Positions 1 to 64,000 of a DNA stretch of 64,000 nucleotides are shown here, piece after piece; positions within the stretch are counted from its first letter, which is position 1, and the number at the start of each line of letters is the position of its first letter. The position numbers and the translations under genes were made by a program. Below the pieces are notes generated by a model, which saw only the letters and a list, made by a program, of their open reading frames with translations, was not told the origin of the DNA and did not search any database. The stretch covers positions 895,907 through 959,906 of the forward strand of contig OY970230.1 of NCBI GenBank assembly GCA_963714095.1. The letters are read 5' to 3'. The DNA comes from Candidatus Gottesmanbacteria bacterium. Its GTDB lineage: Bacteria > Patescibacteriota > Microgenomatia > UBA10105 > UBA927.

Positions 1-28
1 CCCCGATTCCCAATTCACGTATGTCGGC

Positions 29-985
29 ATGCGGTCTGTAAATATTCTGGGACCCACACCGACTCCGACGCCGCAACCAAATATCGTTCAGATTATAGCA
101 GCGGTATTTGCACCATCGCCAACCCCTCTGCCTATTGTGGAGCTTCCGGCTGGACGGATTTTAACGGGAATATATGACCCGTCAGGAAGCTTTAACGATG
201 TGCACTTTGACATCAAACACAGCTTTACTGATTGGAATGATCCGTCAGAAATCAGCAATGCAATTACGGCAGCACAACAAGTCGGGGAATTTCCGATGGT
301 TACGGTACAACCCATACCGAAGCAGAATCTCAACCCTCTTTCGCTCCTACAGGACATTGCTGCGGGGAAATACGACGATACTATCAAGGCTATGGCGACT
401 ACAATATATCGCTTTGCGCCTCAAAAAGTAATCGTCCGATGGGGTCATGAGATGGACGTCTGCGGGGCATACGAATGGTCTACCTGCGTGCCGGGAAACT
501 TCATTCCAGCATACCGTCATGTGATAGACCTCATCCGAGCCCAGGGAGTCACGAACATCATCTGGATGTGGAGTCCTGCTGGCAATAACAATGCGGAACA
601 ATTTTGGCCGGGTAATGGCTACGTCGACCTCATTGGAGTCACAGACTTAAGCTCTGAGGATTGGGACAGAGATTTTAACAATAGTAAACCGTGGCCGCAG
701 CCTATGAACCAGCTGTTCTATTTACGCTACAGGCTTGCGGTGGAATATAACAAACCAATCATCATGACGGAGCTTGGTGTCGCTTACAGTGATCCAAATG
801 TCAACAAGACACAATGGTTTACTGACGGATTTCGTTCAGTGACACAGCAAAAATACCCATTGCTCATAGGGTGGGTCTATTTCAATGATGTGGGACAAAT
901 GAATGGCCACGTCTTGATTCTCCCCGATTTTCGGGTTACTCGCGAAGAGCTCTTAACGGGGCTTGCCGCAGGAGGTTATAAATGA
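29..985 (+). CDS. Glycoside hydrolase family 26-like protein (beta-mannanase-like). The reading frame is open to the window start, so the gene may be 5'-partial. PTPTPTP linker at the N-terminus.
   Basis: RWGHEMD motif typical of GH26/mannanase catalytic region. Pro-Thr linker. No in-frame stop upstream of Met at 29. Confidence 0.5.
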   Translation: MRSVNILGPTPTPTPQPNIVQIIAAVFAPSPTPLPIVELPAGRILTGIYDPSGSFNDVHFDIKHSFTDWNDPSEISNAITAAQQVGEFPMVTVQPIPKQNLNPLSLLQDIAAGKYDDTIKAMATTIYRFAPQKVIVRWGHEMDVCGAYEWSTCVPGNFIPAYRHVIDLIRAQGVTNIIWMWSPAGNNNAEQFWPGNGYVDLIGVTDLSSEDWDRDFNNSKPWPQPMNQLFYLRYRLAVEYNKPIIMTELGVAYSDPNVNKTQWFTDGFRSVTQQKYPLLIGWVYFNDVGQMNGHVLILPDFRVTREELLTGLAAGGYK

Positions 986-1719
986 ATAAAATTCTGGTCA
1001 CCGGTGGAGCTGGTTTTATCGGCTCACATCTCACCGCACGTTTAGTCGCTGAAGGGTACGACATTACTGTCGTCGATAACCTTTCCAGCGGGAAAAAGGG
1101 AAACGTGCCACGGGGGGCAAAACTGCACGTTATGGATATCCGCGACGCAAACGCGATGAATAAACTGTTCGCCACACATCACTTTGACGTGATGTTCCAC
1201 CAAGCGGCGCAAATGAGCGTTTTGCGGTCAATGAAAGATCCTTTGTACGACGCGGACGTCAATGTCAAAGGACTCATCACCTTGATGGAGGCAGGACGGA
1301 AAAACGGCCTTCGAAAGGTGGTGTTTGCCTCAAGCGGGGGTGTTATCTACGGGGAACCCGTCCATACGCCACAGCATGAGGATCATCCGCTGGCACCTAT
1401 GTCGCCGTACGGCATTTCCAAAATGGCAAGCGAAAAATACTTGCATTTCTATTGGAAAGTCTACGGTATCCCGACTGTGTCTCTGCGCTACGCGAATGTT
1501 TACGGCCCGCGGCAAAATCCACAAAGTGGTGCAGGCGTCATAGCCATGATGCTGGAAAAAATTCTCACAGGCAAGCAGACAAAAATCAACGGTGATGGGA
1601 CAAAAACCCGTGACTACGTGCATGTTGATGATGTCATCACCGCAAACCTGTACGCACTGGAGTGCGATGGACCCGATACGTTTAATATCGGCACTAGTTT
1701 TATGCCTTGTTTTTCCTGA
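982..1719 (+). CDS. NAD-dependent epimerase/dehydratase (GalE-like), apparently C-terminally truncated (245 aa versus ~310 expected).
   Basis: N-terminal TGGAGFIGSHL Rossmann motif and YxxxK-type SDR core. ORF stops right after the FNIGT region where GalE-like proteins normally continue. Overlaps the upstream gene stop (ATGA). Confidence 0.6.
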   Translation: MNKILVTGGAGFIGSHLTARLVAEGYDITVVDNLSSGKKGNVPRGAKLHVMDIRDANAMNKLFATHHFDVMFHQAAQMSVLRSMKDPLYDADVNVKGLITLMEAGRKNGLRKVVFASSGGVIYGEPVHTPQHEDHPLAPMSPYGISKMASEKYLHFYWKVYGIPTVSLRYANVYGPRQNPQSGAGVIAMMLEKILTGKQTKINGDGTKTRDYVHVDDVITANLYALECDGPDTFNIGTSFMPCFS

Positions 1720-1797
1720 CTATCTGCGAGTACTGCTGCTTCAAGAAGAGATGTCATGTGAAACGCATTCTGGCAAATATTTAGTCTAAATGCAAGT

Positions 1798-3174
1798 TTA
1801 ATATGAATCCAATGCTGCGAAAAGCTTCCTCGTATCGGATACAAGCGGTAACACTGATTGCGTGTAAAAATAACTGAGAGGCTCGTGAATTTGTCTTTGG
1901 TACGCTCCGTTTGATGATTCCCGAATATTCGGTATCTGCCCATAATAATGGTTCGCGGCCATAATGGCCATCTGTTCAAACATCGTATCGTCGGGCGTTC
2001 TCGCATGATCAAGAAAGTACGAAATTGATTTAGGGTTACTGAATTGCCAATTTTCTATATGAGATAACATAAGCGGATCGCCGAAAACAGTACCCGGACA
2101 TACACTTACGCCGAGTTTCGATGCATCTTCCGTGGCAAACTTTGAAAGTTCATGAAGTGCTTCCTGGGAAAGTTCATCGGTGTACACGATAATGTCGACA
2201 TCGCTTGTTGTAGGGTTAAAGCCTTGCGTACCCTCACGTACTACTGAACCAGTAACGCCCGAAGCAATAACGAACGGAAAACGATCAAATATGGCTTTGC
2301 TGAGGGAAAAAGCCTGTTCTTGCCGTACGGAAGATTCTCTGTTAAATTCTTCATCGGCGTACGGATGTTCGGTATGTTCGGCAATTTTACTTAAAAATCT
2401 TCCCCCTCTCCATTCAGGATGTTCTCCTGAAGCACAAATTGATAGAAGATCGCGGATGTATATCCGGTTAATCCTGTTTTCCTGGGGAATTTCAGAATAG
2501 GCATATTTTGTAATATCATGAGCATAAAATCCGATTAATCTCCGTATGAGAACGTCCATACTTCCGGTCGTTCCGTATACATCGTAGACGCCTTCTTTAA
2601 GTGCATAGCTCAGAGCTGAAAGAGGAAGGGGAGGATACCGATCCGGATCTTGCTGGCGGCGGCTCTCATACTCCTGCAATTTTTGATTGACGGCGAAAGA
2701 AACGATATTACGTTCGTTTATGTGTTGTTCTTGGGAGCGAGCATTTAGCACAGCTAAAATATTATCCTGGATGATGTACGATGGATTTTGTTGCAACATG
2801 GATATTCCAGTTGACAAGATGAATCGTTCATAAGAGTTTACTTTTCCGGATGCCACGCGTGTTGCAATGGGAAGCATGCGTTCTACTTTTGCATCCCGTA
2901 GACTTTGGCAAGATTTTAGAACCGCTTCGGATTCATGATATTTTTCTCCAATACCGCTGGTGTCTACGACTCGGCCATGTTTTTCGAATTGCGGTCGTTT
3001 TAACTCTTCCGCCTCCTCGCTAATAGCCTCTGAAAGATTCCAAAGTCTATTCTGTTCTGTGTTTAATTCCACCAGATGATTAATTTGGGAACGCAGTGGC
3101 AGGCGAGTAAACCAGAAAAGGTTTTTTGGTTCTACCTTTGGCACGGCACGAGCATATTCTGGAGAGGTATACAT
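1798..3174 (-). CDS. Hypothetical 458-aa protein with a polymerase-beta-type nucleotidyltransferase motif.
   Basis: GSVVREGTQGFNPTTSDVDIIVYTDE matches the G[SG]x9-13Dh[DE]h NTase signature. No other recognisable domain. Confidence 0.5.
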   Translation of the reverse strand: MYTSPEYARAVPKVEPKNLFWFTRLPLRSQINHLVELNTEQNRLWNLSEAISEEAEELKRPQFEKHGRVVDTSGIGEKYHESEAVLKSCQSLRDAKVERMLPIATRVASGKVNSYERFILSTGISMLQQNPSYIIQDNILAVLNARSQEQHINERNIVSFAVNQKLQEYESRRQQDPDRYPPLPLSALSYALKEGVYDVYGTTGSMDVLIRRLIGFYAHDITKYAYSEIPQENRINRIYIRDLLSICASGEHPEWRGGRFLSKIAEHTEHPYADEEFNRESSVRQEQAFSLSKAIFDRFPFVIASGVTGSVVREGTQGFNPTTSDVDIIVYTDELSQEALHELSKFATEDASKLGVSVCPGTVFGDPLMLSHIENWQFSNPKSISYFLDHARTPDDTMFEQMAIMAANHYYGQIPNIRESSNGAYQRQIHEPLSYFYTQSVLPLVSDTRKLFAALDSY

Positions 3175-3222
3175 AGAGCAAGGAGTATAGCATTAAACCT
3201 ATAGTAAGTCAATCTGAAGGAA

Positions 3223-4086
3223 TTATAAGATGGCAATCTTTACTCCCGGTCCCATGGTGGCGGTAAGGGTAGCTTTGGCGATTTTACTGCGGCCGACGGC
3301 GTCTAAGATTGCCGTCACGTTTTCCTCAAGCTTTTTATCTTCAAAGGATACTTTGCCCACGATGAGATGAATAATCGGCTGGTCAGGCTCGGTTTTGAAA
3401 TTGACCTTGCCGGTTGACAGTTCTTTTGCCCGCTTGGCGGTGTCTTCCGTCACCGTACCGGTTTTCGGGTTGGGCATCAGACCCTTCGGGCCTAAAATCC
3501 GTGCGACTTTTGCAAGCTTGGGCATCATGCTTGGCGCGGCAACTAATATATCAAAATTGATTTTTCCCTCGGCAACGTCCGCGATAATCGTGTCATCCGC
3601 AATAAGTACCCGCACCTGTTTGCCGGTCCCGTGCGGGAGCGATACAGAGCCTCTCATGTCCTTTTTCTCACCGAGTGATGCCGGATTTAAATTCATATGA
3701 AGTTCAACCGACCCGTCAAATTTTGTGAGACTTGTTTTCTTGACGAGTGACACGGCGTCTGTCAGGGGATAGGTTTTCGTTTTATCAACAAGGGAGGCCG
3801 CCTCGACATAGCGCTTGCTGCGGACCCGCGTCTTTTTCTGTTTTTTTGCTTTTTTGGCCGCTGCGTCGGCCGGTTTTTCGCCGCTTTCGACCTCTTCGAT
3901 CAGTTTCTTAAACTCCGGTTTAATATCCGTTCCTTCGACAACCGAAACGCGCTGTCCGCCCGAGAGGCCCAGGCCCTCCACTTTTTGTTTTTTGGAATCC
4001 TTTGTCTGGCGGCGTGCCTCAGCTCTTCGTTTTTGTTCTTTTTCTGCTTTTTCGTCGCCCATGGCGACGGCTCTGATTTTACCCAT
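3223..4086 (-). CDS. rplA: 50S ribosomal protein L1 with a ~90-aa Lys/Glu/Ala-rich N-terminal extension.
   Basis: Core aligns to L1 (…PHGTGK…LGPKGLMPNPKTGTVT…). Lies directly downstream of rplK. Confidence 0.9.
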   Translation of the reverse strand: MGKIRAVAMGDEKAEKEQKRRAEARRQTKDSKKQKVEGLGLSGGQRVSVVEGTDIKPEFKKLIEEVESGEKPADAAAKKAKKQKKTRVRSKRYVEAASLVDKTKTYPLTDAVSLVKKTSLTKFDGSVELHMNLNPASLGEKKDMRGSVSLPHGTGKQVRVLIADDTIIADVAEGKINFDILVAAPSMMPKLAKVARILGPKGLMPNPKTGTVTEDTAKRAKELSTGKVNFKTEPDQPIIHLIVGKVSFEDKKLEENVTAILDAVGRSKIAKATLTATMGPGVKIAIL

Positions 4087-4090
4087 AGAT

Positions 4091-4519
4091 TTATCCTTCC
4101 ACTTCTATTCCCATTGATCTGGCTGTTCCTGCGACGACTTTCATTGCTGCGTCCACGTTGTCGCAATTGAGATCCGGCAATTTATCGGTTGCGATTTTTT
4201 TCACCTGTTCTTTTGTTAATTTTCCTGCAGATTCATGGCCGGCTTTACCTCCGGCTTTATCGAGGGCCAGGAGTTTTTTAATCATGGCGGCAACAGGAGG
4301 AAGTTTGGTGATAAAGCTGAATGTGCGGTCTTCGTAGACAGTGATAACGGCCGGGATCGTTTCGCCTTTGAGTTTTGCAGTGCGCTCGTTGTACGCTTTA
4401 ACAAACTCCATAATGGGGAGTCCGTGCTGGCCGAGTGCCGGCCCTACTGGCGGCGCGGCCGTGGCTACCCCTGCGGGAAGATTAAGTTTAATGATTGTTT
4501 TAACTTTTTTTACTGCCAT
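4091..4519 (-). CDS. rplK: 50S ribosomal protein L11.
   Basis: MAVKKV…PPVGPALGQHG… L11 signature. Start chosen at the internal Met (MAVKK); the listed ORF begins 12 codons further upstream. Confidence 0.9.
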   Translation of the reverse strand: MAVKKVKTIIKLNLPAGVATAAPPVGPALGQHGLPIMEFVKAYNERTAKLKGETIPAVITVYEDRTFSFITKLPPVAAMIKKLLALDKAGGKAGHESAGKLTKEQVKKIATDKLPDLNCDNVDAAMKVVAGTARSMGIEVEG

Positions 4520-4665
4520 AGGATTTGAAAAACAAGAAGGGAACGGGGAATACACGAAGTATTTCGAAACCCTTCCGGTTTCTCCTACACGAGTTGCGTA
4601 GTAAAGGGAGTATAGCAGATATTATTTTGTTTGACAAATCGGGGGAAAAGAAATACGGTAGTAAT

Positions 4666-5409
4666 ATGGCTGGCGCAGGAAACGGTAATCAGGAACTTGT
4701 TGGTCAATTTCCACCACCGAAAAAATTATATTCACGGCGGGATTTTTTGAAATTAGGGGGTGCGGGAGTTGCAGCCACATTGCTTGCTGCGTGCGGTATA
4801 AAACCCACCGAAACTACAACTTCTCCATCCATTGTCGAACGCGCACCGTATAGGGAAGTAGAAAACGGTCAAACTATTAATCTTGTCTTACCCGGTGAAA
4901 TAAATCGGTCTCCGGTTGTTATTCAATATGACCAACAGGGAAACGATATTACACCTTTACAGATACGGGAGGATAAAAATCATCAGGAAACATTTCTAGC
5001 ATTCACAAATGGGGGAACGACATCCAGGAAAATGGGAGAGGTGGTCTTGCCGCAGATATATCGGGTAGTGGCAAATCCGAATATAATAGATAAAGACGGA
5101 AATCCATGTCCTCTTCATATATATCCCAGCGCAGTATCAGAGACCGGGAGTTCTGACTGGAGTGTATTGCCGCAAGGCGTTGAAACGTATGCACTTCCGG
5201 TTATAACATGCGTATCGGATGTTATGGGAGATAATCATCCTCCTATGGAACACAACGGACTTCCCATGAGTAATGAACCTGTGACTGAGTTTGGTCTCGG
5301 CGCATATATATTCACATTGGAAAAAATGAATGGAAAGATGACAGCGCATCGCGGGATGTTTCTTCACGATTTACGTGCTGTTATTCCGGCTCCCGGAAGT
5401 AAGGCTTAG
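4666..5409 (+). CDS. Hypothetical Tat-signal lipoprotein (247 aa), encoded convergently between nusG and rplK.
   Basis: SRRDFLKLGGAGVAATLLAAC is a twin-arginine motif followed by a lipobox Cys. Start taken at Met 4666 (MAGAGNG) because the longer ORF start at 4525 overlaps rplK. The 3' end overlaps the nusG stop by 4 nt. Confidence 0.6.
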   Translation: MAGAGNGNQELVGQFPPPKKLYSRRDFLKLGGAGVAATLLAACGIKPTETTTSPSIVERAPYREVENGQTINLVLPGEINRSPVVIQYDQQGNDITPLQIREDKNHQETFLAFTNGGTTSRKMGEVVLPQIYRVVANPNIIDKDGNPCPLHIYPSAVSETGSSDWSVLPQGVETYALPVITCVSDVMGDNHPPMEHNGLPMSNEPVTEFGLGAYIFTLEKMNGKMTAHRGMFLHDLRAVIPAPGSKA

Positions 5410-5987
5410 AGTTTTGCTACCTGCAAGAAGTCCAGTTCAACCGGGGTTTCGCGGCCGAAAATTGAGACAAGCACTTTAATTTTTCCCTTTTCCTCGTCAA
5501 TCGTATCAATCGTGCCCAAAAAGTCCGCAAACGGCCCGTCCACGATTTTGACTGCTTCGCCGACGGAAAACGACGCCTTATATTTGGGCGCTTCCATTTG
5601 CATAAACTTGAGGATCGTATCGACCTCTTTTTCCGAGATGGGGGTGGGTTTGTTGCCGGCGCCTACGAATGCGGTCACCCCTTGGGTGGTGCGGACGGCC
5701 AGCCACGACGTGTCATCCAATACCATTTTGACCAGAATGTAGCCCGGGAAAATTTTTTCTTTCTGCTCTTCTTTTTTGCCGTGTTTCACTGTGACGATGT
5801 TGCGGGTAGGCACTATGATTTCAAAAATTTTATCCGCAAGCTTCATCGTGTCGATCCGCTGTTTTAGGTTTGCGGCGACTTTGTTTTCGTGGCCGGAATA
5901 GGTATGCACGACGTACCATTTGGCGTTCACCGGAACGGCGGGAGCCTGCGGTTTCGGCGGTTCTACTATTGGTTGTTGATCGTTCAT
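5406..5987 (-). CDS. nusG: Transcription termination/antitermination factor NusG.
   Basis: NGN domain (KWYVVHTYSGHE) and a C-terminal KOW motif (GEAVKIVDGPFADFLGTI). Confidence 0.9.
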   Translation of the reverse strand: MNDQQPIVEPPKPQAPAVPVNAKWYVVHTYSGHENKVAANLKQRIDTMKLADKIFEIIVPTRNIVTVKHGKKEEQKEKIFPGYILVKMVLDDTSWLAVRTTQGVTAFVGAGNKPTPISEKEVDTILKFMQMEAPKYKASFSVGEAVKIVDGPFADFLGTIDTIDEEKGKIKVLVSIFGRETPVELDFLQVAKL

Positions 5988-5989
5988 AG

Positions 5990-6238
5990 TTATCTCTTAA
6001 ATAATAATGTTGTTGCCCTTACAAACAGCGCATCTAAGCCTCCGATGAAAGCGCCCACCAGTATCGAAATGACGATAACGATAACCGTCAGTTTCACCGT
6101 TTCCTCCCGCGTGGGCCACGTGACTTTTTTCAGTTCCGCCACGACCTCTTTAATAAATCTTCCCGGCGCGACGCTTGGTATGCTTGGTTTTTGTACTGTG
6201 TCCATATCCGTATGATACCAAGGTTTCTTCCTAAACAA
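5990..6238 (-). CDS. secE: Preprotein translocase subunit SecE.
   Basis: Single C-terminal TM helix and the KEVVAELKKVTWPTREE motif. Sits immediately upstream of nusG. The true start could be the internal Met. Confidence 0.8.
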   Translation of the reverse strand: MFRKKPWYHTDMDTVQKPSIPSVAPGRFIKEVVAELKKVTWPTREETVKLTVIVIVISILVGAFIGGLDALFVRATTLLFKR

Positions 6239-6301
6239 AACCCCCTCCCAGGGGTTACTTCACTGTGTACTATAGCAAAAAAGGCTCGGTTTGTAAAGAG
6301 G

Positions 6302-8245
6302 TTATGGACATTGGAAGTTATTGAAAAAATCGACGGTCCAGTTATACATCTGATCGTTTGGTGAGTACGGGCTTTTTCCTGTTTCTGGACAATAGGTCAT
6401 ATACATCAGACGTTCCCTGAACATATCGGTAACGTTCCAGTTGCCGCATGATGTGGCCTGTTTGGTCGGAGCTAACGTTGCTGTTGATACGCCGAGACAG
6501 GAACTATACTGTGTAATATCGGCTGGCAGTTGCATATTCATATTGGCACTTAGCATCTTTGCAACTGCAGCTGTTTGATCCAAAAAATTGCAAAGTTTTT
6601 CATTTCCTGTGTGACTTGGATCAACTGCGTCTACTGCGGTTTTGTATAATTCAAACGTATCGGCTCGCATTCCATACGGATATGCTGCGGATGTTGTGGT
6701 ATTACAAAATGGCATGGTGGCTCCACAAAAACTCCAGTTTTTTACATTATCATCTGTCCAGGTCGCTCCTCCCATGTATTGCGGCATGCCGGCTTCGGCA
6801 AAAAGTGTTAAGAGAAGCATTTTTGGTGGGACATGATAGGTGTCGCCGACTTTTTGCAGAATTTGGATCATGGTGGGCGGTATTACCCCATTGGGAAAGA
6901 ATGAAGCATTGATGTTTGTAATATTTCCGGGATGACAGAGGGTACAGGAATTGTCAGTAAGGGAAAAATTTGGGAGCGTTGTGCCGCATGCGCCCGGCGT
7001 GGGGGTTCCCTGAATACCTGGGGTAGAAATCGGAGTAGAATTGGGATCTATCGTCGGGCCCGGTCCTACCCAATTAGTATTGCATGCAGTCGGATCGCCG
7101 GGGATAGCTTTATCCTGGTAATCCGCTTCGGCTAGCGTGCAATTGGTATATATTCCGGCATTTTCGATGCGTGCGTCAAACGCATTACTATTAGCTTGAG
7201 TAACAGTATCTTGTGTACCACCGATGTTTAGTATCCACCCCTGTTTTTGGTCACTGGCGTTGGGATTATTCGCATTAAACGCAGGATTAATCCCGTCCTG
7301 CCGATACATAGCATTTGCAGCGCCGCCCGCTGCACAAAGTCCCTCTTTTTGGGATTCAGTGGTATAGGCGACCGGGTTCATATCCGCTGACGTTGCGCAC
7401 CCGGCAAAGAGTGCTGAAACGTGTGGGCTAAATGTTTCGTTGCCCGTCCCGACAATTTTGGCCGTATATGATTGGCCGTTTTTCGTCAGGAGGTTGATTA
7501 TGTCTTGCGTGAGATTGGCGAAAAAATTGATAGTGCTGTTTGCAATGGTGCCCCCATAATTATTTGTACCCTGAAACGTTTTTTGATCTTGGTTGACCTG
7601 TGTGCCTCCGCTGAAATTTGACGGGCATGGAAGCGCTGCATCCTTATTAATGGTTATGTTTGGCTGGCGGAAATCCTGTGATTCCTGCACGTAGTTGGTG
7701 GTAAATGATGCAAGTTGTTGTGTACCTTGAATGAGCGCGTTCTTTGACGGTAAATTAGCGGTGCTTATCGTATCGTTACTCACGATCCCGTCACCGATAA
7801 GTTTACCATTTTGGTCATAGAAACATGCCCGGCTTGTCATGGAGCCTGATTTTTCTGTTGTGTCAGGTTGTTCGATTGCCTGCAGGTCTGCAAGGTTTAA
7901 GTCTGTATCGGTTGCCGTCTGTATTTGGTTCGCGAATGCATTTAATTTATTAGTCCCGATGTTGTAGGCACCGTTAGGTTTTAACTCTCCAAGGCCTTGT
8001 AGTACTGTCTTTGTTACTCCACTGTTGTTGCCGAATAGTCGTGCTACGATTTGGGCTATCATTTGTGCAGTGAGGCTTAAAGGTATGACTGTGTTGGCGC
8101 TATCACCGGGAGAAAGACAGGTGGACGAAGGGTCGGTGGAGCATCCTTGTATGGCAAATAATGAATCAACTGCATGGACGGGAACGACGTCCACAAGAAC
8201 GAAAATGAAGAGAAACAGGATAACAAAACCCCGGATATACCGCAT
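6302..8245 (-). CDS. Large secreted Asn/Thr/Gly- and Cys-rich protein (647 aa), function unknown.
   Basis: N-terminal signal peptide (MRYIRGFVILFLFIFVLVDVVPVHA). About 14 Cys residues concentrated at the C-terminus. No recognisable catalytic motif. Confidence 0.6.
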   Translation of the reverse strand: MRYIRGFVILFLFIFVLVDVVPVHAVDSLFAIQGCSTDPSSTCLSPGDSANTVIPLSLTAQMIAQIVARLFGNNSGVTKTVLQGLGELKPNGAYNIGTNKLNAFANQIQTATDTDLNLADLQAIEQPDTTEKSGSMTSRACFYDQNGKLIGDGIVSNDTISTANLPSKNALIQGTQQLASFTTNYVQESQDFRQPNITINKDAALPCPSNFSGGTQVNQDQKTFQGTNNYGGTIANSTINFFANLTQDIINLLTKNGQSYTAKIVGTGNETFSPHVSALFAGCATSADMNPVAYTTESQKEGLCAAGGAANAMYRQDGINPAFNANNPNASDQKQGWILNIGGTQDTVTQANSNAFDARIENAGIYTNCTLAEADYQDKAIPGDPTACNTNWVGPGPTIDPNSTPISTPGIQGTPTPGACGTTLPNFSLTDNSCTLCHPGNITNINASFFPNGVIPPTMIQILQKVGDTYHVPPKMLLLTLFAEAGMPQYMGGATWTDDNVKNWSFCGATMPFCNTTTSAAYPYGMRADTFELYKTAVDAVDPSHTGNEKLCNFLDQTAAVAKMLSANMNMQLPADITQYSSCLGVSTATLAPTKQATSCGNWNVTDMFRERLMYMTYCPETGKSPYSPNDQMYNWTVDFFNNFQCP

Positions 8246-8305
8246 GTAATTTCATCATAGCAAATTGACAAGTATCTTGCATGGGCGATACAATCGAGGG
8301 TACAC

Positions 8306-9181
8306 ATGAACAAACAGACAGTCCGCAAGGCCGTTATCCCGGCTGCAGGTTTTGGTACCAGGTTTCTTCCGCAGACCAAGGCTATGCCCAAGGAAATGCT
8401 CCCGATTGTGGATAAACCCGTCATTCAATACGTTGTCGAGGAACTTGTCGCCTCCGGTATTACCGATATTGTCATCGTCACCGGCTGGAACAAACGCGCA
8501 ATCGAGGACCACTTTGATTACCCTAACGAGCTTATCCAGATGCTCAAAGATCAGGGAAAAGATGACCTTTTGGATTCGGTGAAAAAAACCGCGGAACTTG
8601 CCAACTTCATCTATATCCGGCAAAAAGGCCCGTACGGGAACGGAACGCCGGTACTCTGCGCCAGGTCCGTCATCGGCAACGAACCGTTTGTTGTCATTTG
8701 GGGTGATGAGTTTATTTATGCGCACCCGCCCCGGGCCCGTCAATGCATCGAAGTTTTTGAGAAATACGGAGACCCGGTGATTTCTGCAGTACGCGTGCCC
8801 AAGTCGGACGTATCGCGTTATGGTATTGTTGAGGCACGAAACGTAGAAAAAAATATCTGGCAGATAGAAAAATTACTGGAGAAGCCGTCCCGCGAAGAAG
8901 CGCCCAGCAATCTCGCTGCCCACGGCTGTTATGTACTGACCCCGGATATTTTTCCGTTGTTGGAAAAAGCCAGGCCGGGTAGAGGCAACGAAATTTGGCT
9001 CACCGACGCCATTAAAGAGTTGATGAAATCACGGCCGGTGTATGCCTGCGAGGTCAAAGACGCAAAGTATTACGATACGGGCAATAAACTGGAATACCTC
9101 AAAACCGTCGTCGAGTTTGCGCTGCAGCACAAAGACCTAAACGGCGATTTCCGGCAGTATCTGAAAAGCCTCAAGCTGTAG
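8306..9181 (+). CDS. galU: UTP--glucose-1-phosphate uridylyltransferase.
   Basis: KAVIPAAGFGTRFLPQTKAMPKEMLPIVDKP signature. Confidence 0.85.
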   Translation: MNKQTVRKAVIPAAGFGTRFLPQTKAMPKEMLPIVDKPVIQYVVEELVASGITDIVIVTGWNKRAIEDHFDYPNELIQMLKDQGKDDLLDSVKKTAELANFIYIRQKGPYGNGTPVLCARSVIGNEPFVVIWGDEFIYAHPPRARQCIEVFEKYGDPVISAVRVPKSDVSRYGIVEARNVEKNIWQIEKLLEKPSREEAPSNLAAHGCYVLTPDIFPLLEKARPGRGNEIWLTDAIKELMKSRPVYACEVKDAKYYDTGNKLEYLKTVVEFALQHKDLNGDFRQYLKSLKL

Positions 9182-9183
9182 AT

Positions 9184-9888
9184 TTACTCTGCCGGAGGAT
9201 TTCCGTAGATAACCACTTCTGTCCCAGGATTCGTAGCCGTCGCGAGCGTACTCCATGCGGTGGGATCGGCGACCGTAGGCGTTGTCCAGTCCCAAAGTTT
9301 TGCGGCATCTTCCGTGCGCATGTTCACGCATCCGTGGCTCATGGGATGGCCGAAATTATTGTGCCAATACGTGCCGTGAAAGCTGAAGCCCTTGGATTTG
9401 TCTACCTCGTCATTGTAAAAAAATTCAACGTAGGGGACATTCGGCAGATAATAATAGGTGCCGTCGGTAGTGCTTCCGCCGGTCATGAGCTGGCTGCGAA
9501 CTTTCGCCCAAATGTGGAACGTTCCGGTCGGCGTGGGCCCCCATTTACCGGTGGAAACGATAAAATTAAACACCTGACGGTTGCCTTCATAGGCATAGAC
9601 CTGTTGATTGGTTAGATCCACCTCAATGCGTTTGTCGTTGGCGGTCGTGACGCCCAAAACGCGGCTGGTTTGGCGAAGATCCGCAAGTATCGGGGGCACG
9701 ACAATGGTCCCGTGAAATTGGGCGTAATGAGTATCTATTGGGCGCGGAAGAGATTCCCCGGCGATAAGTTTGGATAACGACAGAGGATCCGCAAGCGGTT
9801 CGTTTTGACTACGCGCCTGTTTGGATTGCTGAAGAATAAATGCAGCGATAAAGAGGACAATACAGCTGATAAGAAGAAGTTTTTTCAT
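9184..9888 (-). CDS. L,D-transpeptidase (YkuD domain) with an N-terminal membrane anchor.
   Basis: Catalytic region FHGTYWHNNFGHPMSHGCVNM (His/Cys active site). Confidence 0.8.
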   Translation of the reverse strand: MKKLLLISCIVLFIAAFILQQSKQARSQNEPLADPLSLSKLIAGESLPRPIDTHYAQFHGTIVVPPILADLRQTSRVLGVTTANDKRIEVDLTNQQVYAYEGNRQVFNFIVSTGKWGPTPTGTFHIWAKVRSQLMTGGSTTDGTYYYLPNVPYVEFFYNDEVDKSKGFSFHGTYWHNNFGHPMSHGCVNMRTEDAAKLWDWTTPTVADPTAWSTLATATNPGTEVVIYGNPPAE

Positions 9889-10631
9889 TGACTAGGTATA
9901 GTAAATATAAATACGTCGGATTGGATTTCTTTGCCCGATACATTGATGATAAAAAAATATTGGTAGGTGCCGGCCGGAATGTTCGGTATGGTGAGTTGAT
10001 GAGCGCGGTTATCGCTTGTTTGCATCAGGTGCGAAAAGTTTTGAAACGAAGGAATGTGAACCGTCACGGCTGCATCAACCCCGGTCGTTGCAGCGATAAG
10101 GACCGTGGTATAGTCGGCAGCGTGATAAACCGCATGATCGATAAGAATTTCTTTTGCCTGTAATCGGTTGTTTTGTTGCTGCTGTAAACCCTGAAAGGTT
10201 ACCGCGAGCCCTCCGGATAACAATAATAAGACAAGGCTGGCAAGAAGGATGCTGCCGACATTGGGCATCGCAACGTGCCAGATTTTATGGTATTGGATTT
10301 TCGCTTGCTGTGCTTTTTTGAATGCGGCAAGTTGCCCCGCTGGAAAAAAGTATCCGTGATGATTAGGGCACTCATAAACTGATACGTCGTCGGGGATATT
10401 GTCGCCGGTAGACCGCGCAAGCTTTTTGGTACAGACAGGACAATAATATGCGGGCGGGGCAGTTGTAGGAGCAGTAGCACGGTCAATGCCCGCTGTTTTT
10501 ATGAAATTCGCGGCGAATGAATCCATCCAGTAGCCTCGGCAACTTGGGCAGGTGGAATAAGAAACCGTCAGGCTGTTTTCGCCTTGCGCGGTATGGTTTA
10601 TCAGTTCTGCATCACCAAACGGGCACTTCAT
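9885..10631 (-). CDS. Zinc-ribbon (CxxC…CxxC) membrane protein, function unknown.
   Basis: Two CPxC pairs at the N-terminus. One central TM helix. Overlaps the downstream gene by 4 nt. Confidence 0.5.
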   Translation of the reverse strand: MKCPFGDAELINHTAQGENSLTVSYSTCPSCRGYWMDSFAANFIKTAGIDRATAPTTAPPAYYCPVCTKKLARSTGDNIPDDVSVYECPNHHGYFFPAGQLAAFKKAQQAKIQYHKIWHVAMPNVGSILLASLVLLLLSGGLAVTFQGLQQQQNNRLQAKEILIDHAVYHAADYTTVLIAATTGVDAAVTVHIPSFQNFSHLMQTSDNRAHQLTIPNIPAGTYQYFFIINVSGKEIQSDVFIFTIPSQ

Positions 10632-10650
10632 AGAACCAGTATAGCGTATT

Positions 10651-11358
10651 TTAATTCCACCGCGCGAAGAATTCGTAGGTAAGGAGTTTATTTTTCATAA
10701 AAAATGCAGTTTGAAAGGGAAGTTTCGCAATCGGGGAGACAAATTGGGACCGGTGTGCGTGCAGTGATTTCAGTTTTGCGATGATATCCCCCGGCCGTAA
10801 TTTCAGTTGAAAGTCCGGTTGCATGGGCTTGATATGTTTCTTTTTTGCCATCCAGACCGCGGGTGGTAACGTATAGGAGGGGGAGACCGTGATATACAAG
10901 AGCCGGACGGGTTTTTTTACCGTTTGGGTAACGAATGCGGATAATGCCACGTGGTCTGGGTGTCCGTAAACGCCGTCAGGTTCAAGCGTTGCGACGTGGG
11001 TAGGCTTAAATTCCTGAATATTTGTGCGGATGGTTGCTTTAATTTTTGCCTCAAGATTTTCCAAATTTCCGTCCGCGTAACGATAGATATGGAAGTCGTT
11101 AATTCCTAAAACACGAAAGGAGTGAATCAATTCTTTTTCGCGAACCTGCGCCAGATCATCCATCGCTTTAAGTCCGTACCGGAGCGTACTTTTTTCGCCG
11201 ACGGTCATTGTGATGACACGGGTCATGATTCCGTTGGCGCTGAGGATATGCAAAAGACCGCCGCAAAAAATCGCTTCATCATCGGGGTGCGGCATAACAA
11301 CAAGTATACGGCTCGTAAGAACTATTCCTATTGCGGAAAGCCTGTGTATTGTCACCAT
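10651..11358 (-). CDS. PIG-L/LmbE family N-acetylglucosaminyl deacetylase.
   Basis: VVMPHPDDEAIFCGG motif and HPDH motif. Confidence 0.75.
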   Translation of the reverse strand: MVTIHRLSAIGIVLTSRILVVMPHPDDEAIFCGGLLHILSANGIMTRVITMTVGEKSTLRYGLKAMDDLAQVREKELIHSFRVLGINDFHIYRYADGNLENLEAKIKATIRTNIQEFKPTHVATLEPDGVYGHPDHVALSAFVTQTVKKPVRLLYITVSPSYTLPPAVWMAKKKHIKPMQPDFQLKLRPGDIIAKLKSLHAHRSQFVSPIAKLPFQTAFFMKNKLLTYEFFARWN

Positions 11359-11376
11359 GATTTACTATTATAACCC

Positions 11377-11392
11377 ATGCTATACTAAATTT
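11377..11392 (+). promoter_or_regulatory. Extended -10 promoter element TGCTATACT placed 6 nt upstream of the ATG (putative leaderless mRNA).
   Basis: aTGcTATACTaaattt-ATG. The identical 17-mer recurs at 58433. Confidence 0.45.
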
Positions 11393-12016
11393 ATGAGTAA
11401 AACCGAACAATCGCTGTTTAAATCTTTTCTCGTATTTATTCTTCTGGTCGCAATCGGTGTTGTAATCACCATATGGTATCAACAGCGTACGGTGCTGACG
11501 GCAGAAGCAGCCAATCCCACTCCCACACCGGCACTCACGAAACAACCTATGGTACAGGAGACGTCGACGGATTCCTCTCATGCGGATAAAAAATTAATGC
11601 TGCGGACCACGCTTAAATCCGACGGTACGACGGAGTATTCGTATATCGTAGCAGATATATCAGGCGGAAATCCGAAGGTATTTTTTGATAAAACGCTGCA
11701 GGCGGGTGCCTCAATGGCACTTCCGTATAATAGTTGGGATCCGACCGATACGTATGTATTTTTGGAGGAACATAATTCTGGAACAGTGGACTATCTCGTG
11801 CTGAAGGCAGACGGTACACCGTTTGCCGACGGCAACCAATATATAGATGTCGGGGCCGTGTGGGCAAATAAGAACGTGGGCTACACCATCCGTACCGCCA
11901 CAGGGTGGGCATCGGGTACCTTACTTATTATATATACGACAGCGGGTGACGGATCGCACGGTCCGGCGTTCTGGTTTGAAATCCCCTCGACCGCAATTTT
12001 GCAGCTTGCCTCATGA
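11393..12016 (+). CDS. Membrane-anchored hypothetical protein (207 aa).
   Basis: Start set at Met (MSKTEQ) preceded by a TGCTATACT extended -10; the longer ORF overlaps the LmbE gene. N-terminal TM helix. Stop overlaps the next start (ATGA). Confidence 0.5.
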   Translation: MSKTEQSLFKSFLVFILLVAIGVVITIWYQQRTVLTAEAANPTPTPALTKQPMVQETSTDSSHADKKLMLRTTLKSDGTTEYSYIVADISGGNPKVFFDKTLQAGASMALPYNSWDPTDTYVFLEEHNSGTVDYLVLKADGTPFADGNQYIDVGAVWANKNVGYTIRTATGWASGTLLIIYTTAGDGSHGPAFWFEIPSTAILQLAS

Positions 12017-12879
12017 AAAAGAGTCATCCACGTTTGAAAATCTTTGGTATCGTCATGGTTTTGATTATTGGGGCCCTGGCAATATTCACGTATTATTATG
12101 TTCCTGGAATATTTATTTATCCGCCGCTTCACAGGTTTCAAAAATCTCCGGCTGCCTACATATCGCAACAGAAAAATATTTTGACCGGTGCGTCCATTTC
12201 TTTAATAGTCGAGGAACACGGGTCGCGGTTATTCCCAAAAGTCGCCCTTACATTTGATGCCGACATGACGCCCGGTATGAAGTTGATGCTTACAACCGGT
12301 GTCGTGAAATCATGGTATAACCGGCAAATACAACCAACGCTTGATCGGGAACACGTACCTGCTACCGTATTTCTTGGGGGATTATGGACGCAAACGTATC
12401 CAATTGAAGCGAAGGCATTGGCTGCTGATCCCCTTATTGAGATCGGTAACCATTCGTATAATCATTACGCGTTTACCTCGACATGTTTTGGGTTGCCATT
12501 TTGGTCTACCATCAAAGATAAAACCGACGATGTGGCAAAAGCGCAGGATATTATCAAAGCGACAACCGGAGTCACGCCGAAATATTTCCGTTTTCCGGGC
12601 GGATGTTTTGAGCATATTGATTTGGAAACAGTCGCAAAGTTAGGATTAACGATCGTCCATTGGGACGTAGTCGCCGATGACGGATTTAATGACAACACCG
12701 ATTCAATCGTCAATGCAGTGGAATCTCAGGTGCAAAACGGTTCGATTATCGTTATGCATATTCACGACGGATCCTATGCACCGAAAACAAATGACGCTTT
12801 AATACGGATTATTCCCGACCTCAAAAAACGCGGATTCCAATTTGTGAAAGTATCCGAATTATTGGCGGGGGAAGAGTAA
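12013..12879 (+). CDS. Polysaccharide deacetylase (NodB homology domain) with an N-terminal TM anchor.
   Basis: TFDADMTPG and GNHSYNH motifs typical of CE4 deacetylases. Confidence 0.8.
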   Translation: MKKSHPRLKIFGIVMVLIIGALAIFTYYYVPGIFIYPPLHRFQKSPAAYISQQKNILTGASISLIVEEHGSRLFPKVALTFDADMTPGMKLMLTTGVVKSWYNRQIQPTLDREHVPATVFLGGLWTQTYPIEAKALAADPLIEIGNHSYNHYAFTSTCFGLPFWSTIKDKTDDVAKAQDIIKATTGVTPKYFRFPGGCFEHIDLETVAKLGLTIVHWDVVADDGFNDNTDSIVNAVESQVQNGSIIVMHIHDGSYAPKTNDALIRIIPDLKKRGFQFVKVSELLAGEE

Positions 12880-12890
12880 ACGAAATACCC

Positions 12891-13157
12891 TTATTTCCCT
12901 TCGCAACATGTCATGTGCTGTCTATGCATCGATTTTTTCATCCAGCTGATAACAAGTAACAGAATTCCTCCGATCGTCCAGCCCACGTATGCAGGTAAAA
13001 AATAAGCCGCCATCATCCACGTAACGGCTCCGTATACAAAGGCAAGGATTCCGATTGTAAACAGTATATGTTTTCCGCCTCCGTGATGATGATGCATGGC
13101 ACCCGAGCCGCAGCAGGAACATCCGCAGTCACATTTTTTCCCCATTTCTTCTTTCAT
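12891..13157 (-). CDS. Small Cys/His-rich membrane protein, putatively metal-binding.
   Basis: CDCGCSCCGSGAMHHHHGGGKH followed by two TM helices and a C-terminal CC pair. Good Shine-Dalgarno (AAAGGAGGG) 8 nt upstream. Confidence 0.5.
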   Translation of the reverse strand: MKEEMGKKCDCGCSCCGSGAMHHHHGGGKHILFTIGILAFVYGAVTWMMAAYFLPAYVGWTIGGILLLVISWMKKSMHRQHMTCCEGK

Positions 13158-13469
13158 AGTATTCCCTCCTTTAAATATATATCTACTATCTCACAAATAC
13201 CCCGAAGAGCGCAAGGTGGGTAGTCAAATTTCAGTGTTCAGTGAGCCACCTCATTATAAATACGAGGTAGCCAATAGTATACGTAAGTCATAGAAAAAAA
13301 CGAGAGAATTATTAAAACAAGTACTATCGTTATAATTAATTTTTTATTTCTATTCCAAACGGTACTCTCGTTAATTCTATTTAATTTTTTTCTTTTTCTG
13401 CAATAAGGTTGTCTAAAGAATCCTTCATAGGTAAATTATCAAAAAAAAGTTCCGCCGTCATTATTTTTG

Positions 13470-13540
13470 CAGGGCCACGTGGAGTCGAACCACGATCAGA
13501 GGTTTTGGAGACCCCTATTCTACCATTGAACTATGGCCCT
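13470..13540 (-). tRNA. tRNA-Trp (anticodon CCA).
   Basis: Hand-folded cloverleaf with anticodon loop CUCCAAA, G73 discriminator, no encoded CCA. Coordinates ±2. Confidence 0.85.
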
Positions 13541-13555
13541 AGTGGATTAATTATA

Positions 13556-14071
13556 TCACGGGAGGATTTGGAGGGTTTTGATCGCCGCGTTAAAGGCGTC
13601 CCCGTAGCCGGCAACAAATGTGTCCATGCCGTTCGTGGGGTGGCGGAAAATGACGGCATCAATCGGGGTCCCGTTCTCGGCGGAATTTTCGTGATAAAGT
13701 TTTGCTGATACGCTGGCACCCGCAGTCGCGGGAATGGTAAACATTTCTATTTTGTCGGCCGTAAGTGCCGGGCGCGGGATAGCTTTTTGGCACGTGAGGG
13801 TTATGGACTGCGTTTTATCAGTAGGATTACTGAATATCGCGCTTCCGGAAGCGTTTTCCAATACGGTAAAGTCTGACGGGTACGAAAATGAGAATCCGCA
13901 ATACGTATCCGTATATGTTTTGATTGTGATATCAGGGGTCGGAGTCGGGGTTGGAGACGGTATCGGCACCGAAACTGTTTGTTTTTGGAGACTTTTACCT
14001 ATATTCACGCCGACAAGAAGCGCGGCGCAGATTGCAAGTACTATCACCAGCAGGTAGGTATTCCGATGCAT
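13556..14071 (-). CDS. Secreted/membrane-anchored hypothetical protein with a PTPTPTP linker.
   Basis: N-terminal hydrophobic signal/anchor. Low-complexity Pro-Thr stretch. Confidence 0.5.
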   Translation of the reverse strand: MHRNTYLLVIVLAICAALLVGVNIGKSLQKQTVSVPIPSPTPTPTPDITIKTYTDTYCGFSFSYPSDFTVLENASGSAIFSNPTDKTQSITLTCQKAIPRPALTADKIEMFTIPATAGASVSAKLYHENSAENGTPIDAVIFRHPTNGMDTFVAGYGDAFNAAIKTLQILP

Positions 14072-14294
14072 ACGACATTAATCGAGTTTGCTCGTTTCTT
14101 TGTGTTGCGTGTGTTTTTTACAATACCGGCAATATTTATTCAGCGTAAGTTTTTCCGGCGTATTTATTTTATTGCGGACTGAAATATAGTTTTGATGTTT
14201 ACAGACAGAGCAGACGAGTGCAAGCAACTGTCGTTGATCTTTTTTGGCCATAGGCACTTATTATACCGTACTGGTGAGGGTTTCTCAACTTTCT

Positions 14295-14681
14295 TTATTC
14301 GCGCATGACGAGGTGTTCCTCAAACCGTTTCGCTTCAAAAAATTTGACGCAAAAATCACGGGTTTTTTGCGGGTCGTACCATGCACAGGAAAAAATATTT
14401 AAATAAATACTTTTTTTGTACTCCGAAAAATGTGCGGTGACGGAACTGGTTTCAATTAACTGCACTAAAGAGTAGCCGCTGGTCATCGGGTTTTCATGAC
14501 CGAAGTGAGGAATGAATGCTTCCCCATACCGTTTCATTTTTATGACATTGTCACACAGCTCGATAACGAATTTTTTTATTTCTTCACCCGAAGAAATTTT
14601 TTCCGGACTGCACTCATATAAATTCAGTGTGAGTTCCTGTCCGTAATATTGGTCGTATTTTTTGTCGGGTGCATTTAACAT
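14295..14681 (-). CDS. speH: S-adenosylmethionine decarboxylase proenzyme (small bacterial class 1).
   Basis: LNLYEC…IETSSVTAHFSE region resembles the pyruvoyl self-processing site (E-S) of AdoMetDC. Confidence 0.7.
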   Translation of the reverse strand: MLNAPDKKYDQYYGQELTLNLYECSPEKISSGEEIKKFVIELCDNVIKMKRYGEAFIPHFGHENPMTSGYSLVQLIETSSVTAHFSEYKKSIYLNIFSCAWYDPQKTRDFCVKFFEAKRFEEHLVMRE

Positions 14682-14860
14682 AAAAATAAATAAAAATAAT
14701 TTCCGTGTCTACTTAAATAATTGCATATATATATGAAATGTCAATGAGTATTTTCAAAATGAATACTTTTTTAGGATGGTGCAAGTATATTTTTTTGATA
14801 AAAAATATTTAAATGGGAATACTGCATGAAGAAATGCAGTGCGAATATCGGAACGACGGG

Positions 14861-14932
14861 AGCCTGGAGCGGGAATCGAACCCGCGACCACGTTCTTACC
14901 AAGAACGTGCTCTACCACTGAGCCACCCAGGC
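14861..14932 (-). tRNA. tRNA-Thr (anticodon GGU).
   Basis: Hand-folded cloverleaf with anticodon loop UUGGUAA and T-loop GGTTCGATTCC. Coordinates ±2. Confidence 0.85.
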
Positions 14933-15006
14933 GGCTTGTGCTATTGTATCAAATATTATACTTCGCGTGAATGATTTGTTTAACTTTGCCCGACTATATA
15001 TCTGTC

Positions 15007-15948
15007 ATGAAAAAGATATTGGTTACGGGCGCATTCGGACAGATAGGATCAGAGCTCGTTCCTGCATTACAAAAATCGTACGGGAAGAAAAACGTCATCG
15101 CCGTAGGACATACCCATATACCAAAAGATTTTGACGGAATTGTCGAATCAGTAGAAATTACGGACAATAAAGCAGTCACGACAGTGCTTAAAAAACATAA
15201 TGTCGGTACCATTTATCACCTCGTGTCACTTCTTTCCGCAAAAGGCGAAATAGATCCGTCTCTTACATGGACCATTAATATGAGCGGATTAAAAACAGTG
15301 CTTGATTACGCCGTTGAAAATAAGTTGAAAGTTTTTTGGCCCAGCTCCATTGCTGCATTCGGCCCGACAACTCCGCGGGTTAAAACCCCGCAGCGGACGG
15401 TTTTGGAACCAACGACAATGTACGGAGTCACGAAGTGTGCAGGGGAAAATCTCGTGAATTATTATCACTCGAAGTACGGTGTCGATGTGCGAAGCGTACG
15501 GTATCCGGGACTAATCAGCTGGAAAGCGCCGCCCGGCGGGGGAACCACGGATTTTGCCGTCGCTATTTTTTATGACGGGCTGCAAAAGGGGAGCTATGAA
15601 TGTTTTGTCCGTCCGGATACAAAATTGCCGATGATGTATATGGACGACGGAATCCGGGCAACGATCGAGCTTATGCAAGCAGACTCAAAAAAATTGACTA
15701 TTCACAACAGTTATAATCTTGCAGCAATTAGTTTCACCGCGCAGGATTTAGCAAAAGAAATTAATAAGCATATAAAAGTGAAAGTGACATACAAATCGGA
15801 TTTTCATCAGAAGATTGCAGACTCGTGGCCGCAGTCGATTGATGATTCACTTGCCCGACGTGATTGGGGATGGCGCCACGAGTTTACGCTTGCGAAAATG
15901 ACGGAGGTGATGATTAAGAATTTGAAAGTGAAATTCACCGTGGTATAA
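15007..15948 (+). CDS. tdh: NAD-dependent epimerase/dehydratase-family L-threonine 3-dehydrogenase (SDR type).
   Basis: [17 protein letters not shown] Rossmann motif. Followed immediately by kbl (operon logic). Start taken at the internal Met. Confidence 0.65.
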
Positions 15949-15958
15949 TGCACTGCGT

Positions 15959-17152
15959 ATGCATCAGAATGATCCCTTGAAACCATATTACGATTCGATT
16001 GCTCAGATGAAGGAGAAAGGTTTGTATACGACCCTTCGTACCGTTGAGTCCCCGCAGGGCGCATGGCTTATCGTAAACGGGAAACGTGTTTTGAATTTTT
16101 GCTCCAACAATTATTTGGGATTTGCATCCGATAAACGGTTGGTTGACGCAGTGACACGTGCGGTACGTGAGTATGGTGTGGGACCCGGTGCCGTTCGTAC
16201 ATTGTCGGGAAATCTGAAACTCCATGAACAGGCAGAAAGTGCGATTGCGCGTTTTAAACAGGCGGAGGCAGCATTTTTACTGCCGAGCGGATTTGTCGCT
16301 AACATCGTTGCCATACAGACCATCATGGGGAAAGAAGATGTTGTTATTTCCGACGAACTCAATCATGCTTCCATCATTGATGCCATAAAAATCGCGCAAA
16401 TTAAAAATAAATTTATCTATCGACACAGTGACATGAAGGATCTGGAACGGGTTTTGAAAGTTGCAAAGAAAATTCCGGGACATCATATCATCATGATCGC
16501 AACGGACGGGGTGTTTAGTATGGACGGTGATATTGCCAAACTTCCCGCAATCGTGAGGCTTGCCAAAAAATACGGTGCCATCACGATGGTGGACGATGCA
16601 CACGGTGAAGGAGTCTTGGGGGGTGGCAGGGGGATTGTGCATCACTTTAACCTTCACGGGAAAGTGGACATAGAAGTAGGTACATTTTCCAAAGCATTCG
16701 GATGTTTGGGTGGTGTTATCGCAGGGAAGAAAGAGCTTATCGAATATTATAAACAAAAAGCCCGTCCGTTTTTATTCTCCACAGGACTCACGGTTGCCGA
16801 TACCGCGGCAATTATTGAAGCCATCAGGGTGCTTACGAAATCAGCGTCGCTGGTCAATAAATTGTGGGACAATGCAGACTATCTTAAAAGAGGATTTAAG
16901 AAACTCGGATTCGATACGGGACATAGTGAAACGCCTATTACGCCCGTGATGCTCGGCGATGAAAATTTAGCAAAAAATTTCAGTGCAAGAATGTTTGAAA
17001 ACGGCGTATTCGCCACTCCCATAAAATATCCGATGGTAGCACTTGGTAAGGCCAGGATCCGCGTCATGCCCTCGGCTTCCCACAGCAAAAAAGATCTCGA
17101 CGTGGGGTTAGCAATGTTCGGTAAAGTTGGAAAAGAATTAGGCGTGCTGTAG
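15959..17152 (+). CDS. kbl: 2-amino-3-ketobutyrate CoA ligase (glycine C-acetyltransferase), PLP-dependent.
   Basis: Class-II aminotransferase fold with a PLP lysine in GTFSKAFG. Strong similarity pattern to Kbl. Confidence 0.85.
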
Positions 17153-17161
17153 ACTAGGGGT

Positions 17162-18166
17162 GTGAGGAAATTACTTCTCGGTATTTTTATCGGTATACTT
17201 TTTTCTGTTGGCGCGTATTACGGCAAAAAAGCGGTTCAACAGTATGTTTCCTCGCTTGCAACCGTGTCTCCGATTTCTAAAATGCTTGAAAAACCTCTGG
17301 AAAAATATTCGATTCTCCGGCTGAGCGGTAGACAGTACGCCGGGAGTCAAATAATTTTGGATGCGCCAACGGCGACAACATCCGCGTACACAGTATATAC
17401 ATTTCACTATTTTTCAGATGGTAAAAAAGTTACAGGTGTGGCACACGTACCGCGTGGTGCAAGTGAACAAAACAAAAAACCTGTGATTATCCAATTTCGC
17501 GGATATGCAGATCGCGATAAATATTTTCCTGGTGAGGGAACAACCCCGAGTGCCGAAGTATACGCGGTCAACGGATATATTACACTTGCGCCGGATTTTT
17601 TGGGATACGGCGGATCGGATAAATCCTCGCCGGATGCATTTGAAGACCGGTTTCTTACGTATACGACCGCGTTGAATCTCCTGTCTTCCGTTAAAACATT
17701 GTCCATGGCAGATGCATCAAAGGTTGGTATTTGGGGACACAGCAACGGCGGGCAGATAGCACTTACTGTATTGGAAATTTTGGGAAGACCGGTACCGGCT
17801 ACCGTCTGGGCACCCGTTTCCAAACCGTTTCCGTATTCCATTTTATATTATACGGATGATGTCCCGGATCACGGGAAATTATTGAGGAAAGAGTTGGCAA
17901 CATTTGAACAGAATTACGACGTTGAGCAGTATTCATTAACCAATTATTTAAATCGCATTACGGGACCGATGCAGATTCATCAGGGAACCGCAGATACTTC
18001 AGTGCCTGTGAGCTGGAGTGATACGCTTGCACAAGCACTCGAAGCAAGCAGTAGCAGCACCGTGAATTATTTTGTTTATCCCGGTGCGGATCACAATATG
18101 CAGCCAAATGCATGGAATACAGTAGTACAACGGGATGTTATGTTTTTCGACAAATATCTACGCTGA
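17162..18166 (+). CDS. Alpha/beta hydrolase (S9/dienelactone-hydrolase-like) with an N-terminal anchor.
   Basis: GHSNGG nucleophile elbow (GxSxG). Downstream acidic and His residues. Confidence 0.6.
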   Translation: MRKLLLGIFIGILFSVGAYYGKKAVQQYVSSLATVSPISKMLEKPLEKYSILRLSGRQYAGSQIILDAPTATTSAYTVYTFHYFSDGKKVTGVAHVPRGASEQNKKPVIIQFRGYADRDKYFPGEGTTPSAEVYAVNGYITLAPDFLGYGGSDKSSPDAFEDRFLTYTTALNLLSSVKTLSMADASKVGIWGHSNGGQIALTVLEILGRPVPATVWAPVSKPFPYSILYYTDDVPDHGKLLRKELATFEQNYDVEQYSLTNYLNRITGPMQIHQGTADTSVPVSWSDTLAQALEASSSSTVNYFVYPGADHNMQPNAWNTVVQRDVMFFDKYLR

Positions 18167-18179
18167 TCGCACACCCCCA

Positions 18180-18680
18180 TTACGGAGTTGGGAATGTGAA
18201 CGTCGCACTGCATGAAGATGCGGCGTTGAGATCGTCCTTGAGTGCAACATCGACAACAGTCGGCACACCCGGCGTCAGTTGAATTCCGGCTGTTGTACAG
18301 CGGAATGTGCTGCCTCCGCGCTGCGGCATATCCGTCAGCGGACTGGATACCGTTTGTGTCGTGACAACCTTTTTATCGACGGACACGGTCATGACGCAGT
18401 CAACCTTCGACGCCTTTGAGATATCGCCGCCGGCAACCGTCAGATAATATTTCGCAAACCCGATGACCGGGTTATAATATTGTGTATCACATGCCAATTT
18501 CGTAATCGGTCCCGGTGTCGGCGTCGGGGTTATAACCTGAGCAACCGGCGTTGGTGCTGATTCGGGCGTAGATTTGCCGCGCAGTAAATATCCGGCAACT
18601 ACAACTGCGATAAGGACGATAAGTCCCAGGACATAATATTGTTTGGTTCCCATTGACTGGGATTGTTCTTCGTTTTCCAT
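18180..18680 (-). CDS. Membrane-anchored hypothetical protein with a PTPTPGP linker.
   Basis: TM helix near the N-terminus and a Pro-Thr linker. Confidence 0.4.
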   Translation of the reverse strand: MENEEQSQSMGTKQYYVLGLIVLIAVVVAGYLLRGKSTPESAPTPVAQVITPTPTPGPITKLACDTQYYNPVIGFAKYYLTVAGGDISKASKVDCVMTVSVDKKVVTTQTVSSPLTDMPQRGGSTFRCTTAGIQLTPGVPTVVDVALKDDLNAASSCSATFTFPTP

Positions 18681-18749
18681 ATGAATACCAATATAAAAGT
18701 ATTTTTTTTAAAATGCAAGAGGGTAATTTATTCATGATATACTTAGTCT

Positions 18750-19052
18750 ATGAGCGATACCAAAACACTGGTTGACAGGATTGGTGCCATGACGGAAGAA
18801 AACGGACATAGTAAGGACCCAAAAATTATTTTGCTTTTTCTCATGGAGGAACTAGGCGAGGTTGCCCGTGCGTATCTTAAGGAAGAAGGGCATAAAGAGG
18901 GGAATGACCGCGTGAGGGAAACGTTCCGGCAGGAGATGGGTGACGTATTTTATCTGCTTTTGCGCCTCGCCTGGGCTACGAATACGGATCTGGAAGCGGA
19001 ACTGGTTAAAACCGAAAAGAAGCTGCAGAAATCTTTGCGGTCACCCGTCTGA
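18750..19052 (+). CDS. MazG-like nucleotide pyrophosphohydrolase.
   Basis: LGEVARA…EMGDVFYLLLRLA motif pattern of the MazG/NTP-PPase family. Confidence 0.7.
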   Translation: MSDTKTLVDRIGAMTEENGHSKDPKIILLFLMEELGEVARAYLKEEGHKEGNDRVRETFRQEMGDVFYLLLRLAWATNTDLEAELVKTEKKLQKSLRSPV

Positions 19053-19079
19053 TATATTATTTGTTATAATATGTGATAT

Positions 19080-19164
19080 GTCAGGATGGCGGAGTGGACA
19101 ATCGCAACAGTCTGTAAAACTGTCGCCTTAACGGGCTACCCAGGTTCGAATCCTGGTCCTGACA
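19080..19164 (+). tRNA. tRNA-Tyr (anticodon GUA), class II with a long variable arm.
   Basis: Acceptor GUCAGGA/UCCUGAC, anticodon loop CUGUAAA, long variable arm. Confidence 0.85.
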
Positions 19165-19167
19165 CAT

Positions 19168-19488
19168 ATGAAAGCATTTTTTTTGGGATTACTTTTTTTA
19201 GCGGTCGTTATAGTCGGCGGGTATATCGGGTTGAAATATTTTTATAAACCTCCGGCAGTATCACAAACTCCTCAAACGGCAACTGTAACAAAAACGGGGA
19301 TACTGCAGAAATCTACTATTGCCCAAAGCGATTTTACCCATGTTATCTTCAGTTCCAGCGGATCGGTGGGCGTGGCCACGTTCCAACCAAAAATAAATTT
19401 GGATGACTATATAGGGAAAAACGTCTCCATCAGCGGTCAGTTTTCCGGTGATACCCTTTACGCGGATACGGTTACGGTTATTCCGTAA
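19168..19488 (+). CDS. Small secreted/membrane-anchored hypothetical protein.
   Basis: N-terminal hydrophobic helix. Confidence 0.4.
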   Translation: MKAFFLGLLFLAVVIVGGYIGLKYFYKPPAVSQTPQTATVTKTGILQKSTIAQSDFTHVIFSSSGSVGVATFQPKINLDDYIGKNVSISGQFSGDTLYADTVTVIP

Positions 19489-19493
19489 TTCCT

Positions 19494-19805
19494 ATGCTAA
19501 CCGCTTTCAGACTTCAACAAAAATTGAACGTACCAGCACGTAAATTTCACGCACTCGGAAACTTGAGCCGGTTGTCGATTGTGTACATGCTCGGACGGGA
19601 ACCGATGGAATTCGGCCGTCTTGTCAGTCGCCTTAAAGTTCCTCCGAGTCTTTTATCCCATCACCTCAAACGATTAATGGCTGCGGGTATAGTGACGAAG
19701 ACAAAATTCGGGAAACTCGCGACCTATTATCTTTCGGAAGCGGCGGTGAAAGAAATGGACACGATCCTGCGTAATTTTTTGAGCCCCCAGTCAGAATCGA
19801 ACTGA
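19494..19805 (+). CDS. ArsR/SmtB-family HTH transcriptional regulator.
   Basis: Winged-helix region LSRLSIVYML…LSHHLKRLMAAGIV. Confidence 0.7.
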   Translation: MLTAFRLQQKLNVPARKFHALGNLSRLSIVYMLGREPMEFGRLVSRLKVPPSLLSHHLKRLMAAGIVTKTKFGKLATYYLSEAAVKEMDTILRNFLSPQSESN

Positions 19806-19852
19806 CATCAGCGGTTTACAAAACCGTCGCTCGGCCACTGAGCTATGGAGGC
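19782..19852 (-). tRNA. tRNA, most likely Thr (anticodon UGU). An alternative fold gives a GUA anticodon.
   Basis: Good acceptor, D and T arms (GTCAG-TTCGATT-CTGAC). Anticodon-stem register is ambiguous (A27:C43 mismatch if UGU). Overlaps the 3' end of the ArsR ORF. Confidence 0.6.
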
Positions 19853-20128
19853 TGTGGATCCAATTATACTAAAATTTCACAGGGAACAGCAATGCGCGGG
19901 GTTGTCAAGATAAGAAGTGAGTCAATTATTTCGCCCGGTGACTTGAAGCATTTTTCCCGATCTATTCAATCGGATGGACTGGCTTGATACCCACAGGTAG
20001 CATGCACTTAGTCCTGTCGCCCCGTAATAATTAAGGGGCTACCTCATTTATGTTGAACTTGTAGAGAAAAATTAAACTTCAAGTTCTCACACGGGCATAA
20101 TAATGGTAAATCGGGGAGAAGGCGTTTG

Positions 20129-20752
20129 TCAAGTTTGAGGATTTCGCAGTTCCACAAAAGAGGTAATTGCCCCTTTCGTAAGGGTGATGACGGTTTTTTT
20201 ATATGAGGCGATGATATGATCGATAAATGTTGCAGATTCCTCTGGCGTTAATCCGAGTTTTTGTGCATCTTGCTCAAGAACCCATGCGTCAAGATTGAAT
20301 GTTCCTATCCCGTCAGACAGTATTCTATTCGTATCAAGCGTTTTATCAGAGATGTAATTAATAGTTGCGGCAACCGGAGCGTGATCGCCGATGTAATGTA
20401 ATACAGTTCCTTCTGCACTCATTACTTTTTTCAGCCGACTTTCTTCCGAAACAGATTCCATTGCTCCTACAGATCCCGGATCTGTTTCAACTGTATTATT
20501 ATATCCGCAGTGTACATGTCCATCGCGGGGTATGCCGGCTTTTTTTATGGTTTCCCACGCTTGTTTTTCAGATAGGTGCCGAATTTGTTTGAGAGCATCG
20601 ACTTCCCCCCAGGTAGCACCTTGGATTTGCGGGCCGTAGGTTTGAGGATTAGTACGCCGGTCATCTATACACCGACGTTTCGTTAGGTCTGCCGGAAATA
20701 AATATTTTTCAAAATCGGTATTCATAAGTGATTCTTTTTTATTTTTATTCAT
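20129..20752 (-). CDS. Hypothetical protein (207 aa).
   Basis: Intact ORF with no recognisable motif. Confidence 0.4.
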   Translation of the reverse strand: MNKNKKESLMNTDFEKYLFPADLTKRRCIDDRRTNPQTYGPQIQGATWGEVDALKQIRHLSEKQAWETIKKAGIPRDGHVHCGYNNTVETDPGSVGAMESVSEESRLKKVMSAEGTVLHYIGDHAPVAATINYISDKTLDTNRILSDGIGTFNLDAWVLEQDAQKLGLTPEESATFIDHIIASYKKTVITLTKGAITSFVELRNPQT

Positions 20753-20826
20753 TTTTTAAAAAACAAAAAACGACTATGTGTCGCTCCGGACATACTATAA
20801 CAAAATATGGGTCTTAAAACAACGGG

Positions 20827-21459
20827 TCAGGCCGGAATGAGGAAATTCGAAATCCAATTAATCACCGGTGAGATAATGCGGATGATCGGGGCCGTTCCGC
20901 CGAAGATAGGGAGAAGGAGAATTATTAAAAATATAATACCGAAGCGCTCCAGCTCATGCCATTCGCGCGCCTGTGCTTCGGGGAGTAGCCCTTCGACGAT
21001 TTTAAATCCATCCAGAGGATGAATGGGCACAAGATTAAAAATTGCCAACATAATATTGTAAAACACGATAGTTCCAAGGAGTACTCCTGCAATCGCGAAC
21101 GGTCCTGTGCCGGATAGGGCCGGTAGTCGTAAAATGATTGAGCAAATAATTGCAAGAAGTATATTGGATATCGGCCCGGCAATAGAAATAAGAGCAGAGT
21201 CGCGGCGGGGATTCCGGAGGTTAAAGGGATCAAACTGCACGGGGCGCCCCCATCCGAAGCCTATAAGGACTATAAGGATAGTTCCTATAGGGTCAAGGTG
21301 TGCTAAAGGGTTGAGGGTCAAACGGCCTTGTAGACGTGGTGTAGGGTCTCCCAGATGCTCTGCAGTCCACGCATGGGAGAATTCGTGAATATCGATAGCC
21401 ACAAGAAGCGCTACTAAGCTAAATATAAAATCCAGCAGGTTGAAAGGAGACCCTAACAT
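20827..21459 (-). CDS. Peptidase M50 (site-2 protease family) membrane metalloprotease.
   Basis: HEFSHAW (HExxH) in a TM helix plus the LNPLAHLD motif. Confidence 0.75.
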   Translation of the reverse strand: MLGSPFNLLDFIFSLVALLVAIDIHEFSHAWTAEHLGDPTPRLQGRLTLNPLAHLDPIGTILIVLIGFGWGRPVQFDPFNLRNPRRDSALISIAGPISNILLAIICSIILRLPALSGTGPFAIAGVLLGTIVFYNIMLAIFNLVPIHPLDGFKIVEGLLPEAQAREWHELERFGIIFLIILLLPIFGGTAPIIRIISPVINWISNFLIPA

Positions 21460-21478
21460 ATGATATAGTATAACCCTT

Positions 21479-21727
21479 ATGGCTTATCAATGCGACATTT
21501 GTTCCAAAAAGACCCATGCAGGGAGGCAGCACACCCATCACACAGGTGTTGCCGGCGGACAGTGGAAAAAGAGAGCGCAGACTACGTTTCGGGATTTCGC
21601 GCCGAATTTACACTACGTGACCATGACAATTGACGGCGCTGCGACGCGTGTTCGTGCCTGCACCAATTGTATAAAGAGAGCCCGCTTCGACCTCAAGAAA
21701 ACCGCCACGAAAACCGCTACGGTGTAA
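21479..21727 (+). CDS. rpmB: 50S ribosomal protein L28.
   Basis: CDICSKKTHAGRQHTHH…RDFAPNLH pattern of L28. Confidence 0.75.
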   Translation: MAYQCDICSKKTHAGRQHTHHTGVAGGQWKKRAQTTFRDFAPNLHYVTMTIDGAATRVRACTNCIKRARFDLKKTATKTATV

Positions 21728-21733
21728 AAAACC

Positions 21734-22021
21734 TTATTGAGCCGGGGTTGTAGTGGGTGTAACCGCGCCGCAGAAGAACGCAAGACAGCCGGTTGTTGCA
21801 TCCCGTTTATATATCCAGCCGGTCGCGCAGTCTTCAGCCCGGGGGAGTGACACCTCGGGGCACGCAAGCCCTGCACGTGACCGGATATCAAATGTGAGGC
21901 GGGTCATTGCAGTAAGGACAACAACCAGAAGAATAAATGCGAGTGTCAGGAAGATAATAAAATTCCATGATCTGAGATCGTTTTTTTTCAGCCCCGCCCC
22001 GCGCACTGTTTTTTTTGCCAT
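21734..22021 (-). CDS. Small membrane hypothetical protein.
   Basis: One TM helix with a Cys-containing C-terminal tail. Confidence 0.35.
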   Translation of the reverse strand: MAKKTVRGAGLKKNDLRSWNFIIFLTLAFILLVVVLTAMTRLTFDIRSRAGLACPEVSLPRAEDCATGWIYKRDATTGCLAFFCGAVTPTTTPAQ

Positions 22022-22063
22022 ATCGCCTCCGTACTCTTACGGTAATTGAGGACGCTTTGGCTG

Positions 22064-22939
22064 TCAAGAGGCTAAATAGGCTTTTTGAAATTGTTCCCAC
22101 GAAACCGGTTTTTTCCCTTCCAATTGAACGATTGTCGGCAGTGTGGTAAATCCGAGAATTTTTAACCGCTTTCCGTTATATGTTGTCCAAATACCGGGCC
22201 ATGGATCAAAGGCGCGGAATTTTCTCTTTATTCGCTGAATCTCGTGAGGATCCGTAATTTTTTTCCATGGCTCAAACCCATCATCACGCGTCAAACGTCT
22301 GGCGTAGGGGGCGCCGTTTATGTGTTGCGGATTTCCTTTTATTTTTTCTGACAAAATATCCGGCAATGTTTTAATGAGTATGTCCGCGCCCATCGTAAAA
22401 AGTTTCGAGCGGAGCGGCCCGGTTGTGTCCGTATCAGTTATGTTGAGTTTTTGTTGTGCAAGTATCAGACCGCGGTCAAATGTCCCGGACAGCCGTACAA
22501 GAGTGACACCGGTCTGGTGATCACCTGAATATATTGCCCACGGCACGGGATCGGCGCCTCTCCAGCGCGGGAGGAGTGACGGGTGGACGTTGATTCCGCC
22601 GTGCGTTGCAGCGTCAATGACGGGGGCGGGAATTTTCTGGCCGTAGCAGGCGCTCACAAGTAAATCTGCTTTCATGGGTGCGAGCGTATCAATAACCGTA
22701 TGCTCATCGTCATAGAGCCATGGTTTTGTTTTTTTTGCAGGAAAGGACAGCACGGTTATATTTTGATGTTTTGCCCAAAGTTCAACAGGAGTCGAAGTTA
22801 AAATCTGTTTTCTTCCCACCGGTTTTGGCGGCTGTGTTACGACGGCAGCGATTATGACCGGATTGCTTACCGCAAGTTTCGACAGTACAAAAACGGAATC
22901 TGATGTTGATCCGAAAAATACGACGCGTGCGGGGTTCAT
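22064..22939 (-). CDS. fmt: Methionyl-tRNA formyltransferase.
   Basis: Formyltransferase N- and C-domains. Immediately downstream of def. Confidence 0.85.
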   Translation of the reverse strand: MNPARVVFFGSTSDSVFVLSKLAVSNPVIIAAVVTQPPKPVGRKQILTSTPVELWAKHQNITVLSFPAKKTKPWLYDDEHTVIDTLAPMKADLLVSACYGQKIPAPVIDAATHGGINVHPSLLPRWRGADPVPWAIYSGDHQTGVTLVRLSGTFDRGLILAQQKLNITDTDTTGPLRSKLFTMGADILIKTLPDILSEKIKGNPQHINGAPYARRLTRDDGFEPWKKITDPHEIQRIKRKFRAFDPWPGIWTTYNGKRLKILGFTTLPTIVQLEGKKPVSWEQFQKAYLAS

Positions 22940-22940
22940 A

Positions 22941-23486
22941 TTACGTTATCGTTACTTCTTCCAATATTTCCTTCTTGTTTTCGTCGAGAGCGGACTGGTA
23001 CAGTTTTCCTTTTTGTTCTAACACCCGTTGGACGAAAAGAATGCCGTTGGTATGGTCGGTTTCGTGCTGGATAATGGTAGCCAAAAATCCGGTAAACTGT
23101 TCTTCGTGCGGCGCACCTGTTTCATCCTGATACCGGAGTGTCAGCTGTCCGGCCCGTTTCACGCGACCCCAGATTTTCGGAATAGACAAACACCCCTCCA
23201 ATTTATTGTCCCGTTGGGGAACGCCGTCGGTGAGGCCCCCGGACTTTGCAATGATCTCCGGATTAATAAATATTCGGATATTACTCTTTTCTGTTGGACG
23301 GGTTACGAAGATGCGCCATGGTTCTCCGATTTGCGGCGCGGCCAGCCCCACGCCTTTAGGATTTACAGCAGCGCGAAGCGTTGCTTTCATATCCCGGATG
23401 AGTCTGGTCAGCCGTTTGTCAAATGATGTGACTGTTTTGGCCGGGATCGATAGTACAGGATTTGGCGTAGCGATGATTGCCTTCAT
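22941..23486 (-). CDS. def: Peptide deformylase.
   Basis: GVGLAAPQIG, EGCLSIP and HETDH motifs. Confidence 0.85.
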   Translation of the reverse strand: MKAIIATPNPVLSIPAKTVTSFDKRLTRLIRDMKATLRAAVNPKGVGLAAPQIGEPWRIFVTRPTEKSNIRIFINPEIIAKSGGLTDGVPQRDNKLEGCLSIPKIWGRVKRAGQLTLRYQDETGAPHEEQFTGFLATIIQHETDHTNGILFVQRVLEQKGKLYQSALDENKKEILEEVTIT

Positions 23487-25645
23487 AACTGTTTTAGGCG
23501 GTCCTGGAAGTCTTTATCGTTCGGGTCTACGTGATTCAGATAATATTGAAGCTGGGCGCGTGCTGCATCAGGCTGCCTCATTTCCGTATAAAAGACGTAC
23601 AGACCAAAATATGCGTCGCGGTAGTCAGATTTCAGTGCTTCAGCTTGTTTTAAGAGTTGTACTGCCTTATCATTATCTGCCTGCCGGCCGTAGAGAATTG
23701 CAAGATTATACACAATTTTGGGGTCATTGGGGGAGAGGGTTTGGGCCATTTCAAGCGCGCTGATGGCTGCCTGGTTAAGCGCAGGGTCAAATGCGGAGAA
23801 TGTGTAATAGAGTTTTGTGCGGGTTTTCCAGAAGTTGACGTTTTTGGGAGACGTGCGGATTGAAATATCACTCTCTGCCAGGCTTTGCTTGGCGAGCGTT
23901 GCCGCCAATGTTGCGTTTTTGGCATCCACCGCGGCAACTGCCAGAGACCCCAGCGTGGTGGCTAGTTCATCGTGGTATACGGGCTCACCCGGATTGAGGG
24001 AAATTGCCGCTACGTCTGCCGTTTCCGCCTGGGCAAACTGGTTGGCGCGTGCCAGCCGATACCCCGTTGCGTATAAGGTGTCCGCCTGCCAGTAGCGGTA
24101 CAGCATCACAATCGCTGCGATTGTGGCACCTGCGATAATCCAGCGGAGGGTTACATCCAGTTTTTTGAGAGCCGCAAGATTAAAATTCCGAGAAGAGGCG
24201 CTGCGCGCGAGTACAAGAGTAAGAGCAGGGAACAGGAAAAAGAAAAGCTGTATAACGACGACCGAAAATCCGAAGAAGTTTGTAATAAGGATAGACACCC
24301 AGCCGGCAAATAATGCCAGGGACACTCTTTTATGTTCAGAGGTGTTTTGTATTTGAGATTTGATGAACCAAAAAATGTAGACGGCGATGATGGCCAGATA
24401 GCTTCCGAGGCCAAAGAGGCCGGTTGTTGCCAAATAGTTCAGGTATTCGTTGTGGGCTTTGTTATAGAGGAAATCCCATTCGCTGGTCATGTTGTGTCCG
24501 GCCGGCCGGTATTGGTAGAAGGCAAACGCGAACGTTTCCGTGCCGGTGCCGATAAGCATATTTTTGGTGCTCCCGCGCCACGCAGAAACGGCGGCCTGCC
24601 AGACATAACTGCGGATGATGCCGGAATCGGTGCCTCCTGTTTCAAGTGCAGTGCCCGCAGGCGTTAGTTGCGGCTTTGGGGCAGTGCCCTGTGTATGGGT
24701 AAACCGGGCGCGCCAACCCTGGAACGTCAGCCATTTGTCTATCTGGTCCACGTAGACGCCGTTGAAAAAGACGATGATTGCAAAAATTGCGTGCAGAGCA
24801 ATAAGCGGAAGAATAATATTTTTTTTCTCTTTTGTCCGGAGCCAGACGATCCCCCAGAACAGGATGTCTGCAACAGCCAGCCCCAGAAGTCCGGAACGGG
24901 AACGCGTATAGAGGGTCACGAGAAAAAAGAGGACGGCCGTTGCCGCTCCGAATACCAGTTTAAGGACCTGCATCGTGGTTGCCCGCGCAATATTGGAGAT
25001 GAAAAAATACAATGAAAGGGGAAAAAGAGCGACCAAAAATGCAGCAAGCCAGTTCGGCTGGCCCAGGGTGGAGAACACCCGGGATTGCACGTCCTGGACC
25101 CACAGGTTTTTGTCGATACCGAAATGTTCGGCAACGCCGTACAGGGCCACGACCGCGGCTGTAATGAGGACGCTATTGAGTATTTTTTTGACCGGAACGG
25201 ATAAAGGTACGACTGCGGCTGCTGCCGCGTTTGCTTTTTTCTTTACGGAGCCCGCCACGAGAGTAATTTGTTCTCCGAATTGTGCGATGAACGCATAGTA
25301 GAGGACAACGTAGGCAAGTATGGACCACATGCCGCCGTTGAAACGGGAATAATACCCGAACCACGACACGTGCGGATCCATGGAAAAGAGTGTGCTAACC
25401 AGCTGGGACGCGACAAAAAGGGCGATAGGAATATCGAGCGGCGTCTTAGGGATTCGGATTTCGCCGTCGGCGAGCATCTGAATGCACCACGAGCCGAAAA
25501 TGATCGCCGTGAGGCCGTAAGTGACAACCATTTTATTATATTCAAACAACTCGTAGTTCCACGGGGTAAGAATGAGAGGAACGAGGATAAATAATAAATA
25601 AAAGCTAGTCCGGATAACCCGGCTGCACCACGTGCTCACGTTCAT
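23483..25645 (-). CDS. Polytopic membrane protein with an O-antigen-ligase/Wzy-like core and C-terminal TPR repeats.
   Basis: More than 10 predicted TM helices. C-terminal ~200 aa of TPR-like repeats. Confidence 0.55.
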   Translation of the reverse strand: MNVSTWCSRVIRTSFYLLFILVPLILTPWNYELFEYNKMVVTYGLTAIIFGSWCIQMLADGEIRIPKTPLDIPIALFVASQLVSTLFSMDPHVSWFGYYSRFNGGMWSILAYVVLYYAFIAQFGEQITLVAGSVKKKANAAAAAVVPLSVPVKKILNSVLITAAVVALYGVAEHFGIDKNLWVQDVQSRVFSTLGQPNWLAAFLVALFPLSLYFFISNIARATTMQVLKLVFGAATAVLFFLVTLYTRSRSGLLGLAVADILFWGIVWLRTKEKKNIILPLIALHAIFAIIVFFNGVYVDQIDKWLTFQGWRARFTHTQGTAPKPQLTPAGTALETGGTDSGIIRSYVWQAAVSAWRGSTKNMLIGTGTETFAFAFYQYRPAGHNMTSEWDFLYNKAHNEYLNYLATTGLFGLGSYLAIIAVYIFWFIKSQIQNTSEHKRVSLALFAGWVSILITNFFGFSVVVIQLFFFLFPALTLVLARSASSRNFNLAALKKLDVTLRWIIAGATIAAIVMLYRYWQADTLYATGYRLARANQFAQAETADVAAISLNPGEPVYHDELATTLGSLAVAAVDAKNATLAATLAKQSLAESDISIRTSPKNVNFWKTRTKLYYTFSAFDPALNQAAISALEMAQTLSPNDPKIVYNLAILYGRQADNDKAVQLLKQAEALKSDYRDAYFGLYVFYTEMRQPDAARAQLQYYLNHVDPNDKDFQDRLKQL

Positions 25646-25682
25646 GGAGTTAAGTATAGCATATTGTTGTTAAGACAGAATC

Positions 25683-26711
25683 ATGATAGTTGACAATTAT
25701 ACAATTATGACCTATAATTCACTTTTCAAACATATGACGATATTATCTGAATCACAACCTGGGCGTGGGCCGCAACCACCTGCATTAGGTAAGGAAATCG
25801 AGTTGTCACGCCCGGAAATTGCAAAAACGTTAGCTTTTGCACAGAAAAAATACGATTTTCAACAGTATCTTTCTCCTGATGTTGAAACCGGCTTGAATTT
25901 GTCTACAGCTTTGGCCGCGATGCACGCGATTGATGCCAAAGGTCAGCAAAGTGGATGGAAGTATGAGGATTTGCTAGCAGCGCTTCCGGTTACCAGAGTT
26001 GCACTGACGACCGCAGGATTTGCACATGCGGAGAGCGGATTACATGCGTTATTGACAGGGACTACAGGGGAACTTGGGGACATAGTGGGGAAAATTTTGC
26101 CCCAAGACGCTCCGAAAGGAATTAAAGGGATGGCTCAAATGATGCTTTGGGTAAATACAGCGGATAATATGCGCGTGGTCGCGGGGTTATTGATTGATGA
26201 AAAACAAATAGAACGAAGACTGTTGCGTTTAACAAAGCTTCAACAAAATCTATTATCGGATCCCGGGAAAACACGGGCATTACTGGATGTATTAAATGGT
26301 GAGTACACCCCGCCTAAAACACTCGGTCGGACCGGACTTCCGAAGGAAGCAGAAAAACATCTTCAAAAAGTATCTCCTTTTTCATTAGAAGACATGATTC
26401 ATATAAGCAATTTGTTCACCTCCGTTGAATGGAGGCGAAACTCTGCTATTCAGGTGGAGACACAACGTTTATGGATTGAGACAGAGTTAAAAAGATTGGA
26501 AGCCGCAGGAATAAACATTGCTAAGCTCTTTACATTAGGGACAGAAAGTGTAGTAAAAAATACGTTGTTAATTGCTGGTGGGACAGTGGGAGGAGTGGTA
26601 GGAGGGGTTATTTTGGGAGGTGAAAGAGGGGCAGGTATCGTAGGAGACGCAATTAATACCGCAAAAGAGCATTGGGATGAAAGAAAAGCTGTAAAGGCAG
26701 GGACTACTTAA
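25683..26711 (+). CDS. Hypothetical protein with a Gly-rich C-terminal hydrophobic segment.
   Basis: Intact ORF with no known motif. Confidence 0.4.
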   Translation: MIVDNYTIMTYNSLFKHMTILSESQPGRGPQPPALGKEIELSRPEIAKTLAFAQKKYDFQQYLSPDVETGLNLSTALAAMHAIDAKGQQSGWKYEDLLAALPVTRVALTTAGFAHAESGLHALLTGTTGELGDIVGKILPQDAPKGIKGMAQMMLWVNTADNMRVVAGLLIDEKQIERRLLRLTKLQQNLLSDPGKTRALLDVLNGEYTPPKTLGRTGLPKEAEKHLQKVSPFSLEDMIHISNLFTSVEWRRNSAIQVETQRLWIETELKRLEAAGINIAKLFTLGTESVVKNTLLIAGGTVGGVVGGVILGGERGAGIVGDAINTAKEHWDERKAVKAGTT

Positions 26712-26756
26712 ATATATCCGGTATCAAACGGATAATTTGATTCCACGATTGCATTT

Positions 26757-27242
26757 TTACCTCATCGGGTTTATTTTTCCGGGTGGATTATTTAATGCGT
26801 CCTCTATGTGCCATCGGAGAATTTCCGTAAGAGTATCCTGCTTTGCCATAGAAAGATCTTTTATTTTTTGTTCTTTTTGAAATATTTCTGCCTTTGCATT
26901 TCCTAATAGTCTCCCGGTAATTTGATGGCCTTTTTCTTTATCAAAAGCCCAAATGAAGGATTTGAACTCATCGAGTTGTCTTGATAGTTCCTCCGGTGTT
27001 TCGGTCTCCTCTTTTCCATTTGCAAAATTGTGTTCAATAATAAGACCTGCCGTACGAGCCATTGAACCAACAAGACTAGTGTACTCGTGGTCTTCTTTCG
27101 AATCATATATAACGTGAGATCTCACTCTCCCTGCTCGCGTATGAACTTCATGAATTTTGATGACTATTTCTGCATCTATCCCTGGTGGAAATTCAAATGC
27201 AACATAATTTCCTGTTCTTTGTATAATATCGGGTTTGCCCAT
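26757..27242 (-). CDS. Hypothetical protein (161 aa).
   Basis: Intact ORF. Confidence 0.4.
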   Translation of the reverse strand: MGKPDIIQRTGNYVAFEFPPGIDAEIVIKIHEVHTRAGRVRSHVIYDSKEDHEYTSLVGSMARTAGLIIEHNFANGKEETETPEELSRQLDEFKSFIWAFDKEKGHQITGRLLGNAKAEIFQKEQKIKDLSMAKQDTLTEILRWHIEDALNNPPGKINPMR

Positions 27243-27294
27243 ACGCGCATATTATACCAATCGGGTGCAACTTTTGTGTTAGAATAACTTTACA

Positions 27295-28350
27295 ATGCTT
27301 GATTGGTTATTCGGGCTTCTTTCGCATGATTTAGGGATAGATCTTGGAACGGCGAATACACTGGTGTATGTGCGCGGCAAAGGGATCGTTATCCGTGAGC
27401 CGTCCGTCGTGGCACGGCACAAAAAAACGAAACAAATTGTCGCTATCGGTTCGGAGGCAAAAAAAATGCTCGGGAAAACTCCCACGACCATTGAAGCGTT
27501 TCGTCCTCTCAAAGACGGCGTGATTGCGGATTTCGACGCGGCAGCGGCAATGCTTAAATATTATATACAACTTGTTCACCAGCAACCCGTGCATGCATTT
27601 TTGCCTAAAATTCCGCGTCCGAAGGTGGTTATCGGCATTCCCTCAGGTGTCACGGAAGTCGAGCGTAGGGCCGTCCAGGAGGCAGCCATTATGGCCGGCG
27701 CGCGTGAAGCATATCTTATTGAAGAGCCCATGGCTGCGGCAATCGGCGCTGGACTGCCGATTGAGGAGACTAACGGAAGCTTTGTCTGCGATATCGGCGG
27801 GGGAACCAGTGAAATTGCAGTGTTATCCCTGGGCGGTATTGTCGTAAACCGTAGTATCCGCATTGCCGGTGACGAAATGGATGAGGCGATCGTGAACTTT
27901 ATGCGATTAAAATATTCGCTTTTGATAGGCGAACAGACGGCGGAAGATATTAAAATTGCCGTGGGCAGCGCCTATCCGGTTGATAAAACTGAGCGCCAAA
28001 CGGTTGTACGGGGGCGGGATATTGAAACGGGTTTACCGAAATCCATCCGTGTGAATGAGTCGGAAATACGCGAGACACTTTCCTCCGTTATTCACGAAAT
28101 TGTGGAGGGGATTGCCGAAACCGTCGAAGAAACGCCGCCGGAACTTATCGGCGATATTATGGAACACGGGATCGTTTTGGCCGGGGGAGGATCGCTTTTG
28201 CGGGGCATTGATAAGCTTATCGCCATGGAGGTGAAAATGCCGGTATGGATTACTGATGACCCCCAGACGGCGGTCGTGCGCGGCTGCGGAAAACTATTAG
28301 ACGACGAAGCGCTTCTCCGCAAAGTCAAAGTCGCTGCACGGAAGATATGA
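27295..28350 (+). CDS. mreB: Rod shape-determining protein MreB.
   Basis: DLGIDLGTANTLVYV actin-fold phosphate-1 motif. Full-length MreB pattern. Confidence 0.9.
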   Translation: MLDWLFGLLSHDLGIDLGTANTLVYVRGKGIVIREPSVVARHKKTKQIVAIGSEAKKMLGKTPTTIEAFRPLKDGVIADFDAAAAMLKYYIQLVHQQPVHAFLPKIPRPKVVIGIPSGVTEVERRAVQEAAIMAGAREAYLIEEPMAAAIGAGLPIEETNGSFVCDIGGGTSEIAVLSLGGIVVNRSIRIAGDEMDEAIVNFMRLKYSLLIGEQTAEDIKIAVGSAYPVDKTERQTVVRGRDIETGLPKSIRVNESEIRETLSSVIHEIVEGIAETVEETPPELIGDIMEHGIVLAGGGSLLRGIDKLIAMEVKMPVWITDDPQTAVVRGCGKLLDDEALLRKVKVAARKI

Positions 28351-28865
28351 AATTGACCACCGCAACGATAATTTCCAGAATATTTGATCCGTTTATTATG
28401 CTTGCGGTAATGTTTGCGATGCTGCTTTCTCACACGGTAGCATTCATTCCGGCGTTTGTCAGTATGGTTATCGTGCCTTTTGTGTTATTTGTTATCGCCG
28501 TGAAAACAAAATTTGTCAGTAATTGGGATTTGAGTGACCGGACAGAGCGGCCGAAAATTATGTGGCCGTTGGTTGTGATAGAGGGCGTGTGTATAGTTTT
28601 ATTTCATCTTTGGCCTCTTCTACCGATTTTTTTTGCGATCATTGGATTTGCAATTATTACGCATTTTTGGAAAATATCCGGTCATGCGATGGCAGCGGGA
28701 CTCGCGACCGGCGTTTGTGTGATTACCTACGGTTGGGTGTGGTGGCCGGTGTTACTCATCGTTCCGCTTGTGGGGTGGTCCCGCGTTGTCCGTAAAAACC
28801 ATACACTGTTGCAGGTTATTGCAGGAGCCATCTACGCCTGGGCTATTGTTTTCATATTTTTATGA
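28347..28865 (+). CDS. Small polytopic membrane protein, possibly MreD-like.
   Basis: About 5 TM helices, ~170 aa. Sits between mreB and PBP2 with overlapping stops and starts. Confidence 0.4.
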   Translation: MKLTTATIISRIFDPFIMLAVMFAMLLSHTVAFIPAFVSMVIVPFVLFVIAVKTKFVSNWDLSDRTERPKIMWPLVVIEGVCIVLFHLWPLLPIFFAIIGFAIITHFWKISGHAMAAGLATGVCVITYGWVWWPVLLIVPLVGWSRVVRKNHTLLQVIAGAIYAWAIVFIFL

Positions 28866-30688
28866 AACTTGGTAAAGCGTTTTCCGATAATGTGTCCGTG
28901 ACTGACAGGACGGCGACACGCATGCCGCGGGTACACGGCGGTAGTTGGTGGCTCGGTGCCGGCCGTGCGCTCATATTTGCAACAATCTTATTTGTTGCAT
29001 TTTTCATTCTTCTGTGGCGGTTATTTGATCTGACGATTATTCAGGGACACGCATTCCGGACGCTCGCGGATAACAACCGGACACGGGAACTTATCATCCA
29101 TGCGCCGCGGGGTATATTGTATGACAGGACGGGAAAACCGCTGGTTGCAAACATTCCGCAATATCGGCTTGTCGGCAATACGACAAAAATAATTTCCAAA
29201 GAAGAAGGAGATCAATTGGCAAAATCCGGACTGCCGCCGGGCACCTTTTTGGAGGTTGACTGGCGCCGGCAATACCTCTACGCCGACAGTCTGAGTCAGG
29301 TAACGGGGTATACAGGGGAACTGACGGACAGCGAGTTAAAGGACGAATATTATCAACTCAGGGAGTATCATGCAGGGGATAAAATCGGCAGAGCCGGAGC
29401 AGAGGCGTATTATGAAGACAAATTGCGCGGTCAGGACGGGAAAGAGCTCGTGGAAGTGGATGCGACAGGCAAAATACTCCGCATTTTAGGCCGCCAGGAA
29501 GCAATTCCCGGTGAAGATATAACTCTTTCGGTGGATGCAGCACTTTCCGAAACCGCGGCCCATGCGTTTCCGCCTGGAGAAAAAGGTGCCATCGTTATTA
29601 CCAAGCCGGAAACCGGAGAGGTACTTGCGCTCTATTCGGCGCCGGCATTTGACGCAAATAAATTTTCAGCGGGAATATCAACAGGTGAATATAATAGTTT
29701 ATTAAATGACCCGGACCGCCCGATGTTTGACAGAGCAATCAGTGGGACGTATCCGCCGGGTTCGACGTTTAAAATAGTTTTGGCAATCGGAGGGCTCCAG
29801 GAAGGATTGGTGAAACCCGACACGATTGTGGATGACAACGGAACCATTGTCCTTGGTCCGTTCACATTTTCAAACTGGTATTTTACCCAATACGGTAAAA
29901 CCGAAGGGCCGGTGGATATTGTGAAAGCCCTACAGCGGAGTAATGATATATTTTTCTACAAAGTCGGTGAAATGCTCGGGATTACAAAGATTGCAAAATG
30001 GGCGCGTATCGTGGGGTTAGGGAAGACATTGGGCATTGAACTGCCCGGAGAAGCGACGGGACTGGTGCCTGACCCGGCCTGGAAAGCGGCGACGTTTAAT
30101 ACGCCGTCTGATTTGGCTGCCCATAATGACGAGTGGTATCTGGGGGACACGTATCACGTAGCCATCGGTCAGGGATATTTGCTTACGACACCGCTTCAGG
30201 TGAACGCGTGGACCAATATTATTGCAGACGGGGGAAAGTTGTGCCGCCCAACCATCGCAAAGGTAACGGGCGGAAACGGCGACTGTAAAAATATTAATCT
30301 TTCGCCGGAGACGGTGAAACTTATTTCAACAGGATTGGAAGAAGCGTGTGCTACAGGCGGCACAGGGTGGCCGCTTTTCAATTTCGGCATCAAGCTTGAC
30401 GCGCGCGGGGTAGCTACATCATCGGGAACATTTACGAGTATTCCCGTTGCCTGCAAAACCGGTACGGCGGAATTCGGTGACCCGAAGGACCGGACGCATG
30501 CGTGGTTTACCACTTTTGCGCCGGTGCCGCCCGATGACGTGGCAGCCCAAGGGAGTACCCCATCAGCCCATTTGCTTACGGGAAATCCTGAACTTTCCAT
30601 TACGGTACTTGTTGAGGGCGCGGGCGAAGGCAGTAATGTCGCAGCTCCGGTTGCAAAAACGATTCTCACAGATTGGTTCAGCCGGTAG
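28862..30688 (+). CDS. mrdA: Penicillin-binding protein 2 (peptidoglycan D,D-transpeptidase).
   Basis: STFK (SxxK), SND (SxN) and KTGTA (KTG) motifs. N-terminal TM anchor. Confidence 0.85.
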   Translation: MKLGKAFSDNVSVTDRTATRMPRVHGGSWWLGAGRALIFATILFVAFFILLWRLFDLTIIQGHAFRTLADNNRTRELIIHAPRGILYDRTGKPLVANIPQYRLVGNTTKIISKEEGDQLAKSGLPPGTFLEVDWRRQYLYADSLSQVTGYTGELTDSELKDEYYQLREYHAGDKIGRAGAEAYYEDKLRGQDGKELVEVDATGKILRILGRQEAIPGEDITLSVDAALSETAAHAFPPGEKGAIVITKPETGEVLALYSAPAFDANKFSAGISTGEYNSLLNDPDRPMFDRAISGTYPPGSTFKIVLAIGGLQEGLVKPDTIVDDNGTIVLGPFTFSNWYFTQYGKTEGPVDIVKALQRSNDIFFYKVGEMLGITKIAKWARIVGLGKTLGIELPGEATGLVPDPAWKAATFNTPSDLAAHNDEWYLGDTYHVAIGQGYLLTTPLQVNAWTNIIADGGKLCRPTIAKVTGGNGDCKNINLSPETVKLISTGLEEACATGGTGWPLFNFGIKLDARGVATSSGTFTSIPVACKTGTAEFGDPKDRTHAWFTTFAPVPPDDVAAQGSTPSAHLLTGNPELSITVLVEGAGEGSNVAAPVAKTILTDWFSR

Positions 30689-30691
30689 CCT

Positions 30692-31345
30692 ATGGAAGAA
30701 AAAGTATCAGTCATTGGGATTAATAACCCCCGCTACCCGAGGCTTTTGAAAGAAATTCCCGATCCGCCTGCCGTATTGTACGTGCGCGGCACCGGCTCCA
30801 AAATAAATCTTGAAAAGACCATTGCGGTTGTCGGTACGAGACACGTGACCGACTACGGGCGCGACATAACAAAAAAGTTAGTGACGGATCTGGTCATCCG
30901 CGGATACACGATAGTTTCCGGGCTGGCATACGGGGTCGACGCAGTCGCCCATCAGGCCGCAATAGATGCCGGAGGGAAAACGATCGCAGTCCTCGGTTGC
31001 GGTATTGACATTATTGCTCCAGCCAGTAACACTGAATTATATTGGCGTATTGTCCGGGGGCATGGAGCAATCGTATCAGAGGTGCCACTGGGCGTGAGAA
31101 CGGATAAGAAAAGATTTGTTACGAGAAACAGAATTATCAGTGGTTTGTCGCTTGGCGTTTTGGTTACGGAAGGGGCAAGGCAAAGCGGGTCGCTCATCAC
31201 CGCCAGGTATGCGGGCGAGCAGGGACGCGAGGTGTTTGCCGTACCGGGTCCGGTAACCAGTAAATACAGCGGCGCCACATCCTTTCTTTTGAAAAACGGC
31301 GCGAAATTGGTAGAATCCGCGGATGATATTATTGAGGAACTATAA
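30692..31345 (+). CDS. dprA: DNA-processing protein DprA/Smf (Rossmann-fold domain only).
   Basis: GLAYGVDAVAHQAAIDAGGKTIAVLGCGID motif. Confidence 0.8.
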   Translation: MEEKVSVIGINNPRYPRLLKEIPDPPAVLYVRGTGSKINLEKTIAVVGTRHVTDYGRDITKKLVTDLVIRGYTIVSGLAYGVDAVAHQAAIDAGGKTIAVLGCGIDIIAPASNTELYWRIVRGHGAIVSEVPLGVRTDKKRFVTRNRIISGLSLGVLVTEGARQSGSLITARYAGEQGREVFAVPGPVTSKYSGATSFLLKNGAKLVESADDIIEEL

Positions 31346-31361
31346 AAAATAACATATTTTT

Positions 31362-33386
31362 ATGAAACTCATCATTGTTGAATCGCCGACAAAGGCACGC
31401 ACATTGACCCGGTATCTTAAAGGGAAATACGATGTCGTAGCAACTATGGGTCATATACGGGATTTGCCGAAATCGGATTTGGGTGTGGACGTGGATCATG
31501 ATTTTTTACCCCGGTACATTATTCCGAGGGATAAGGCAAAACGCGTGAAGGAGTTGAAGGCGATTGCCAAAAATGCTGAGACCATTATTCTTGCTACCGA
31601 TCCTGACCGGGAAGGGGAAGCGATTGCCTGGCATGTGGCATACCTCCTGAGCCAGCCGGAGAAGAAAACAAAAAAAATACCGAATCCGGATAAACCAAAA
31701 GATGCGTCTACTTTTGGCCGTATCGCGTTTCATGAAATTACCGAACACGCAATCAATGCAGCATTGGAAAACCCGCGTTCTATTGATCTCAAACTCGTGG
31801 ATGCCCAACAGGCCCGAAGGATTTTGGATAGGCTGGTGGGATATAAACTGTCACCGCTCCTTTGGCAAAAATTGTCCAAGCGCTGGCTTTCGGCCGGCCG
31901 CGTCCAATCTGTTGCGGTGCGTCTTATTGTCGAACGGGAACGCGAGATTGAGCGGTTTACCAAAAAAGAATTTTGGACGATTGACGGCGTATTTGATCCG
32001 AATATCACCGCACAACTTGTTTCGCGCGACGGAGTAAAGTACGAAGACGTTCTTTCGTTTGATTTATTCGACGGGAAATACACGACGAGTTCATCATCAA
32101 TTACTGATGAAGCGGCGGCTATGCGTATTGTTTCCGATTTGAAGGTCCCGTTTACCGTGAGTGCTGTCGATAAAAAAGAAATCAGACGGTCGCCGTCGGC
32201 GCCGTACACAACAAGTACTCTTCAGCAGGATGCCGGCAGAAAATTGTATTTTTCAGCCAAAAAAACCATGCAGCTTGCGCAAAAATTATATGAGGAAGGG
32301 TATATTACCTACCACCGCACGGATTCGTTGAACCTTTCCGATAAATTTTTAGACGAGTCGCGCGCGTATATAGCTGCAACGTACGGAAAAGATTTTGTAT
32401 CCGACGCGCCCCGCAAATATCACACAAAATCCAAAGTTGCCCAGGAAGCCCACGAGGCGATCAGACCGACAAATGTGACTACCCTTAGCAGTTCGCTTGA
32501 CGGCGACGGCGAACTGAACCGCGACCATCATAGGCTCTATGAACTCGTGTGGAAACGCGCAGTCGCGTCTCAGGCCAGTGAAGCGGTGTTTGATTCAACG
32601 ACCGTCGATATCACAAGCGGGAACGGGTACGTGTTTGAGACTCAGGGTTCTGTCATTAAATTTGAAGGATTTTTAAAAATCATGGGCCGCGATACGGATG
32701 AAGTGATTATTCCCGATGTAAAAGTGGGGCAAATTATTGGATTGAAAAGCGCGACTCCCAGTCAACATTTTACAAATCCGCCGCCTCGATATACGGAAGT
32801 ATCTCTTATCAAAACGCTTGAAGAAAAAGATATAGGACGGCCAAGTACCTACGCGCCGATTATTTCAACGATCCAGGACCGGCAATACGTTGCAAAAGAA
32901 GAAAAAAAATTAGTGCCTACGGAACTCGGCAATTCCGTAACGGATTTTCTGGTCCAGTATTTTCCGGATATTCTTGAGCTTCCGTTTACCGCTAAAATGG
33001 AGCAGGAACTTGACGCAATCGCAAATGGCGAGACTCAATGGGTGCCGGTGATACGGGAATTTTATACGCCGTTTGAAAAAGATTTGGATGCCGCATATGA
33101 GAAGGCCGAAAAAGTGAAAGTCGCCGAGGAAGTCATCGACGAGGCGTGCCCGGAGTGCGGAAATCCTCTGGTTATCCGCATGGGGAGGTTCGGCAAATTT
33201 ATTGCCTGCAGCACATTCCCGTCGTGTAAATACACGCGGCAATTTTCCGAAAAAATTGATATGAAATGTCCGCGGTGTGGCGGTGATATCGTTATCAAAA
33301 AAACAAGACGGGGCAAAACATTCTACGGATGCAGCAATTATCCGACCTGCACCTTCGCCGCGTGGAAAAAGGAAGATATAAAGTGA
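31362..33386 (+). CDS. topA: DNA topoisomerase I.
   Basis: TOPRIM domain (KLIIVESPTKA…), catalytic Tyr region, and C-terminal C4 zinc ribbons. Confidence 0.9.
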   Translation: MKLIIVESPTKARTLTRYLKGKYDVVATMGHIRDLPKSDLGVDVDHDFLPRYIIPRDKAKRVKELKAIAKNAETIILATDPDREGEAIAWHVAYLLSQPEKKTKKIPNPDKPKDASTFGRIAFHEITEHAINAALENPRSIDLKLVDAQQARRILDRLVGYKLSPLLWQKLSKRWLSAGRVQSVAVRLIVEREREIERFTKKEFWTIDGVFDPNITAQLVSRDGVKYEDVLSFDLFDGKYTTSSSSITDEAAAMRIVSDLKVPFTVSAVDKKEIRRSPSAPYTTSTLQQDAGRKLYFSAKKTMQLAQKLYEEGYITYHRTDSLNLSDKFLDESRAYIAATYGKDFVSDAPRKYHTKSKVAQEAHEAIRPTNVTTLSSSLDGDGELNRDHHRLYELVWKRAVASQASEAVFDSTTVDITSGNGYVFETQGSVIKFEGFLKIMGRDTDEVIIPDVKVGQIIGLKSATPSQHFTNPPPRYTEVSLIKTLEEKDIGRPSTYAPIISTIQDRQYVAKEEKKLVPTELGNSVTDFLVQYFPDILELPFTAKMEQELDAIANGETQWVPVIREFYTPFEKDLDAAYEKAEKVKVAEEVIDEACPECGNPLVIRMGRFGKFIACSTFPSCKYTRQFSEKIDMKCPRCGGDIVIKKTRRGKTFYGCSNYPTCTFAAWKKEDIK

Positions 33387-33400
33387 TATACTGAGGGCGT

Positions 33401-33598
33401 ATGGATGATAGACGCCGTACGCTTGCTGCAATTACCCTCATCGTTGGATTTTTAGTTCTTGTCGCGGTTGTCGTCGGAATACTCGTTTCGGCGAAAAAAA
33501 TAGTCTCTCCAGTGCCGGAGGATGACAGTGCCATTAAAATTATTTTTATTACGCCGACGCCGACACAAGTACCGATATCCGTAACGCCCACGCCATAA
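33401..33598 (+). CDS. Small membrane protein with a PTPT tail (hypothetical).
   Basis: Single TM helix. Confidence 0.3.
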   Translation: MDDRRRTLAAITLIVGFLVLVAVVVGILVSAKKIVSPVPEDDSAIKIIFITPTPTQVPISVTPTP

Positions 33599-33601
33599 CG
33601 T

Positions 33602-34186
33602 ATGTATTCACTGCTCATTTCACTCGATCACGGGATTTTTCTTTTTATCAACCATTGGCCGCACACGCCGGTATTCGACGCCGTCGCACTTACGCTGTCG
33701 GGCGTATTAGCATCAACCATTGTTGTCTGGTTACTTTTAAGCGTTTGGATATTTGTCCGTGAGGAAAAACGCGATCGTTGGTTTTTCCTGCCCGTTCTGC
33801 TGGCCTCATTCCTGAGTGTTCTGGTTACGGATATTCTTCTCAAAAATTATTTTGCACGGGCCCGCCCGCCCCTTTCACTGGGCACGATTAATGTCGGTTC
33901 TATGCTGACGGATTATTCGTTTCCGTCCGGTCACGCCACAGTAGCCGCGGCACTAGCCGTTGTACTTGCCGCCAAAGAGCCGCGGGCGAAATGGCTGTTT
34001 TATGGCTTAGCATTTTGTATTTCTCTTTCCCGTATATATCTGGGTGCGCATTACCCGTCGGATGTCGTTGCCGGAACACTGGTTGGTTCGGGAATCGGAT
34101 ACATTTCTCTTTGGGTGGAGCGAAACGTGATAAAATACCCTCATGCTCAAGTTAAACGCCAAAGAACTCAGAACGACCGACGTTGA
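33602..34186 (+). CDS. PAP2-family phosphatase (undecaprenyl-diphosphatase-like).
   Basis: KxxxxxxRP, PSGH and SRxxxxxHxxxD motifs. Confidence 0.75.
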   Translation: MYSLLISLDHGIFLFINHWPHTPVFDAVALTLSGVLASTIVVWLLLSVWIFVREEKRDRWFFLPVLLASFLSVLVTDILLKNYFARARPPLSLGTINVGSMLTDYSFPSGHATVAAALAVVLAAKEPRAKWLFYGLAFCISLSRIYLGAHYPSDVVAGTLVGSGIGYISLWVERNVIKYPHAQVKRQRTQNDRR

Positions 34187-34670
34187 TCCGGAAGTGGCGC
34201 GTTCCATAAAGAAAAATCCCATCACTATAATTCTGGATAATGTGCTGGATACGTATAATGTGGGATCCATTTTCCGTCTTGCGGATGCCGTGGTGGCCCA
34301 AAAAGTCATTTTATGTGGCCAAACTCTCACGCCCCCGAATTCTCGGATTAAAAAAGCATCCATCAATACCACGGGTTGGGTCACGTGGGAATATGAAAAA
34401 AATACTTTTGACGTGGTGAAAAAATTAAAAGAGCAGGGGATTACAATCGTTGCTGTTGAACAGGATCCGCGAAGTACGTTGTTTTATAAAGCATCCTATC
34501 AGTTCCCGCTTGCTATCATTGTCGGCAATGAAACGACGGGCGTTGCAAAAGACGTATTAGATATGGCGGATATGATTGTTGAGATGCCGATGTGGGGAGT
34601 GAATAAAAGTTTAAACGTGATGGTCTCGGCGGGGATTATTTTGTATGAGATTTTAAAACAGCATGAATAA
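34143..34670 (+). CDS. SpoU/TrmH-family RNA 2'-O-methyltransferase.
   Basis: SPOUT-fold motifs (ILDNVLDTYNVGSIFR…IVGNE). Confidence 0.7.
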   Translation: MLKLNAKELRTTDVDPEVARSIKKNPITIILDNVLDTYNVGSIFRLADAVVAQKVILCGQTLTPPNSRIKKASINTTGWVTWEYEKNTFDVVKKLKEQGITIVAVEQDPRSTLFYKASYQFPLAIIVGNETTGVAKDVLDMADMIVEMPMWGVNKSLNVMVSAGIILYEILKQHE

Positions 34671-35337
34671 AACACGGCTTCGTTTTTTAGGGCTGGCAAT
34701 TTTTTTTCTCTTGTCTTTTTATCTTTTTAGCAGAGAAGTAAAACGGGGATTTCTCAAACAAGCCGATTTTAATTTTACCGTTGTACTCCAAAATCATGTT
34801 CCTGCACGTTTTGATTCTATGTGGGACATGATTGCATTACCGGTAACCCCCACGCCGTCCGTGTTTGTGGTAGGGCTATTAACAATCGCCGCATTGGTGG
34901 ACTGGAAGAAAAAGAAAATCCGGTTGCGCGCACTTATCATTCCGCTACTTTTCGGCGCTTTAATTGCGGGGGAGCTGTACGGGAAATCCGTTGTTCACCA
35001 TCCGGCCCCGCCGTTTTTTATGATTAAAAACCCGACGACGATTTTTCCGCAGTTTTATATTAACGAACAATACTCGTATCCGTCGGGTCATACCTCGCGG
35101 GCGGTATTTTTGGGGATTACCTTATTTTCTATTATTGCGGGTCCGGTAGTCAGCTGGATGAAACAACGAAAGAGGCTTGTTATAGCAGGCGGACTGATTG
35201 TTGGCTACGTTGCCGCGGTTGCCGTCGGCCGCATATATCTGGGCAGCCACTGGCTTTCGGATGTCGTCGGGGGAGGATTACTTGGGGTTGGATTAGGAAG
35301 TTTTATTTTTTTCGGCTTCCATTCTCCTGACGGTTAA
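34663..35337 (+). CDS. PAP2-family phosphatase, second copy.
   Basis: PSGH and SRxYxGxHxxSD motifs. Confidence 0.7.
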   Translation: MNKTRLRFLGLAIFFLLSFYLFSREVKRGFLKQADFNFTVVLQNHVPARFDSMWDMIALPVTPTPSVFVVGLLTIAALVDWKKKKIRLRALIIPLLFGALIAGELYGKSVVHHPAPPFFMIKNPTTIFPQFYINEQYSYPSGHTSRAVFLGITLFSIIAGPVVSWMKQRKRLVIAGGLIVGYVAAVAVGRIYLGSHWLSDVVGGGLLGVGLGSFIFFGFHSPDG

Positions 35338-36631
35338 ATCTGCCGTCATATCAATATCTGCTTTTGGCGTAATATGATTGCCGCCGATATTGATCGCAAC
35401 GTGGGTTTTGTCACCGTTATTTGGGAATAACTCTTTCACTCTTTGAATAATCCGGTCAAGCAATAGTTCTTGTTTCTTGTTTTCAAGCATCCACGCCTCG
35501 GAATATGGTTTGAATTTTGACCCTAGTATTTCAGCGCGTTTCGTGTTTATTTGTGCAAGTTTTTCCCAATCTGCATCTCTTAAAGTAATTTTGTTGATTT
35601 CCTTTTTATCTTCAGGTGTTAGAAACCCGTCCGGCGGAACCCCTTTATCATTTTCATACAGTTCTATTCGAATATCTGTATTATGAATTGCTTCGCGGGC
35701 ACCTTGTGTGACGTTTTTATAGACAAGCTCCTGGTCTCTTTTTATAGATGGTGTTGTTGGGAGGAAATGTGGATCCTGGTTTGGCCAAACGCGGTGGAAA
35801 AACGCCATAAATTCATCAACGGGTAGTCGTTGGGCCGCATATTCAAATACCTCAAACCCTATATGCATGCCTCGGATATCTTTCCATTCCGGTTTATTCC
35901 ACGCAGTCTTAATTCGATGACAGAGGTCCTTAAAACTCGTTTGTGTTTTAGTCTCGATAGTTTCATCTGTTCCATTATGTAATTTACCGAATACTCTGAA
36001 ATAAAGATCCCGCAAATAATTTTCTTTCAAATACGGACCCATTGCACTTCCGGCTCCTGCCGCAATTTCAGCGAAACTTTTTCTGTCCATAAGACCGGCC
36101 GGTGCAGTTAGCAGAAGAGACATTATATATCTCGCTCGTCCGGTTGCTTCTGATTCTTTTATATCTTGTGCCACTGCCTCCAATAAGACCGGTGCGCCGG
36201 TAGATAAACCGACAGCAGTAACTCCTTCTTTTAACGTGCCGTCTTTAATTTTTGCCTCAATAGCACGAAGTATTACGAATCCGGAATTATGAAACGTTTC
36301 TGTATTTAACGCACGTTCGGGGGGGGGTAATACTAGATGTCGGAGCATCCGGGTGATCTAAGCCAACAACGGTTTCATAAAAATTTCCCAATCCCTGGAA
36401 CGCCACCGGCCAGTCTTGGCTACGGCTGCCAAAACCGGATACAAAAACGGCCTGGTTGTCTTGCTGATACGGAAATGAAGCTGATTCCTGCCGTTTCCAT
36501 ACTGCTGTTTTTAACTGAACGTGTTGACCTTCAGGTGCTGTAATATTTACCATTTGTTCGGTAAGGGGTACGGGATTTACGCCGAAGTCTTGTCGTTTGA
36601 GAATCGTCGTATTCGGCGGTATTTCAATCAT
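35293..36631 (-). pseudogene. Hypothetical protein gene split into two overlapping frames at a C9 (G9 on the + strand) homopolymer. Candidate phase-variable gene or assembly error.
   Basis: ORFs 36287..36631 and 35293..36348 lie on the same strand and overlap across ggggggggg at ~36319-36327. The tract reads as PP in one frame and PPP in the other. Confidence 0.5.
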
Positions 36632-36856
36632 TGGATGTATTTTACCATGCTCAAATTATACAGTCTATTGACTCACATTTACGTACAGCATATAATGCAT
36701 ACAGCATGAGTGCCTAAGCCGTAAGACCATTGGTAATAGGGAACAACCATCCCGACCACTTGGCCGGGTTTTTTGGCCTCATTTTGGTTCGTTCTTTGAC
36801 ACTCAAATGGTGGTAGGAATTTAAATTAATGTAAGCAGTAATGTCTTACGTTAATT

Positions 36857-38444
<1,588 letters not shown>

Positions 38445-38645
38445 ATTTTAAAATCAATGTCGCCAAAAAAGTAAATTCGCAAGAAGACTGCTTTTGATGC
38501 GCTGTTGATATAGCGTCGCTGAGAGCGACGCAAAATTAAAATCGCTTTTACAGATCCCCGCGATGTAGTGTATACATCAACATGGGTAGCGATGCTCTCA
38601 ACATCTTTCTTACCACCATTTGATTGTCAAGGAGTAATAGCCGAA

Positions 38646-38666
38646 GTCCCCGCAAGGGGATTTTTT
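38646..38666 (+). terminator. Rho-independent terminator downstream of the 16S rRNA.
   Basis: GTCCCCGCAAGGGGA hairpin followed by TTTTTT. Confidence 0.6.
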
Positions 38667-38733
38667 GCGGACGTTTGACTGTCTTCATTCCAGAGATGAT
38701 AATCAATATTTGAAGTTATGAATATTTCAAAAA

Positions 38734-40190
38734 TTGCTTCTTTTCTTGCAACCCTCTCAAAAATATAAGCTGCTTCTTTTAGGCATTGTGCTGTTTCTGT
38801 TTATTGTTCACGTTCCGGAGCTTGCGGCCCCAATGAGAAGCGAATCAGATGCATATGATCGGTCACTGACTGCCCAGTGGATGAGAGATAGTCATGTTAT
38901 ATTCGATTTGCATCCCTTTTCCTGGCTGCCTTTACATTCTACTATTTTGACTACCTCTTTATATTTATATAACAACATTTACTTTACTCCTCGATTCATA
39001 ACCGTCATTTTTAGTCTGTTAACAGTAGTTCTAATGATTCCGTATAGTCAGCTTTTTTTAAAAACAAAAAGGAGGGGATTTATTTTTTTATATGTATGAT
39101 TTTTGCATTACTTCCTATAAATTTTTATTTAGCCACCGTAACGTTAAGTGAGCCGATTTTTTGCTTTTTTCTGATAAGCTCATTGGTTCTTTTGAGTCCG
39201 GAGAGAACTTTTAGATACTACCTTCTGGGTATATTCATGTTTACCATAGCAACAGGTATTCGTTATGAGTCCTGGTTTCTATTACCTTTTATTTGGTGTC
39301 TCATTTTGATAAAAGATTTGCCGGTTTTTAAAAAAATTGTGCTTATTTTGGGGAGTGGTTTATTTATAAATTTTTGGATCTTTTTAAATTCGTTTTACCT
39401 TCATGACCCCTTTTTCTTTTTTTAAAATGTATATAATTCGGGGATAGCCGGTGCAAACCCCGCGTATTTTCGTCTACTGCCATCTTTACAGGGCTGGTAT
39501 GTCAGATTGACAGATATATTTCCAAGTTTGTTACTCTGTTTAGTCGTTATAGGTTTATTCGCGGCATTATATAGGAATCAAAAAAAATATCTCCTCATTC
39601 TTGTTCTCCTTCCTTTTTACCTTTTTTTGATATTAGTATTGCAGGTTTATTTTGGCACATTGCCGTCTGATCTATGCCGGTATCTTGTGACGCCTATTAC
39701 ACTAGTCTTTCCTCTGGTCGGAGTTGGTATATACACGCTTTTTCTATTTTTAAGGCGATTGGATGTGCCTGCCCTGCTTATTAAAATCGGTTTTGCCGTA
39801 TTTTTTTGTTTTCTCTATATTCCGCTTTTTCCGCATACTCAAAAAGTTCTCCAACTGGTTGAAAATTATACCAAATCAACAAATGGAGGATTTATTATCA
39901 GTAAGTGCATTCCTCTCGAAATTTCCCATTTCCGCTTCGGATTCAAAGGAATTTTATATTTTTATCCTTCAGAAAAATCACGTCAATATTTGGATTCCGG
40001 ATTACGGTATTTTTTTCATCCGTCTGACAAAAAATTGTATTCTCAGCCTATTTCACAACTTCGAAGACCGCCTAAATTAAACCCAATTATTGTTTATGAA
40101 AGACCATATAGTTCGAGGGGTGTTCCTTCAGAAACCCGATATTCTCATTATGGAATTCTCTATGAGAATAGCTCCTTTATTGTTTTTTGA
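38734..40190 (+). pseudogene. Disrupted GT-C-type (ArnT/PMT-like) membrane glycosyltransferase gene, split into three ORFs by one frameshift and one in-frame stop.
   Basis: Three consecutive hydrophobic ORFs (121, 109 and 227 aa) sum to about the size of the adjacent intact GT-C gene. AT-rich. Confidence 0.4.
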
Positions 40191-40215
40191 CGTGAAGCTA
40201 GGAATGAGGCTTGTT

Positions 40216-41682
40216 TCATGGAACAGGTAGCGAGTATAGTTTTATACATTCGTGCGGATTCGCTGACTTATCAGCACAGAGAGTTTCAAGGAGTTCTGGT
40301 CGTTGAGCACTTATACATGGGTACTGATCCGGAGTTGTAATATACAGGATAGATTTTGGAATAGTAGATATCGGAATAGCAGATTGTTGGTCTTCGAGTA
40401 CGAATCTCAATTTTGTTGCTTTCAGGCAATCGCAGTCGGACCAAAAAATTTTTGATTTTATTGTAGTATAACCATAAAAAGGGTTTTCAATTTGATCCTG
40501 TACAAACGATTGTGATGTCAAAACTGCATCAGGATATTCATGTTGAATATGGGCAATGACTTGTTGAGTAAAATATATTGAGCGGAAAAACCCGAAAGAT
40601 ATTTCGTTATCATATACGAACGGCGTATAAAAAGTGTTTACTATATTCGAAAAGATAAATCCTACGCAAATTATTGTCACAGCGCATAAGAGAATAGTCC
40701 GATTGGTTATAAAACAAGTAAAGATAGCAGAGAAGAGAATGAAAACGACAGGATAAACTTCCAAGAAATATCGCGGTTGTACAGGGCCAGTCAGCGGAAA
40801 GACGTAGTATCCGATACTTACGAGGACAAGGAAGAACATCACCGGTAATTTTGAACGATAAATAGTACGTTTTGATACGGAAAGAATAACCAGTCCGATG
40901 ACAACGATTCCGATGATAAACCATTCCTGATTTTTGAAGAGACTTTGTTCAAAGTCCCAATGTAAATCTCTTGGATTCAGGCCGGATAGTATATGGTTTA
41001 TATTGAATAACGAAACGTTGTATGGCCAAAGGAACCACCCAAATAGCACCTTGTTGACGCACATCCATGCAAAAAATATACAAATCGGAAACAACAGGAA
41101 AAGGCGCGGTTTCCGTTTAGTGGTACAGAGGTCAAATAATAAAATTGCGACCAGCAGAATAATTCCCGGTTCCTGGGTTAAAACGAGTAGTGATGCGGAT
41201 AGTGTATATGCCCATGGTTTCTTTGCGAAGTAATAATAGAGAGTCATAAGAAACACTGCGGTAAATGGTACAGCGTCGACGAAGAGGAAACTTTGTGTTG
41301 CAAAAAGAGGATACGTAAGAAGCAGCAGGAGCGCGGCAATACCAACTTTTGTTGAAAAAAGCTGTTTTCCGAGAAGATATACATAGAACAGTGCAATTGA
41401 AGAAAATATATATATCTCTATCCGTCCCCAGGCAAGGGATGGACCTATCAGTTTGAATAATAGCGCGGGCAATATATACATTAATTGCGGCTTGTATCCG
41501 TAAAAATAGACAAACGGATTTACATTATTGTGAGATATGATATCGACGCCGGTAAAGTACAGGATTTCATCTTCAAAGGCGGGTATTTTCGCAAACGGAA
41601 TGCGGACAATTATGTTTGTGATACAAAGCAATAAAACAATTATTGTAAATTTATCGTGAGATATTTTTTTCCAAAGATTCAT
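40216..41682 (-). CDS. GT-C-type membrane glycosyltransferase (ArnT/PMT family-like).
   Basis: About 11 TM helices with an N-terminal DE-containing loop, as in GT39/GT83. 488 aa. Confidence 0.5.
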   Translation of the reverse strand: MNLWKKISHDKFTIIVLLLCITNIIVRIPFAKIPAFEDEILYFTGVDIISHNNVNPFVYFYGYKPQLMYILPALLFKLIGPSLAWGRIEIYIFSSIALFYVYLLGKQLFSTKVGIAALLLLLTYPLFATQSFLFVDAVPFTAVFLMTLYYYFAKKPWAYTLSASLLVLTQEPGIILLVAILLFDLCTTKRKPRLFLLFPICIFFAWMCVNKVLFGWFLWPYNVSLFNINHILSGLNPRDLHWDFEQSLFKNQEWFIIGIVVIGLVILSVSKRTIYRSKLPVMFFLVLVSIGYYVFPLTGPVQPRYFLEVYPVVFILFSAIFTCFITNRTILLCAVTIICVGFIFSNIVNTFYTPFVYDNEISFGFFRSIYFTQQVIAHIQHEYPDAVLTSQSFVQDQIENPFYGYTTIKSKIFWSDCDCLKATKLRFVLEDQQSAIPISTIPKSILYITTPDQYPCISAQRPELLETLCADKSANPHECIKLYSLPVP

Positions 41683-41799
41683 ATAGTGTTTTCACTACGC
41701 ATTTTTATCCTCATAACAAAATTATCATACACTAAGTGAATATGATAAAATAGCATCGTAGAGAATGTTGTTTCGGGTTCATTGAATAAGTAAATAGTC

Positions 41800-41872
41800 C
41801 GGCGCGGTGGCGAAGTGGTAACGCGGGAGTCTGCAAAACTTCTATTGCAAGGGTTCGATTCCCTTCCGCGCC
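41800..41872 (+). tRNA. tRNA-Cys (anticodon GCA).
   Basis: Acceptor GGCGCGG/CCGCGCC, anticodon loop CUGCAAA, T-loop GGTTCGATTCC. Confidence 0.85.
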
Positions 41873-41888
41873 TCAGAGGAAAGAATAT

Positions 41889-42086
41889 ATGGCAGTAAAA
41901 ATTGAAACCGATAAGAGTAATTCTAGAAGAGTAGGGAACATGGTTTTACGTGATGCATGGTTAGCGCTTGTCAAGAATGCGCTTTATAATGGTGGCGTTT
42001 CTTCTGGTGAACGGTCGAAGCTGGACCCTCACATGTTAAAGTCAGTAATAAGTAAAATTATAACGAATACTGATGGTGATCATTAA
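41889..42086 (+). CDS. Small hypothetical protein (65 aa).
   Basis: Good RBS (GAGGAAAG) 7 nt upstream of the ATG. Confidence 0.35.
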   Translation: MAVKIETDKSNSRRVGNMVLRDAWLALVKNALYNGGVSSGERSKLDPHMLKSVISKIITNTDGDH

Positions 42087-42096
42087 GAATAAAATA

Positions 42097-42168
42097 GGGC
42101 GGCTAGTTCATCGGTAGAACGCTTTCCTGATAAGAAAGAGGTGCATGGTCCGACTCCATGGCCGCCCA
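42097..42168 (+). tRNA. tRNA-Ile (anticodon GAU). Its 3' portion forms the attachment site of an integrated element.
   Basis: Acceptor GGGCGGC/GCCGCCC, anticodon loop CUGAUAA. Unusual T-loop UCCGACU. Confidence 0.8.
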
Positions 42169-42171
42169 CAA
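42105..42171 (+). repeat. attL: the 3' part of tRNA-Ile (direct repeat copy 1).
   Basis: Identical 67-mer to 49453-49519. Confidence 0.8.
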
Positions 42172-42274
42172 AAAAGACTGTTAGAACGCTTCAAACCTTC
42201 TTCTTTGGGTACTATATTTAATAGCACTACAACGACGAAAAAACTCCATTTTTGACAGATAGAGGGGTTTCGTC

Positions 42275-43282
42275 ATGCAGAGAGAAGTACTAGAAAAATA
42301 CATTGCGGAATGGTTAGAAGACTATTCAAAGGAAGCCGGTTTATCTCATCAGACCGTATTAAATAAGACTTCTAGCATGAAGCGGTTTCTGTTGTTTGTT
42401 GGGGATAGAAAGGTCACAGTTCCCATTATCCGTGAGTATCTTTCCTGGTTGCGTGAGCGGCTGATGCTTTCCTCGGTGCGATGTGAGATAAAGAATCTGA
42501 GAGCCCTGTCATGCTTTTTGGTAAAAAGAAGGTACATAAAGCAGGAAGACGATTGGTCCGATCAAATCAGTATGCCAAAATACATAAAACAACCACTGCA
42601 AGTACCTGACCAAATAACAATGGAACGAATCATTATTGAGGGGACAACCCCGCAAAAGGGTGAAAATAATCGTTGTCAAAAGGCGAAAAGTGAAACGAAA
42701 GACGCACTCATGTTTTGTTTACGCCATGGTTTGCGCTCCGAGGAGCTGCGAAGTTTGGAGACGTCACAGGTATCACTTGATAGCGATACGCCAACCTTTT
42801 CGTTTAAGAGGAAAGGCGGCAAAGTGATGACGCTACCTATTACAAAAGATATGGTTCCGATGCTTAAAGAGCGTTGTAGTGCTCCTAGACGGCTTATTTT
42901 TACGGTTTCGGAGAAGACACTGAACACCGCACTGCAACGGGGAGCCGAGAGGTTGCATATAACCGAACCGGTCCACTGCCATACGCTCCGGCACTGTTTC
43001 GCCACGGAATTATTGAGGAAAGGTGTACCGATTGAGCAAGTAAGCGCTATGCTTGGTCATAGCAACATTCAACTGACGTATTCCTATTACCAGCACTTGC
43101 TTCCAAATGATTTTTCACTCCACATGGCAAAGCAGACCATAGTGAGGGAGCGCATGCCAACTGCGACTATTTTTGAGACCGTTATAAAAGCTGTAGAATC
43201 AACAGGGGTTACAAAAGATGCCCGATTTCAACATTTAATTAAACAAGAGGGGAAAACTTTGGTTATTCAGATTTCTGTGTGA
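42275..43282 (+). CDS. int: Tyrosine-type site-specific recombinase/integrase.
   Basis: Conserved catalytic boxes. An Arg in LRHGLRSEELRSL, HxxR in HTLRHCFATELL, and a catalytic Tyr in LGHSNIQLTYSYY. Confidence 0.85.
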   Translation: MQREVLEKYIAEWLEDYSKEAGLSHQTVLNKTSSMKRFLLFVGDRKVTVPIIREYLSWLRERLMLSSVRCEIKNLRALSCFLVKRRYIKQEDDWSDQISMPKYIKQPLQVPDQITMERIIIEGTTPQKGENNRCQKAKSETKDALMFCLRHGLRSEELRSLETSQVSLDSDTPTFSFKRKGGKVMTLPITKDMVPMLKERCSAPRRLIFTVSEKTLNTALQRGAERLHITEPVHCHTLRHCFATELLRKGVPIEQVSAMLGHSNIQLTYSYYQHLLPNDFSLHMAKQTIVRERMPTATIFETVIKAVESTGVTKDARFQHLIKQEGKTLVIQISV

Positions 43283-43332
43283 GAGTAAAACTCCATTTTT
43301 ATCTTTCCATCTTTTTAAGTTTAAATTCAGAG

Positions 43333-43671
43333 CTATTTTTCTAAAATTTTTTTAATAATTGCCTCTATCCCTTTTGTAATATTATTTGATATGACACAGA
43401 GATGTCCAAATAAACCCATTGCAAAAATAATAAATAATCCAAAATCACTAATATCTAAAAGTTTACCCTTTAATAACAACGGCCACCTAACGCGTATAAA
43501 GTAATACCCGACTAATCCGGCAAATAGGAAGTTTACAATATCGTTCCAGAATTCAACAAAGTTAAGTTGCCAAGACCAGCCTTTACGACTGGGAGCAATG
43601 CTAGCAAATTTTATATAGCCCAAAATAATACTCGCTAAAAATACTAAACTTAAAATAACAAAATTATTCAT
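43333..43671 (-). CDS. Small 3-TM membrane protein (island cargo).
   Basis: Hydrophobic ORF. 8-nt overlap with the upstream gene. Confidence 0.4.
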   Translation of the reverse strand: MNNFVILSLVFLASIILGYIKFASIAPSRKGWSWQLNFVEFWNDIVNFLFAGLVGYYFIRVRWPLLLKGKLLDISDFGLFIIFAMGLFGHLCVISNNITKGIEAIIKKILEK

Positions 43672-44245
43672 AAGTTTGATGATGGGAATGTTGTAAACTT
43701 TTGAAGTAGTTGTTTAGCGATGATTGCCGAACTTCTTGATTATTTGTATTACTATTTGATCCTCGTGTTGTAAATAGTAAACGGCACCCAATGATGACTA
43801 AGAGTATGAGAGCGATACAAAAACTGATTTCTTGTATATACAGGGGTACAGTAGTAGATGAACCGGGAACTGGGCCAAGCGCTTCAACTTCGCGATTTGC
43901 TTTATTAAATTGTTTACTAGAATCAGACCATATAGATTCTCTTTTACTTGAATCTCTGGATATTTTTACGAAATAATCGCTATCAAATAGTAGCTGAATT
44001 AAACCACTTAATATAGAAAAAAGAAATAATAGCCAGCTCGCCAAAAGTAATATTTTATCTGATTGACTTAATTGAATATTTAATACGATGACAGAGGCAG
44101 ATAATGGTAAAATTACTGACGATAGGGCGAGAAGTTGCCGAATGATTTCTGATTGTCGTTGGTTAGCAAGTTCAATCCAAAATAATGCTGCTCGTTGTGC
44201 TGCATCTTTGTTCCTTTGTCTCAAAGTTTCATCATCTTGCGCCAT
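43664..44245 (-). CDS. 4-TM membrane protein with a charged N-terminal helix (island cargo).
   Basis: Hydrophobic ORF, translationally coupled to 43333..43671. Confidence 0.4.
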   Translation of the reverse strand: MAQDDETLRQRNKDAAQRAALFWIELANQRQSEIIRQLLALSSVILPLSASVIVLNIQLSQSDKILLLASWLLFLFSILSGLIQLLFDSDYFVKISRDSSKRESIWSDSSKQFNKANREVEALGPVPGSSTTVPLYIQEISFCIALILLVIIGCRLLFTTRGSNSNTNNQEVRQSSLNNYFKSLQHSHHQTYE

Positions 44246-44480
44246 TATTTTTTACCTTTATTAGTTGGCAGTAAGGGTTTTATTGAGTGACTTTCATTTG
44301 TTTTATCTTGTGTTATCGGTGCTGAATAACCTTTTTTGTCCTGTATAGTAGGCGCTGTGAATCCTTTTTTGAAGTCTGACAGTTGTGTTATTGTTTTGTT
44401 CATATAGTAGCTTTGCATAAGAGTCTAGCATTTTATATATATTCAAGCAACCATATAGAGTAACGAGTATAATTTGGCGT

Positions 44481-45851
44481 ATGACAAATTGTTATTATAA
44501 AAACGTAATAGACTATTTTGGATCTTCTTGGTTTGATTCTGCTTGGAAAGAATTTCGGGAAATAAGAAATAAGTTTTCAAATGATTCGTTTAGTAGTGAA
44601 ATCACTAAACTTGAATTAAGTTTACACCCGTTACATAGAGACATATTTACATGGCAAGATTTATCTAAAGGTTATTTAGATTTTGATAAAATACCCCAGA
44701 AAAGTGCATCGGATTTTAATTTATCTCATCTCGGACGTGATTTGGAATTATTGTCAGAAGAGATAAAACAACGGGGTTCACATATAAAACATGATCTTTT
44801 AGATCCAGTTGCCTACGAAAATCATAGATTTACTTTATTAGTTGCGGCGGGGTATAAAAAACTTGGTTTTACGGTTGAATTTGTTCCAGCGTCATCGTCA
44901 AAAGGGAAAACGCCGGATTTACTTGTTAATGATACTTATTTCATTGAGTGTAAGCAAAGAAACCAACAAAGTTCGGACGATTCAAGATATAGATTTTTTG
45001 GTGAGCTAGTTGAGACATATTTTGGAATATTACGAGTAAAAGGCATAAATAATTATTTTTTAAATATAGAGGATAATGGCTCTGTAGAATCGCATAAAAA
45101 TATTATTGATACGATCATAAGAAGAAAGATTTTTAGGAATCAAACTATACCCAACACAAAAAATACAAGAGTGTCTCTTACAAGAGCGACTGATTTTCCT
45201 GATTTAATAAAAATATTGAAAGAATTCGGTCATTTTCTAAAAGCCCCAGTTTTTACGAGAACAGAAGATGCTTTTATAGCTTCGGATCCGAAACTAATGA
45301 ATCTATTTATGCTTAATAAAAATATTAACGTCGCCGAGCTCTCAAAAAGTGTTTTTAGCCTGCTAACTGATGCTGACAGTAAAGACAAAAAGAATAAAAA
45401 GCTAATTGTATATATTGACTTGGGTAGGGCTCCAAGCGAATGGATAGCTAATCTGGCAGATTATCTTTATAAAGGGGTGGGAGTTCATGCTTATAAAAAT
45501 ATAGATGCATTTGTAGTTTGCAGGACGCCCATTCTTTATACTGAATCACGGACTGAAATAAGGCCAAACTTTAATATAATCGGTCATACTTCACGTCTTG
45601 GGGATACACCGGATAAATTGAATCTTTTTGGATTTCAAGGACATACAGGAATGGATGGATATTTTATTGACGGATTTTTGAACCCCATTATCACGACTAC
45701 GAGTGGTAGCAAGTATATAGAGTGTCATAACTGTGGCTTTAGACTTGAAGGCATTGCGACGAATTTAGGCAACGGCGAACAATTATCTGAGGCCAATATG
45801 CCATGCCCAAAATGTTCTCATGCAATGGATATGACAATAAAAGAAACGTAA
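44481..45851 (+). CDS. Hypothetical 456-aa protein with a PD-(D/E)xK nuclease-like motif and a C-terminal C4 zinc ribbon (island cargo).
   Basis: …ENHRFTLLVAAGYKKLGFTVEFVP…TPDLLVNDTYFIECKQ (E…PD…ExK spacing). C-terminal CHNCG…CPKCSH. Confidence 0.5.
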   Translation: MTNCYYKNVIDYFGSSWFDSAWKEFREIRNKFSNDSFSSEITKLELSLHPLHRDIFTWQDLSKGYLDFDKIPQKSASDFNLSHLGRDLELLSEEIKQRGSHIKHDLLDPVAYENHRFTLLVAAGYKKLGFTVEFVPASSSKGKTPDLLVNDTYFIECKQRNQQSSDDSRYRFFGELVETYFGILRVKGINNYFLNIEDNGSVESHKNIIDTIIRRKIFRNQTIPNTKNTRVSLTRATDFPDLIKILKEFGHFLKAPVFTRTEDAFIASDPKLMNLFMLNKNINVAELSKSVFSLLTDADSKDKKNKKLIVYIDLGRAPSEWIANLADYLYKGVGVHAYKNIDAFVVCRTPILYTESRTEIRPNFNIIGHTSRLGDTPDKLNLFGFQGHTGMDGYFIDGFLNPIITTTSGSKYIECHNCGFRLEGIATNLGNGEQLSEANMPCPKCSHAMDMTIKET

Positions 45852-46034
45852 GGAGTTGTTATCTTAAATAATCGTTTAGACCTGTAAAACTAAAGTAATG
45901 CAGTTATAGGGTCTAAGCTGAAATTTAACCTGAAGCTAAAATTATAACTAGACGTCGCACCTCGTTTATTGTGCGACTAATAATACTAAGACGTTTCACG
46001 CTTATCTATTTGTTCACAGTAGTATAATAACGAC

Positions 46035-46874
46035 ATGATCTACAAGGTTCGTTCTGCTACTCGGAAAGAATTGGATACGGCGATTGGTTGGGCGGCAAAG
46101 GAAGGGTGGAATCCAGGGTTATACGACGCTGATGCGTTCTTCGCAACGGACCCTAAAGGGTACTTCATGGGATTTCTCGGAAACACTCCGATTGCTTCGC
46201 TTTCCGCGGTATCCTACGGACCCGATTTTGGTTTTCTCGGGTTCTATATCGTCAAACCGGAATATCGGGGCAAGGGATACGGCTGGAAACTTTGGCAGAC
46301 GGCCCTCAAACACCTGAAAACGCAGAATATCGGTCTTGATGGTGTCGTAGCGCAACAAGAAAATTACAAAAGATCAGGGTTTACTCGTGCATACGCAAAT
46401 ATCCGCCATGAGGGAACGGGTGGAAATACCTCGCCGAAGTCAATCTGCATAGTCCCTTTGGCAAGGGTACCGTTTAATATTCTTCTCGCCTATGACCGAC
46501 AGATGTTCCCGGCCAAGCGAGCGGCATTTCTCAAACTTTGGATTAACCAGCCGAAAAGTCTAGCGCTCGGGTATATGAAAAACGGGAAACTACTTGGATA
46601 CGGCATGGTGCGACCCTGTAAGGTGGGTTACAAAGTAGGCCCGCTGTTTGCGGACAATGAAAATATTGCTGATGAACTTTTTCAGCAGTTCCGCGCATTC
46701 ACAGGAAAAGAAAAAATCTATCTGGACGTGCCGGAGGTAAACAAGAACGCGCTTGCTCTTGCCAAAAAGTATTCTATGAAGCCGATGTTTGAAACTGCCC
46801 GCATGTACACGAAGGCAATCCCTAAGGTAGCGCTCAATAAAATCTTTGGTGTTACGACGTTTGAGGTGGGATAA
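46035..46874 (+). CDS. GNAT-family N-acetyltransferase (two-lobed, 279 aa).
   Basis: Acetyl-CoA binding motif FYIVKPEYRGKGYGWKLWQ. Confidence 0.7.
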   Translation: MIYKVRSATRKELDTAIGWAAKEGWNPGLYDADAFFATDPKGYFMGFLGNTPIASLSAVSYGPDFGFLGFYIVKPEYRGKGYGWKLWQTALKHLKTQNIGLDGVVAQQENYKRSGFTRAYANIRHEGTGGNTSPKSICIVPLARVPFNILLAYDRQMFPAKRAAFLKLWINQPKSLALGYMKNGKLLGYGMVRPCKVGYKVGPLFADNENIADELFQQFRAFTGKEKIYLDVPEVNKNALALAKKYSMKPMFETARMYTKAIPKVALNKIFGVTTFEVG

Positions 46875-47241
46875 ATTGGGGGGAAGGGCGGCCGTAAATA
46901 TTCTACTCATAGCCTCGCACGCGGAGGGTTAAAACCTGTTAATTATTTACTCGCGATAATTCCCGCATAATATTATTTCTGATGCACCAGTATAGCAAAA
47001 ATATAATTGATTCCTCAAATAACCACCTACATGGTTAAGAGGCGAGGCTGTATGTCTTCTACTACCCCCTGTGGTTTAATAGGAGTCTTCAACAGTAATG
47101 GAATAGCTACTGTTGAGGCTATGAATTTTTAGATAATATGTACCAGCCCCCGAATGTTCCACCACGGAATTGGTCGCGTTGCCCGTACTCGTGGCAAATT
47201 CTAACCCTGATCGGTAGCCGTTTACCGTTTGAGGTTGAATG

Positions 47242-47766
47242 CTAAATACACCTAAGACCAGAACGCGATCGGTCAGTCGCGACGTAGTTTATTCTCCATT
47301 GCGCCCCTCGTATATCAAAGCTGCTTGTAGACGAATCTCCATTGCTTCCAGAGATTGTAAAAACGGTATGCCATGCAGCTGGAGCCGTCGGTGATTGGGC
47401 GGTTGGGTATATTTTTTTAGTTGGAAAATATTGAAAATAATCAATGGTCGGAGTTGCATGTTTCTGTTGTAAAAATTCTTCTACGGTCATTGATTTTATT
47501 GGCTCCGTTTGGGGAGTGGCTATTCTCCCAACATAAATTAACACTGAAAAAATAAGAACCAGATAAAAAATGGACAATGATGCCTTTATGGAACTATCAG
47601 CTTTCACTCGTTTATCCCACAACCAGTAGTTGGGAAGTGTGTAGACGAAGATAATGAATAATAAAATGAGTGCTGCGTGAAAATTCCCAGTATATCCAAT
47701 AACAAGTAATGGTATGGCACATAACACTATGGCTAAACTGATGATGATTTTTTGTATTTTTGTCAT
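47242..47766 (-). CDS. Membrane protein (2-3 TM) with a Ser/Thr-rich extracellular tail (island cargo).
   Basis: Hydrophobic ORF. Confidence 0.4.
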   Translation of the reverse strand: MTKIQKIIISLAIVLCAIPLLVIGYTGNFHAALILLFIIFVYTLPNYWLWDKRVKADSSIKASLSIFYLVLIFSVLIYVGRIATPQTEPIKSMTVEEFLQQKHATPTIDYFQYFPTKKIYPTAQSPTAPAAWHTVFTISGSNGDSSTSSFDIRGAQWRINYVATDRSRSGLRCI

Positions 47767-48062
47767 AGCTTAAATACAGAAAATATGAAAGACAGAATGG
47801 TAAGAAATATATAAATACCACCAATAAAAATAGCGAAGAATACTGCCGTACTAATAATAATTCTCACAATTGCTAAAAGTAATTCAGTTGTCCAATGTTT
47901 TGAGGGAATCTTTTTTAATAAAGTAGTAACTTTTTGCCATATAAAAGACCACAGTCTCTTGAATTGTTTAAATAACATGTAGCTAAATATGTTCGGCATA
48001 CAAAAAACTCCCGTCAGCGGTAGGTTTCCCCACCTGCAAGAGTTTCCCCTTACAGCCGACAA
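47763..48062 (-). CDS. Small 2-TM membrane protein, translationally coupled to 47242..47766.
   Basis: 4-nt overlap (ATGA). Confidence 0.35.
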   Translation of the reverse strand: MSAVRGNSCRWGNLPLTGVFCMPNIFSYMLFKQFKRLWSFIWQKVTTLLKKIPSKHWTTELLLAIVRIIISTAVFFAIFIGGIYIFLTILSFIFSVFKL

Positions 48063-48194
48063 AGGCGCTCTGACGAGAGTTATCTGCCTTTGTCGGTCTT
48101 CTTTGCCATGCCCGGCATATTTGCCGGGTTTAGGCTATTAAATTGTAGGTCCATTTTATACCTGACAACACAGGTGTGCAAACGCAAAAAATGC

Positions 48195-48223
48195 TTGACA
48201 CGAGACGTCGTAAAAAGTAAAAT
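48195..48223 (+). promoter_or_regulatory. Consensus sigma70-type promoter (TTGACA-17 bp-TAAAAT) upstream of the island's Zn-finger/HTH genes.
   Basis: cTTGACAcgagacgtcgtaaaaagTAAAATt. It is preceded by a 12-bp perfect inverted repeat (GCCGACAAAGGC…GCCTTTGTCGG) at ~48114-48158. Confidence 0.5.
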
Positions 48224-48436
48224 TTAAGTAGAATATCGTTTGGAAACGGTAAGTTCAATTTGAACAATCCGTGGGCGTAGAAGCTAGTATACAGCTTAGA
48301 ACAAGCTCTCCGGCCTCAATCGGGTGGAGTCCACTCTAAGATTTGTTAGTTAGCAGAGCCTAAGAATCAAGTTTAATCGGTTGACCACATTGTTGTTAAA
48401 ACTTGTTGGTTGTCTGATTTAACTTGAGTTTTTTTT

Positions 48437-48631
48437 GTGGAAAGACATATGACAGATACAAATTCAACATCAAAATCAATCAAACCTCTTTATACGGCTC
48501 AGAAGTGTCCTGTATGTAACGGATGGGGTACGGTTTCCTATCAACGAGTAACTTGCCATGCGTGTAACGGGAAAGGATACCTACTCATTCCTGTAATGAA
48601 AGACAGAAAGACAGAATATGATGGAACATAA
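48437..48631 (+). CDS. Small zinc-finger protein (CxxCxGxG x2, DnaJ-type zinc-finger-like).
   Basis: CPVCNGWG…CHACNGKG. Confidence 0.45.
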   Translation: MERHMTDTNSTSKSIKPLYTAQKCPVCNGWGTVSYQRVTCHACNGKGYLLIPVMKDRKTEYDGT

Positions 48632-49370
48632 AATAAACTTCAGCATCTTACGTCAGGCGGTACGAGATCCTACGCTAAAACCTATTGATAAAGTAGTTCT
48701 CATGGATTTGCTCTTATATGCTGGGACAACAGATAGGGCATTTCCAAGCGAAGCTACGCTTGCTAAAAATCAAGGAGTCACAGATAGGTACATTAGAGAT
48801 GTTATCGTTCATCTTAAGGACTCTGGATGGATCAGCTGGAAAAAAAATGGATATTCAGTAAGCAATAGGTATAACTTTAATCAAACTCTTTATCCTTGTT
48901 CCGACGGCGCTCACAGGAACTCTGTTTCCTATGATTCCGGAACTCAGACTCCGTTACATTCCGGAATTGCAGTTCCGCCTATACATAGTCAGGAAAGTAA
49001 TCAACATAAAGGTAGTCAAGCACAACAACTTTTTGAAGAAACTTTTAAGACGAAATGCACTCCCACGGAGGCTACCCGCTTACAGGGTCTTACTAGCTCG
49101 TATACGGAAGAATGGGTTGCCGCGGCCATTAAGGAAGCCCTTGGGAAGCATAAGCCATTCGTAACAGTCGGCCTCATTGAGCTTATCTTGTCAGATTGGA
49201 AGCGTGATGGTAAACCGGAGGAAAAACCAAAATTGGTAGCCTGCGGGTTAAATGGATGCAAACATGGCTATATATTTACGGGTAGCAGTTATGTTGAATG
49301 TAATTGCTTATTAGAATATAAAATTAGAGTGCAGAAATGGGAAAAGAGTGATAGGCGAGTGCAGTTTTGA
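48618..49370 (+). CDS. Winged-helix/HTH protein, putative replication-initiation or regulatory protein of the element.
   Basis: N-terminal DKVVLMDLLLYAGTT…ATLAKNQGVTDRYIRDVIVHLKDSGWI is HTH-like. C-terminal Cys cluster. Confidence 0.45.
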   Translation: MMEHKINFSILRQAVRDPTLKPIDKVVLMDLLLYAGTTDRAFPSEATLAKNQGVTDRYIRDVIVHLKDSGWISWKKNGYSVSNRYNFNQTLYPCSDGAHRNSVSYDSGTQTPLHSGIAVPPIHSQESNQHKGSQAQQLFEETFKTKCTPTEATRLQGLTSSYTEEWVAAAIKEALGKHKPFVTVGLIELILSDWKRDGKPEEKPKLVACGLNGCKHGYIFTGSSYVECNCLLEYKIRVQKWEKSDRRVQF

Positions 49371-49452
49371 TTTTTGACCCCTTTTCATTTTATTTAGTCA
49401 GTGGTACATTCTTCATAGAATATAAAAATAGTGGAGTTTAGAGCGTTATAAC

Positions 49453-49519
49453 AGTTCATCGGTAGAACGCTTTCCTGATAAGAAAGAGGTGCATGGTCCG
49501 ACTCCATGGCCGCCCACAA
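49453..49519 (+). repeat. attR: a partial tRNA-Ile 3' copy (direct repeat copy 2) lacking the 5' acceptor strand.
   Basis: Identical to 42105-42171. Preceded by unrelated sequence. Confidence 0.8.
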
Positions 49520-49543
49520 TTATTTATTGTATAATTCTCCATC

Positions 49544-50401
49544 ATGTCTCAATCTCGCGAACGGTTAATTTATCCAAAACTTCCTGGTCAGGGATTACGC
49601 TTTGTGATGGACGAAGTGATCCAGCATGGTGTCTTTCACACTGAACAAATCGGTTCTCAGGAAGGACGTAATCGCGCTGTTGAATTAAATAAACAAGGGT
49701 ATTCACTTATATTACTATGGAGTCACGATTGGATTTATGATGGTTTTGTTGCCGCGGGACAAATTCTTCGAATTCCGGAGTTTCGCAAACATCCTTCCGT
49801 TTTTCCGATAGGATTACATCAATATGAAGAACATAAACGCAGTCTCCATGCAGCAGAGTTTTTAGTTCGGGGGCATCTGGCTCCTATCGTGACAGAAGAC
49901 ACGTTGAAAATTCCAGAATATGTCGAAAGGGGTTGTACATTGAATGACGGATTAAAAGATTATCTTAATCTTGCAGTACCCGCCCTAGCAGCAGGAGGGA
50001 CAGTTGGTGTAGCGCCGCAGGGAGGAAGGGAAGATTATTACGGCGCAACCGCCATCAAACCGGCATTAAGCGTATTGCTTTCTGCCGCTACAAATAACGG
50101 ATTATCCAGGATAGCTATGCTTCCAATGGGCATCGGATTTAAAGAAATTAGTCACCCCGCTGATTACAGTAAATTGCATGATCTTCCATTGGGCACATTT
50201 ACGCCGACAGTTGAATTCGGTCGATGTACCACTCTTGAGGAACTCGGTTTACATCCGGGCATAAAAGGGAAAGAGAGAAAGCTATTATTGGGGAATATAA
50301 ACAACTTTGAGTTTTATGAACTTGCACACGTAGTGCCTGAAGATTATCTGGTCCCAGGATTTGATTTTTTAAAACAACCCGATTTGCTTCGAGGCATCTA
50401 A
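49544..50401 (+). CDS. Acyltransferase (lysophospholipid/glycerol-phosphate acyltransferase family-like).
   Basis: HDWIYD (Hx4D) motif and PQGGR (PEGTR-like) motif. Confidence 0.5.
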   Translation: MSQSRERLIYPKLPGQGLRFVMDEVIQHGVFHTEQIGSQEGRNRAVELNKQGYSLILLWSHDWIYDGFVAAGQILRIPEFRKHPSVFPIGLHQYEEHKRSLHAAEFLVRGHLAPIVTEDTLKIPEYVERGCTLNDGLKDYLNLAVPALAAGGTVGVAPQGGREDYYGATAIKPALSVLLSAATNNGLSRIAMLPMGIGFKEISHPADYSKLHDLPLGTFTPTVEFGRCTTLEELGLHPGIKGKERKLLLGNINNFEFYELAHVVPEDYLVPGFDFLKQPDLLRGI

Positions 50402-50980
50402 CACGGCCCGCGGGTAGGAGAAGTCGACAGGAATTTCGCGGGCCGTATTCCATTTATCAACGTAGTTTAACTTTCTATGTGTCACGCCGTAGTCATAGAG
50501 GTCACGCGTGAGGATGACATCAGCCTCGCAATAGTGCTTCAACTTGGCTAAACTTTCCGGCGAGTGTTCTTTCCAGTAGAGGACGGCATTTGTCCCGATA
50601 TCGGTTTTATGTGCTCCGAGCGTTTGGGTAGCCAGATGGTCAAGTCCGAGAGAAAACCCCAGCGTGTCACGGACGATTTTCATGATGTCGAAATGCGGAA
50701 GCTTTTCAAACCCGGTAGGCGAGTATTTTTTTAATGCCGGCACGTCAAATTTTACGGAATTGAATCCAATAATTCTTTGGGCGCCGCTAAAATGTTTCCA
50801 CATGCCGTCGAGTTCGTGTTCCCAAAAACTATACATTGTCCCCTGGATTTCATTTTGGAAATCATCCACAGTCCGCACGTAGAGGGATACGACGGAAATG
50901 CCCAAGTCGCCGGGATCGCCGCCCACGATTTCGTTAAACAATTTTTGCGTTTCGCAATCGAAAACTACTTCAGTAATCAT
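50369..50980 (-). CDS. DEDD-family 3'-5' exonuclease (RNase H-like fold).
   Basis: FDCET (Exo I), an internal D, and YCEADV (Exo III-like) motifs. Confidence 0.6.
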   Translation of the reverse strand: MITEVVFDCETQKLFNEIVGGDPGDLGISVVSLYVRTVDDFQNEIQGTMYSFWEHELDGMWKHFSGAQRIIGFNSVKFDVPALKKYSPTGFEKLPHFDIMKIVRDTLGFSLGLDHLATQTLGAHKTDIGTNAVLYWKEHSPESLAKLKHYCEADVILTRDLYDYGVTHRKLNYVDKWNTAREIPVDFSYPRAVLDASKQIGLF

Positions 50981-51001
50981 AGTTTAGGGTATAATGATAG
51001 C

Positions 51002-51757
51002 ATGAAACCTACCCGTGATACATCCTGGCACAATGTGGGGAAGTGGTACAACGAAAAAGTCGGCGATCGCGGCAGCTATTATCATGAACACGTGGTCTTG
51101 CCCGGCGTCCTCCGTTTATTACAATTAAACCAGAATTCTTCTCTTCTGGATATGGCGTGCGGTCAGGGTGTTTTAGGAAGGCAGATTCCTAAAAGCGTGA
51201 AGTATGTCGGGGTTGATGCTGCGGCGTCCCTCATTACATTTGCCAAAAAATCGGATCGCAATCCCAACCATCAGTTTTTGGTCGGTGACGTGACACAACC
51301 TTTACCCGTTACGGAAAAATTTACGCACGCGGCGATTATTCTTGCTCTTCAGAATATCGAGCAGCCCGAATTGGCGATTAAAAATACTGCGGAACATCTG
51401 ATAGCCGGCGGGAAATTAGTTATCGTTTTAAATCATCCGGCATTCCGTATTCCGCGGCAGTCAAATTGGGGGATTGATGGACAAAGTAAACTCCAATACC
51501 GGAGGGAAAATATCTACATGTCGCCTTTGAAGATTCCGATTACGATGCACCCCGGGTCGGGAAGCGGATTAACCTGGTCATTCCACGAGCCGATTTCTGC
51601 CTATACCAAAATGCTTGCCGAGAATCATTTTGTGATTGAATATCTTGAAGAATGGACGTCGGATAAAGAAAGTGTCGGGAAGGTAGGAAAAATGGAAAAC
51701 CGGTCGCGTACCGAGTTCCCGCTGTTTTTGGCAATCGCTGCGCGAAAAGATCGATAA
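51002..51757 (+). CDS. Class I SAM-dependent methyltransferase.
   Basis: LDMACGQG motif I. Start set at the internal Met preceded by TATAAT; the longer ORF overlaps the exonuclease gene. Confidence 0.7.
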   Translation: MKPTRDTSWHNVGKWYNEKVGDRGSYYHEHVVLPGVLRLLQLNQNSSLLDMACGQGVLGRQIPKSVKYVGVDAAASLITFAKKSDRNPNHQFLVGDVTQPLPVTEKFTHAAIILALQNIEQPELAIKNTAEHLIAGGKLVIVLNHPAFRIPRQSNWGIDGQSKLQYRRENIYMSPLKIPITMHPGSGSGLTWSFHEPISAYTKMLAENHFVIEYLEEWTSDKESVGKVGKMENRSRTEFPLFLAIAARKDR

Positions 51758-51771
51758 GTTTGAAATTTTTC

Positions 51772-52857
51772 TTATTTTGCGGTCAGTGCCGCAATAGCTG
51801 CACCAGTGAGCTCTGCATTCTCAAAGGCATCTCTGGATTTAAATGTTGCATGAGGTTGGCCTATATATGTTTCCAATAGTCGGGTTACCCTCTGTGCAAA
51901 TGCAGGAACTTCAAATCCTCCTCCGTGATACACGATAGTAGTTTCTCTTGGTTTTAGGCGAAGTGCTGATTCTTCCAACGCAATTGTTTGAGCGAGGGCC
52001 ACGGCGGAAGCATTATAGAGGTTAGCTGCGAATTCATTCCCTTGTTGATACAGTGCGCTTATTTCCCGACCGTCAAGCCGTTTGCCTGTTATTTGACGAT
52101 ACGTTCCTTCTACACCCGCGCCGCTTGCGGCAATTCTTTCGATACAGGTATACGTTGCGCCGTTGACACCGCAGGGTTCTATTCGATGAAAAGGATTGAG
52201 ATCGTCCGGCGCTATTAAATGTCCGGGTTCAGATGCGAGAATATGCCATTCGTCAGATGATACGTCTTTTGTTAATACGGCAAGTCCAAATCCTTTGCCG
52301 TCGATAACAAATAAAACATTCTTCACATTCGGATTCCTTTTAAATGCTTCCAGTCCTGTCGATTTTACTCCAGCAACGGCATCGTTATTTAATACGACAC
52401 GGGAAGCAGGAAATAATCGCGCAAAGTCTCCGCCGAATTGTTTTCGAAGCTGGCTGGTAAACGTCCGTGCATTCGGCGAATCCGCCAGAATGGTTCCGTC
52501 AAGAATTCCGGCGCAGCTGATTCCGATAAACGGAGTTTGCTCTGATGTCCGCAAAAAATTTAAATACGTGTCTCCGTCCGATCCTTTTTCGGTGTCAGTT
52601 TCAGAAACCGATGTTAATACGCCGGACTTGACGCGGAATTTCCGCCGCGCCACTTTATCTCCGCCGATATCAATTCCTGTGACAAGTTGTCCTTCATGTT
52701 TGGCAATAATTGCATTGATATTTTCCGGATCAAATATTTCTATTGTTTTGACGCGCAGCGACTCCAAGGTAAGCGCGCGTTTAAGCTCCGATGAGATTGG
52801 GGGCGTTTCGCTAACTAATAAAGGATTAATGTCAGGACTCGCCGGTTCGTGTCGCAT
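51772..52857 (-). CDS. ROK/BadF-type sugar kinase-like ATPase.
   Basis: TGIDIGGDKV phosphate-1 motif of the ASKHA fold. Start chosen downstream of the msrB overlap. Confidence 0.5.
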   Translation of the reverse strand: MRHEPASPDINPLLVSETPPISSELKRALTLESLRVKTIEIFDPENINAIIAKHEGQLVTGIDIGGDKVARRKFRVKSGVLTSVSETDTEKGSDGDTYLNFLRTSEQTPFIGISCAGILDGTILADSPNARTFTSQLRKQFGGDFARLFPASRVVLNNDAVAGVKSTGLEAFKRNPNVKNVLFVIDGKGFGLAVLTKDVSSDEWHILASEPGHLIAPDDLNPFHRIEPCGVNGATYTCIERIAASGAGVEGTYRQITGKRLDGREISALYQQGNEFAANLYNASAVALAQTIALEESALRLKPRETTIVYHGGGFEVPAFAQRVTRLLETYIGQPHATFKSRDAFENAELTGAAIAALTAK

Positions 52858-52891
52858 GTTGTCTGGATTATATTGATAGAACGCGGAAAAG

Positions 52892-53314
52892 TCAAAAACG
52901 TAGCGGTTTAAAATCCAGCGCGAGGGAGTTAATACAATATCGAAGTCCTGTTTTGTCTTTCGGCCCATCGTTGAATACATGTCCCAGGTGAGCACCGCAA
53001 TTTACGCACATGACTTCAGTCCGAACCATTCCCATACTCGAATCTTCAGAGGTTTTTACGTTTCCGCGTGTGAGGACATCATAAAAACTTGGCCAGCCGG
53101 TGCCGCTGTCAAATTTTGTATCACTGCCGAATAACGGCGTGCCGCAAGAGACGCACACATAGGTGCCGGGTTGGTGATTATCGGTATATTTGCCGGAAAA
53201 CGGCGGCTCAGTGCCTTTCAAAAAACAGATATTGTACTGCTCGGGAGTAAGTTCGCGTTTCTTGTATGATTGGGGCGCCATATTATCGGAAAACGAGAAC
53301 GCAGAGGCCGACAA
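52892..53314 (-). CDS. msrB: Peptide-methionine (R)-S-oxide reductase MsrB.
   Basis: CxxC…CxxC zinc site and the catalytic RYCINS motif, GTGWPSF. Confidence 0.85.
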
Positions 53315-53591
53315 TAATGGTAATTGCGATGAAATTAGAAAGCCCCGCGATGACGATAAACCCTAGTTCCGTGAGCACCCATGCTGTAAGAAGGATTAAC
53401 CCAATGATCCGAAGGAGAGAGGGCAACGCGCTGATAGCCCAAAGGATTGCCACAAAAATGAAGAATGCAGCAAGAGAGATTGGTTGGCTGTGGATGGTGA
53501 AGATGGTCGGATTCGGTACGCTGACACCCGGAATTTGAATATATCCGTAAAAGTAGACGAGTACCAGGAGAAGAAGAATGATTCCTATCAT
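53283..53591 (-). CDS. Small polytopic membrane protein.
   Basis: Three hydrophobic helices. Start uncertain. Confidence 0.35.
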
Positions 53592-53615
53592 ACTTATTTT
53601 GTACCACAAGGAGGT

Positions 53616-54263
53616 CTATGGTGACAAGTGCGTCAACTTTTCAAGTTCACCCACGGAGGCGGTGGGATTATCGGTGTCGAAGTGGTAGGTATGAAATCCC
53701 GATTTGTGTGCCTGTCGGAGGTTGAGTGCCATGTCATCAATAAGAAGTATTTCTCCGGCTTCCACCCCCGAGCGAAGTTGGGCGATGGCAAATATTTGCG
53801 GATCGGGTTTGGTTATCCCTAGTACACCGGATTCGATAATAGTTGAGAATTTCGCGTGCGGAATATGTCCGAGCGCTCTCGTTTTGGCGACGGATCCGGC
53901 CATGGCGTTTGTTAAAAGGCCGATTTTTCGCGTCCGGGATATTTTTTGGACGAACGTATGGGTTTCTTTGATAGAACGGAAACTTGTTATCCAGAGATCC
54001 ATGAAATCTATGTTCCTGCCTCGGTAGTGAAAATGCGTTGTTAGTTGCCGCCAAAATTCGTCGGCGGTGAGAGCCCCGCGGTTAAGTTCGTCATCGAGCG
54101 GTTCCCAAAAGTCACGTATGTCTTCCCTCGACACATTGAGCACATTCGCGAGGTTCGTGAGACTGCCGGAGAAGTCAAGAAGCACTCCTCCTACGTCAAA
54201 ATAGATGAATTTGATGGGTTTCTGTGTTTTTGCCTCACGATACCGTTGTGTTTTTGCTGCCAT
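53616..54263 (-). CDS. HAD-superfamily hydrolase.
   Basis: FDVGGVL (DxD/G motif I) and LIDDMALN motif IV. Confidence 0.7.
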   Translation of the reverse strand: MAAKTQRYREAKTQKPIKFIYFDVGGVLLDFSGSLTNLANVLNVSREDIRDFWEPLDDELNRGALTADEFWRQLTTHFHYRGRNIDFMDLWITSFRSIKETHTFVQKISRTRKIGLLTNAMAGSVAKTRALGHIPHAKFSTIIESGVLGITKPDPQIFAIAQLRSGVEAGEILLIDDMALNLRQAHKSGFHTYHFDTDNPTASVGELEKLTHLSP

Positions 54264-54308
54264 GCGGAAATTATAGCATGAGTACTGATAGCGAAGGTAT
54301 TTTTATCG

Positions 54309-55004
54309 ATGTGTTACAATTTTGGCATGAGTATTCAATCCGATTTACAAAAAGTAGCAAATAAAAAGAAAGCGATGTTATTGGCGCGATATTTTAAAAC
54401 GGGAAAAGGGGAGTATGGGGAGGGAGATATATTTGCTGGGATTACCGTGCCGCAGGTTCGGATTATTGCAAAAAAATGGAAAGAACTTCCTCTTGGTGGA
54501 GTCGAAAAATTGTTGCATAGTCCTATCCATGAATATCGGTTGACAGCTCTCATTATCCTTACCTACAAGAAGTTGGCGAAAGAAATCGTGGACCTGTATC
54601 TTTGCAATACGAAATACGTAAATAATTGGGATTTGGTGGATTTATCGTCGCACGAGATTTTAGGGGCATACCTTTTGGATAAACCGCGTAAGATTTTATA
54701 TTCGTTGGCACGATCAAAAAATATGTGGGAACGAAGAATCGCGGTTATATCGACGTTTGCATTCTTAAGAAAGAACGACTGTTCTGATTCGATGTCGCTA
54801 GCTGAAATACTTATTCATGATCCGCAGGATTTAATGCATAAAGCTGTGGGTTGGATGCTGCGGGAGGTAGGGAAGCGGGATGAAAAAGCGTTGGTCGATT
54901 TTTTGGCGAAACAATATAAGACGATGCCCAGAACTATGTTGCGTTATGCAATAGAAAAGTTTCCGCCCGCCATGAGGCAAAAATATTTAAAAGGAACTAT
55001 ATGA
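54309..55004 (+). CDS. DNA alkylation repair enzyme (AlkD/AlkC HEAT-like repeat family).
   Basis: Characteristic N-terminus (…ARYFKTGKGEYGEGDIFAGITVPQ…) and WxxVD motif. Confidence 0.7.
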   Translation: MCYNFGMSIQSDLQKVANKKKAMLLARYFKTGKGEYGEGDIFAGITVPQVRIIAKKWKELPLGGVEKLLHSPIHEYRLTALIILTYKKLAKEIVDLYLCNTKYVNNWDLVDLSSHEILGAYLLDKPRKILYSLARSKNMWERRIAVISTFAFLRKNDCSDSMSLAEILIHDPQDLMHKAVGWMLREVGKRDEKALVDFLAKQYKTMPRTMLRYAIEKFPPAMRQKYLKGTI

Positions 55005-55438
55005 AACAAGAACGCTTTAAAATGATCGCGTCGGGGTATCTTATATTGATTCGGGGTAGAAAGATATTATTGTCCCGCAGGTTCCAAACGGGTTATGAAG
55101 ACGGCAAGTACAGTTTGCCGGCCGGACATATTGAGGAGAACGAAACATTGACGGACGGCACCTGCCGCGAGATCCGCGAGGAAGTCGGTATTGCCTTAAA
55201 ACCATCGGATCTAAAACTTGTTCATGTCATGCACAGAAAACACTTCGATATCCGGATGGATTTTTTCTTTACGACTACTAAAAAAGGATTGAAACCCGTG
55301 AACCTCGAGCCGCAGAAATCAGATGATATGGCCTGGTACCCGCTAAACAAGCTGCCGAATAATACGATTCCATACATCCGTGCGGCGATTAAAAATTTCC
55401 AACAAGGAAATTTTTACTCTGAATTCGGTTGGAAATAA
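55001..55438 (+). CDS. NUDIX hydrolase.
   Basis: Nudix box GHIEENETLTDGTCREIREEVGI. Confidence 0.75.
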   Translation: MKQERFKMIASGYLILIRGRKILLSRRFQTGYEDGKYSLPAGHIEENETLTDGTCREIREEVGIALKPSDLKLVHVMHRKHFDIRMDFFFTTTKKGLKPVNLEPQKSDDMAWYPLNKLPNNTIPYIRAAIKNFQQGNFYSEFGWK

Positions 55439-55496
55439 CGGGTATTTGGCCTATTCTAACTTGACATTTATACCTCCTCTTTTTATACTCCTACCT

Positions 55497-55955
55497 ATGT
55501 CTCCACATGAGCAGCAGCCACGGCGGGAAAGAATGCAGCATCTTCAAATGGAAGCAATGAAACGCGTTCCTGTTATGGACTATCTTCGGCTAAGATATAC
55601 GCATGGTGAGATGCGTGATACCGGAGAATATATACAAATAGACGCCACAGAAGCCACAGTTCAATCTGTCACAAATAATCCAAAATATAGTGTGGCAGAG
55701 CATATTTCCAGGACTAGCATTTTCAGAGCGATAGTTTCCGGTATACCCTTGCAGAAATTTTTAACCACCCGTGAGGAATTCTTGAAGGCGGAAATAGAAA
55801 GTATAACGGAAAGAGGAGGGACATTTCAATCAATTGATTTTAAAGAAGGAATGGGAGAAGACGTACGTAAAAGGTTGGAAATTTTGGTATCGGATATGAA
55901 TTTAACAAAACGTGTTGACGCAGCCGCAAACCTCAAGCCTTCTTCAGTAACTTAA
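55497..55955 (+). CDS. Hypothetical protein.
   Basis: ORF with the start set at the internal Met to avoid overlap. Confidence 0.35.
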   Translation: MSPHEQQPRRERMQHLQMEAMKRVPVMDYLRLRYTHGEMRDTGEYIQIDATEATVQSVTNNPKYSVAEHISRTSIFRAIVSGIPLQKFLTTREEFLKAEIESITERGGTFQSIDFKEGMGEDVRKRLEILVSDMNLTKRVDAAANLKPSSVT

Positions 55956-58407
55956 ATCCCTCAAACCACAGGACGCTGACAAGCATGACCGGGACGATCA
56001 GCAAAAAGTCAGTAAGCCGCAAAGGTGCAAGGTGGAATAAGTCGGATAGGGATGGAATATAGAGTATCGCGGCAAGACATCCGAGCGCTGCAGCAATGAC
56101 TATACCTAATGCGCGGTTCGGGCTTTGAAGTATTTGGAGAACATTTTTCCTCCAGGAAAGGTTGACGACGATAAGCAGTAAATTTGACAATACAAGCGAT
56201 GTAAATGCGATGGAGCGGACTGCTGCGTCGCTTCTGCCTGATTTAGTCGCAATGAGCAGAAGTGCAAATGTGGCGATGAGAACTATGAATCCCTGAAGCG
56301 CTAAAATCGTAACCCGTTTCGGATTAAACATGGGTTGGGTAAGATCTCTCGGTGGACGTTTCATGATACGGTCGTCCTCCTTTTCCGATTCAAAGACTAT
56401 AGAGCAGGATGGATCAATAATGAGCTCCAAAAACGCGATATGCGCCGGCAGCAGTACCACCGGTAAGTTAAAAAGTAGCGGCAGGAGCGCTATACCCGCG
56501 ATAGGAATATGCACAGCCACAATGTACCCCATGGCACTGGTGAGATTATCAAAAATTCTTCTTCCAAGGCGGACCGCCGCAACAATGGAAGAAAAATCAT
56601 CGTTTAATAAAACCAATGAGGCGGCTTCACGGGCGACATCGGTTCCTCGTTCTCCCATGGCAATGCCGATATTCGCGGATTTTAATGCAGGCGCATCGTT
56701 GACCCCGTCTCCGGTCATTGCAACAATCTCACCGTTAGCCTTCAGTGCATTAACGATTGCCAGTTTTTGCTCCGGCATGATCCGGGCAAAGACATTCGTG
56801 GTTTTAATGCGTTTGCGTAACTCCTGCTGATCCATTTTTGCCAGGTTATCACCGGTTATAAAGGTTTCGGGATTTTTGATACCGACTTCTTTGGCTATAA
56901 ACTGTGCCGTGCCGGGATAGTCGCCTGTCATGACGATCACACGCATACCGGCTTCATATGCTTCCTGTACTGCACCGGCCGCACTGGGGCGGGGGGGATC
57001 GATAAATCCCAGAAGACCGACAAACTCAAATGTATAATCATGCTGATTTTTCGGAAGCGCGCTTTTGATGTACACCGCCCTGGCGACTCCTAATACCCGC
57101 AATCCTTTTTCGGACATTGATGTCACGTGCTTCAGGATTTCAGTGCATTTTTTAGCAGGAACGTGGCATAAATTAAGTATCGCTTCAGGAGCTCCTTTAG
57201 AGGCGACAGCGAATTTTTTGTTTTCAGACATCTGCCAGACGTGGGAAAAGGCCAGGAATTCGCGAGACAATGGGTATTCTTTCACCAGGTTCCAGTCTCC
57301 GTGTAAATGCCGTGTATTTTTAAGATACAGATCACCCATTTTTCTGAGCTCCGTTTCAATAGGGTCAAAGGGGTCCTTCTCGCTGGCAAGGATTCCGAAC
57401 TCCAATAACGGGTGAAATTTCCCCGGGAGATCTGTGGAAGCGAAATTACTGAGTTCATAAAATGATCCGTCGGCGTAGAGGCTGGTGAGTTCCATTTTGT
57501 TCATAGTCAGTGTGCCGGTTTTGTCGGTACAAAGGACTGTCGCTGCCCCGAGCGTTTCGATTGCAGCGGGCCGGCGGGTTAAAACTTTCCGCTTGGAAAT
57601 ACGCCAGGCCCCGAGGGTGAGAAATACAATAAGGACAACTGGAAATTCTTCCGGAAGCAGAGCCATGCTGAGGGTGAGCCCTGCCAGCAACCCCTGTATG
57701 AAATTGCCTTTTATAAATGCATAAATAAGAACAATGAGACTGCAAAGACTAATACCTATAATTGTCATGGAGCGGACCAGTGTTGCGGTCTCTTTTTGAA
57801 GAAGCGTATCTTCGTCTTTAATAGAACCCAGACTTTTTCCGATTTTACCTATTTCCGTATACGGGCCGGTAGCGCTCACTTCGGCTATGCCCCTGCCGCT
57901 CACCACCAAGGAACTCGAGTAGAGAAATGCATTGCTGTCTTTCAGGATTGGTATAGACTCGCCGGTGAGAAGGGATTCATCAACGGAAAGATTTTCACAG
58001 GACACGATGCACGCGTCGGCCGGAATCCGGTCACCCTCGCGGATAACGATGAGATCTCCGCGGACGACCTCCCGTCCGGGAATACGCCGCTCCCGACCAT
58101 CCCGGATAACCAGCGCCCTTGGGCTTGATAAATTTTTGAGTGCTTCGAGTGTCTTTTCCGTTTTCTTTTCCTGGTAAAACGTAATAGAAATAACGACTAC
58201 AACAAAGGATAACAGCATGAACGCGTCCCTGGGTTCGCCTAAGAATACATAGATTATTCCGCACCCGAGAAGTAACAGGAGCATCGGTTCGGAAAGAACT
58301 TTAAGAAGAAGCACAAAATTGCTTTGCGATTTTTGGGAAGGCAGTTCGTTATATCCGTCAGCCGTGAGTATCGCCGCTGCTTCAGTTTCAGTTAATCCAC
58401 TCGTCAT
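55933..58407 (-). CDS. P-type ATPase (cation-transporting, Ca2+/type II-like).
   Basis: CTDKTGTLT phosphorylation motif, MTGDGVNDAPAL hinge, about 10 TM helices. Confidence 0.8.
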   Translation of the reverse strand: MTSGLTETEAAAILTADGYNELPSQKSQSNFVLLLKVLSEPMLLLLLGCGIIYVFLGEPRDAFMLLSFVVVVISITFYQEKKTEKTLEALKNLSSPRALVIRDGRERRIPGREVVRGDLIVIREGDRIPADACIVSCENLSVDESLLTGESIPILKDSNAFLYSSSLVVSGRGIAEVSATGPYTEIGKIGKSLGSIKDEDTLLQKETATLVRSMTIIGISLCSLIVLIYAFIKGNFIQGLLAGLTLSMALLPEEFPVVLIVFLTLGAWRISKRKVLTRRPAAIETLGAATVLCTDKTGTLTMNKMELTSLYADGSFYELSNFASTDLPGKFHPLLEFGILASEKDPFDPIETELRKMGDLYLKNTRHLHGDWNLVKEYPLSREFLAFSHVWQMSENKKFAVASKGAPEAILNLCHVPAKKCTEILKHVTSMSEKGLRVLGVARAVYIKSALPKNQHDYTFEFVGLLGFIDPPRPSAAGAVQEAYEAGMRVIVMTGDYPGTAQFIAKEVGIKNPETFITGDNLAKMDQQELRKRIKTTNVFARIMPEQKLAIVNALKANGEIVAMTGDGVNDAPALKSANIGIAMGERGTDVAREAASLVLLNDDFSSIVAAVRLGRRIFDNLTSAMGYIVAVHIPIAGIALLPLLFNLPVVLLPAHIAFLELIIDPSCSIVFESEKEDDRIMKRPPRDLTQPMFNPKRVTILALQGFIVLIATFALLLIATKSGRSDAAVRSIAFTSLVLSNLLLIVVNLSWRKNVLQILQSPNRALGIVIAAALGCLAAILYIPSLSDLFHLAPLRLTDFLLIVPVMLVSVLWFEGFKLLKKA

Positions 58408-58432
58408 ACCTTGTATGATAGCAAAAATTTGA

Positions 58433-58448
58433 TGCTATACTAAATTTA
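58433..58448 (+). promoter_or_regulatory. Extended -10 promoter element TGCTATACT placed 7 nt upstream of the P-type ATPase ATG (putative leaderless mRNA).
   Basis: aTGcTATACTaaattta-ATG. Confidence 0.45.
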
Positions 58449-60854
58449 ATGAGTGATACTGCTCTTGAGGGACTCCGGGAAGACGAAGCAAAGTCACGTT
58501 TGCTTCGCTTCGGCCCCAATACGCTTGCCGAACAAAAACATACGTCTCTCGTCGGGCGATTTCTGGAAAAATTACTGAACCCGCTTATTATTCTCCTTTT
58601 GGTTGCAGGATTACTTTCGGCGATTCTCAAACAGACATCGGACTTCATTATTATTTGTGTTATTACGCTCGTGAGTATCAGCATGGATGTCTATCAGGAA
58701 ACGACAGCAGAAGGGGCGGCAGATAAACTAAGGAAACGGGTATCATTGACTGCGACAGCCATCCGCGACGGCGTCAAAAAAGAGATTCCGCTTGCATCTC
58801 TTGTGCCGGACGACGTGATTTTTTTATCTGTCGGTGATATTGTACCGGCGGACGCGCGTGTTGTTACATGCCGGGATTTACTGGTTGATGAATCGACGCT
58901 GACAGGGGAATCATATCCCAAAGAAAAATCAGTAAATACTCTGGTACTTATGGGAACGAATGTGGTGACCGGCGAGGCACAGGCGTTGGTCACAGGAACC
59001 GGAAAAAATACACAGTTAGGACATATTTCCGATCATCTGGTTGCGCCCCGTCCCAAAACGGAATTCGAAAAGGGAATTGCCCGCTTCGGCATGTTTCTCA
59101 TGAAGACAGCAATTATTTTCGGGATATTCGTCTTTATCGTGCACGTCCTTTTAGCTCATGAACTTTTTGTATCTGTTTTGTTTGTTCTGGCGATCGTTAT
59201 CGGGTTTGCGCCGGAAATGCTCCCTATGATTATCACGATTAATCTGTCTCGGGGAGCTATACGCATGTCCCGTAAGGGCGTCATCGTGAAAAGCCTGCCG
59301 TCGATTGAAAATTTCGGCAGTATGGATATACTGGCGACCGATAAAACAGGAACACTGACTGAAAATAAAATTATTCTCGAGCGGTATGAAGACGCGTCGG
59401 GTAAGTCGAGTGAGAAAGTGCTGCAATACGGGTACATCGGCAGCATTTTCCAGTCAGGGTTCCGCGGGCCGATGGAAGAGGCTATTCTTGCCCACAAAGA
59501 AGCGGCCCGGCACGGGTTTAAACGCATCGATGTCGTTCCTTTCGATTTTTTCCGCAAACGCGTTTCGGTAGTTGTCGCTCAGGCGCGCCAGCGTCTCCTT
59601 ATTACGAAAGGCGCACCCGAAGATATCATTCGTATATCTACATTATCGCCGGCTGAAAGAAAAAAGGCGTTACAACGGTTGGACGGGTATGGGAGGGAGG
59701 GGTTTCGCGTGCTGGGGGTAGCCTTCAGGGAGGTCACGGATAAAAAGTCGTATGACGCGAAAGACGAAGACGAGCTCACATTTTTGGGATTTATGGTTTT
59801 TTTGGACCCGCCGAAAAAAACCGTTGTCGATGCATTAAAGCGCCTGACATATCATCATGTGGCGATTAAAATTTTAACCGGAGACAGCGACATTGTAACC
59901 TCGACCATTTGTAAACAAATAGGACTGACGGTCGTCGGTATTGCCAAAAGCGAGGACGTGGATCGGGCCAGCGATAGCGAGCTTCGCCTTTTAGTCGAAA
60001 AAACCACGATATTTTCACGGTTGAACCCCGATCTTAAAGTCCGTGTCATTGCGGCACTGCGCGCCAACGGTCATGTCGTGGGGTACATGGGTGACGGCAT
60101 CAACGATGCGCCGTCGCTTCGGGCTGCGGACATTGGGATATCGGTAAATAACGCAGCGGATGTGGCTAAATTATCGGCGGATATCATTCTTCTTCATAAA
60201 GATCTGCACGTGCTGCTGGACGGGGTCTCGGAGGGAAGAGTAACGTTCGCTAATGTTCTCAAATATCTCAAAATGAACATTTCCTCCGATTTCGGCAACA
60301 TGGTCAGTGTTGCCGTGGCGTCTATCTTTCTGCCCTTTTTGCCGATGCTGCCCGTTCAGGTACTTCTTAATGATCTTCTCTACGATGTATCGCAGATTAC
60401 TCTTGCGGGTGACCGAGTGGATGTGCGCTATCTTACCCGTCCGCACCGGTGGGATGTGGCAGGCATCCGTAAGTTTATGGTGGTATTCGGTCCTGCCAGT
60501 TCACTGTTTGATCTGGTGACATTCGGTATCCTGCTTTGGATTTTTCATGCGGAACCGGCGTTTTTCCAGACAGGGTGGTTTTTGGAGTCCCTTGTTACGC
60601 AGACGCTGATTATTTTCAGCATCCGCACTGCGGTTGTACCGTTTTACCGGAGTCATACCAGTCGTTTATTTACAGTTTCCCTTATAGCAATCGTTGGTGT
60701 TGCATTACTGTTACCATTCAGTCCTTTGGCCGGGGCATTTTCATTTGTGCGTCTGCCGCCGGTATTTTTCGTTATTCTTGCGGGTCTGGTCGCCGCATAT
60801 TTCATGCTTGCTGAAGCCCTGAAACAGTGGTTTTACAAAATTGCTGATATATAG
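58449..60854 (+). CDS. P-type ATPase (MgtA-like Mg2+-transporting type).
   Basis: ATDKTGTLT, MGDGINDAPSL. Preceded by the TGCTATACTAAATTTA motif. Confidence 0.8.
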   Translation: MSDTALEGLREDEAKSRLLRFGPNTLAEQKHTSLVGRFLEKLLNPLIILLLVAGLLSAILKQTSDFIIICVITLVSISMDVYQETTAEGAADKLRKRVSLTATAIRDGVKKEIPLASLVPDDVIFLSVGDIVPADARVVTCRDLLVDESTLTGESYPKEKSVNTLVLMGTNVVTGEAQALVTGTGKNTQLGHISDHLVAPRPKTEFEKGIARFGMFLMKTAIIFGIFVFIVHVLLAHELFVSVLFVLAIVIGFAPEMLPMIITINLSRGAIRMSRKGVIVKSLPSIENFGSMDILATDKTGTLTENKIILERYEDASGKSSEKVLQYGYIGSIFQSGFRGPMEEAILAHKEAARHGFKRIDVVPFDFFRKRVSVVVAQARQRLLITKGAPEDIIRISTLSPAERKKALQRLDGYGREGFRVLGVAFREVTDKKSYDAKDEDELTFLGFMVFLDPPKKTVVDALKRLTYHHVAIKILTGDSDIVTSTICKQIGLTVVGIAKSEDVDRASDSELRLLVEKTTIFSRLNPDLKVRVIAALRANGHVVGYMGDGINDAPSLRAADIGISVNNAADVAKLSADIILLHKDLHVLLDGVSEGRVTFANVLKYLKMNISSDFGNMVSVAVASIFLPFLPMLPVQVLLNDLLYDVSQITLAGDRVDVRYLTRPHRWDVAGIRKFMVVFGPASSLFDLVTFGILLWIFHAEPAFFQTGWFLESLVTQTLIIFSIRTAVVPFYRSHTSRLFTVSLIAIVGVALLLPFSPLAGAFSFVRLPPVFFVILAGLVAAYFMLAEALKQWFYKIADI

Positions 60855-60870
60855 ATGGTATAATAGCCTC

Positions 60871-61440
60871 ATGATACTTTCCGACCGGGATATCAAAAAA
60901 GCCCTTGCAAGCGGAAGAATTGCTATTTCTCCGAAACCGAAACTCTCAGTGGTGCTCGGTTCCTGTTCAATAGACCTCCGGCTGGGTAATCGGTTCCGTA
61001 TATTTGATCACAGTAGATTTCCGTTTATAGACCCCAATAACCCGCGACTTGCAACCGATATGATGAAGGAAATCACGGTTGTCGCCGATCAACAATTTAT
61101 TCTTCAACCGGGAGATTTTGTACTCGCGACTACGATGGAATCATTTTCTCTCCCGAACGATTTATTGGCAAGGTTGGAGGGAAGATCAAGTTTGGGGAGA
61201 TTGGGAATTGTCGTTCATTCGACGGCATCAATTTTTGAGCCCGGCTGGAACGGTGTTGTCGTTATGGAACTTGGAAACTTAGGCCGTATGCCGGTAGCCC
61301 TCTATCCGGGCATGCGGGTGTGCGCCCTTACGTTTGAAGAACTGACGAGCCCCGCGGATGTTCCGTACAATAAGAAAAAATCAGCCAAATACGTCGGCCA
61401 AAAATCTCCGGAAGCCAGCAAAATCGCAGAAGAAAGATAA
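60871..61440 (+). CDS. dcd: dCTP deaminase.
   Basis: MILSDRDIKK…SIDLRLGN… dUTPase-fold motifs. Confidence 0.8.
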   Translation: MILSDRDIKKALASGRIAISPKPKLSVVLGSCSIDLRLGNRFRIFDHSRFPFIDPNNPRLATDMMKEITVVADQQFILQPGDFVLATTMESFSLPNDLLARLEGRSSLGRLGIVVHSTASIFEPGWNGVVVMELGNLGRMPVALYPGMRVCALTFEELTSPADVPYNKKKSAKYVGQKSPEASKIAEER

Positions 61441-61443
61441 ATT

Positions 61444-63213
61444 TTATTTCACCGTGACACTTTTGGCGAGGTTACGGGGCATATCGGGGTCTAGTCCTTT
61501 TGCAATTGTCAGATAATAGGCTAAGAGTTGTGCGACAACGACGTTTGGCATAATGGTTGCTTCACCCGCATCCGGCACCTGTATAAAATAATCAAACACC
61601 TCGTGGTTTTTATGGGAAATGCCGATAATATTCCCGCCGCGCGCTTTCATTTCCATAGCACCGGCAAGATTGGCGCCGAATGTTTCATCTGATGGGGTAA
61701 ACACGATGCACGGGGTGCCGTGGGTAATGAGCGCCAGTGGACCGTGTTTCAACTCACCGGCCGCCAGCCCTTCTGCATGGATGTAGGAAATCTCCTTAAT
61801 TTTTAATGCGGCTTCAAGCGCCGTCGGGTACGAAAGTCCTCGGCCGATCACATAGATATGTTCCGTTTTTCTGAGCTCTGTTGCAAGTTTTTTTATTTTA
61901 TCAACTGAGGGAGAGGCGAGTACTTTTTTCATGGACAAGACCGCGCGGGTCAGAACTGTAATTCCTTCGGGTGTTTTATCCGAGACTGCATATGCAAGAA
62001 GTAATAAATGAGCAAGCATTCCGATAAATGCTTTCGTGGAGGCAACGCCTTTTTCCGGCCCCGCATCAATAAGCGTCTTGTAATCCGCCGCCCGATACAG
62101 AGAACTGCCCAGCACATTAACGAGCGCCATAATTTTTGCGCCTTTCTGTTTGGCCTTTTTCACCGATTCCAAAATGTCCATTGTCTCCCCGGATTGGGAA
62201 ATAGCGATAACAAGACTGTCACGGGTCAGGAAATCCAGATGGTAGCCGAATTCGCTTCCTATGGCGACGTTGACATGACGTTTGGCTATCTTTGAAAACA
62301 AATACTCGCCGGCAATTGCCGCGTAGGACGCCGTGCCGCACCCGACCAGATATGCGCCGCGGGATTTTTTGATATGCCCCGCATACGCCTCAGTATAGGA
62401 AGCATTTGCGGCAATATCCGAAACGACCCCCGGCTGTTCATAGATTTCCTTCAGCATAAAATACGGATACTCACCCTTTTCGGCCTCACTTACGCTCCAC
62501 GTCAGGTGCTGTTTTTTTGGATAGACGTGTTCACCGGTTTTCGCATCAAAGAGAATAACCCCATGGTCTGCGATAATCGCCATTTGGTCATCCTCCAAAA
62601 AATGTACCTGTTTGGTATGAGGCAGAAGTGCAGCCGCATCGCTTGCAATAAAGTTTTCACCGTCGCCGAAACCGATGACAAGCGGGGATCCGTTTCGTGC
62701 CGCGATAAGTTTGTGGTCCTTCACGTCTATGACGATGATTGCATTTAAGCCTTTCATTTCGTTGAACGCTTTTTGGACGGCTTTGGTAAACATCATCGTT
62801 TTGGCATATTCCTCAATAAGATGTACAGCAACTTCCGTATCCGTTTCGCTGCGGAATTTGTGGCCTTTGGCAAGGAGTCGCTTTTTAACCGCTTCATAAT
62901 TTTCGAAAATCCCGTTGTGGATGAGGGCGATTGTGCCCGTGCAGTCCAGATGCGGATGGGCGTTAACATCAGTTACGCCGCCGTGGGTGGCCCACCGGGT
63001 ATGCCCGAACGCCAGCGTACTTTTAGGAAGCTCATTTACCGTAGCTGCCCCTATTTTTCCGGCCTTCTTTTTTACAACGATCATTTTTTTACCCAATGGC
63101 ACAGCCGCAACACCCCAGGAGTCATATCCCCGGTATTCAAGACGCTTGAGTCCCTCAAGAACTATCGTTGCCGCATTGGATTTATTTCCTACGTATCCGA
63201 ATATTCCGCACAT
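61444..63213 (-). CDS. glmS: Glutamine--fructose-6-phosphate aminotransferase.
   Basis: N-terminal MCGIFGY (Ntn Cys) and two SIS domains. Confidence 0.9.
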   Translation of the reverse strand: MCGIFGYVGNKSNAATIVLEGLKRLEYRGYDSWGVAAVPLGKKMIVVKKKAGKIGAATVNELPKSTLAFGHTRWATHGGVTDVNAHPHLDCTGTIALIHNGIFENYEAVKKRLLAKGHKFRSETDTEVAVHLIEEYAKTMMFTKAVQKAFNEMKGLNAIIVIDVKDHKLIAARNGSPLVIGFGDGENFIASDAAALLPHTKQVHFLEDDQMAIIADHGVILFDAKTGEHVYPKKQHLTWSVSEAEKGEYPYFMLKEIYEQPGVVSDIAANASYTEAYAGHIKKSRGAYLVGCGTASYAAIAGEYLFSKIAKRHVNVAIGSEFGYHLDFLTRDSLVIAISQSGETMDILESVKKAKQKGAKIMALVNVLGSSLYRAADYKTLIDAGPEKGVASTKAFIGMLAHLLLLAYAVSDKTPEGITVLTRAVLSMKKVLASPSVDKIKKLATELRKTEHIYVIGRGLSYPTALEAALKIKEISYIHAEGLAAGELKHGPLALITHGTPCIVFTPSDETFGANLAGAMEMKARGGNIIGISHKNHEVFDYFIQVPDAGEATIMPNVVVAQLLAYYLTIAKGLDPDMPRNLAKSVTVK

Positions 63214-63295
63214 ACGAAGTAATAGTAGTCAATTGCGCAGTGGTAATCAAGTGTGGTACAACAGGAACGTGAAAAAACACACGTATATTTCCGTG

Positions 63296-63895
63296 ATGGG
63301 CACCATGGGCAGCGGAAAAACGACGGCAGCAAAACTTATTGCCAAAGCATTCCGTTTTCAGCTCATAGAAGAAAAGTTCGGTGAGAATGCGTTTCTCCCG
63401 CGGTTTTATTCGGATATGAAACGGTGGGCGTTCCATAGCCAAACTTTTTTTCTCATGGAAAAAATCAATCAGATGTTGGAAACACCCTCGCTTCTGGTTA
63501 AACATTCCCTCGTACAGGACACGCCTATACAGCAGGATGCATTTTCCTACGCAAAGGCCCAACACGTATTGGGGAATATTGATGATGCCGAGTGGCGCCT
63601 GTACCAAAAAATTTATAATTCTTTTGAGCCGTATTTTCCGAAACCGGATATTATCGTGTATCTGGAGACGACCGTGCCGGCACTCGTTGAGCGTATTGAT
63701 AAACGCGGCAGGGGATATGAACAGAATATTCCGCATAGTTACGTGGAGCTTCTCGATATGCTCAATAAGCGGTGGCTATCGGAAAATAAAACTATTCCTG
63801 TTATGATAATTGAAACGGACGAACTCAATATTGCACAGAAGAAATCCGCGCAAATGAAGTTTCTGGATCAAATTAAAAAACGCATAAAAATATGA
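63296..63895 (+). CDS. Deoxynucleoside kinase.
   Basis: P-loop GTMGSGKTT and dNK-family E/R motifs. Start set beyond the glmS overlap. Confidence 0.65.
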   Translation: MGTMGSGKTTAAKLIAKAFRFQLIEEKFGENAFLPRFYSDMKRWAFHSQTFFLMEKINQMLETPSLLVKHSLVQDTPIQQDAFSYAKAQHVLGNIDDAEWRLYQKIYNSFEPYFPKPDIIVYLETTVPALVERIDKRGRGYEQNIPHSYVELLDMLNKRWLSENKTIPVMIIETDELNIAQKKSAQMKFLDQIKKRIKI

Positions 63896-64000
63896 ATCCG
63901 ACTTTCAGGAATGTAAAGGTATTGATTTGGGATTTTGACGGAACGCTGTATAAGCCGAATGCGGAGCTGTTTGCCGCGGTCCGCGAAGGAGAATATAAGG
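63892..64000 (+). CDS. HAD-superfamily hydrolase, 5' fragment that continues beyond the window.
   Basis: MNPTFRNVKVLIWDFDGTLYKP (DxDGT motif I). Start overlaps the upstream stop (ATGA). Confidence 0.4.
   Translation, partial: MNPTFRNVKVLIWDFDGTLYKPNAELFAAVREGEYK

Follow-up and report, generated by a model that had tools for sequence, protein, structure and literature searches.

The window analysed, a 64,000-nt stretch of the chromosome of Candidatus Gottesmanbacteria, an uncultured, ultra-small member of the Patescibacteria/CPR, contains an intact tRNA-Ile(GAT) gene at 42097, a tyrosine integrase gene that starts 105 nt past it and, about 7.3 kb further on, a partial copy of the same tRNA. 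The intervening 7,348 bp, referred to below as the element, carry the integrase at one end, genes for a Zn-finger protein and a DnaD-like replication initiator at the other, and cargo in the middle. The features are listed here; comparison loci are designated by L numbers.

42097-42169, plus strand: tRNA-Ile(GAT), putative regenerated target (attL); ARAGORN and Rfam
42105-42171, plus strand: left copy of an exact 67-nt direct repeat, tRNA positions 9-73 plus CAA; repeat search
42170-42274, plus strand: left arm of the element, from the tRNA to the integrase start (105 nt); alignment, also kept in the L001 and L004 sister elements
42275-43282, plus strand: Xer-like tyrosine integrase of 335 aa, directed into the element; PF00589 and phrog_1
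43333-43671, minus strand: hydrophobic (membrane) protein, 112 aa, no family match; ORF call, Pfam/PHROGs
43664-44245, minus strand: membrane protein, 193 aa, no family match above any cut-off; ORF call, Pfam/NCBIfam
44245-44418, minus strand: putative ORF of 57 aa; ORF list
44481-45851, plus strand: orphan-family protein, 456 aa, putative PD-(D/E)xK nuclease-fold domain; fold and motif
46035-46874, plus strand: GNAT acetyltransferase, 279 aa; Acetyltransf_18 (E = 3.7e-34) and Acetyltransf_1 (E = 8.5e-16)
47242-47766, minus strand: 174-aa protein with N-terminal transmembrane segments; ORF call
47763-48001, minus strand: small membrane protein, ~79 aa from the ATG at 48001; ORF call
48019-48136, minus strand: LOOT RNA (Rfam RF03000), full length; Rfam, E = 2.6e-15
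48195-48223, plus strand: sigma-70-like promoter match, TTGACA-17-TAAAAT, 11/12; consensus match only
48437-48631, plus strand: Zn-finger protein, 64 aa, two CxxCxGxG motifs; DnaJ_CXXCXGXG, 22.5 bits, below cut-off
48618-49370, plus strand: replication initiator-like protein (Rep), 250 aa, winged HTH_36 and DnaD/DnaB_2; Pfam and PHROGs
49374-49452, plus strand: conserved right arm, about 78 nt; alignment and blastn
49453-49519, plus strand: partial tRNA-Ile, putatively displaced (attR), positions 9-73 plus CAA, then a 285-aa host gene; repeat search and Rfam

The tRNA-Ile target, direct repeat and arms

ARAGORN places the tRNA at 42097-42169 and the Rfam tRNA model scores 57.5 bits at 42097-42168, in agreement with the intact tRNA-Ile(GAU) of the original prediction, a reading of the letters and their open reading frames. 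The identical 73-nt sequence is found in L001 (two copies), L004, L010, L011 and L012. A repeat search of the window returns the two repeat copies at 42105-42171 and 49453-49519, spaced by 7348 bp and identical at 67 of 67 positions. A 23-nt segment taken from the repeat has exactly two occurrences in the window, where 100 shuffles give an expectation of 0, and no further decayed copies are found there. The exact 67-nt repeat that had been claimed is therefore real, with the refinement that its final AA is probably a coincidence, since identity in the sister elements runs only to ...CCCAC. The mature-tRNA part comprises positions 9-73 (about 65 nt).

The second copy begins at tRNA position 9, is preceded by GTTATAAC where the intact tRNA has GGGCGGCT, and lacks the 5′ acceptor strand (tRNA positions 1-8). 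ARAGORN makes no call here and the Rfam tRNA model matches over model positions 9-63 only, from which we conclude that this copy is not the second full tRNA gene that would have offered another reading of the repeat. In the left-hand tRNA, the first 8 nt are host-derived and the remaining part is the same in host and element.

Both arms of the presumptive attP are kept among elements with differing cargo. The left arm shows 83-85% identity to the sister elements in 100-nt windows, while the right arm is ~90% identical in L001, L004 and two relics in L012, despite different adjoining genes. It terminates in GCGTTATAAC, an 8/10 inverted repeat of the tRNA sequence GGTAGAACGC.

A repeat of this kind could also arise without the integrase, if the tRNA region were duplicated or if homologous recombination took place at a tRNA hot spot. 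L001 possesses a tandem of two full tRNA-Ile copies with ~40 nt of diverged upstream homology, so duplication does happen at this locus. As a source of the window repeat it is nevertheless very improbable: the partial copy starts at the identical tRNA position after the same 78-nt arm in the window, L001 and L004, and the integrase family is linked to tRNA-Ile at every locus with upstream DNA.

The composition check that had been proposed sets the insert apart from its host, and the predicted AT-richness is borne out. The GC content of the element is 38.8%, against 46.3% for the remaining window and a minimum of 42.2% among host stretches of equal length. In tetranucleotide usage the element lies at a distance of 0.294 from the host profile, where the host itself averages 0.116 (sd 0.013, max 0.167), a deviation of more than 13 sd. 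The integrase (44%) and GNAT (48%) genes are host-like in GC; the remaining genes of the element lie at 29-42%.

Occupied and empty sites

The most informative comparison is with ERZ25039480:contig_73729 (L001/L026), a metagenome-derived contig of the same strain. It is 100% identical to window positions 30216-42171 and 49453-60401 (~12 kb on the left side, ~11 kb on the right), giving more than 23 kb of flanking sequence with zero mismatches. The tRNA there is occupied by another, related element; its integrase DNA is ~80% identical and its cargo unrelated. A further tRNA-Ile of this contig, intact and unoccupied, immediately precedes the 285-aa gene, and in-silico excision of 42170-49517 (7,348 bp) from the window reproduces this junction at 1073/1073 bases. 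From 49453 onwards the window is 100% identical to L001 at and downstream of its second tRNA-Ile; the position homologous to the right end of the window element is a full tRNA in that strain.

Two further empty sites, both in related Gottesmanbacteria species and both free of an integrase, complete the search for unoccupied loci that the original prediction had called for. In L011 the gene after the tRNA-Ile is a homologue of the 285-aa gene with 28% identity, and in L015 an RNase_H_2 gene follows the tRNA-Ile directly. The sole same-strain unoccupied site adjoins a second, occupied tRNA copy, and for this reason the history of the locus is not one clean insertion. The locus is a layered hot spot.

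On the basis of the empty site, the composition and the partial second tRNA copy, the predicted tRNA-Ile-integrated mobile element is well supported, and we regard it as highly probable that the 7,348 bp represent a site-specific integrative element residing in tRNA-Ile(GAT) of the Candidatus Gottesmanbacteria chromosome. The tyrosine integrase would have recombined attP of the element with attB in the chromosomal tRNA-Ile(GAT). In this attP, the 78-nt right arm and the 105-nt left arm would flank a 65-nt stretch equivalent to tRNA positions 9-73. Since the element supplies its own sequence from tRNA position 9 to the 3′ end, integration would restore an intact tRNA at the left end and leave the displaced host copy, devoid of its 5′ acceptor strand, at the right. 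The anatomy, the isogenic contig and the empty-site comparison together show these steps (attP x attB, tRNA regeneration, displaced copy), as read from sequence. We further infer that the same integrase would excise the element as a 7.35-kb circle, that the circle would rely for its replication on the Zn-finger and DnaD-like initiator module opposite the integrase, and that cell-to-cell transfer may follow a route not encoded by the element, such as a helper phage, vesicles or natural transformation.

A repeat-induced chimera, in which assembly placed foreign DNA beside the tRNA, is extremely improbable. While the contig is metagenome-derived and short-read contigs break at the repeat, the independent assemblies of L001 and L004 have the same architecture with other cargo. 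Moreover, Logan contig L030 (ERR11571142) runs from Rep through the right arm into the repeat, with one mismatch and one gap over 2021 nt, and L027 covers the left flank into the tRNA.

The occurrence of a different element, with 80% identical integrase DNA, between flanks of more than 23 kb without a mismatch indicates that turnover at this locus was very recent. The same observation argues against an old integration remnant, now a fixed and immobile island, with strain differences arising via homologous recombination only; so do the intact integrase ORF with its catalytic residues and the 67/67 identity of the att copies. Such an island would fit the lack of an identified excisionase, the fact that neither a circular form nor an attP junction is seen (the Logan contigs of ERR11571142, L002, L027 and L030, end inside the repeat), the apparently frameshift-split integrase genes of L003 and L004, the integrase-less relics with att-like arms in L012, and the layered nature of the hot spot. 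We consider it unlikely.

Integrase, cargo and replication genes

The predicted tyrosine integrase following the tRNA is recognized by PF00589 with 87.6 bits (cut-off 27.1; E = 1e-24) and by phrog_1 (E = 1.9e-35). Residues R154, H236, R239, H262 and Y272 align with the catalytic-region motifs of HP1 integrase and IntI4, the aligned residues of HP1 integrase being what we take to be the catalytic ones. All five are invariant in the alignment of the integrase family, and the R...H-x-x-R...H...Y set is complete. The lineage is very rare: only eight close relatives are found among 5.8 billion proteins. Those with upstream DNA on their contig all lie immediately downstream of tRNA-Cys/tRNA-Ile(GAT); these are L001, L003, L004, L006, L007, L008, L016 and L017, eight loci that represent about five distinct elements. 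The layout of L004 is the same: the two copies of an exact 66-nt repeat there lie 8.8 kb from each other. No relatives of the integrase or Rep occur in IMG/VR, which thus provides no evidence of packaging.

The non-core gene set that had been proposed is mostly right when judged by Pfam and PHROGs. The tentative assignment of the 456-aa protein as nuclease-like is backed by its fold and by the motif TPDL...IECK with an invariant E-x-K; a CxxC...CxxC ribbon is present at the C-terminus. That of the GNAT rests on the Acetyltransf_18 match given above. An alternative, 99-aa version of the small membrane protein, with a TTG start, would overlap the LOOT RNA. The cargo of sister elements includes an Mrr-type restriction endonuclease and other genes, and the segment between the integrase and replication modules is, judging from these comparisons, exchangeable. 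None of the 10 ORFs of the element has a Pfam/PHROG match to capsid, portal, large terminase, tail or lysis genes, and none a Pfam or NCBIfam match to type IV secretion genes or a relaxase. No excisionase or regulator is identified in the element. To our knowledge, conjugation systems are not known in the Patescibacteria/CPR.

The two CxxCxGxG motifs support the predicted Zn-finger protein, the gene for which overlaps the start of Rep. A protein of 48% identity (blastp/tblastn) is encoded by the sister element of L001 (6921-7112). Rep, earlier described as HTH/replication-like, indeed combines HTH_36 (27.4 bits, cut-off 25) with a DnaD-like part (DnaB_2, 21.3 bits, cut-off 22; phrog_186, DnaD-like helicase loader, E = 1e-11). 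With Pfam domain matches near or below their cut-offs, the protein is best termed initiator-like. The module of Zn-finger and DnaD-like proteins recurs in the L001 element, and relatives of Rep are also found in unrelated small integrative elements that use serine recombinases. No replication origin or iterons are found in the element. Its best promoter match (48195-48223) points toward the Zn-finger and Rep genes; the total count of promoter-like sites in the element is not above chance.

Known systems and the LOOT RNA

The element is of an ordinary type in a host that is rarely studied, and its mechanism of integration is textbook; in resembling tycheposons, PICIs and integrated plasmids it belongs to a kind already known. 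The Islander report (PMC4383910) describes islands with an integrase, a regenerated tRNA gene and a displaced 3′ tRNA fragment at the far end, and here too the tyrosine integrase adjoins the regenerated tRNA while the displaced fragment marks the other end. Compared with such islands, the window element has an unusually long identity block (tRNA positions 9-73, nearly the entire gene), a CPR host and a very rare integrase lineage.

Tycheposons are defined by a site-specific, inward-facing tyrosine integrase next to the tRNA, cargo in the middle and, optionally, a small replication module on the opposite side (bioRxiv 10.1101/2020.12.28.424599). Those of Prochlorococcus share with the window element this layout, exchangeable cargo, a far end marked by a partial tRNA, a streamlined host and the absence of capsid or conjugation genes (same source). 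Unlike them, the window element has a DnaD-like initiator and a Zn-finger protein rather than a primase, helicase or polymerase, and its host belongs to a different phylum; the likeness is one of architecture. Integrated plasmids and integrative mobilizable elements (PMC5704250) likewise combine an integrase with Rep and lack transfer machinery of their own, but neither a relaxase nor an oriT is detected in the window element by Pfam/PHROGs.

A PICI-type phage satellite would remain integrated until a helper phage infects, then excise, replicate itself and be packaged in helper capsids. This reading is a refinement of the integrative-element explanation, to which it adds a specific transfer route. 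The small size, the integrase at one end and the replication module with its own initiator at the other are shared with PICIs, and nuclease-type cargo, here the putative nuclease and the Mrr endonuclease, is compatible with phage interference. In addition, a 146-aa protein of the L001 sister element weakly resembles small terminase subunits (phrog_309, E = 1.6e-6), and relatives of Rep in L018/L020 adjoin a Terminase_2 protein and an HTH_3 repressor. The window element itself has no match to terS, capsid or capsid-remodelling genes, other packaging genes, a repressor or a primase-helicase. No helper phage is known for it, and IMG/VR is without relatives. We therefore judge a PICI-type satellite rather unlikely.

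The literature on mobile elements of the Patescibacteria/CPR is sparse, and in what was searched on the topic, tRNA-integrated elements of these bacteria are nowhere described. The locus offers a precisely bounded, recently turned-over element with att sites, an isogenic comparison and empty sites, through which integrase specificity and gene flow in unculturable, streamlined bacteria become directly testable. The integrase/att system could also yield a tool for site-specific integration in these bacteria.

The most novel aspect of the element is its association with LOOT RNA, which is absent from the earlier reading of this DNA. The match covers model positions 1-121 and, with 87.9 bits, exceeds the gathering score of 46.4. 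LOOT RNA is also present in two further elements of the same integrase family, with compensatory base changes; 19 of the 33 predicted pairs show a double change, which with only three element copies is weak alone. In the window the RNA shares its orientation with the small membrane protein gene, which follows 17 nt downstream, and in all three LOOT-bearing elements it precedes a small membrane or secreted protein gene in this way, at a distance of 17-51 nt. This puts an orphan structured RNA on a well-defined mobile element of a named host, beside a defined class of gene. It is possible, if on balance doubtful, that the tRNA-Ile elements constitute a CPR-specific, tycheposon- or satellite-like replicative family and the natural home of LOOT, with the RNA serving as a cis-acting leader for small membrane or secreted proteins. 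If true, this would provide the first host, the first genomic context and a testable function for LOOT. An 8-bp pairing is predicted between the apical part of the long LOOT hairpin and the 3′ tail, and in the window element and L006 this tail carries a Shine-Dalgarno-like tract.

Anatomy and gene content of the element

The DNA that follows the tRNA-Ile gene is best explained as a site-specific integrative element of 7,348 bp, a reading that draws on the anatomy of the locus, an isogenic contig and empty sites. Features of the region are listed below.

Features of the tRNA-Ile locus and of the element
36857-38442: 16S rRNA gene, 3.4 kb upstream of tRNA-Cys
41801-41874: tRNA-Cys(GCA), ARAGORN
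42097-42169: tRNA-Ile(GAT), ARAGORN
Starting 105 nt past the tRNA and reading into the element: tyrosine integrase, 335 aa (PF00589, 87.6 bits)
After the integrase, minus strand: three small ORFs, two of them clearly hydrophobic
456-aa protein without a profile match
After the 456-aa protein: GNAT acetyltransferase
Minus strand: two further membrane-protein ORFs
48019-48136, minus strand: LOOT RNA (RF03000), full length (Rfam scan, 87.9 bits vs a gathering score of 46.4)
64-aa protein with two CxxCxGxG motifs
Overlapping the 64-aa gene: 250-aa protein (Rep) with HTH_36 and DnaD/DnaB_2 domains (phrog_186 "DnaD-like helicase loader", E = 1e-11)

An exact direct repeat of 67 nt (42105-42171 and 49453-49519), the sole long repeat in 40-52 kb, bounds the element. 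A 23-nt piece of it occurs twice in the window, where zero occurrences are expected by chance, and no further decayed copies were found there. The right copy starts at tRNA position 9 and is preceded by GTTATAAC, vs GGGCGGCT in the tRNA. ARAGORN called no tRNA at this copy and the Rfam tRNA model matches positions 9-63 only, so that it is indeed the partial tRNA of the original prediction rather than a second full gene. The repeat comprises about 64-65 nt of the mature tRNA (from position 9) plus CAA; because identity in the sister elements ends at CCCAC, its final two bases are probably a coincidence. The 73-nt tRNA-Ile is identical in the window, in the isogenic contig (L001), in the locus of a sister element (L004) and in three related genomes (L010, L011 and L012), and the target is thus conserved across several species.

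The enclosed DNA had been described as AT-richer than its flanks, and this is borne out: its GC content is 38.8% vs 46.3% elsewhere in the window, every host stretch of equal length has at least 42.2%, and its tetranucleotide distance to the host profile (0.294) lies outside the host range (mean 0.116, sd 0.013, maximum 0.167). By gene, the integrase and GNAT are host-like, and the remaining element genes have 29-42% GC.

NCBIfam matches of the integrase are Xer-like but weak. When HP1 integrase and IntI4 are aligned with it, residues R154, H236, R239, H262 and Y272 fall on the catalytic-region motifs of these enzymes; all five are invariant among the integrase relatives. The 456-aa protein belongs to an orphan family with 29 clusters among 1.84 billion representatives; E156 and K158 (IECK motif) are invariant in the family, and AlphaFold models the protein with confidence (pLDDT 86). 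Searches of the element ORFs turned up no capsid, terminase, tail, lysis, relaxase or secretion genes, and PADLOC assigned none of these ORFs to a defence system. Judged by its predicted gene content, the element is neither a prophage, nor an ICE, nor an IME. It corresponds to a tRNA genomic island as Islander defines it (PMC4383910). Its architecture also fits the published tycheposon definition; its replication protein is of another type.

On the best-supported reading, the element entered through integrase-mediated recombination with tRNA-Ile, which regenerated the tRNA. Excision would presumably release a circle, which may be replicated by the element's own initiator and transferred through a route that the element does not encode. 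We consider the system noteworthy for its CPR host (Patescibacteria group, Microgenomates group), a rare tRNA-Ile-specific integrase lineage, a near-complete tRNA identity block, an isogenic pair with different elements, and the association with LOOT.

An isogenic contig and empty sites

The 285-aa protein of the right flank is also encoded on ENA contig ERZ25039480:contig_73729 (L001/L026, 552 kb), which is 100% identical to window 30216-42171 and 49453-60401. All 216 mismatches of the left-hand alignment fall inside the integrase region, the two integrases sharing 86% protein and about 80% DNA identity. The L001 element carries an Mrr-type restriction endonuclease and other genes unrelated to those of the window element, a related Zn-finger protein (48% identity) with a DnaD-like protein (phrog_2514) after it, and a protein weakly similar to terS; it ends in the same partial tRNA, with the same conserved arm before it. 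At one and the same tRNA, two essentially isogenic chromosomes thus carry distinct members of a single element family, a pattern difficult to account for unless mobility has been recent. That the element is a fixed relic is unlikely, since the integrase is intact, the repeats are perfect and elements turn over between otherwise identical chromosomes. Duplication of the tRNA without an integrase is disfavoured, as is an assembly artefact.

Past the partial tRNA, L001 has 1.4 kb with a 195-aa gene and a VIT1 gene truncated at its N-terminus, and a second, full tRNA-Ile then stands directly upstream of the 285-aa gene (whole arrangement, L001 8443-9974). From position 9 onward this second tRNA is 100% identical to the right junction of the window, and in-silico deletion of 42170-49517 (7,348 bp) leaves a window sequence identical to L001 at 1073/1073 positions from the second tRNA onward. 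The junction of this tRNA and the 285-aa gene is the unoccupied site, in the same genetic background, that the original prediction had called for. Some 40 nt after VIT1 in L001 resemble the DNA upstream of tRNA-Ile. The L004 locus has the 195-aa gene, a full VIT1 and RNase_H_2, with neither a second tRNA nor the 285-aa gene.

A scan of species-representative genomes with the RNase_H_2 protein of the right flank retrieved Candidatus Gottesmanbacteria contigs L010 (a 995-kb chromosome), L012 and L013, together with three contigs of the same synteny whose Gammaproteobacteria label is probably wrong. The gene order in the relatives is 16S, tRNA-Cys, tRNA-Ile, a variable stretch, and RNase_H_2 on the opposite strand. 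The variable stretch is 15 bp in L015 and 1.2-1.3 kb in L010 and L013; in L011 a homologue of the 285-aa gene (28% identity) comes directly after the tRNA-Ile, with RNase_H_2 next. No integrase homologue was found in any of the related genomes L010-L015.

A scan of genome contigs with the 285-aa protein (49544-50401) gave no match, and the protein has no Pfam or NCBIfam match. Its HX4D motif, HDWIYD (HFSKRD in the L012 homologue), fits the earlier guess of an acyltransferase. It shares just 27-28% identity with its homologues in L011 and L012, vs 81-85% for the adjoining RNase_H_2.

Between 16S and tRNA-Cys, window 38734-41682 is AT-rich (33-40% GC) and encodes a 488-aa PMT_2-like membrane protein and consecutive ORFs of 121, 109 and 227 aa that resemble pieces of a single membrane protein; in L004, L010 and L011 a VKOR gene takes the place of this stretch. 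This may be a second variable region. That it is an island of the same kind was considered and dropped, the 483-aa membrane protein of L012 not being homologous to the window PMT_2 gene. The 16S region of relatives contains LAGLIDADG endonuclease ORFs (L004 1-885; L006 6341-9372), and L004 has a group I intron match below threshold (37.6 bits vs a gathering score of 50).

Integrase relatives and attachment sites

Close relatives of the integrase number only eight (57-100% identity) among 5.8 billion clustered proteins, and the JGI metagenomes added two more loci; scans of IMG/VR with the integrase alignment, Rep and the attR junction gave zero matches. Wherever upstream DNA is present on the contig, the integrase lies immediately downstream of tRNA-Ile(GAT), and tRNA-Cys precedes that tRNA wherever the contig extends far enough. 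The loci concerned (L001, L003, L004, L006, L007, L008, L016 and L017) represent about five distinct elements. L004 (NCBI GCA_936410025.1) repeats the complete architecture with tRNA-Ile, integrase, 8.8 kb of other cargo and an exact 66-nt partial tRNA. The integrase genes of L003 (205-1271) and L004 (1941-2996) are each split into two ORFs by either a frameshift or an assembly error, and these copies may be decaying.

The right arm (49374-49452, about 78 nt before the partial tRNA) is conserved at roughly 90% between the window, L001, L004 and the pair of L012 relics, although the adjoining genes differ. The left arm, the 105 nt from tRNA to integrase, is conserved in the window, L001 and L004. 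We define attP as the right arm, a 65-nt core and the left arm. When folded as single-stranded DNA the attR region was not structured (z = -1.0).

At its end the right arm has GCGTTATAAC, which forms an 8/10 inverted repeat with GGTAGAACGC in the tRNA; the 8-nt spacer, AGTTCATC, corresponds to nucleotides 1-8 of the identity block and lies in the D-loop. Such a layout resembles a core recombinase site at that loop. A second clue comes from an integrase-less locus (L012 5758-9300) with two att-like copies (7252-7437 and 9078-9258), which retain the right arm together with the D-arm and the 3′-terminal 22 nt of the tRNA. A GC hairpin, TCCCGCCGAAGAGGCGGGA, replaces the anticodon arm and the T-loop contains an additional 39-nt hairpin, the adjoining full tRNA being normal. 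If these copies are integration products, crossover would lie in the last 22 nt of the tRNA, and the two clues therefore conflict. Polymorphism mapping of the crossover yielded nothing, because attL equals attR in every element with both ends. Compared with the other genomes, L012 has everything from tRNA-Cys to attR in inverted orientation.

In L001, L004 and one L012 copy the right-arm end (TAGGGCGTTATAAC) resembles the tRNA 5′ end (TAGGGCGGCT), from which we surmise that attP may derive from a complete tRNA that was captured and subsequently had its acceptor strand disrupted.

A 5′ fragment of tRNA-Ile was observed between tRNA-Cys and the full tRNA-Ile in the more distant elements, at L006 (9733-9779), L016 (115-178) and L017 (about 9708-9750), followed by an inverted D-arm-like motif (GCGCTCTACC / GCGTTCTACC). 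It spans positions 1 to about 47, the integrase at these loci is 59% identical, and the simple 3′-end integration model does not explain it.

Replication module and LOOT RNA

The top promoter-like match in the element, by consensus only, is TTGACA-17-TAAAAT (48195-48223), which faces the Zn-finger and Rep genes; the number of promoter-like sites was not above chance. Some 210 nt (48230-48440, plus strand) separate this strong promoter-like site from the Zn-finger start codon, and as RNA this Rep 5′ leader shows only mild structure, its stability somewhat exceeding that of shuffled sequences (z = -2.5). Tandem repeats or iterons that might mark an origin were not found.

Relatives of Rep (42-46% identity) occur in other small elements, adjoining a large serine recombinase, from which it follows that the replication module circulates among CPR integrative elements with differing integrases. 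In L018 and L020 the Rep relative has a Terminase_2 protein and an HTH_3 repressor as neighbours. The window copy has neither terS nor a repressor, and for it a PICI-type satellite lifestyle, though possible, lacks support. The serine-recombinase elements (L018 6101-12326; L022 1530-4784; L025) may form a second family of CPR integrative or satellite-like elements; in L018 the recombinase gene abuts a tRNA (12255-12326).

The literature consulted describes LOOT simply as an RNA derived from metagenomes (PMC7779021). Scanning the entire window with Rfam revealed no copy outside the element. It is also present in the L003 element (74.6 bits; 7643-7749, minus strand) and in that of L006/L007 (71.6 bits; L006 12429-12542, plus strand, corresponding to L007 2680-2793); of the roughly five distinct elements in this integrase family, three thus carry it. 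L001 and L004 gave no match even at E <= 1, nor did 115 kb of empty-site, serine-recombinase-element and other loci. A single IMG/VR match to a pattern for the LOOT 5′ half (L029) is not LOOT by Rfam and is probably due to chance; as the pattern was narrow, this is a weak negative.

The helices of the three copies are kept via compensatory changes, and in 3/3 elements the gene found 17-51 nt downstream of LOOT, in the same orientation, encodes a small membrane or secreted protein. RNAalifold predicts that the apical part of the long hairpin (CUCUCGUC in the window) pairs with the 3′ tail (GACGGGAG), with covariation in 3/8 pairs; with just three LOOT sequences, we regard this predicted pairing as a lead and not a finding. 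The 3′ tail holds an SD-like tract 8 nt before the ATG at 48001, and such a tract is also present in the L006 tail.

Follow-up and report, generated by a model that had tools for sequence, protein, structure and literature searches.

What is the function of the 456-aa protein encoded on a genomic island of a Candidatus Gottesmanbacteria bacterium, and does it belong to a recognised class of enzyme? The open reading frame lies on the forward strand at 44481..45851 (stop codon counted) of the 64,000-nucleotide stretch of DNA analysed here, hereafter the window, and begins with ATG. It codes for a PD-(D/E)xK nuclease-like, three-domain protein with a predicted zinc ribbon at its C-terminus. The start position is shared by the homologues in an alignment of 16 close relatives, the opposite strand of 44481-45851 holds no competing reading frame of at least 60 aa, and a sequence search found an identical copy of the protein already on record. 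Scans for promoters and terminators around the gene gave nothing exceeding shuffled expectation, and no inverted or direct repeats were found flanking it.

The island in tRNA-Ile

The gene had been placed on an integrative element, and this location is borne out by an integrase gene and by a perfect 67-nt direct repeat of tRNA-Ile, which bounds a 7.3-kb island inserted in that tRNA. The repeat is the 3' part of the tRNA gene: its attL copy (42105-42171) lies within tRNA-Ile(GAT) (42097..42171, + strand), and the 100% identical attR copy, located by repeat search and as a partial tRNA match, forms a partial tRNA-Ile at 49453..49519 on the same strand. GC content is 0.34, against 0.47 in the host flanks, which indicates a foreign origin.

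The island codes for a tyrosine integrase (42275..43282, +; Phage_integrase, 1e-24; phrog_1 integrase, 1.9e-35), four membrane ORFs, a GNAT (46035-46874), a zinc-finger ORF and a DnaD-like replication-initiation protein (48618..49370, +; HTH_36 and DnaB_2; phrog_186, 1e-11). The membrane ORFs are small, hydrophobic and divergent, and flank the 456-aa gene as two pairs. These pairs and the GNAT had been read as typical company for a defence or toxin module; they are present as described, but they are not conserved neighbours at other loci and thus say nothing about function. ORF and domain searches found no DNA methyltransferase among the island genes, and within the window no known defence system lies beside the 456-aa gene.

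Domain architecture and predicted fold

The protein comprises an N-terminal all-helical domain (aa 1-107; 44481..44801, +), delimited by model secondary structure and conservation, a PD-(D/E)xK nuclease core (aa 108-200; 44802..45080, +), a C-terminal α/β domain (aa 201-400; 45081..45680, +) and the zinc ribbon (aa 411-456; 45711..45848, +). All of the motif strings quoted in the original prediction occur in the translation: ENHRF (residues 113-117), TLLVAAGY (118-125), TPDLLVNDTYFIECKQ (144-159), CHNCG (415-419) and CPKCSH (442-447). Within TPDLLVNDTYFIECKQ lie P145-D146 (44913..44918, +), the 'PD' of the catalytic motif, and E156-C157-K158 (44946..44954, +), its '(D/E)xK'. The roughly 290 residues said to follow the motif come to about 298 beyond K158.

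By itself this motif is no evidence, as 15.5% of shuffles of the window protein contain the pattern PD.{4,20}[DE].K, and 11.5% have it with an E ahead of it. What lifts it above chance is the conservation of the triad, together with its placement in the predicted fold. E156 is kept in 172/172 aligned members of the superfamily, K158 in 170/171 and D146 in 161/172 (and in 21 of the 24 close relatives). The picture is alike at every depth of alignment (16, 24, 69 and about 172 relatives): E156 and K158 invariant, D146 almost invariant. The structure model is confident (pLDDT 82.9, pTM 0.81) and contains a canonical αβββαβ core, the α-β-β-β-α-β topology of the restriction-endonuclease fold. D146 sits just before β2 (147-149), at its N-terminus, and E156 and K158 fall within β3 (153-159), as expected of a family-conserved PD-(D/E)xK active site. 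The order of motif residues originally proposed, and the canonical scaffold on which they were expected to lie, are both upheld by this model and the alignments. A glutamate assigned to the preceding helix fared less well: E113 is present but only semi-conserved, being Asn in two relatives (P0014 and P0015). The α1 Glu conserved throughout the superfamily aligns instead with T118 of the window protein, whose clade has Thr at this position.

Comparisons with known structures and profiles are less telling. The suggested Foldseek search of the model against the PDB returned no significant nuclease match, and its top match for the whole model, likewise not significant, is a non-catalytic domain. 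Searches of PDB sequences with the window protein and two family profiles gave no real match; similarities to an avirulence protein, CT021 and ferritin were judged spurious. The window protein matched nothing in Pfam, Mrr_cat (PF04471) included, at E <= 0.1. Among 69 relatives, four match the Mrr_cat profile (best E 0.0023, below the gathering score), and distant relatives show weak matches to Mrr_cat, Hjc, AHJR-like and the ZorD Mrr-like nuclease that fall exactly on the nuclease core. An hhalign comparison with EcoKMrr places FE over FE, D146 over the Asp of 'GTGD' and ECK over QAK; the register is correct, but the score falls short of significance (P = 0.046, probability about 1%).

The predicted fold class is one that the window protein has in common with the Mrr/Mrr_cat type IV enzymes and the Mrr-like domain of ZorD. 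The likeness extends to the order of motifs (F-E in a helix, followed by an Asp in a β-strand and by (E/Q)-x-K) and to a stand-alone gene, free of a methyltransferase, in which the nuclease is fused to extra recognition domains. The differences are nonetheless considerable: the nuclease is central rather than C-terminal, the N-terminal domain is all-helical where that of Mrr is a winged helix, a 200-residue C-terminal α/β domain is added, and the catalytic motif is ExK as opposed to QxK. With the correct register offset by a non-significant hhalign score, and with neither the window protein nor its close family matching Mrr_cat significantly, membership of Mrr was rejected. Hjc and AHJR-like proteins (PF01870, PF18743), matched by two relatives below curated cut-offs, share the minimal E…D…ExK restriction-fold core. 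Hjc, however, is a single-domain housekeeping enzyme of about 140 aa, whereas the present family consists of three-domain accessory proteins of 400-500 aa on mobile elements.

Both flanking domains are conserved in their own right. In the helical domain G14, W17, H49-P50 and L84-G85 (LGRD) are kept across the superfamily. In the C-terminal α/β domain the close family keeps D263, D297-A298, Y311, D313 and P362 invariant; across the superfamily, conservation is limited to A298 and a Gln at position 301 (Lys in the window protein). This domain ends in a glycine-rich motif, FGFQGHTGMDGY (aa 383-394; 45627..45662, +), which is near-invariant in the close family, forms the C-terminus of members without a ribbon and falls where the model is least confident. 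A GHKL ATPase would have a Bergerat fold on which an N-box, G1 (DxGxG) and G2 (GxxGxG) follow one another in the canonical order and at the canonical spacing; here the motif order and spacing are wrong and superfamily conservation is absent, and this assignment was rejected. Because the αβββαβ topology recurs in this domain, where D263 and K280 take up equivalent positions, this half was also considered as a degenerate second nuclease domain. Profile-profile alignment of the two halves was negative and the idea was rejected, leaving a topological hint only.

The zinc ribbon is real but does not define the architecture, as had been supposed. Its two Cys knuckles (C415/C418, 45723-45734; C442/C445, 45804-45815; both +) form a CxxC…CxxC arrangement that arises in only 0.03% of shuffles of the window protein and is therefore non-random. 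Three β-strands are predicted (411-414, 421-423 and 448-455), giving the small sheet of a ribbon. Both knuckles are conserved where the module occurs: it is found in 7 of the 24 full-length close relatives, and the tails of all seven carry two CxxC pairs. On these sequence features, the predicted ribbon is an accessory module and not a family-defining one.

An uncatalogued family and its gene neighbourhoods

An exhaustive search (E <= 1e-3) gathered a superfamily of 211 clusters at 50% identity with a common three-part architecture. A second, word-indexed search with a wide alignment added almost no further relatives, and pattern scans of genomes and metagenomes recovered only three loci. Members occur in CPR bacteria, Enterobacterales, Aeromonas, Rhizobiaceae and P2-like and Mu-like prophages, as well as on about 65 plasmids, 54 of them conjugative; they include proteins of E. 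coli phage 899 (XSF65193.1), Aeromonas (WP_059296297.1), Serratia (WP_308332602.1) and Klebsiella plasmids. Some similarities and labels were set aside. Matches by tblastn to Enterococcus plasmids are chance similarities to the C-terminal end of an ORF resembling a muramidase. The label 'transposase' on Rhizobium and Agrobacterium relatives finds no transposase family in Pfam or NCBIfam to support it, and the terminal inverted repeats expected of a transposase are missing around the window gene. One homologous locus (L015) has an in-frame TAG at a Trp codon, which we attribute to mutation or sequencing error and not to recoding.

The architecture had been thought to match no described family, and the catalogues agree: neither the window protein nor its relatives have a family assignment in Pfam, NCBIfam, PHROGs, PADLOC or PDB sequences. 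PADLOC-DB 2.0.0 gave no match for the window protein or for ten plasmid and phage relatives, and among the 69 relatives a single model, that of the ZorD nuclease domain, matched the nuclease region. PDC-S12 and E2 matches in two relatives span a 20-residue N-terminal stub only and were discarded as uninformative; other weak PADLOC matches, for example to PD-T7-5, HEC-02B and TPR models, were seen at unmapped positions. The window protein and these ten relatives thus differ from the single-gene or effector nucleases of defence systems (HamA of Hachiman, NucC, Cap4, Can2 and Shedu-type) in matching no PADLOC model. There is, moreover, no conserved signalling partner such as a cyclase or helicase, and no SAVED or CARF domain was recognised.

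Gene neighbourhoods were tallied over a sample of about 18 loci, without a statistical background model. As predicted from the window alone, homologues lie in mobile and defence surroundings, near recombinases, type I restriction-modification (R-M), IetAS, Gabija, dnd and prophage insertion sites, and not consistently among housekeeping genes. Type I R-M adjoins the gene at two loci (L001, L006) and Gabija at two others (L023, L025); IetA (an ATPase) and IetS (an S8 protease) lie directly upstream, on the same strand and in the same order, in L014 and in the Agrobacterium locus L022 (pDG3-1g). Elsewhere there are dndBCDE with a DGQHR protein (L019), a nearby DNA methyltransferase (L024), and an upstream GHKL-type ATPase (HATPase_c_3) with a faint HEPN-family match (L011). 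Serine-recombinase islands at tRNAs carry the gene in L001, L004 and L010. In a Mu-like prophage, which also has ApeA-HEPN, it is a solitary insert among tail genes, and in a P2-like phage it sits between the tail-fibre-assembly and sheath genes, an insertion site described as a hot-spot for defence and accessory genes (PMC13586616). Two contexts look ordinary, one adjoining glycolysis genes (L009) and the other an aminoglycoside-nucleotidyltransferase-like gene (L007); at both, the gene is directly downstream of tRNA-Gly. Across 11 loci no conserved partner gene or antitoxin was found, the only recurrent neighbour being a large serine recombinase (3/11). Lacking a conserved neighbour, the gene makes up a self-contained cassette by itself.

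Proposed function and its rivals

We lean towards the view that the protein is a stand-alone endonuclease of PD-(D/E)xK fold, with the triad as its active site, that acts in defence or in conflict between mobile elements; we infer that it is an active nuclease, that its substrate is DNA, that it serves defence, and what its flanking domains do. The product would be a cytoplasmic, metal-dependent endonuclease with D146, E156 and K158 as putative active-site residues. The helical and α/β domains, with the zinc ribbon in the subclade that has one, would most likely be there to recognise the target or to control activity. Its most likely role would be to cleave incoming foreign DNA, from a phage or a rival mobile element, whether by type IV-like or otherwise methyltransferase-independent restriction or as an infection-triggered suicide nuclease, the gene being carried here as cargo of the integrase/replication-protein element. 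CRISPR is largely absent from CPR bacteria, which depend on restriction-type defences that often lie on islands (PMC12455944). Classical type II restriction-modification was rejected, with no cognate methyltransferase in the island and none conserved across loci. Single-chain type II/IIS and nicking enzymes (BsmI, N.BspD6I, PaqCI, HindIII, SgrAI) show no sequence similarity to the window protein, in which a test for internal duplication gave no sign of a second nuclease domain.

A nuclease toxin, stabilising its element by post-segregational killing and restrained either by a labile antitoxin or by the toxin's C-terminal domain, would also suit a gene on integrative elements and plasmids. Toxin-antitoxin (TA) genes lie near several relatives (MazE with SNase in L001; HipA in L025 and L027; PIN in L021 and L023), and IetAS itself was originally reported as a plasmid-stabilising TA system (PMC13069673). 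We consider such an addiction module unlikely, however: no small neighbour is conserved across loci and there is thus no antitoxin candidate, and the genes flanking it in the window are divergent membrane ORFs absent elsewhere.

The solo gene, found at many unrelated insertion sites with no conserved partner, between conserved phage tail genes or directly 3' of tRNA-Gly, might instead be a free-standing selfish endonuclease of homing type that spreads by cutting cognate empty sites. This seems improbable for a protein of 400-500 aa with three conserved domains, which is large for a homing endonuclease, and there is neither an intron or intein context nor a flanking repeat. The phage sites, moreover, are known accessory and defence hot-spots and not homing targets (PMC13586616), and repeated adjacency to defence systems would be unexpected. 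The loss of the α1 Glu in the clade of the window protein, and the non-catalytic domain at the top of the Foldseek list, could point to an RNA-targeting enzyme (a tRNase as in some CdiA-CT toxins) or to a catalytically dead DNA-binding scaffold or sensor. We hold this to be improbable too, as the strict retention of the triad over very long distances argues that catalysis is retained, and the bridging matches are to DNA nucleases (Mrr, Hjc, the ZorD nuclease). Finally, a resolvase that acts on Holliday junctions or replication intermediates when the island replicates or excises, which the sub-threshold Hjc and AHJR-like matches, the integrase and DnaD-like initiator and the frequently adjacent recombinases might suggest, is very improbable, given that most such elements lack the gene, that it occurs with no recombinase or replication gene nearby in L006, L011, L014, L019 and L022, that it resides in phage accessory hot-spots and not replication modules, and that it is truncated with no apparent harm in widespread IncA-type plasmids.

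Within the preferred reading of a defence or conflict endonuclease, we tentatively suggest a broader one: a widespread superfamily, so far in no catalogue, of single-gene nucleases directed against phages or plasmids. Its helical and α/β domains would make up a novel apparatus for sensing or gating, and in some lineages it may supply a third, nuclease component of IetAS, possibly under protease control. Adjacency of protease and nuclease genes, as in L014 and L022, is likewise a feature of the protease-gated pro-nucleases of Hachiman, AVAST and canu (PMC12799240) and of IetAS variants with extra modules (PMC13069673). Those pro-nucleases, however, are of the metallo-β-lactamase type with trypsin-like or caspase proteases, in contrast to the PD-(D/E)xK protein and subtilase of L014 and L022, and the window locus has no protease, so that the link is one of analogy only. 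The recurrent IetA-IetS-nuclease order nevertheless provides a testable lead into the mechanism of IetAS.

The widespread, unnamed family described here is a good candidate for a new single-gene defence nuclease. If it is one, it fills a gap in Pfam, NCBIfam, PHROGs and PADLOC. The gene is found on conjugative plasmids of clinical relevance, in P2-like prophage hot-spots and on genomic islands of CPR bacteria, whose immunity is poorly understood. The organism of the window is uncultured, but the hypothesis can be tested directly on relatives, namely those in E. coli phage 899, Serratia, Aeromonas and Klebsiella plasmids. Should the role not be defence, the family would still represent a well-conserved three-domain restriction-fold protein with a C-terminal fold of no assigned type.

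Predicted fold and active site of the window protein

The target gene proved to be a plus-strand open reading frame of 456 codons beginning with ATG (44481-45851), as originally predicted, and no overlapping ORF of 60 aa or more lies on the opposite strand. The strings that had been read as a PD-(D/E)xK nuclease core and a C-terminal zinc ribbon are all present in the window protein: ENHRF at residues 113-117, TLLVAAGY at 118-125, TPDLLVNDTYFIECKQ at 144-159 (containing P145, D146, E156, C157 and K158), CHNCG at 415-419 and CPKCSH at 442-447. The nuclease pattern PD.{4,20}[DE].K arises in 15.5% of shuffled versions of the protein, a frequency that makes the bare pattern weak evidence in need of independent support.

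An AlphaFold2 model built from a 16-sequence alignment is confident (mean pLDDT 82.9, pTM 0.81). Residues 1-107 are all-helical in this model, while residues 108-200 are arranged as α(112-127)-β(132-134)-β(147-149)-β(153-159)-α(162-187)-β(192-198), with D146 directly ahead of β2 and E156-x-K158 within β3. The predicted fold thus places PD…ECK on the αβββαβ scaffold in the canonical PD-(D/E)xK arrangement, the result by which the nuclease idea had originally been set to be judged. A Foldseek search of the PDB with the model gave no significant match. At the sequence level, Mrr_cat was matched by four relatives (best E 0.0023), and Hjc and an AHJR-like domain by one each; the Mrr-like nuclease region of ZorD also aligns to the core of the relative P0140 (2.6e-5). 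Profile comparison with E. coli EcoKMrr (P = 0.046, probability about 1%) paired FE with FE, D146 with the Asp of 'GTGD', and E-C-K with Q-A-K. These bridging matches to the nuclease core are weak but consistent. Overall, the assignment of the PD-(D/E)xK fold and its active site is very probably right; we place the protein in neither Mrr nor any other named family.

Conservation and domain architecture

The suggestion that the protein belongs to no described family was borne out, with searches of Pfam, PADLOC, PHROGs, NCBIfam and PDB sequences all returning no match. A word-indexed search recovered 16 proteins (the identical sequence and 15 close homologues). The identical sequence comes from a 1.09-Mb contig, and the nearest relative, 60% identical, is encoded in a Candidatus Roizmanbacteria genome, which makes a CPR/Patescibacteria host likely. 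An exhaustive profile search of 1.84 billion representatives yielded 211 clusters at E <= 1e-3 and 20 at E <= 1e-30; most matches are 400-500 aa long, and every existing source name among them is 'hypothetical protein'.

Among 24 full-length close relatives, (near-)invariant residues occur in the N-terminal region (H49-P50, L84-G85-R86-D87), the core (R116-F117, A122, K126, D146, E156, K158, Q162, D166), the C-terminal domain (D263, D297-A298, Y311, D313, P362) and the terminal motif G384-x-x-G387-x-x-G390-x-D392-x-Y394. Iterating within the collected set extended the alignment of distant relatives over the whole span from N-terminal helices to C-terminal domain, which makes the three-part architecture a superfamily trait. 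Conservation at this wider level lies mostly in the nuclease core (F117, Glu at 118, A122, Y125, G129, K143-T144-P145-D146 and E156-C157-K158). Of the originally proposed nuclease motif, E156 and K158 are kept in 172/172 and 170/171 aligned members respectively, whereas the helix glutamate, E113, is only semi-conserved; position 118 is Thr in the clade of the window protein versus Glu in the superfamily.

The zinc ribbon also stood only in part. Its CxxC…CxxC pair is real, arising in only 0.03% of shuffles, but is found in just 7 of the 24 full-length close relatives; relatives on long contigs (e.g. P0013, 487 kb) lack it too, which marks it as an accessory module of one subclade. SEC-C metal-binding motifs occur in two distant relatives and TPR repeats in two. 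A metagenomic copy (L015, 2171-3487) has an in-frame stop where relatives have Trp (FRWQG); the codon is TAG, which rules out TGA recoding and leaves a nonsense mutation or sequencing error.

The C-terminal half drew scattered GHKL ATPases (sacsin SR1, GyrB, Topo VI-B, MutL and HtpG). Membership of this group, with a Bergerat fold, was rejected: the look-alike motifs DAN, DxGRG and GFQGHTG are in the wrong order and spacing, and are not kept across the superfamily. In the model this half repeats the αβββαβ order, with invariant D263 and K280 at matching positions. Such a repeat hints at a second, degenerate domain of nuclease-like type, but aligning the profiles of the two halves with each other gave a negative result. 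In the C-terminal domain, conservation across the superfamily is confined to A298 and to a Gln that aligns with residue 301, a Lys in the window protein. Since polar conservation at the superfamily level is lacking there, a role in recognition or regulation would be favoured over catalysis.

Genomic settings of the gene and its relatives

The gene lies on an integrative element with membrane-gene pairs and a GNAT as neighbours, as had been claimed. A 67-nt direct repeat comprising the 3' part of tRNA-Ile(GAT) (tRNA 42097-42169, repeat 42105-42171) recurs as a perfect copy at 49453-49519, recognised by Rfam as a partial tRNA, and the two repeats delimit a 7.3-kb island. This contains a tyrosine integrase (42275-43282; Phage_integrase 1e-24), two small minus-strand hydrophobic ORFs ahead of the target gene, a two-domain GNAT (46035-46874), a second minus-strand hydrophobic pair (47763-48062 and 47242-47766) and a DnaD-like replication initiator (48618-49370). 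Base composition varies across the island in mosaic fashion: GC is 0.30-0.35 across the target gene and the two upstream membrane ORFs (43333-45851), versus 0.44 for the integrase and 0.48 for the GNAT, both near the flanking chromosome (0.47). This suggests a separate acquisition of the nuclease block.

The island also carries a minus-strand LOOT RNA (48019-48136; Rfam RF03000, 87.9 bits against a gathering score of 46.4), directly 5' of the second hydrophobic pair on the same strand and overlapping its annotated start. Its role could be that of a cis-regulatory leader or of a small RNA carried by the element; the LOOT source paper gives no description of it in its main text. A 64-aa ORF (48437-48631, plus strand) has two CxxCxGxG knuckles, CPVCNGWG and CHACNGKG, runs 14 nt into the start of the DnaD-like gene, and gives only weak PHROG matches to Q-like antiterminator zinc fingers. 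Outside the island, the window holds a bacterial 16S rRNA gene (36857-38442) and a tRNA-Cys, with no 23S rRNA in its 64 kb. Some 3.4 kb of low-GC DNA (0.34-0.39; 38443-41800) separates the 16S gene from tRNA-Cys/tRNA-Ile and contains three consecutive fragmentary hydrophobic ORFs resembling a broken membrane-protein gene (38734-40190, plus) and an intact PMT_2-like glycosyltransferase (40216-41682, minus).

When all ORFs lying up to 3.5 kb from the gene at 11 loci were compared with one another, no conserved partner emerged, and the only shared neighbour was a large serine recombinase (3/11). The mobile unit is therefore a cassette of this single gene. Within the close family, the gene lies in Roizmanbacteria (L001) downstream of a type I R-M-like operon and adjoins SNase+MazE, a transposase and a serine recombinase at tRNA-His. 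Elsewhere it follows HsdM, HsdS and HsdR (L006), sits in serine-recombinase islands (L004, L010) or immediately downstream of tRNA-Gly (L007, L009), or follows a GHKL-type ATPase (HATPase_c_3) and a protein whose HEPN-family match is only faint (L011). On one MAG contig (L014, 11-5361), IetA (3.4e-78), IetS (3e-49), a 181-aa ORF and the gene share a strand, with gaps of 1-101 nt.

Among the distant relatives, those borne by phages are non-structural genes amid tail genes. One is a stand-alone insert in a Mu-like prophage of Nitratidesulfovibrio (L016, 10001-11299), which also has ApeA-HEPN; another, in P2-like Escherichia phage 899 (PV533660.1; L026, 4752-6137), separates the tail-fibre-assembly gene from the tail-sheath gene. 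The Z/fun site of P2 lies between genes G and FI. A defence/accessory hot-spot has been described in P2 at Z/fun and 'within the tail genes' (PMC13586616), and the phage 899 insert position matches it.

Distant relatives also occur on approximately 65 plasmids, 54 of them typed conjugative. On a Rhizobium leguminosarum plasmid (NZ_CP007048.1; L019, 1-8293) the gene follows a DGQHR dnd-associated protein (TIGR04172, 9e-140), divergent from dndBCDE, the place at which one would expect a restriction component linked to phosphorothioation. On Agrobacterium plasmid pDG3-1g (L022, 3551-8293) it follows IetA and IetS on the same strand with short gaps. Other copies lie beside Gabija (Agrobacterium, Aeromonas), divergent from a 972-aa DNA methyltransferase (Xanthomonas) or by a tyrosine recombinase (Serratia). 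The 'transposase' label on Rhizobiaceae copies, including that in L019, has no domain support, and no inverted repeats were found flanking the window gene. Ten plasmid and phage relatives compared with PADLOC models gave no match. On an IncA-type E. coli plasmid (NZ_CP107721.1; L027, 5001-5627), the one copy inspected, only residues ~29-229 remain, the rest being replaced by a TnAs1 transposase, resolvase and class 1 integron; many further enterobacterial plasmids show the same partial match, likewise unannotated. At the corresponding place in the backbone of Aeromonas pAhD4-1 the gene is intact, with HipA upstream of it and Gabija downstream.

Proposed role of the predicted nuclease

The best-supported reading among those weighed is that the protein would act as a stand-alone PD-(D/E)xK endonuclease, an accessory weapon carried by mobile elements and directed against phages or competing elements. 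In full, including a defence or conflict role, we consider this statement only somewhat more probable than its negation. Four less probable alternatives fit the observed contexts less well: an addiction toxin, a selfish nuclease of the homing type, an element-maintenance resolvase, and an RNA-targeting or inactive protein.

An accessory endonuclease might spare its host in several ways. Cleavage could depend on DNA modification, as in type IV enzymes, which fits because there is no methyltransferase, or be blocked by host modification, which would fit the dnd-linked Rhizobium copy. Alternatively, the enzyme may stay inactive until triggered, gated by its flanking domains or its conserved glycine-rich C-terminal tail. 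More speculatively, L014 and L022 may represent a three-gene form of IetAS: both have the IetA-IetS-nuclease order, and their nucleases share only about 15-20% identity. As precedents, IetAS has acquired additional essential modules (PMC13069673) and pro-nucleases gated by proteases are known (PMC12799240), the latter with a fold different from that of this family. At the window locus, where no protease is encoded, the idea does not apply.

Restriction-fold nucleases are commonplace on defence islands, so the general kind is already known and the family is no categorical surprise. What is new is its architecture, its full absence from current family and defence catalogues, and the breadth of its distribution. 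As a candidate for a defence gene, the window gene is solid and can be tested, with tractable relatives in enterobacteria.
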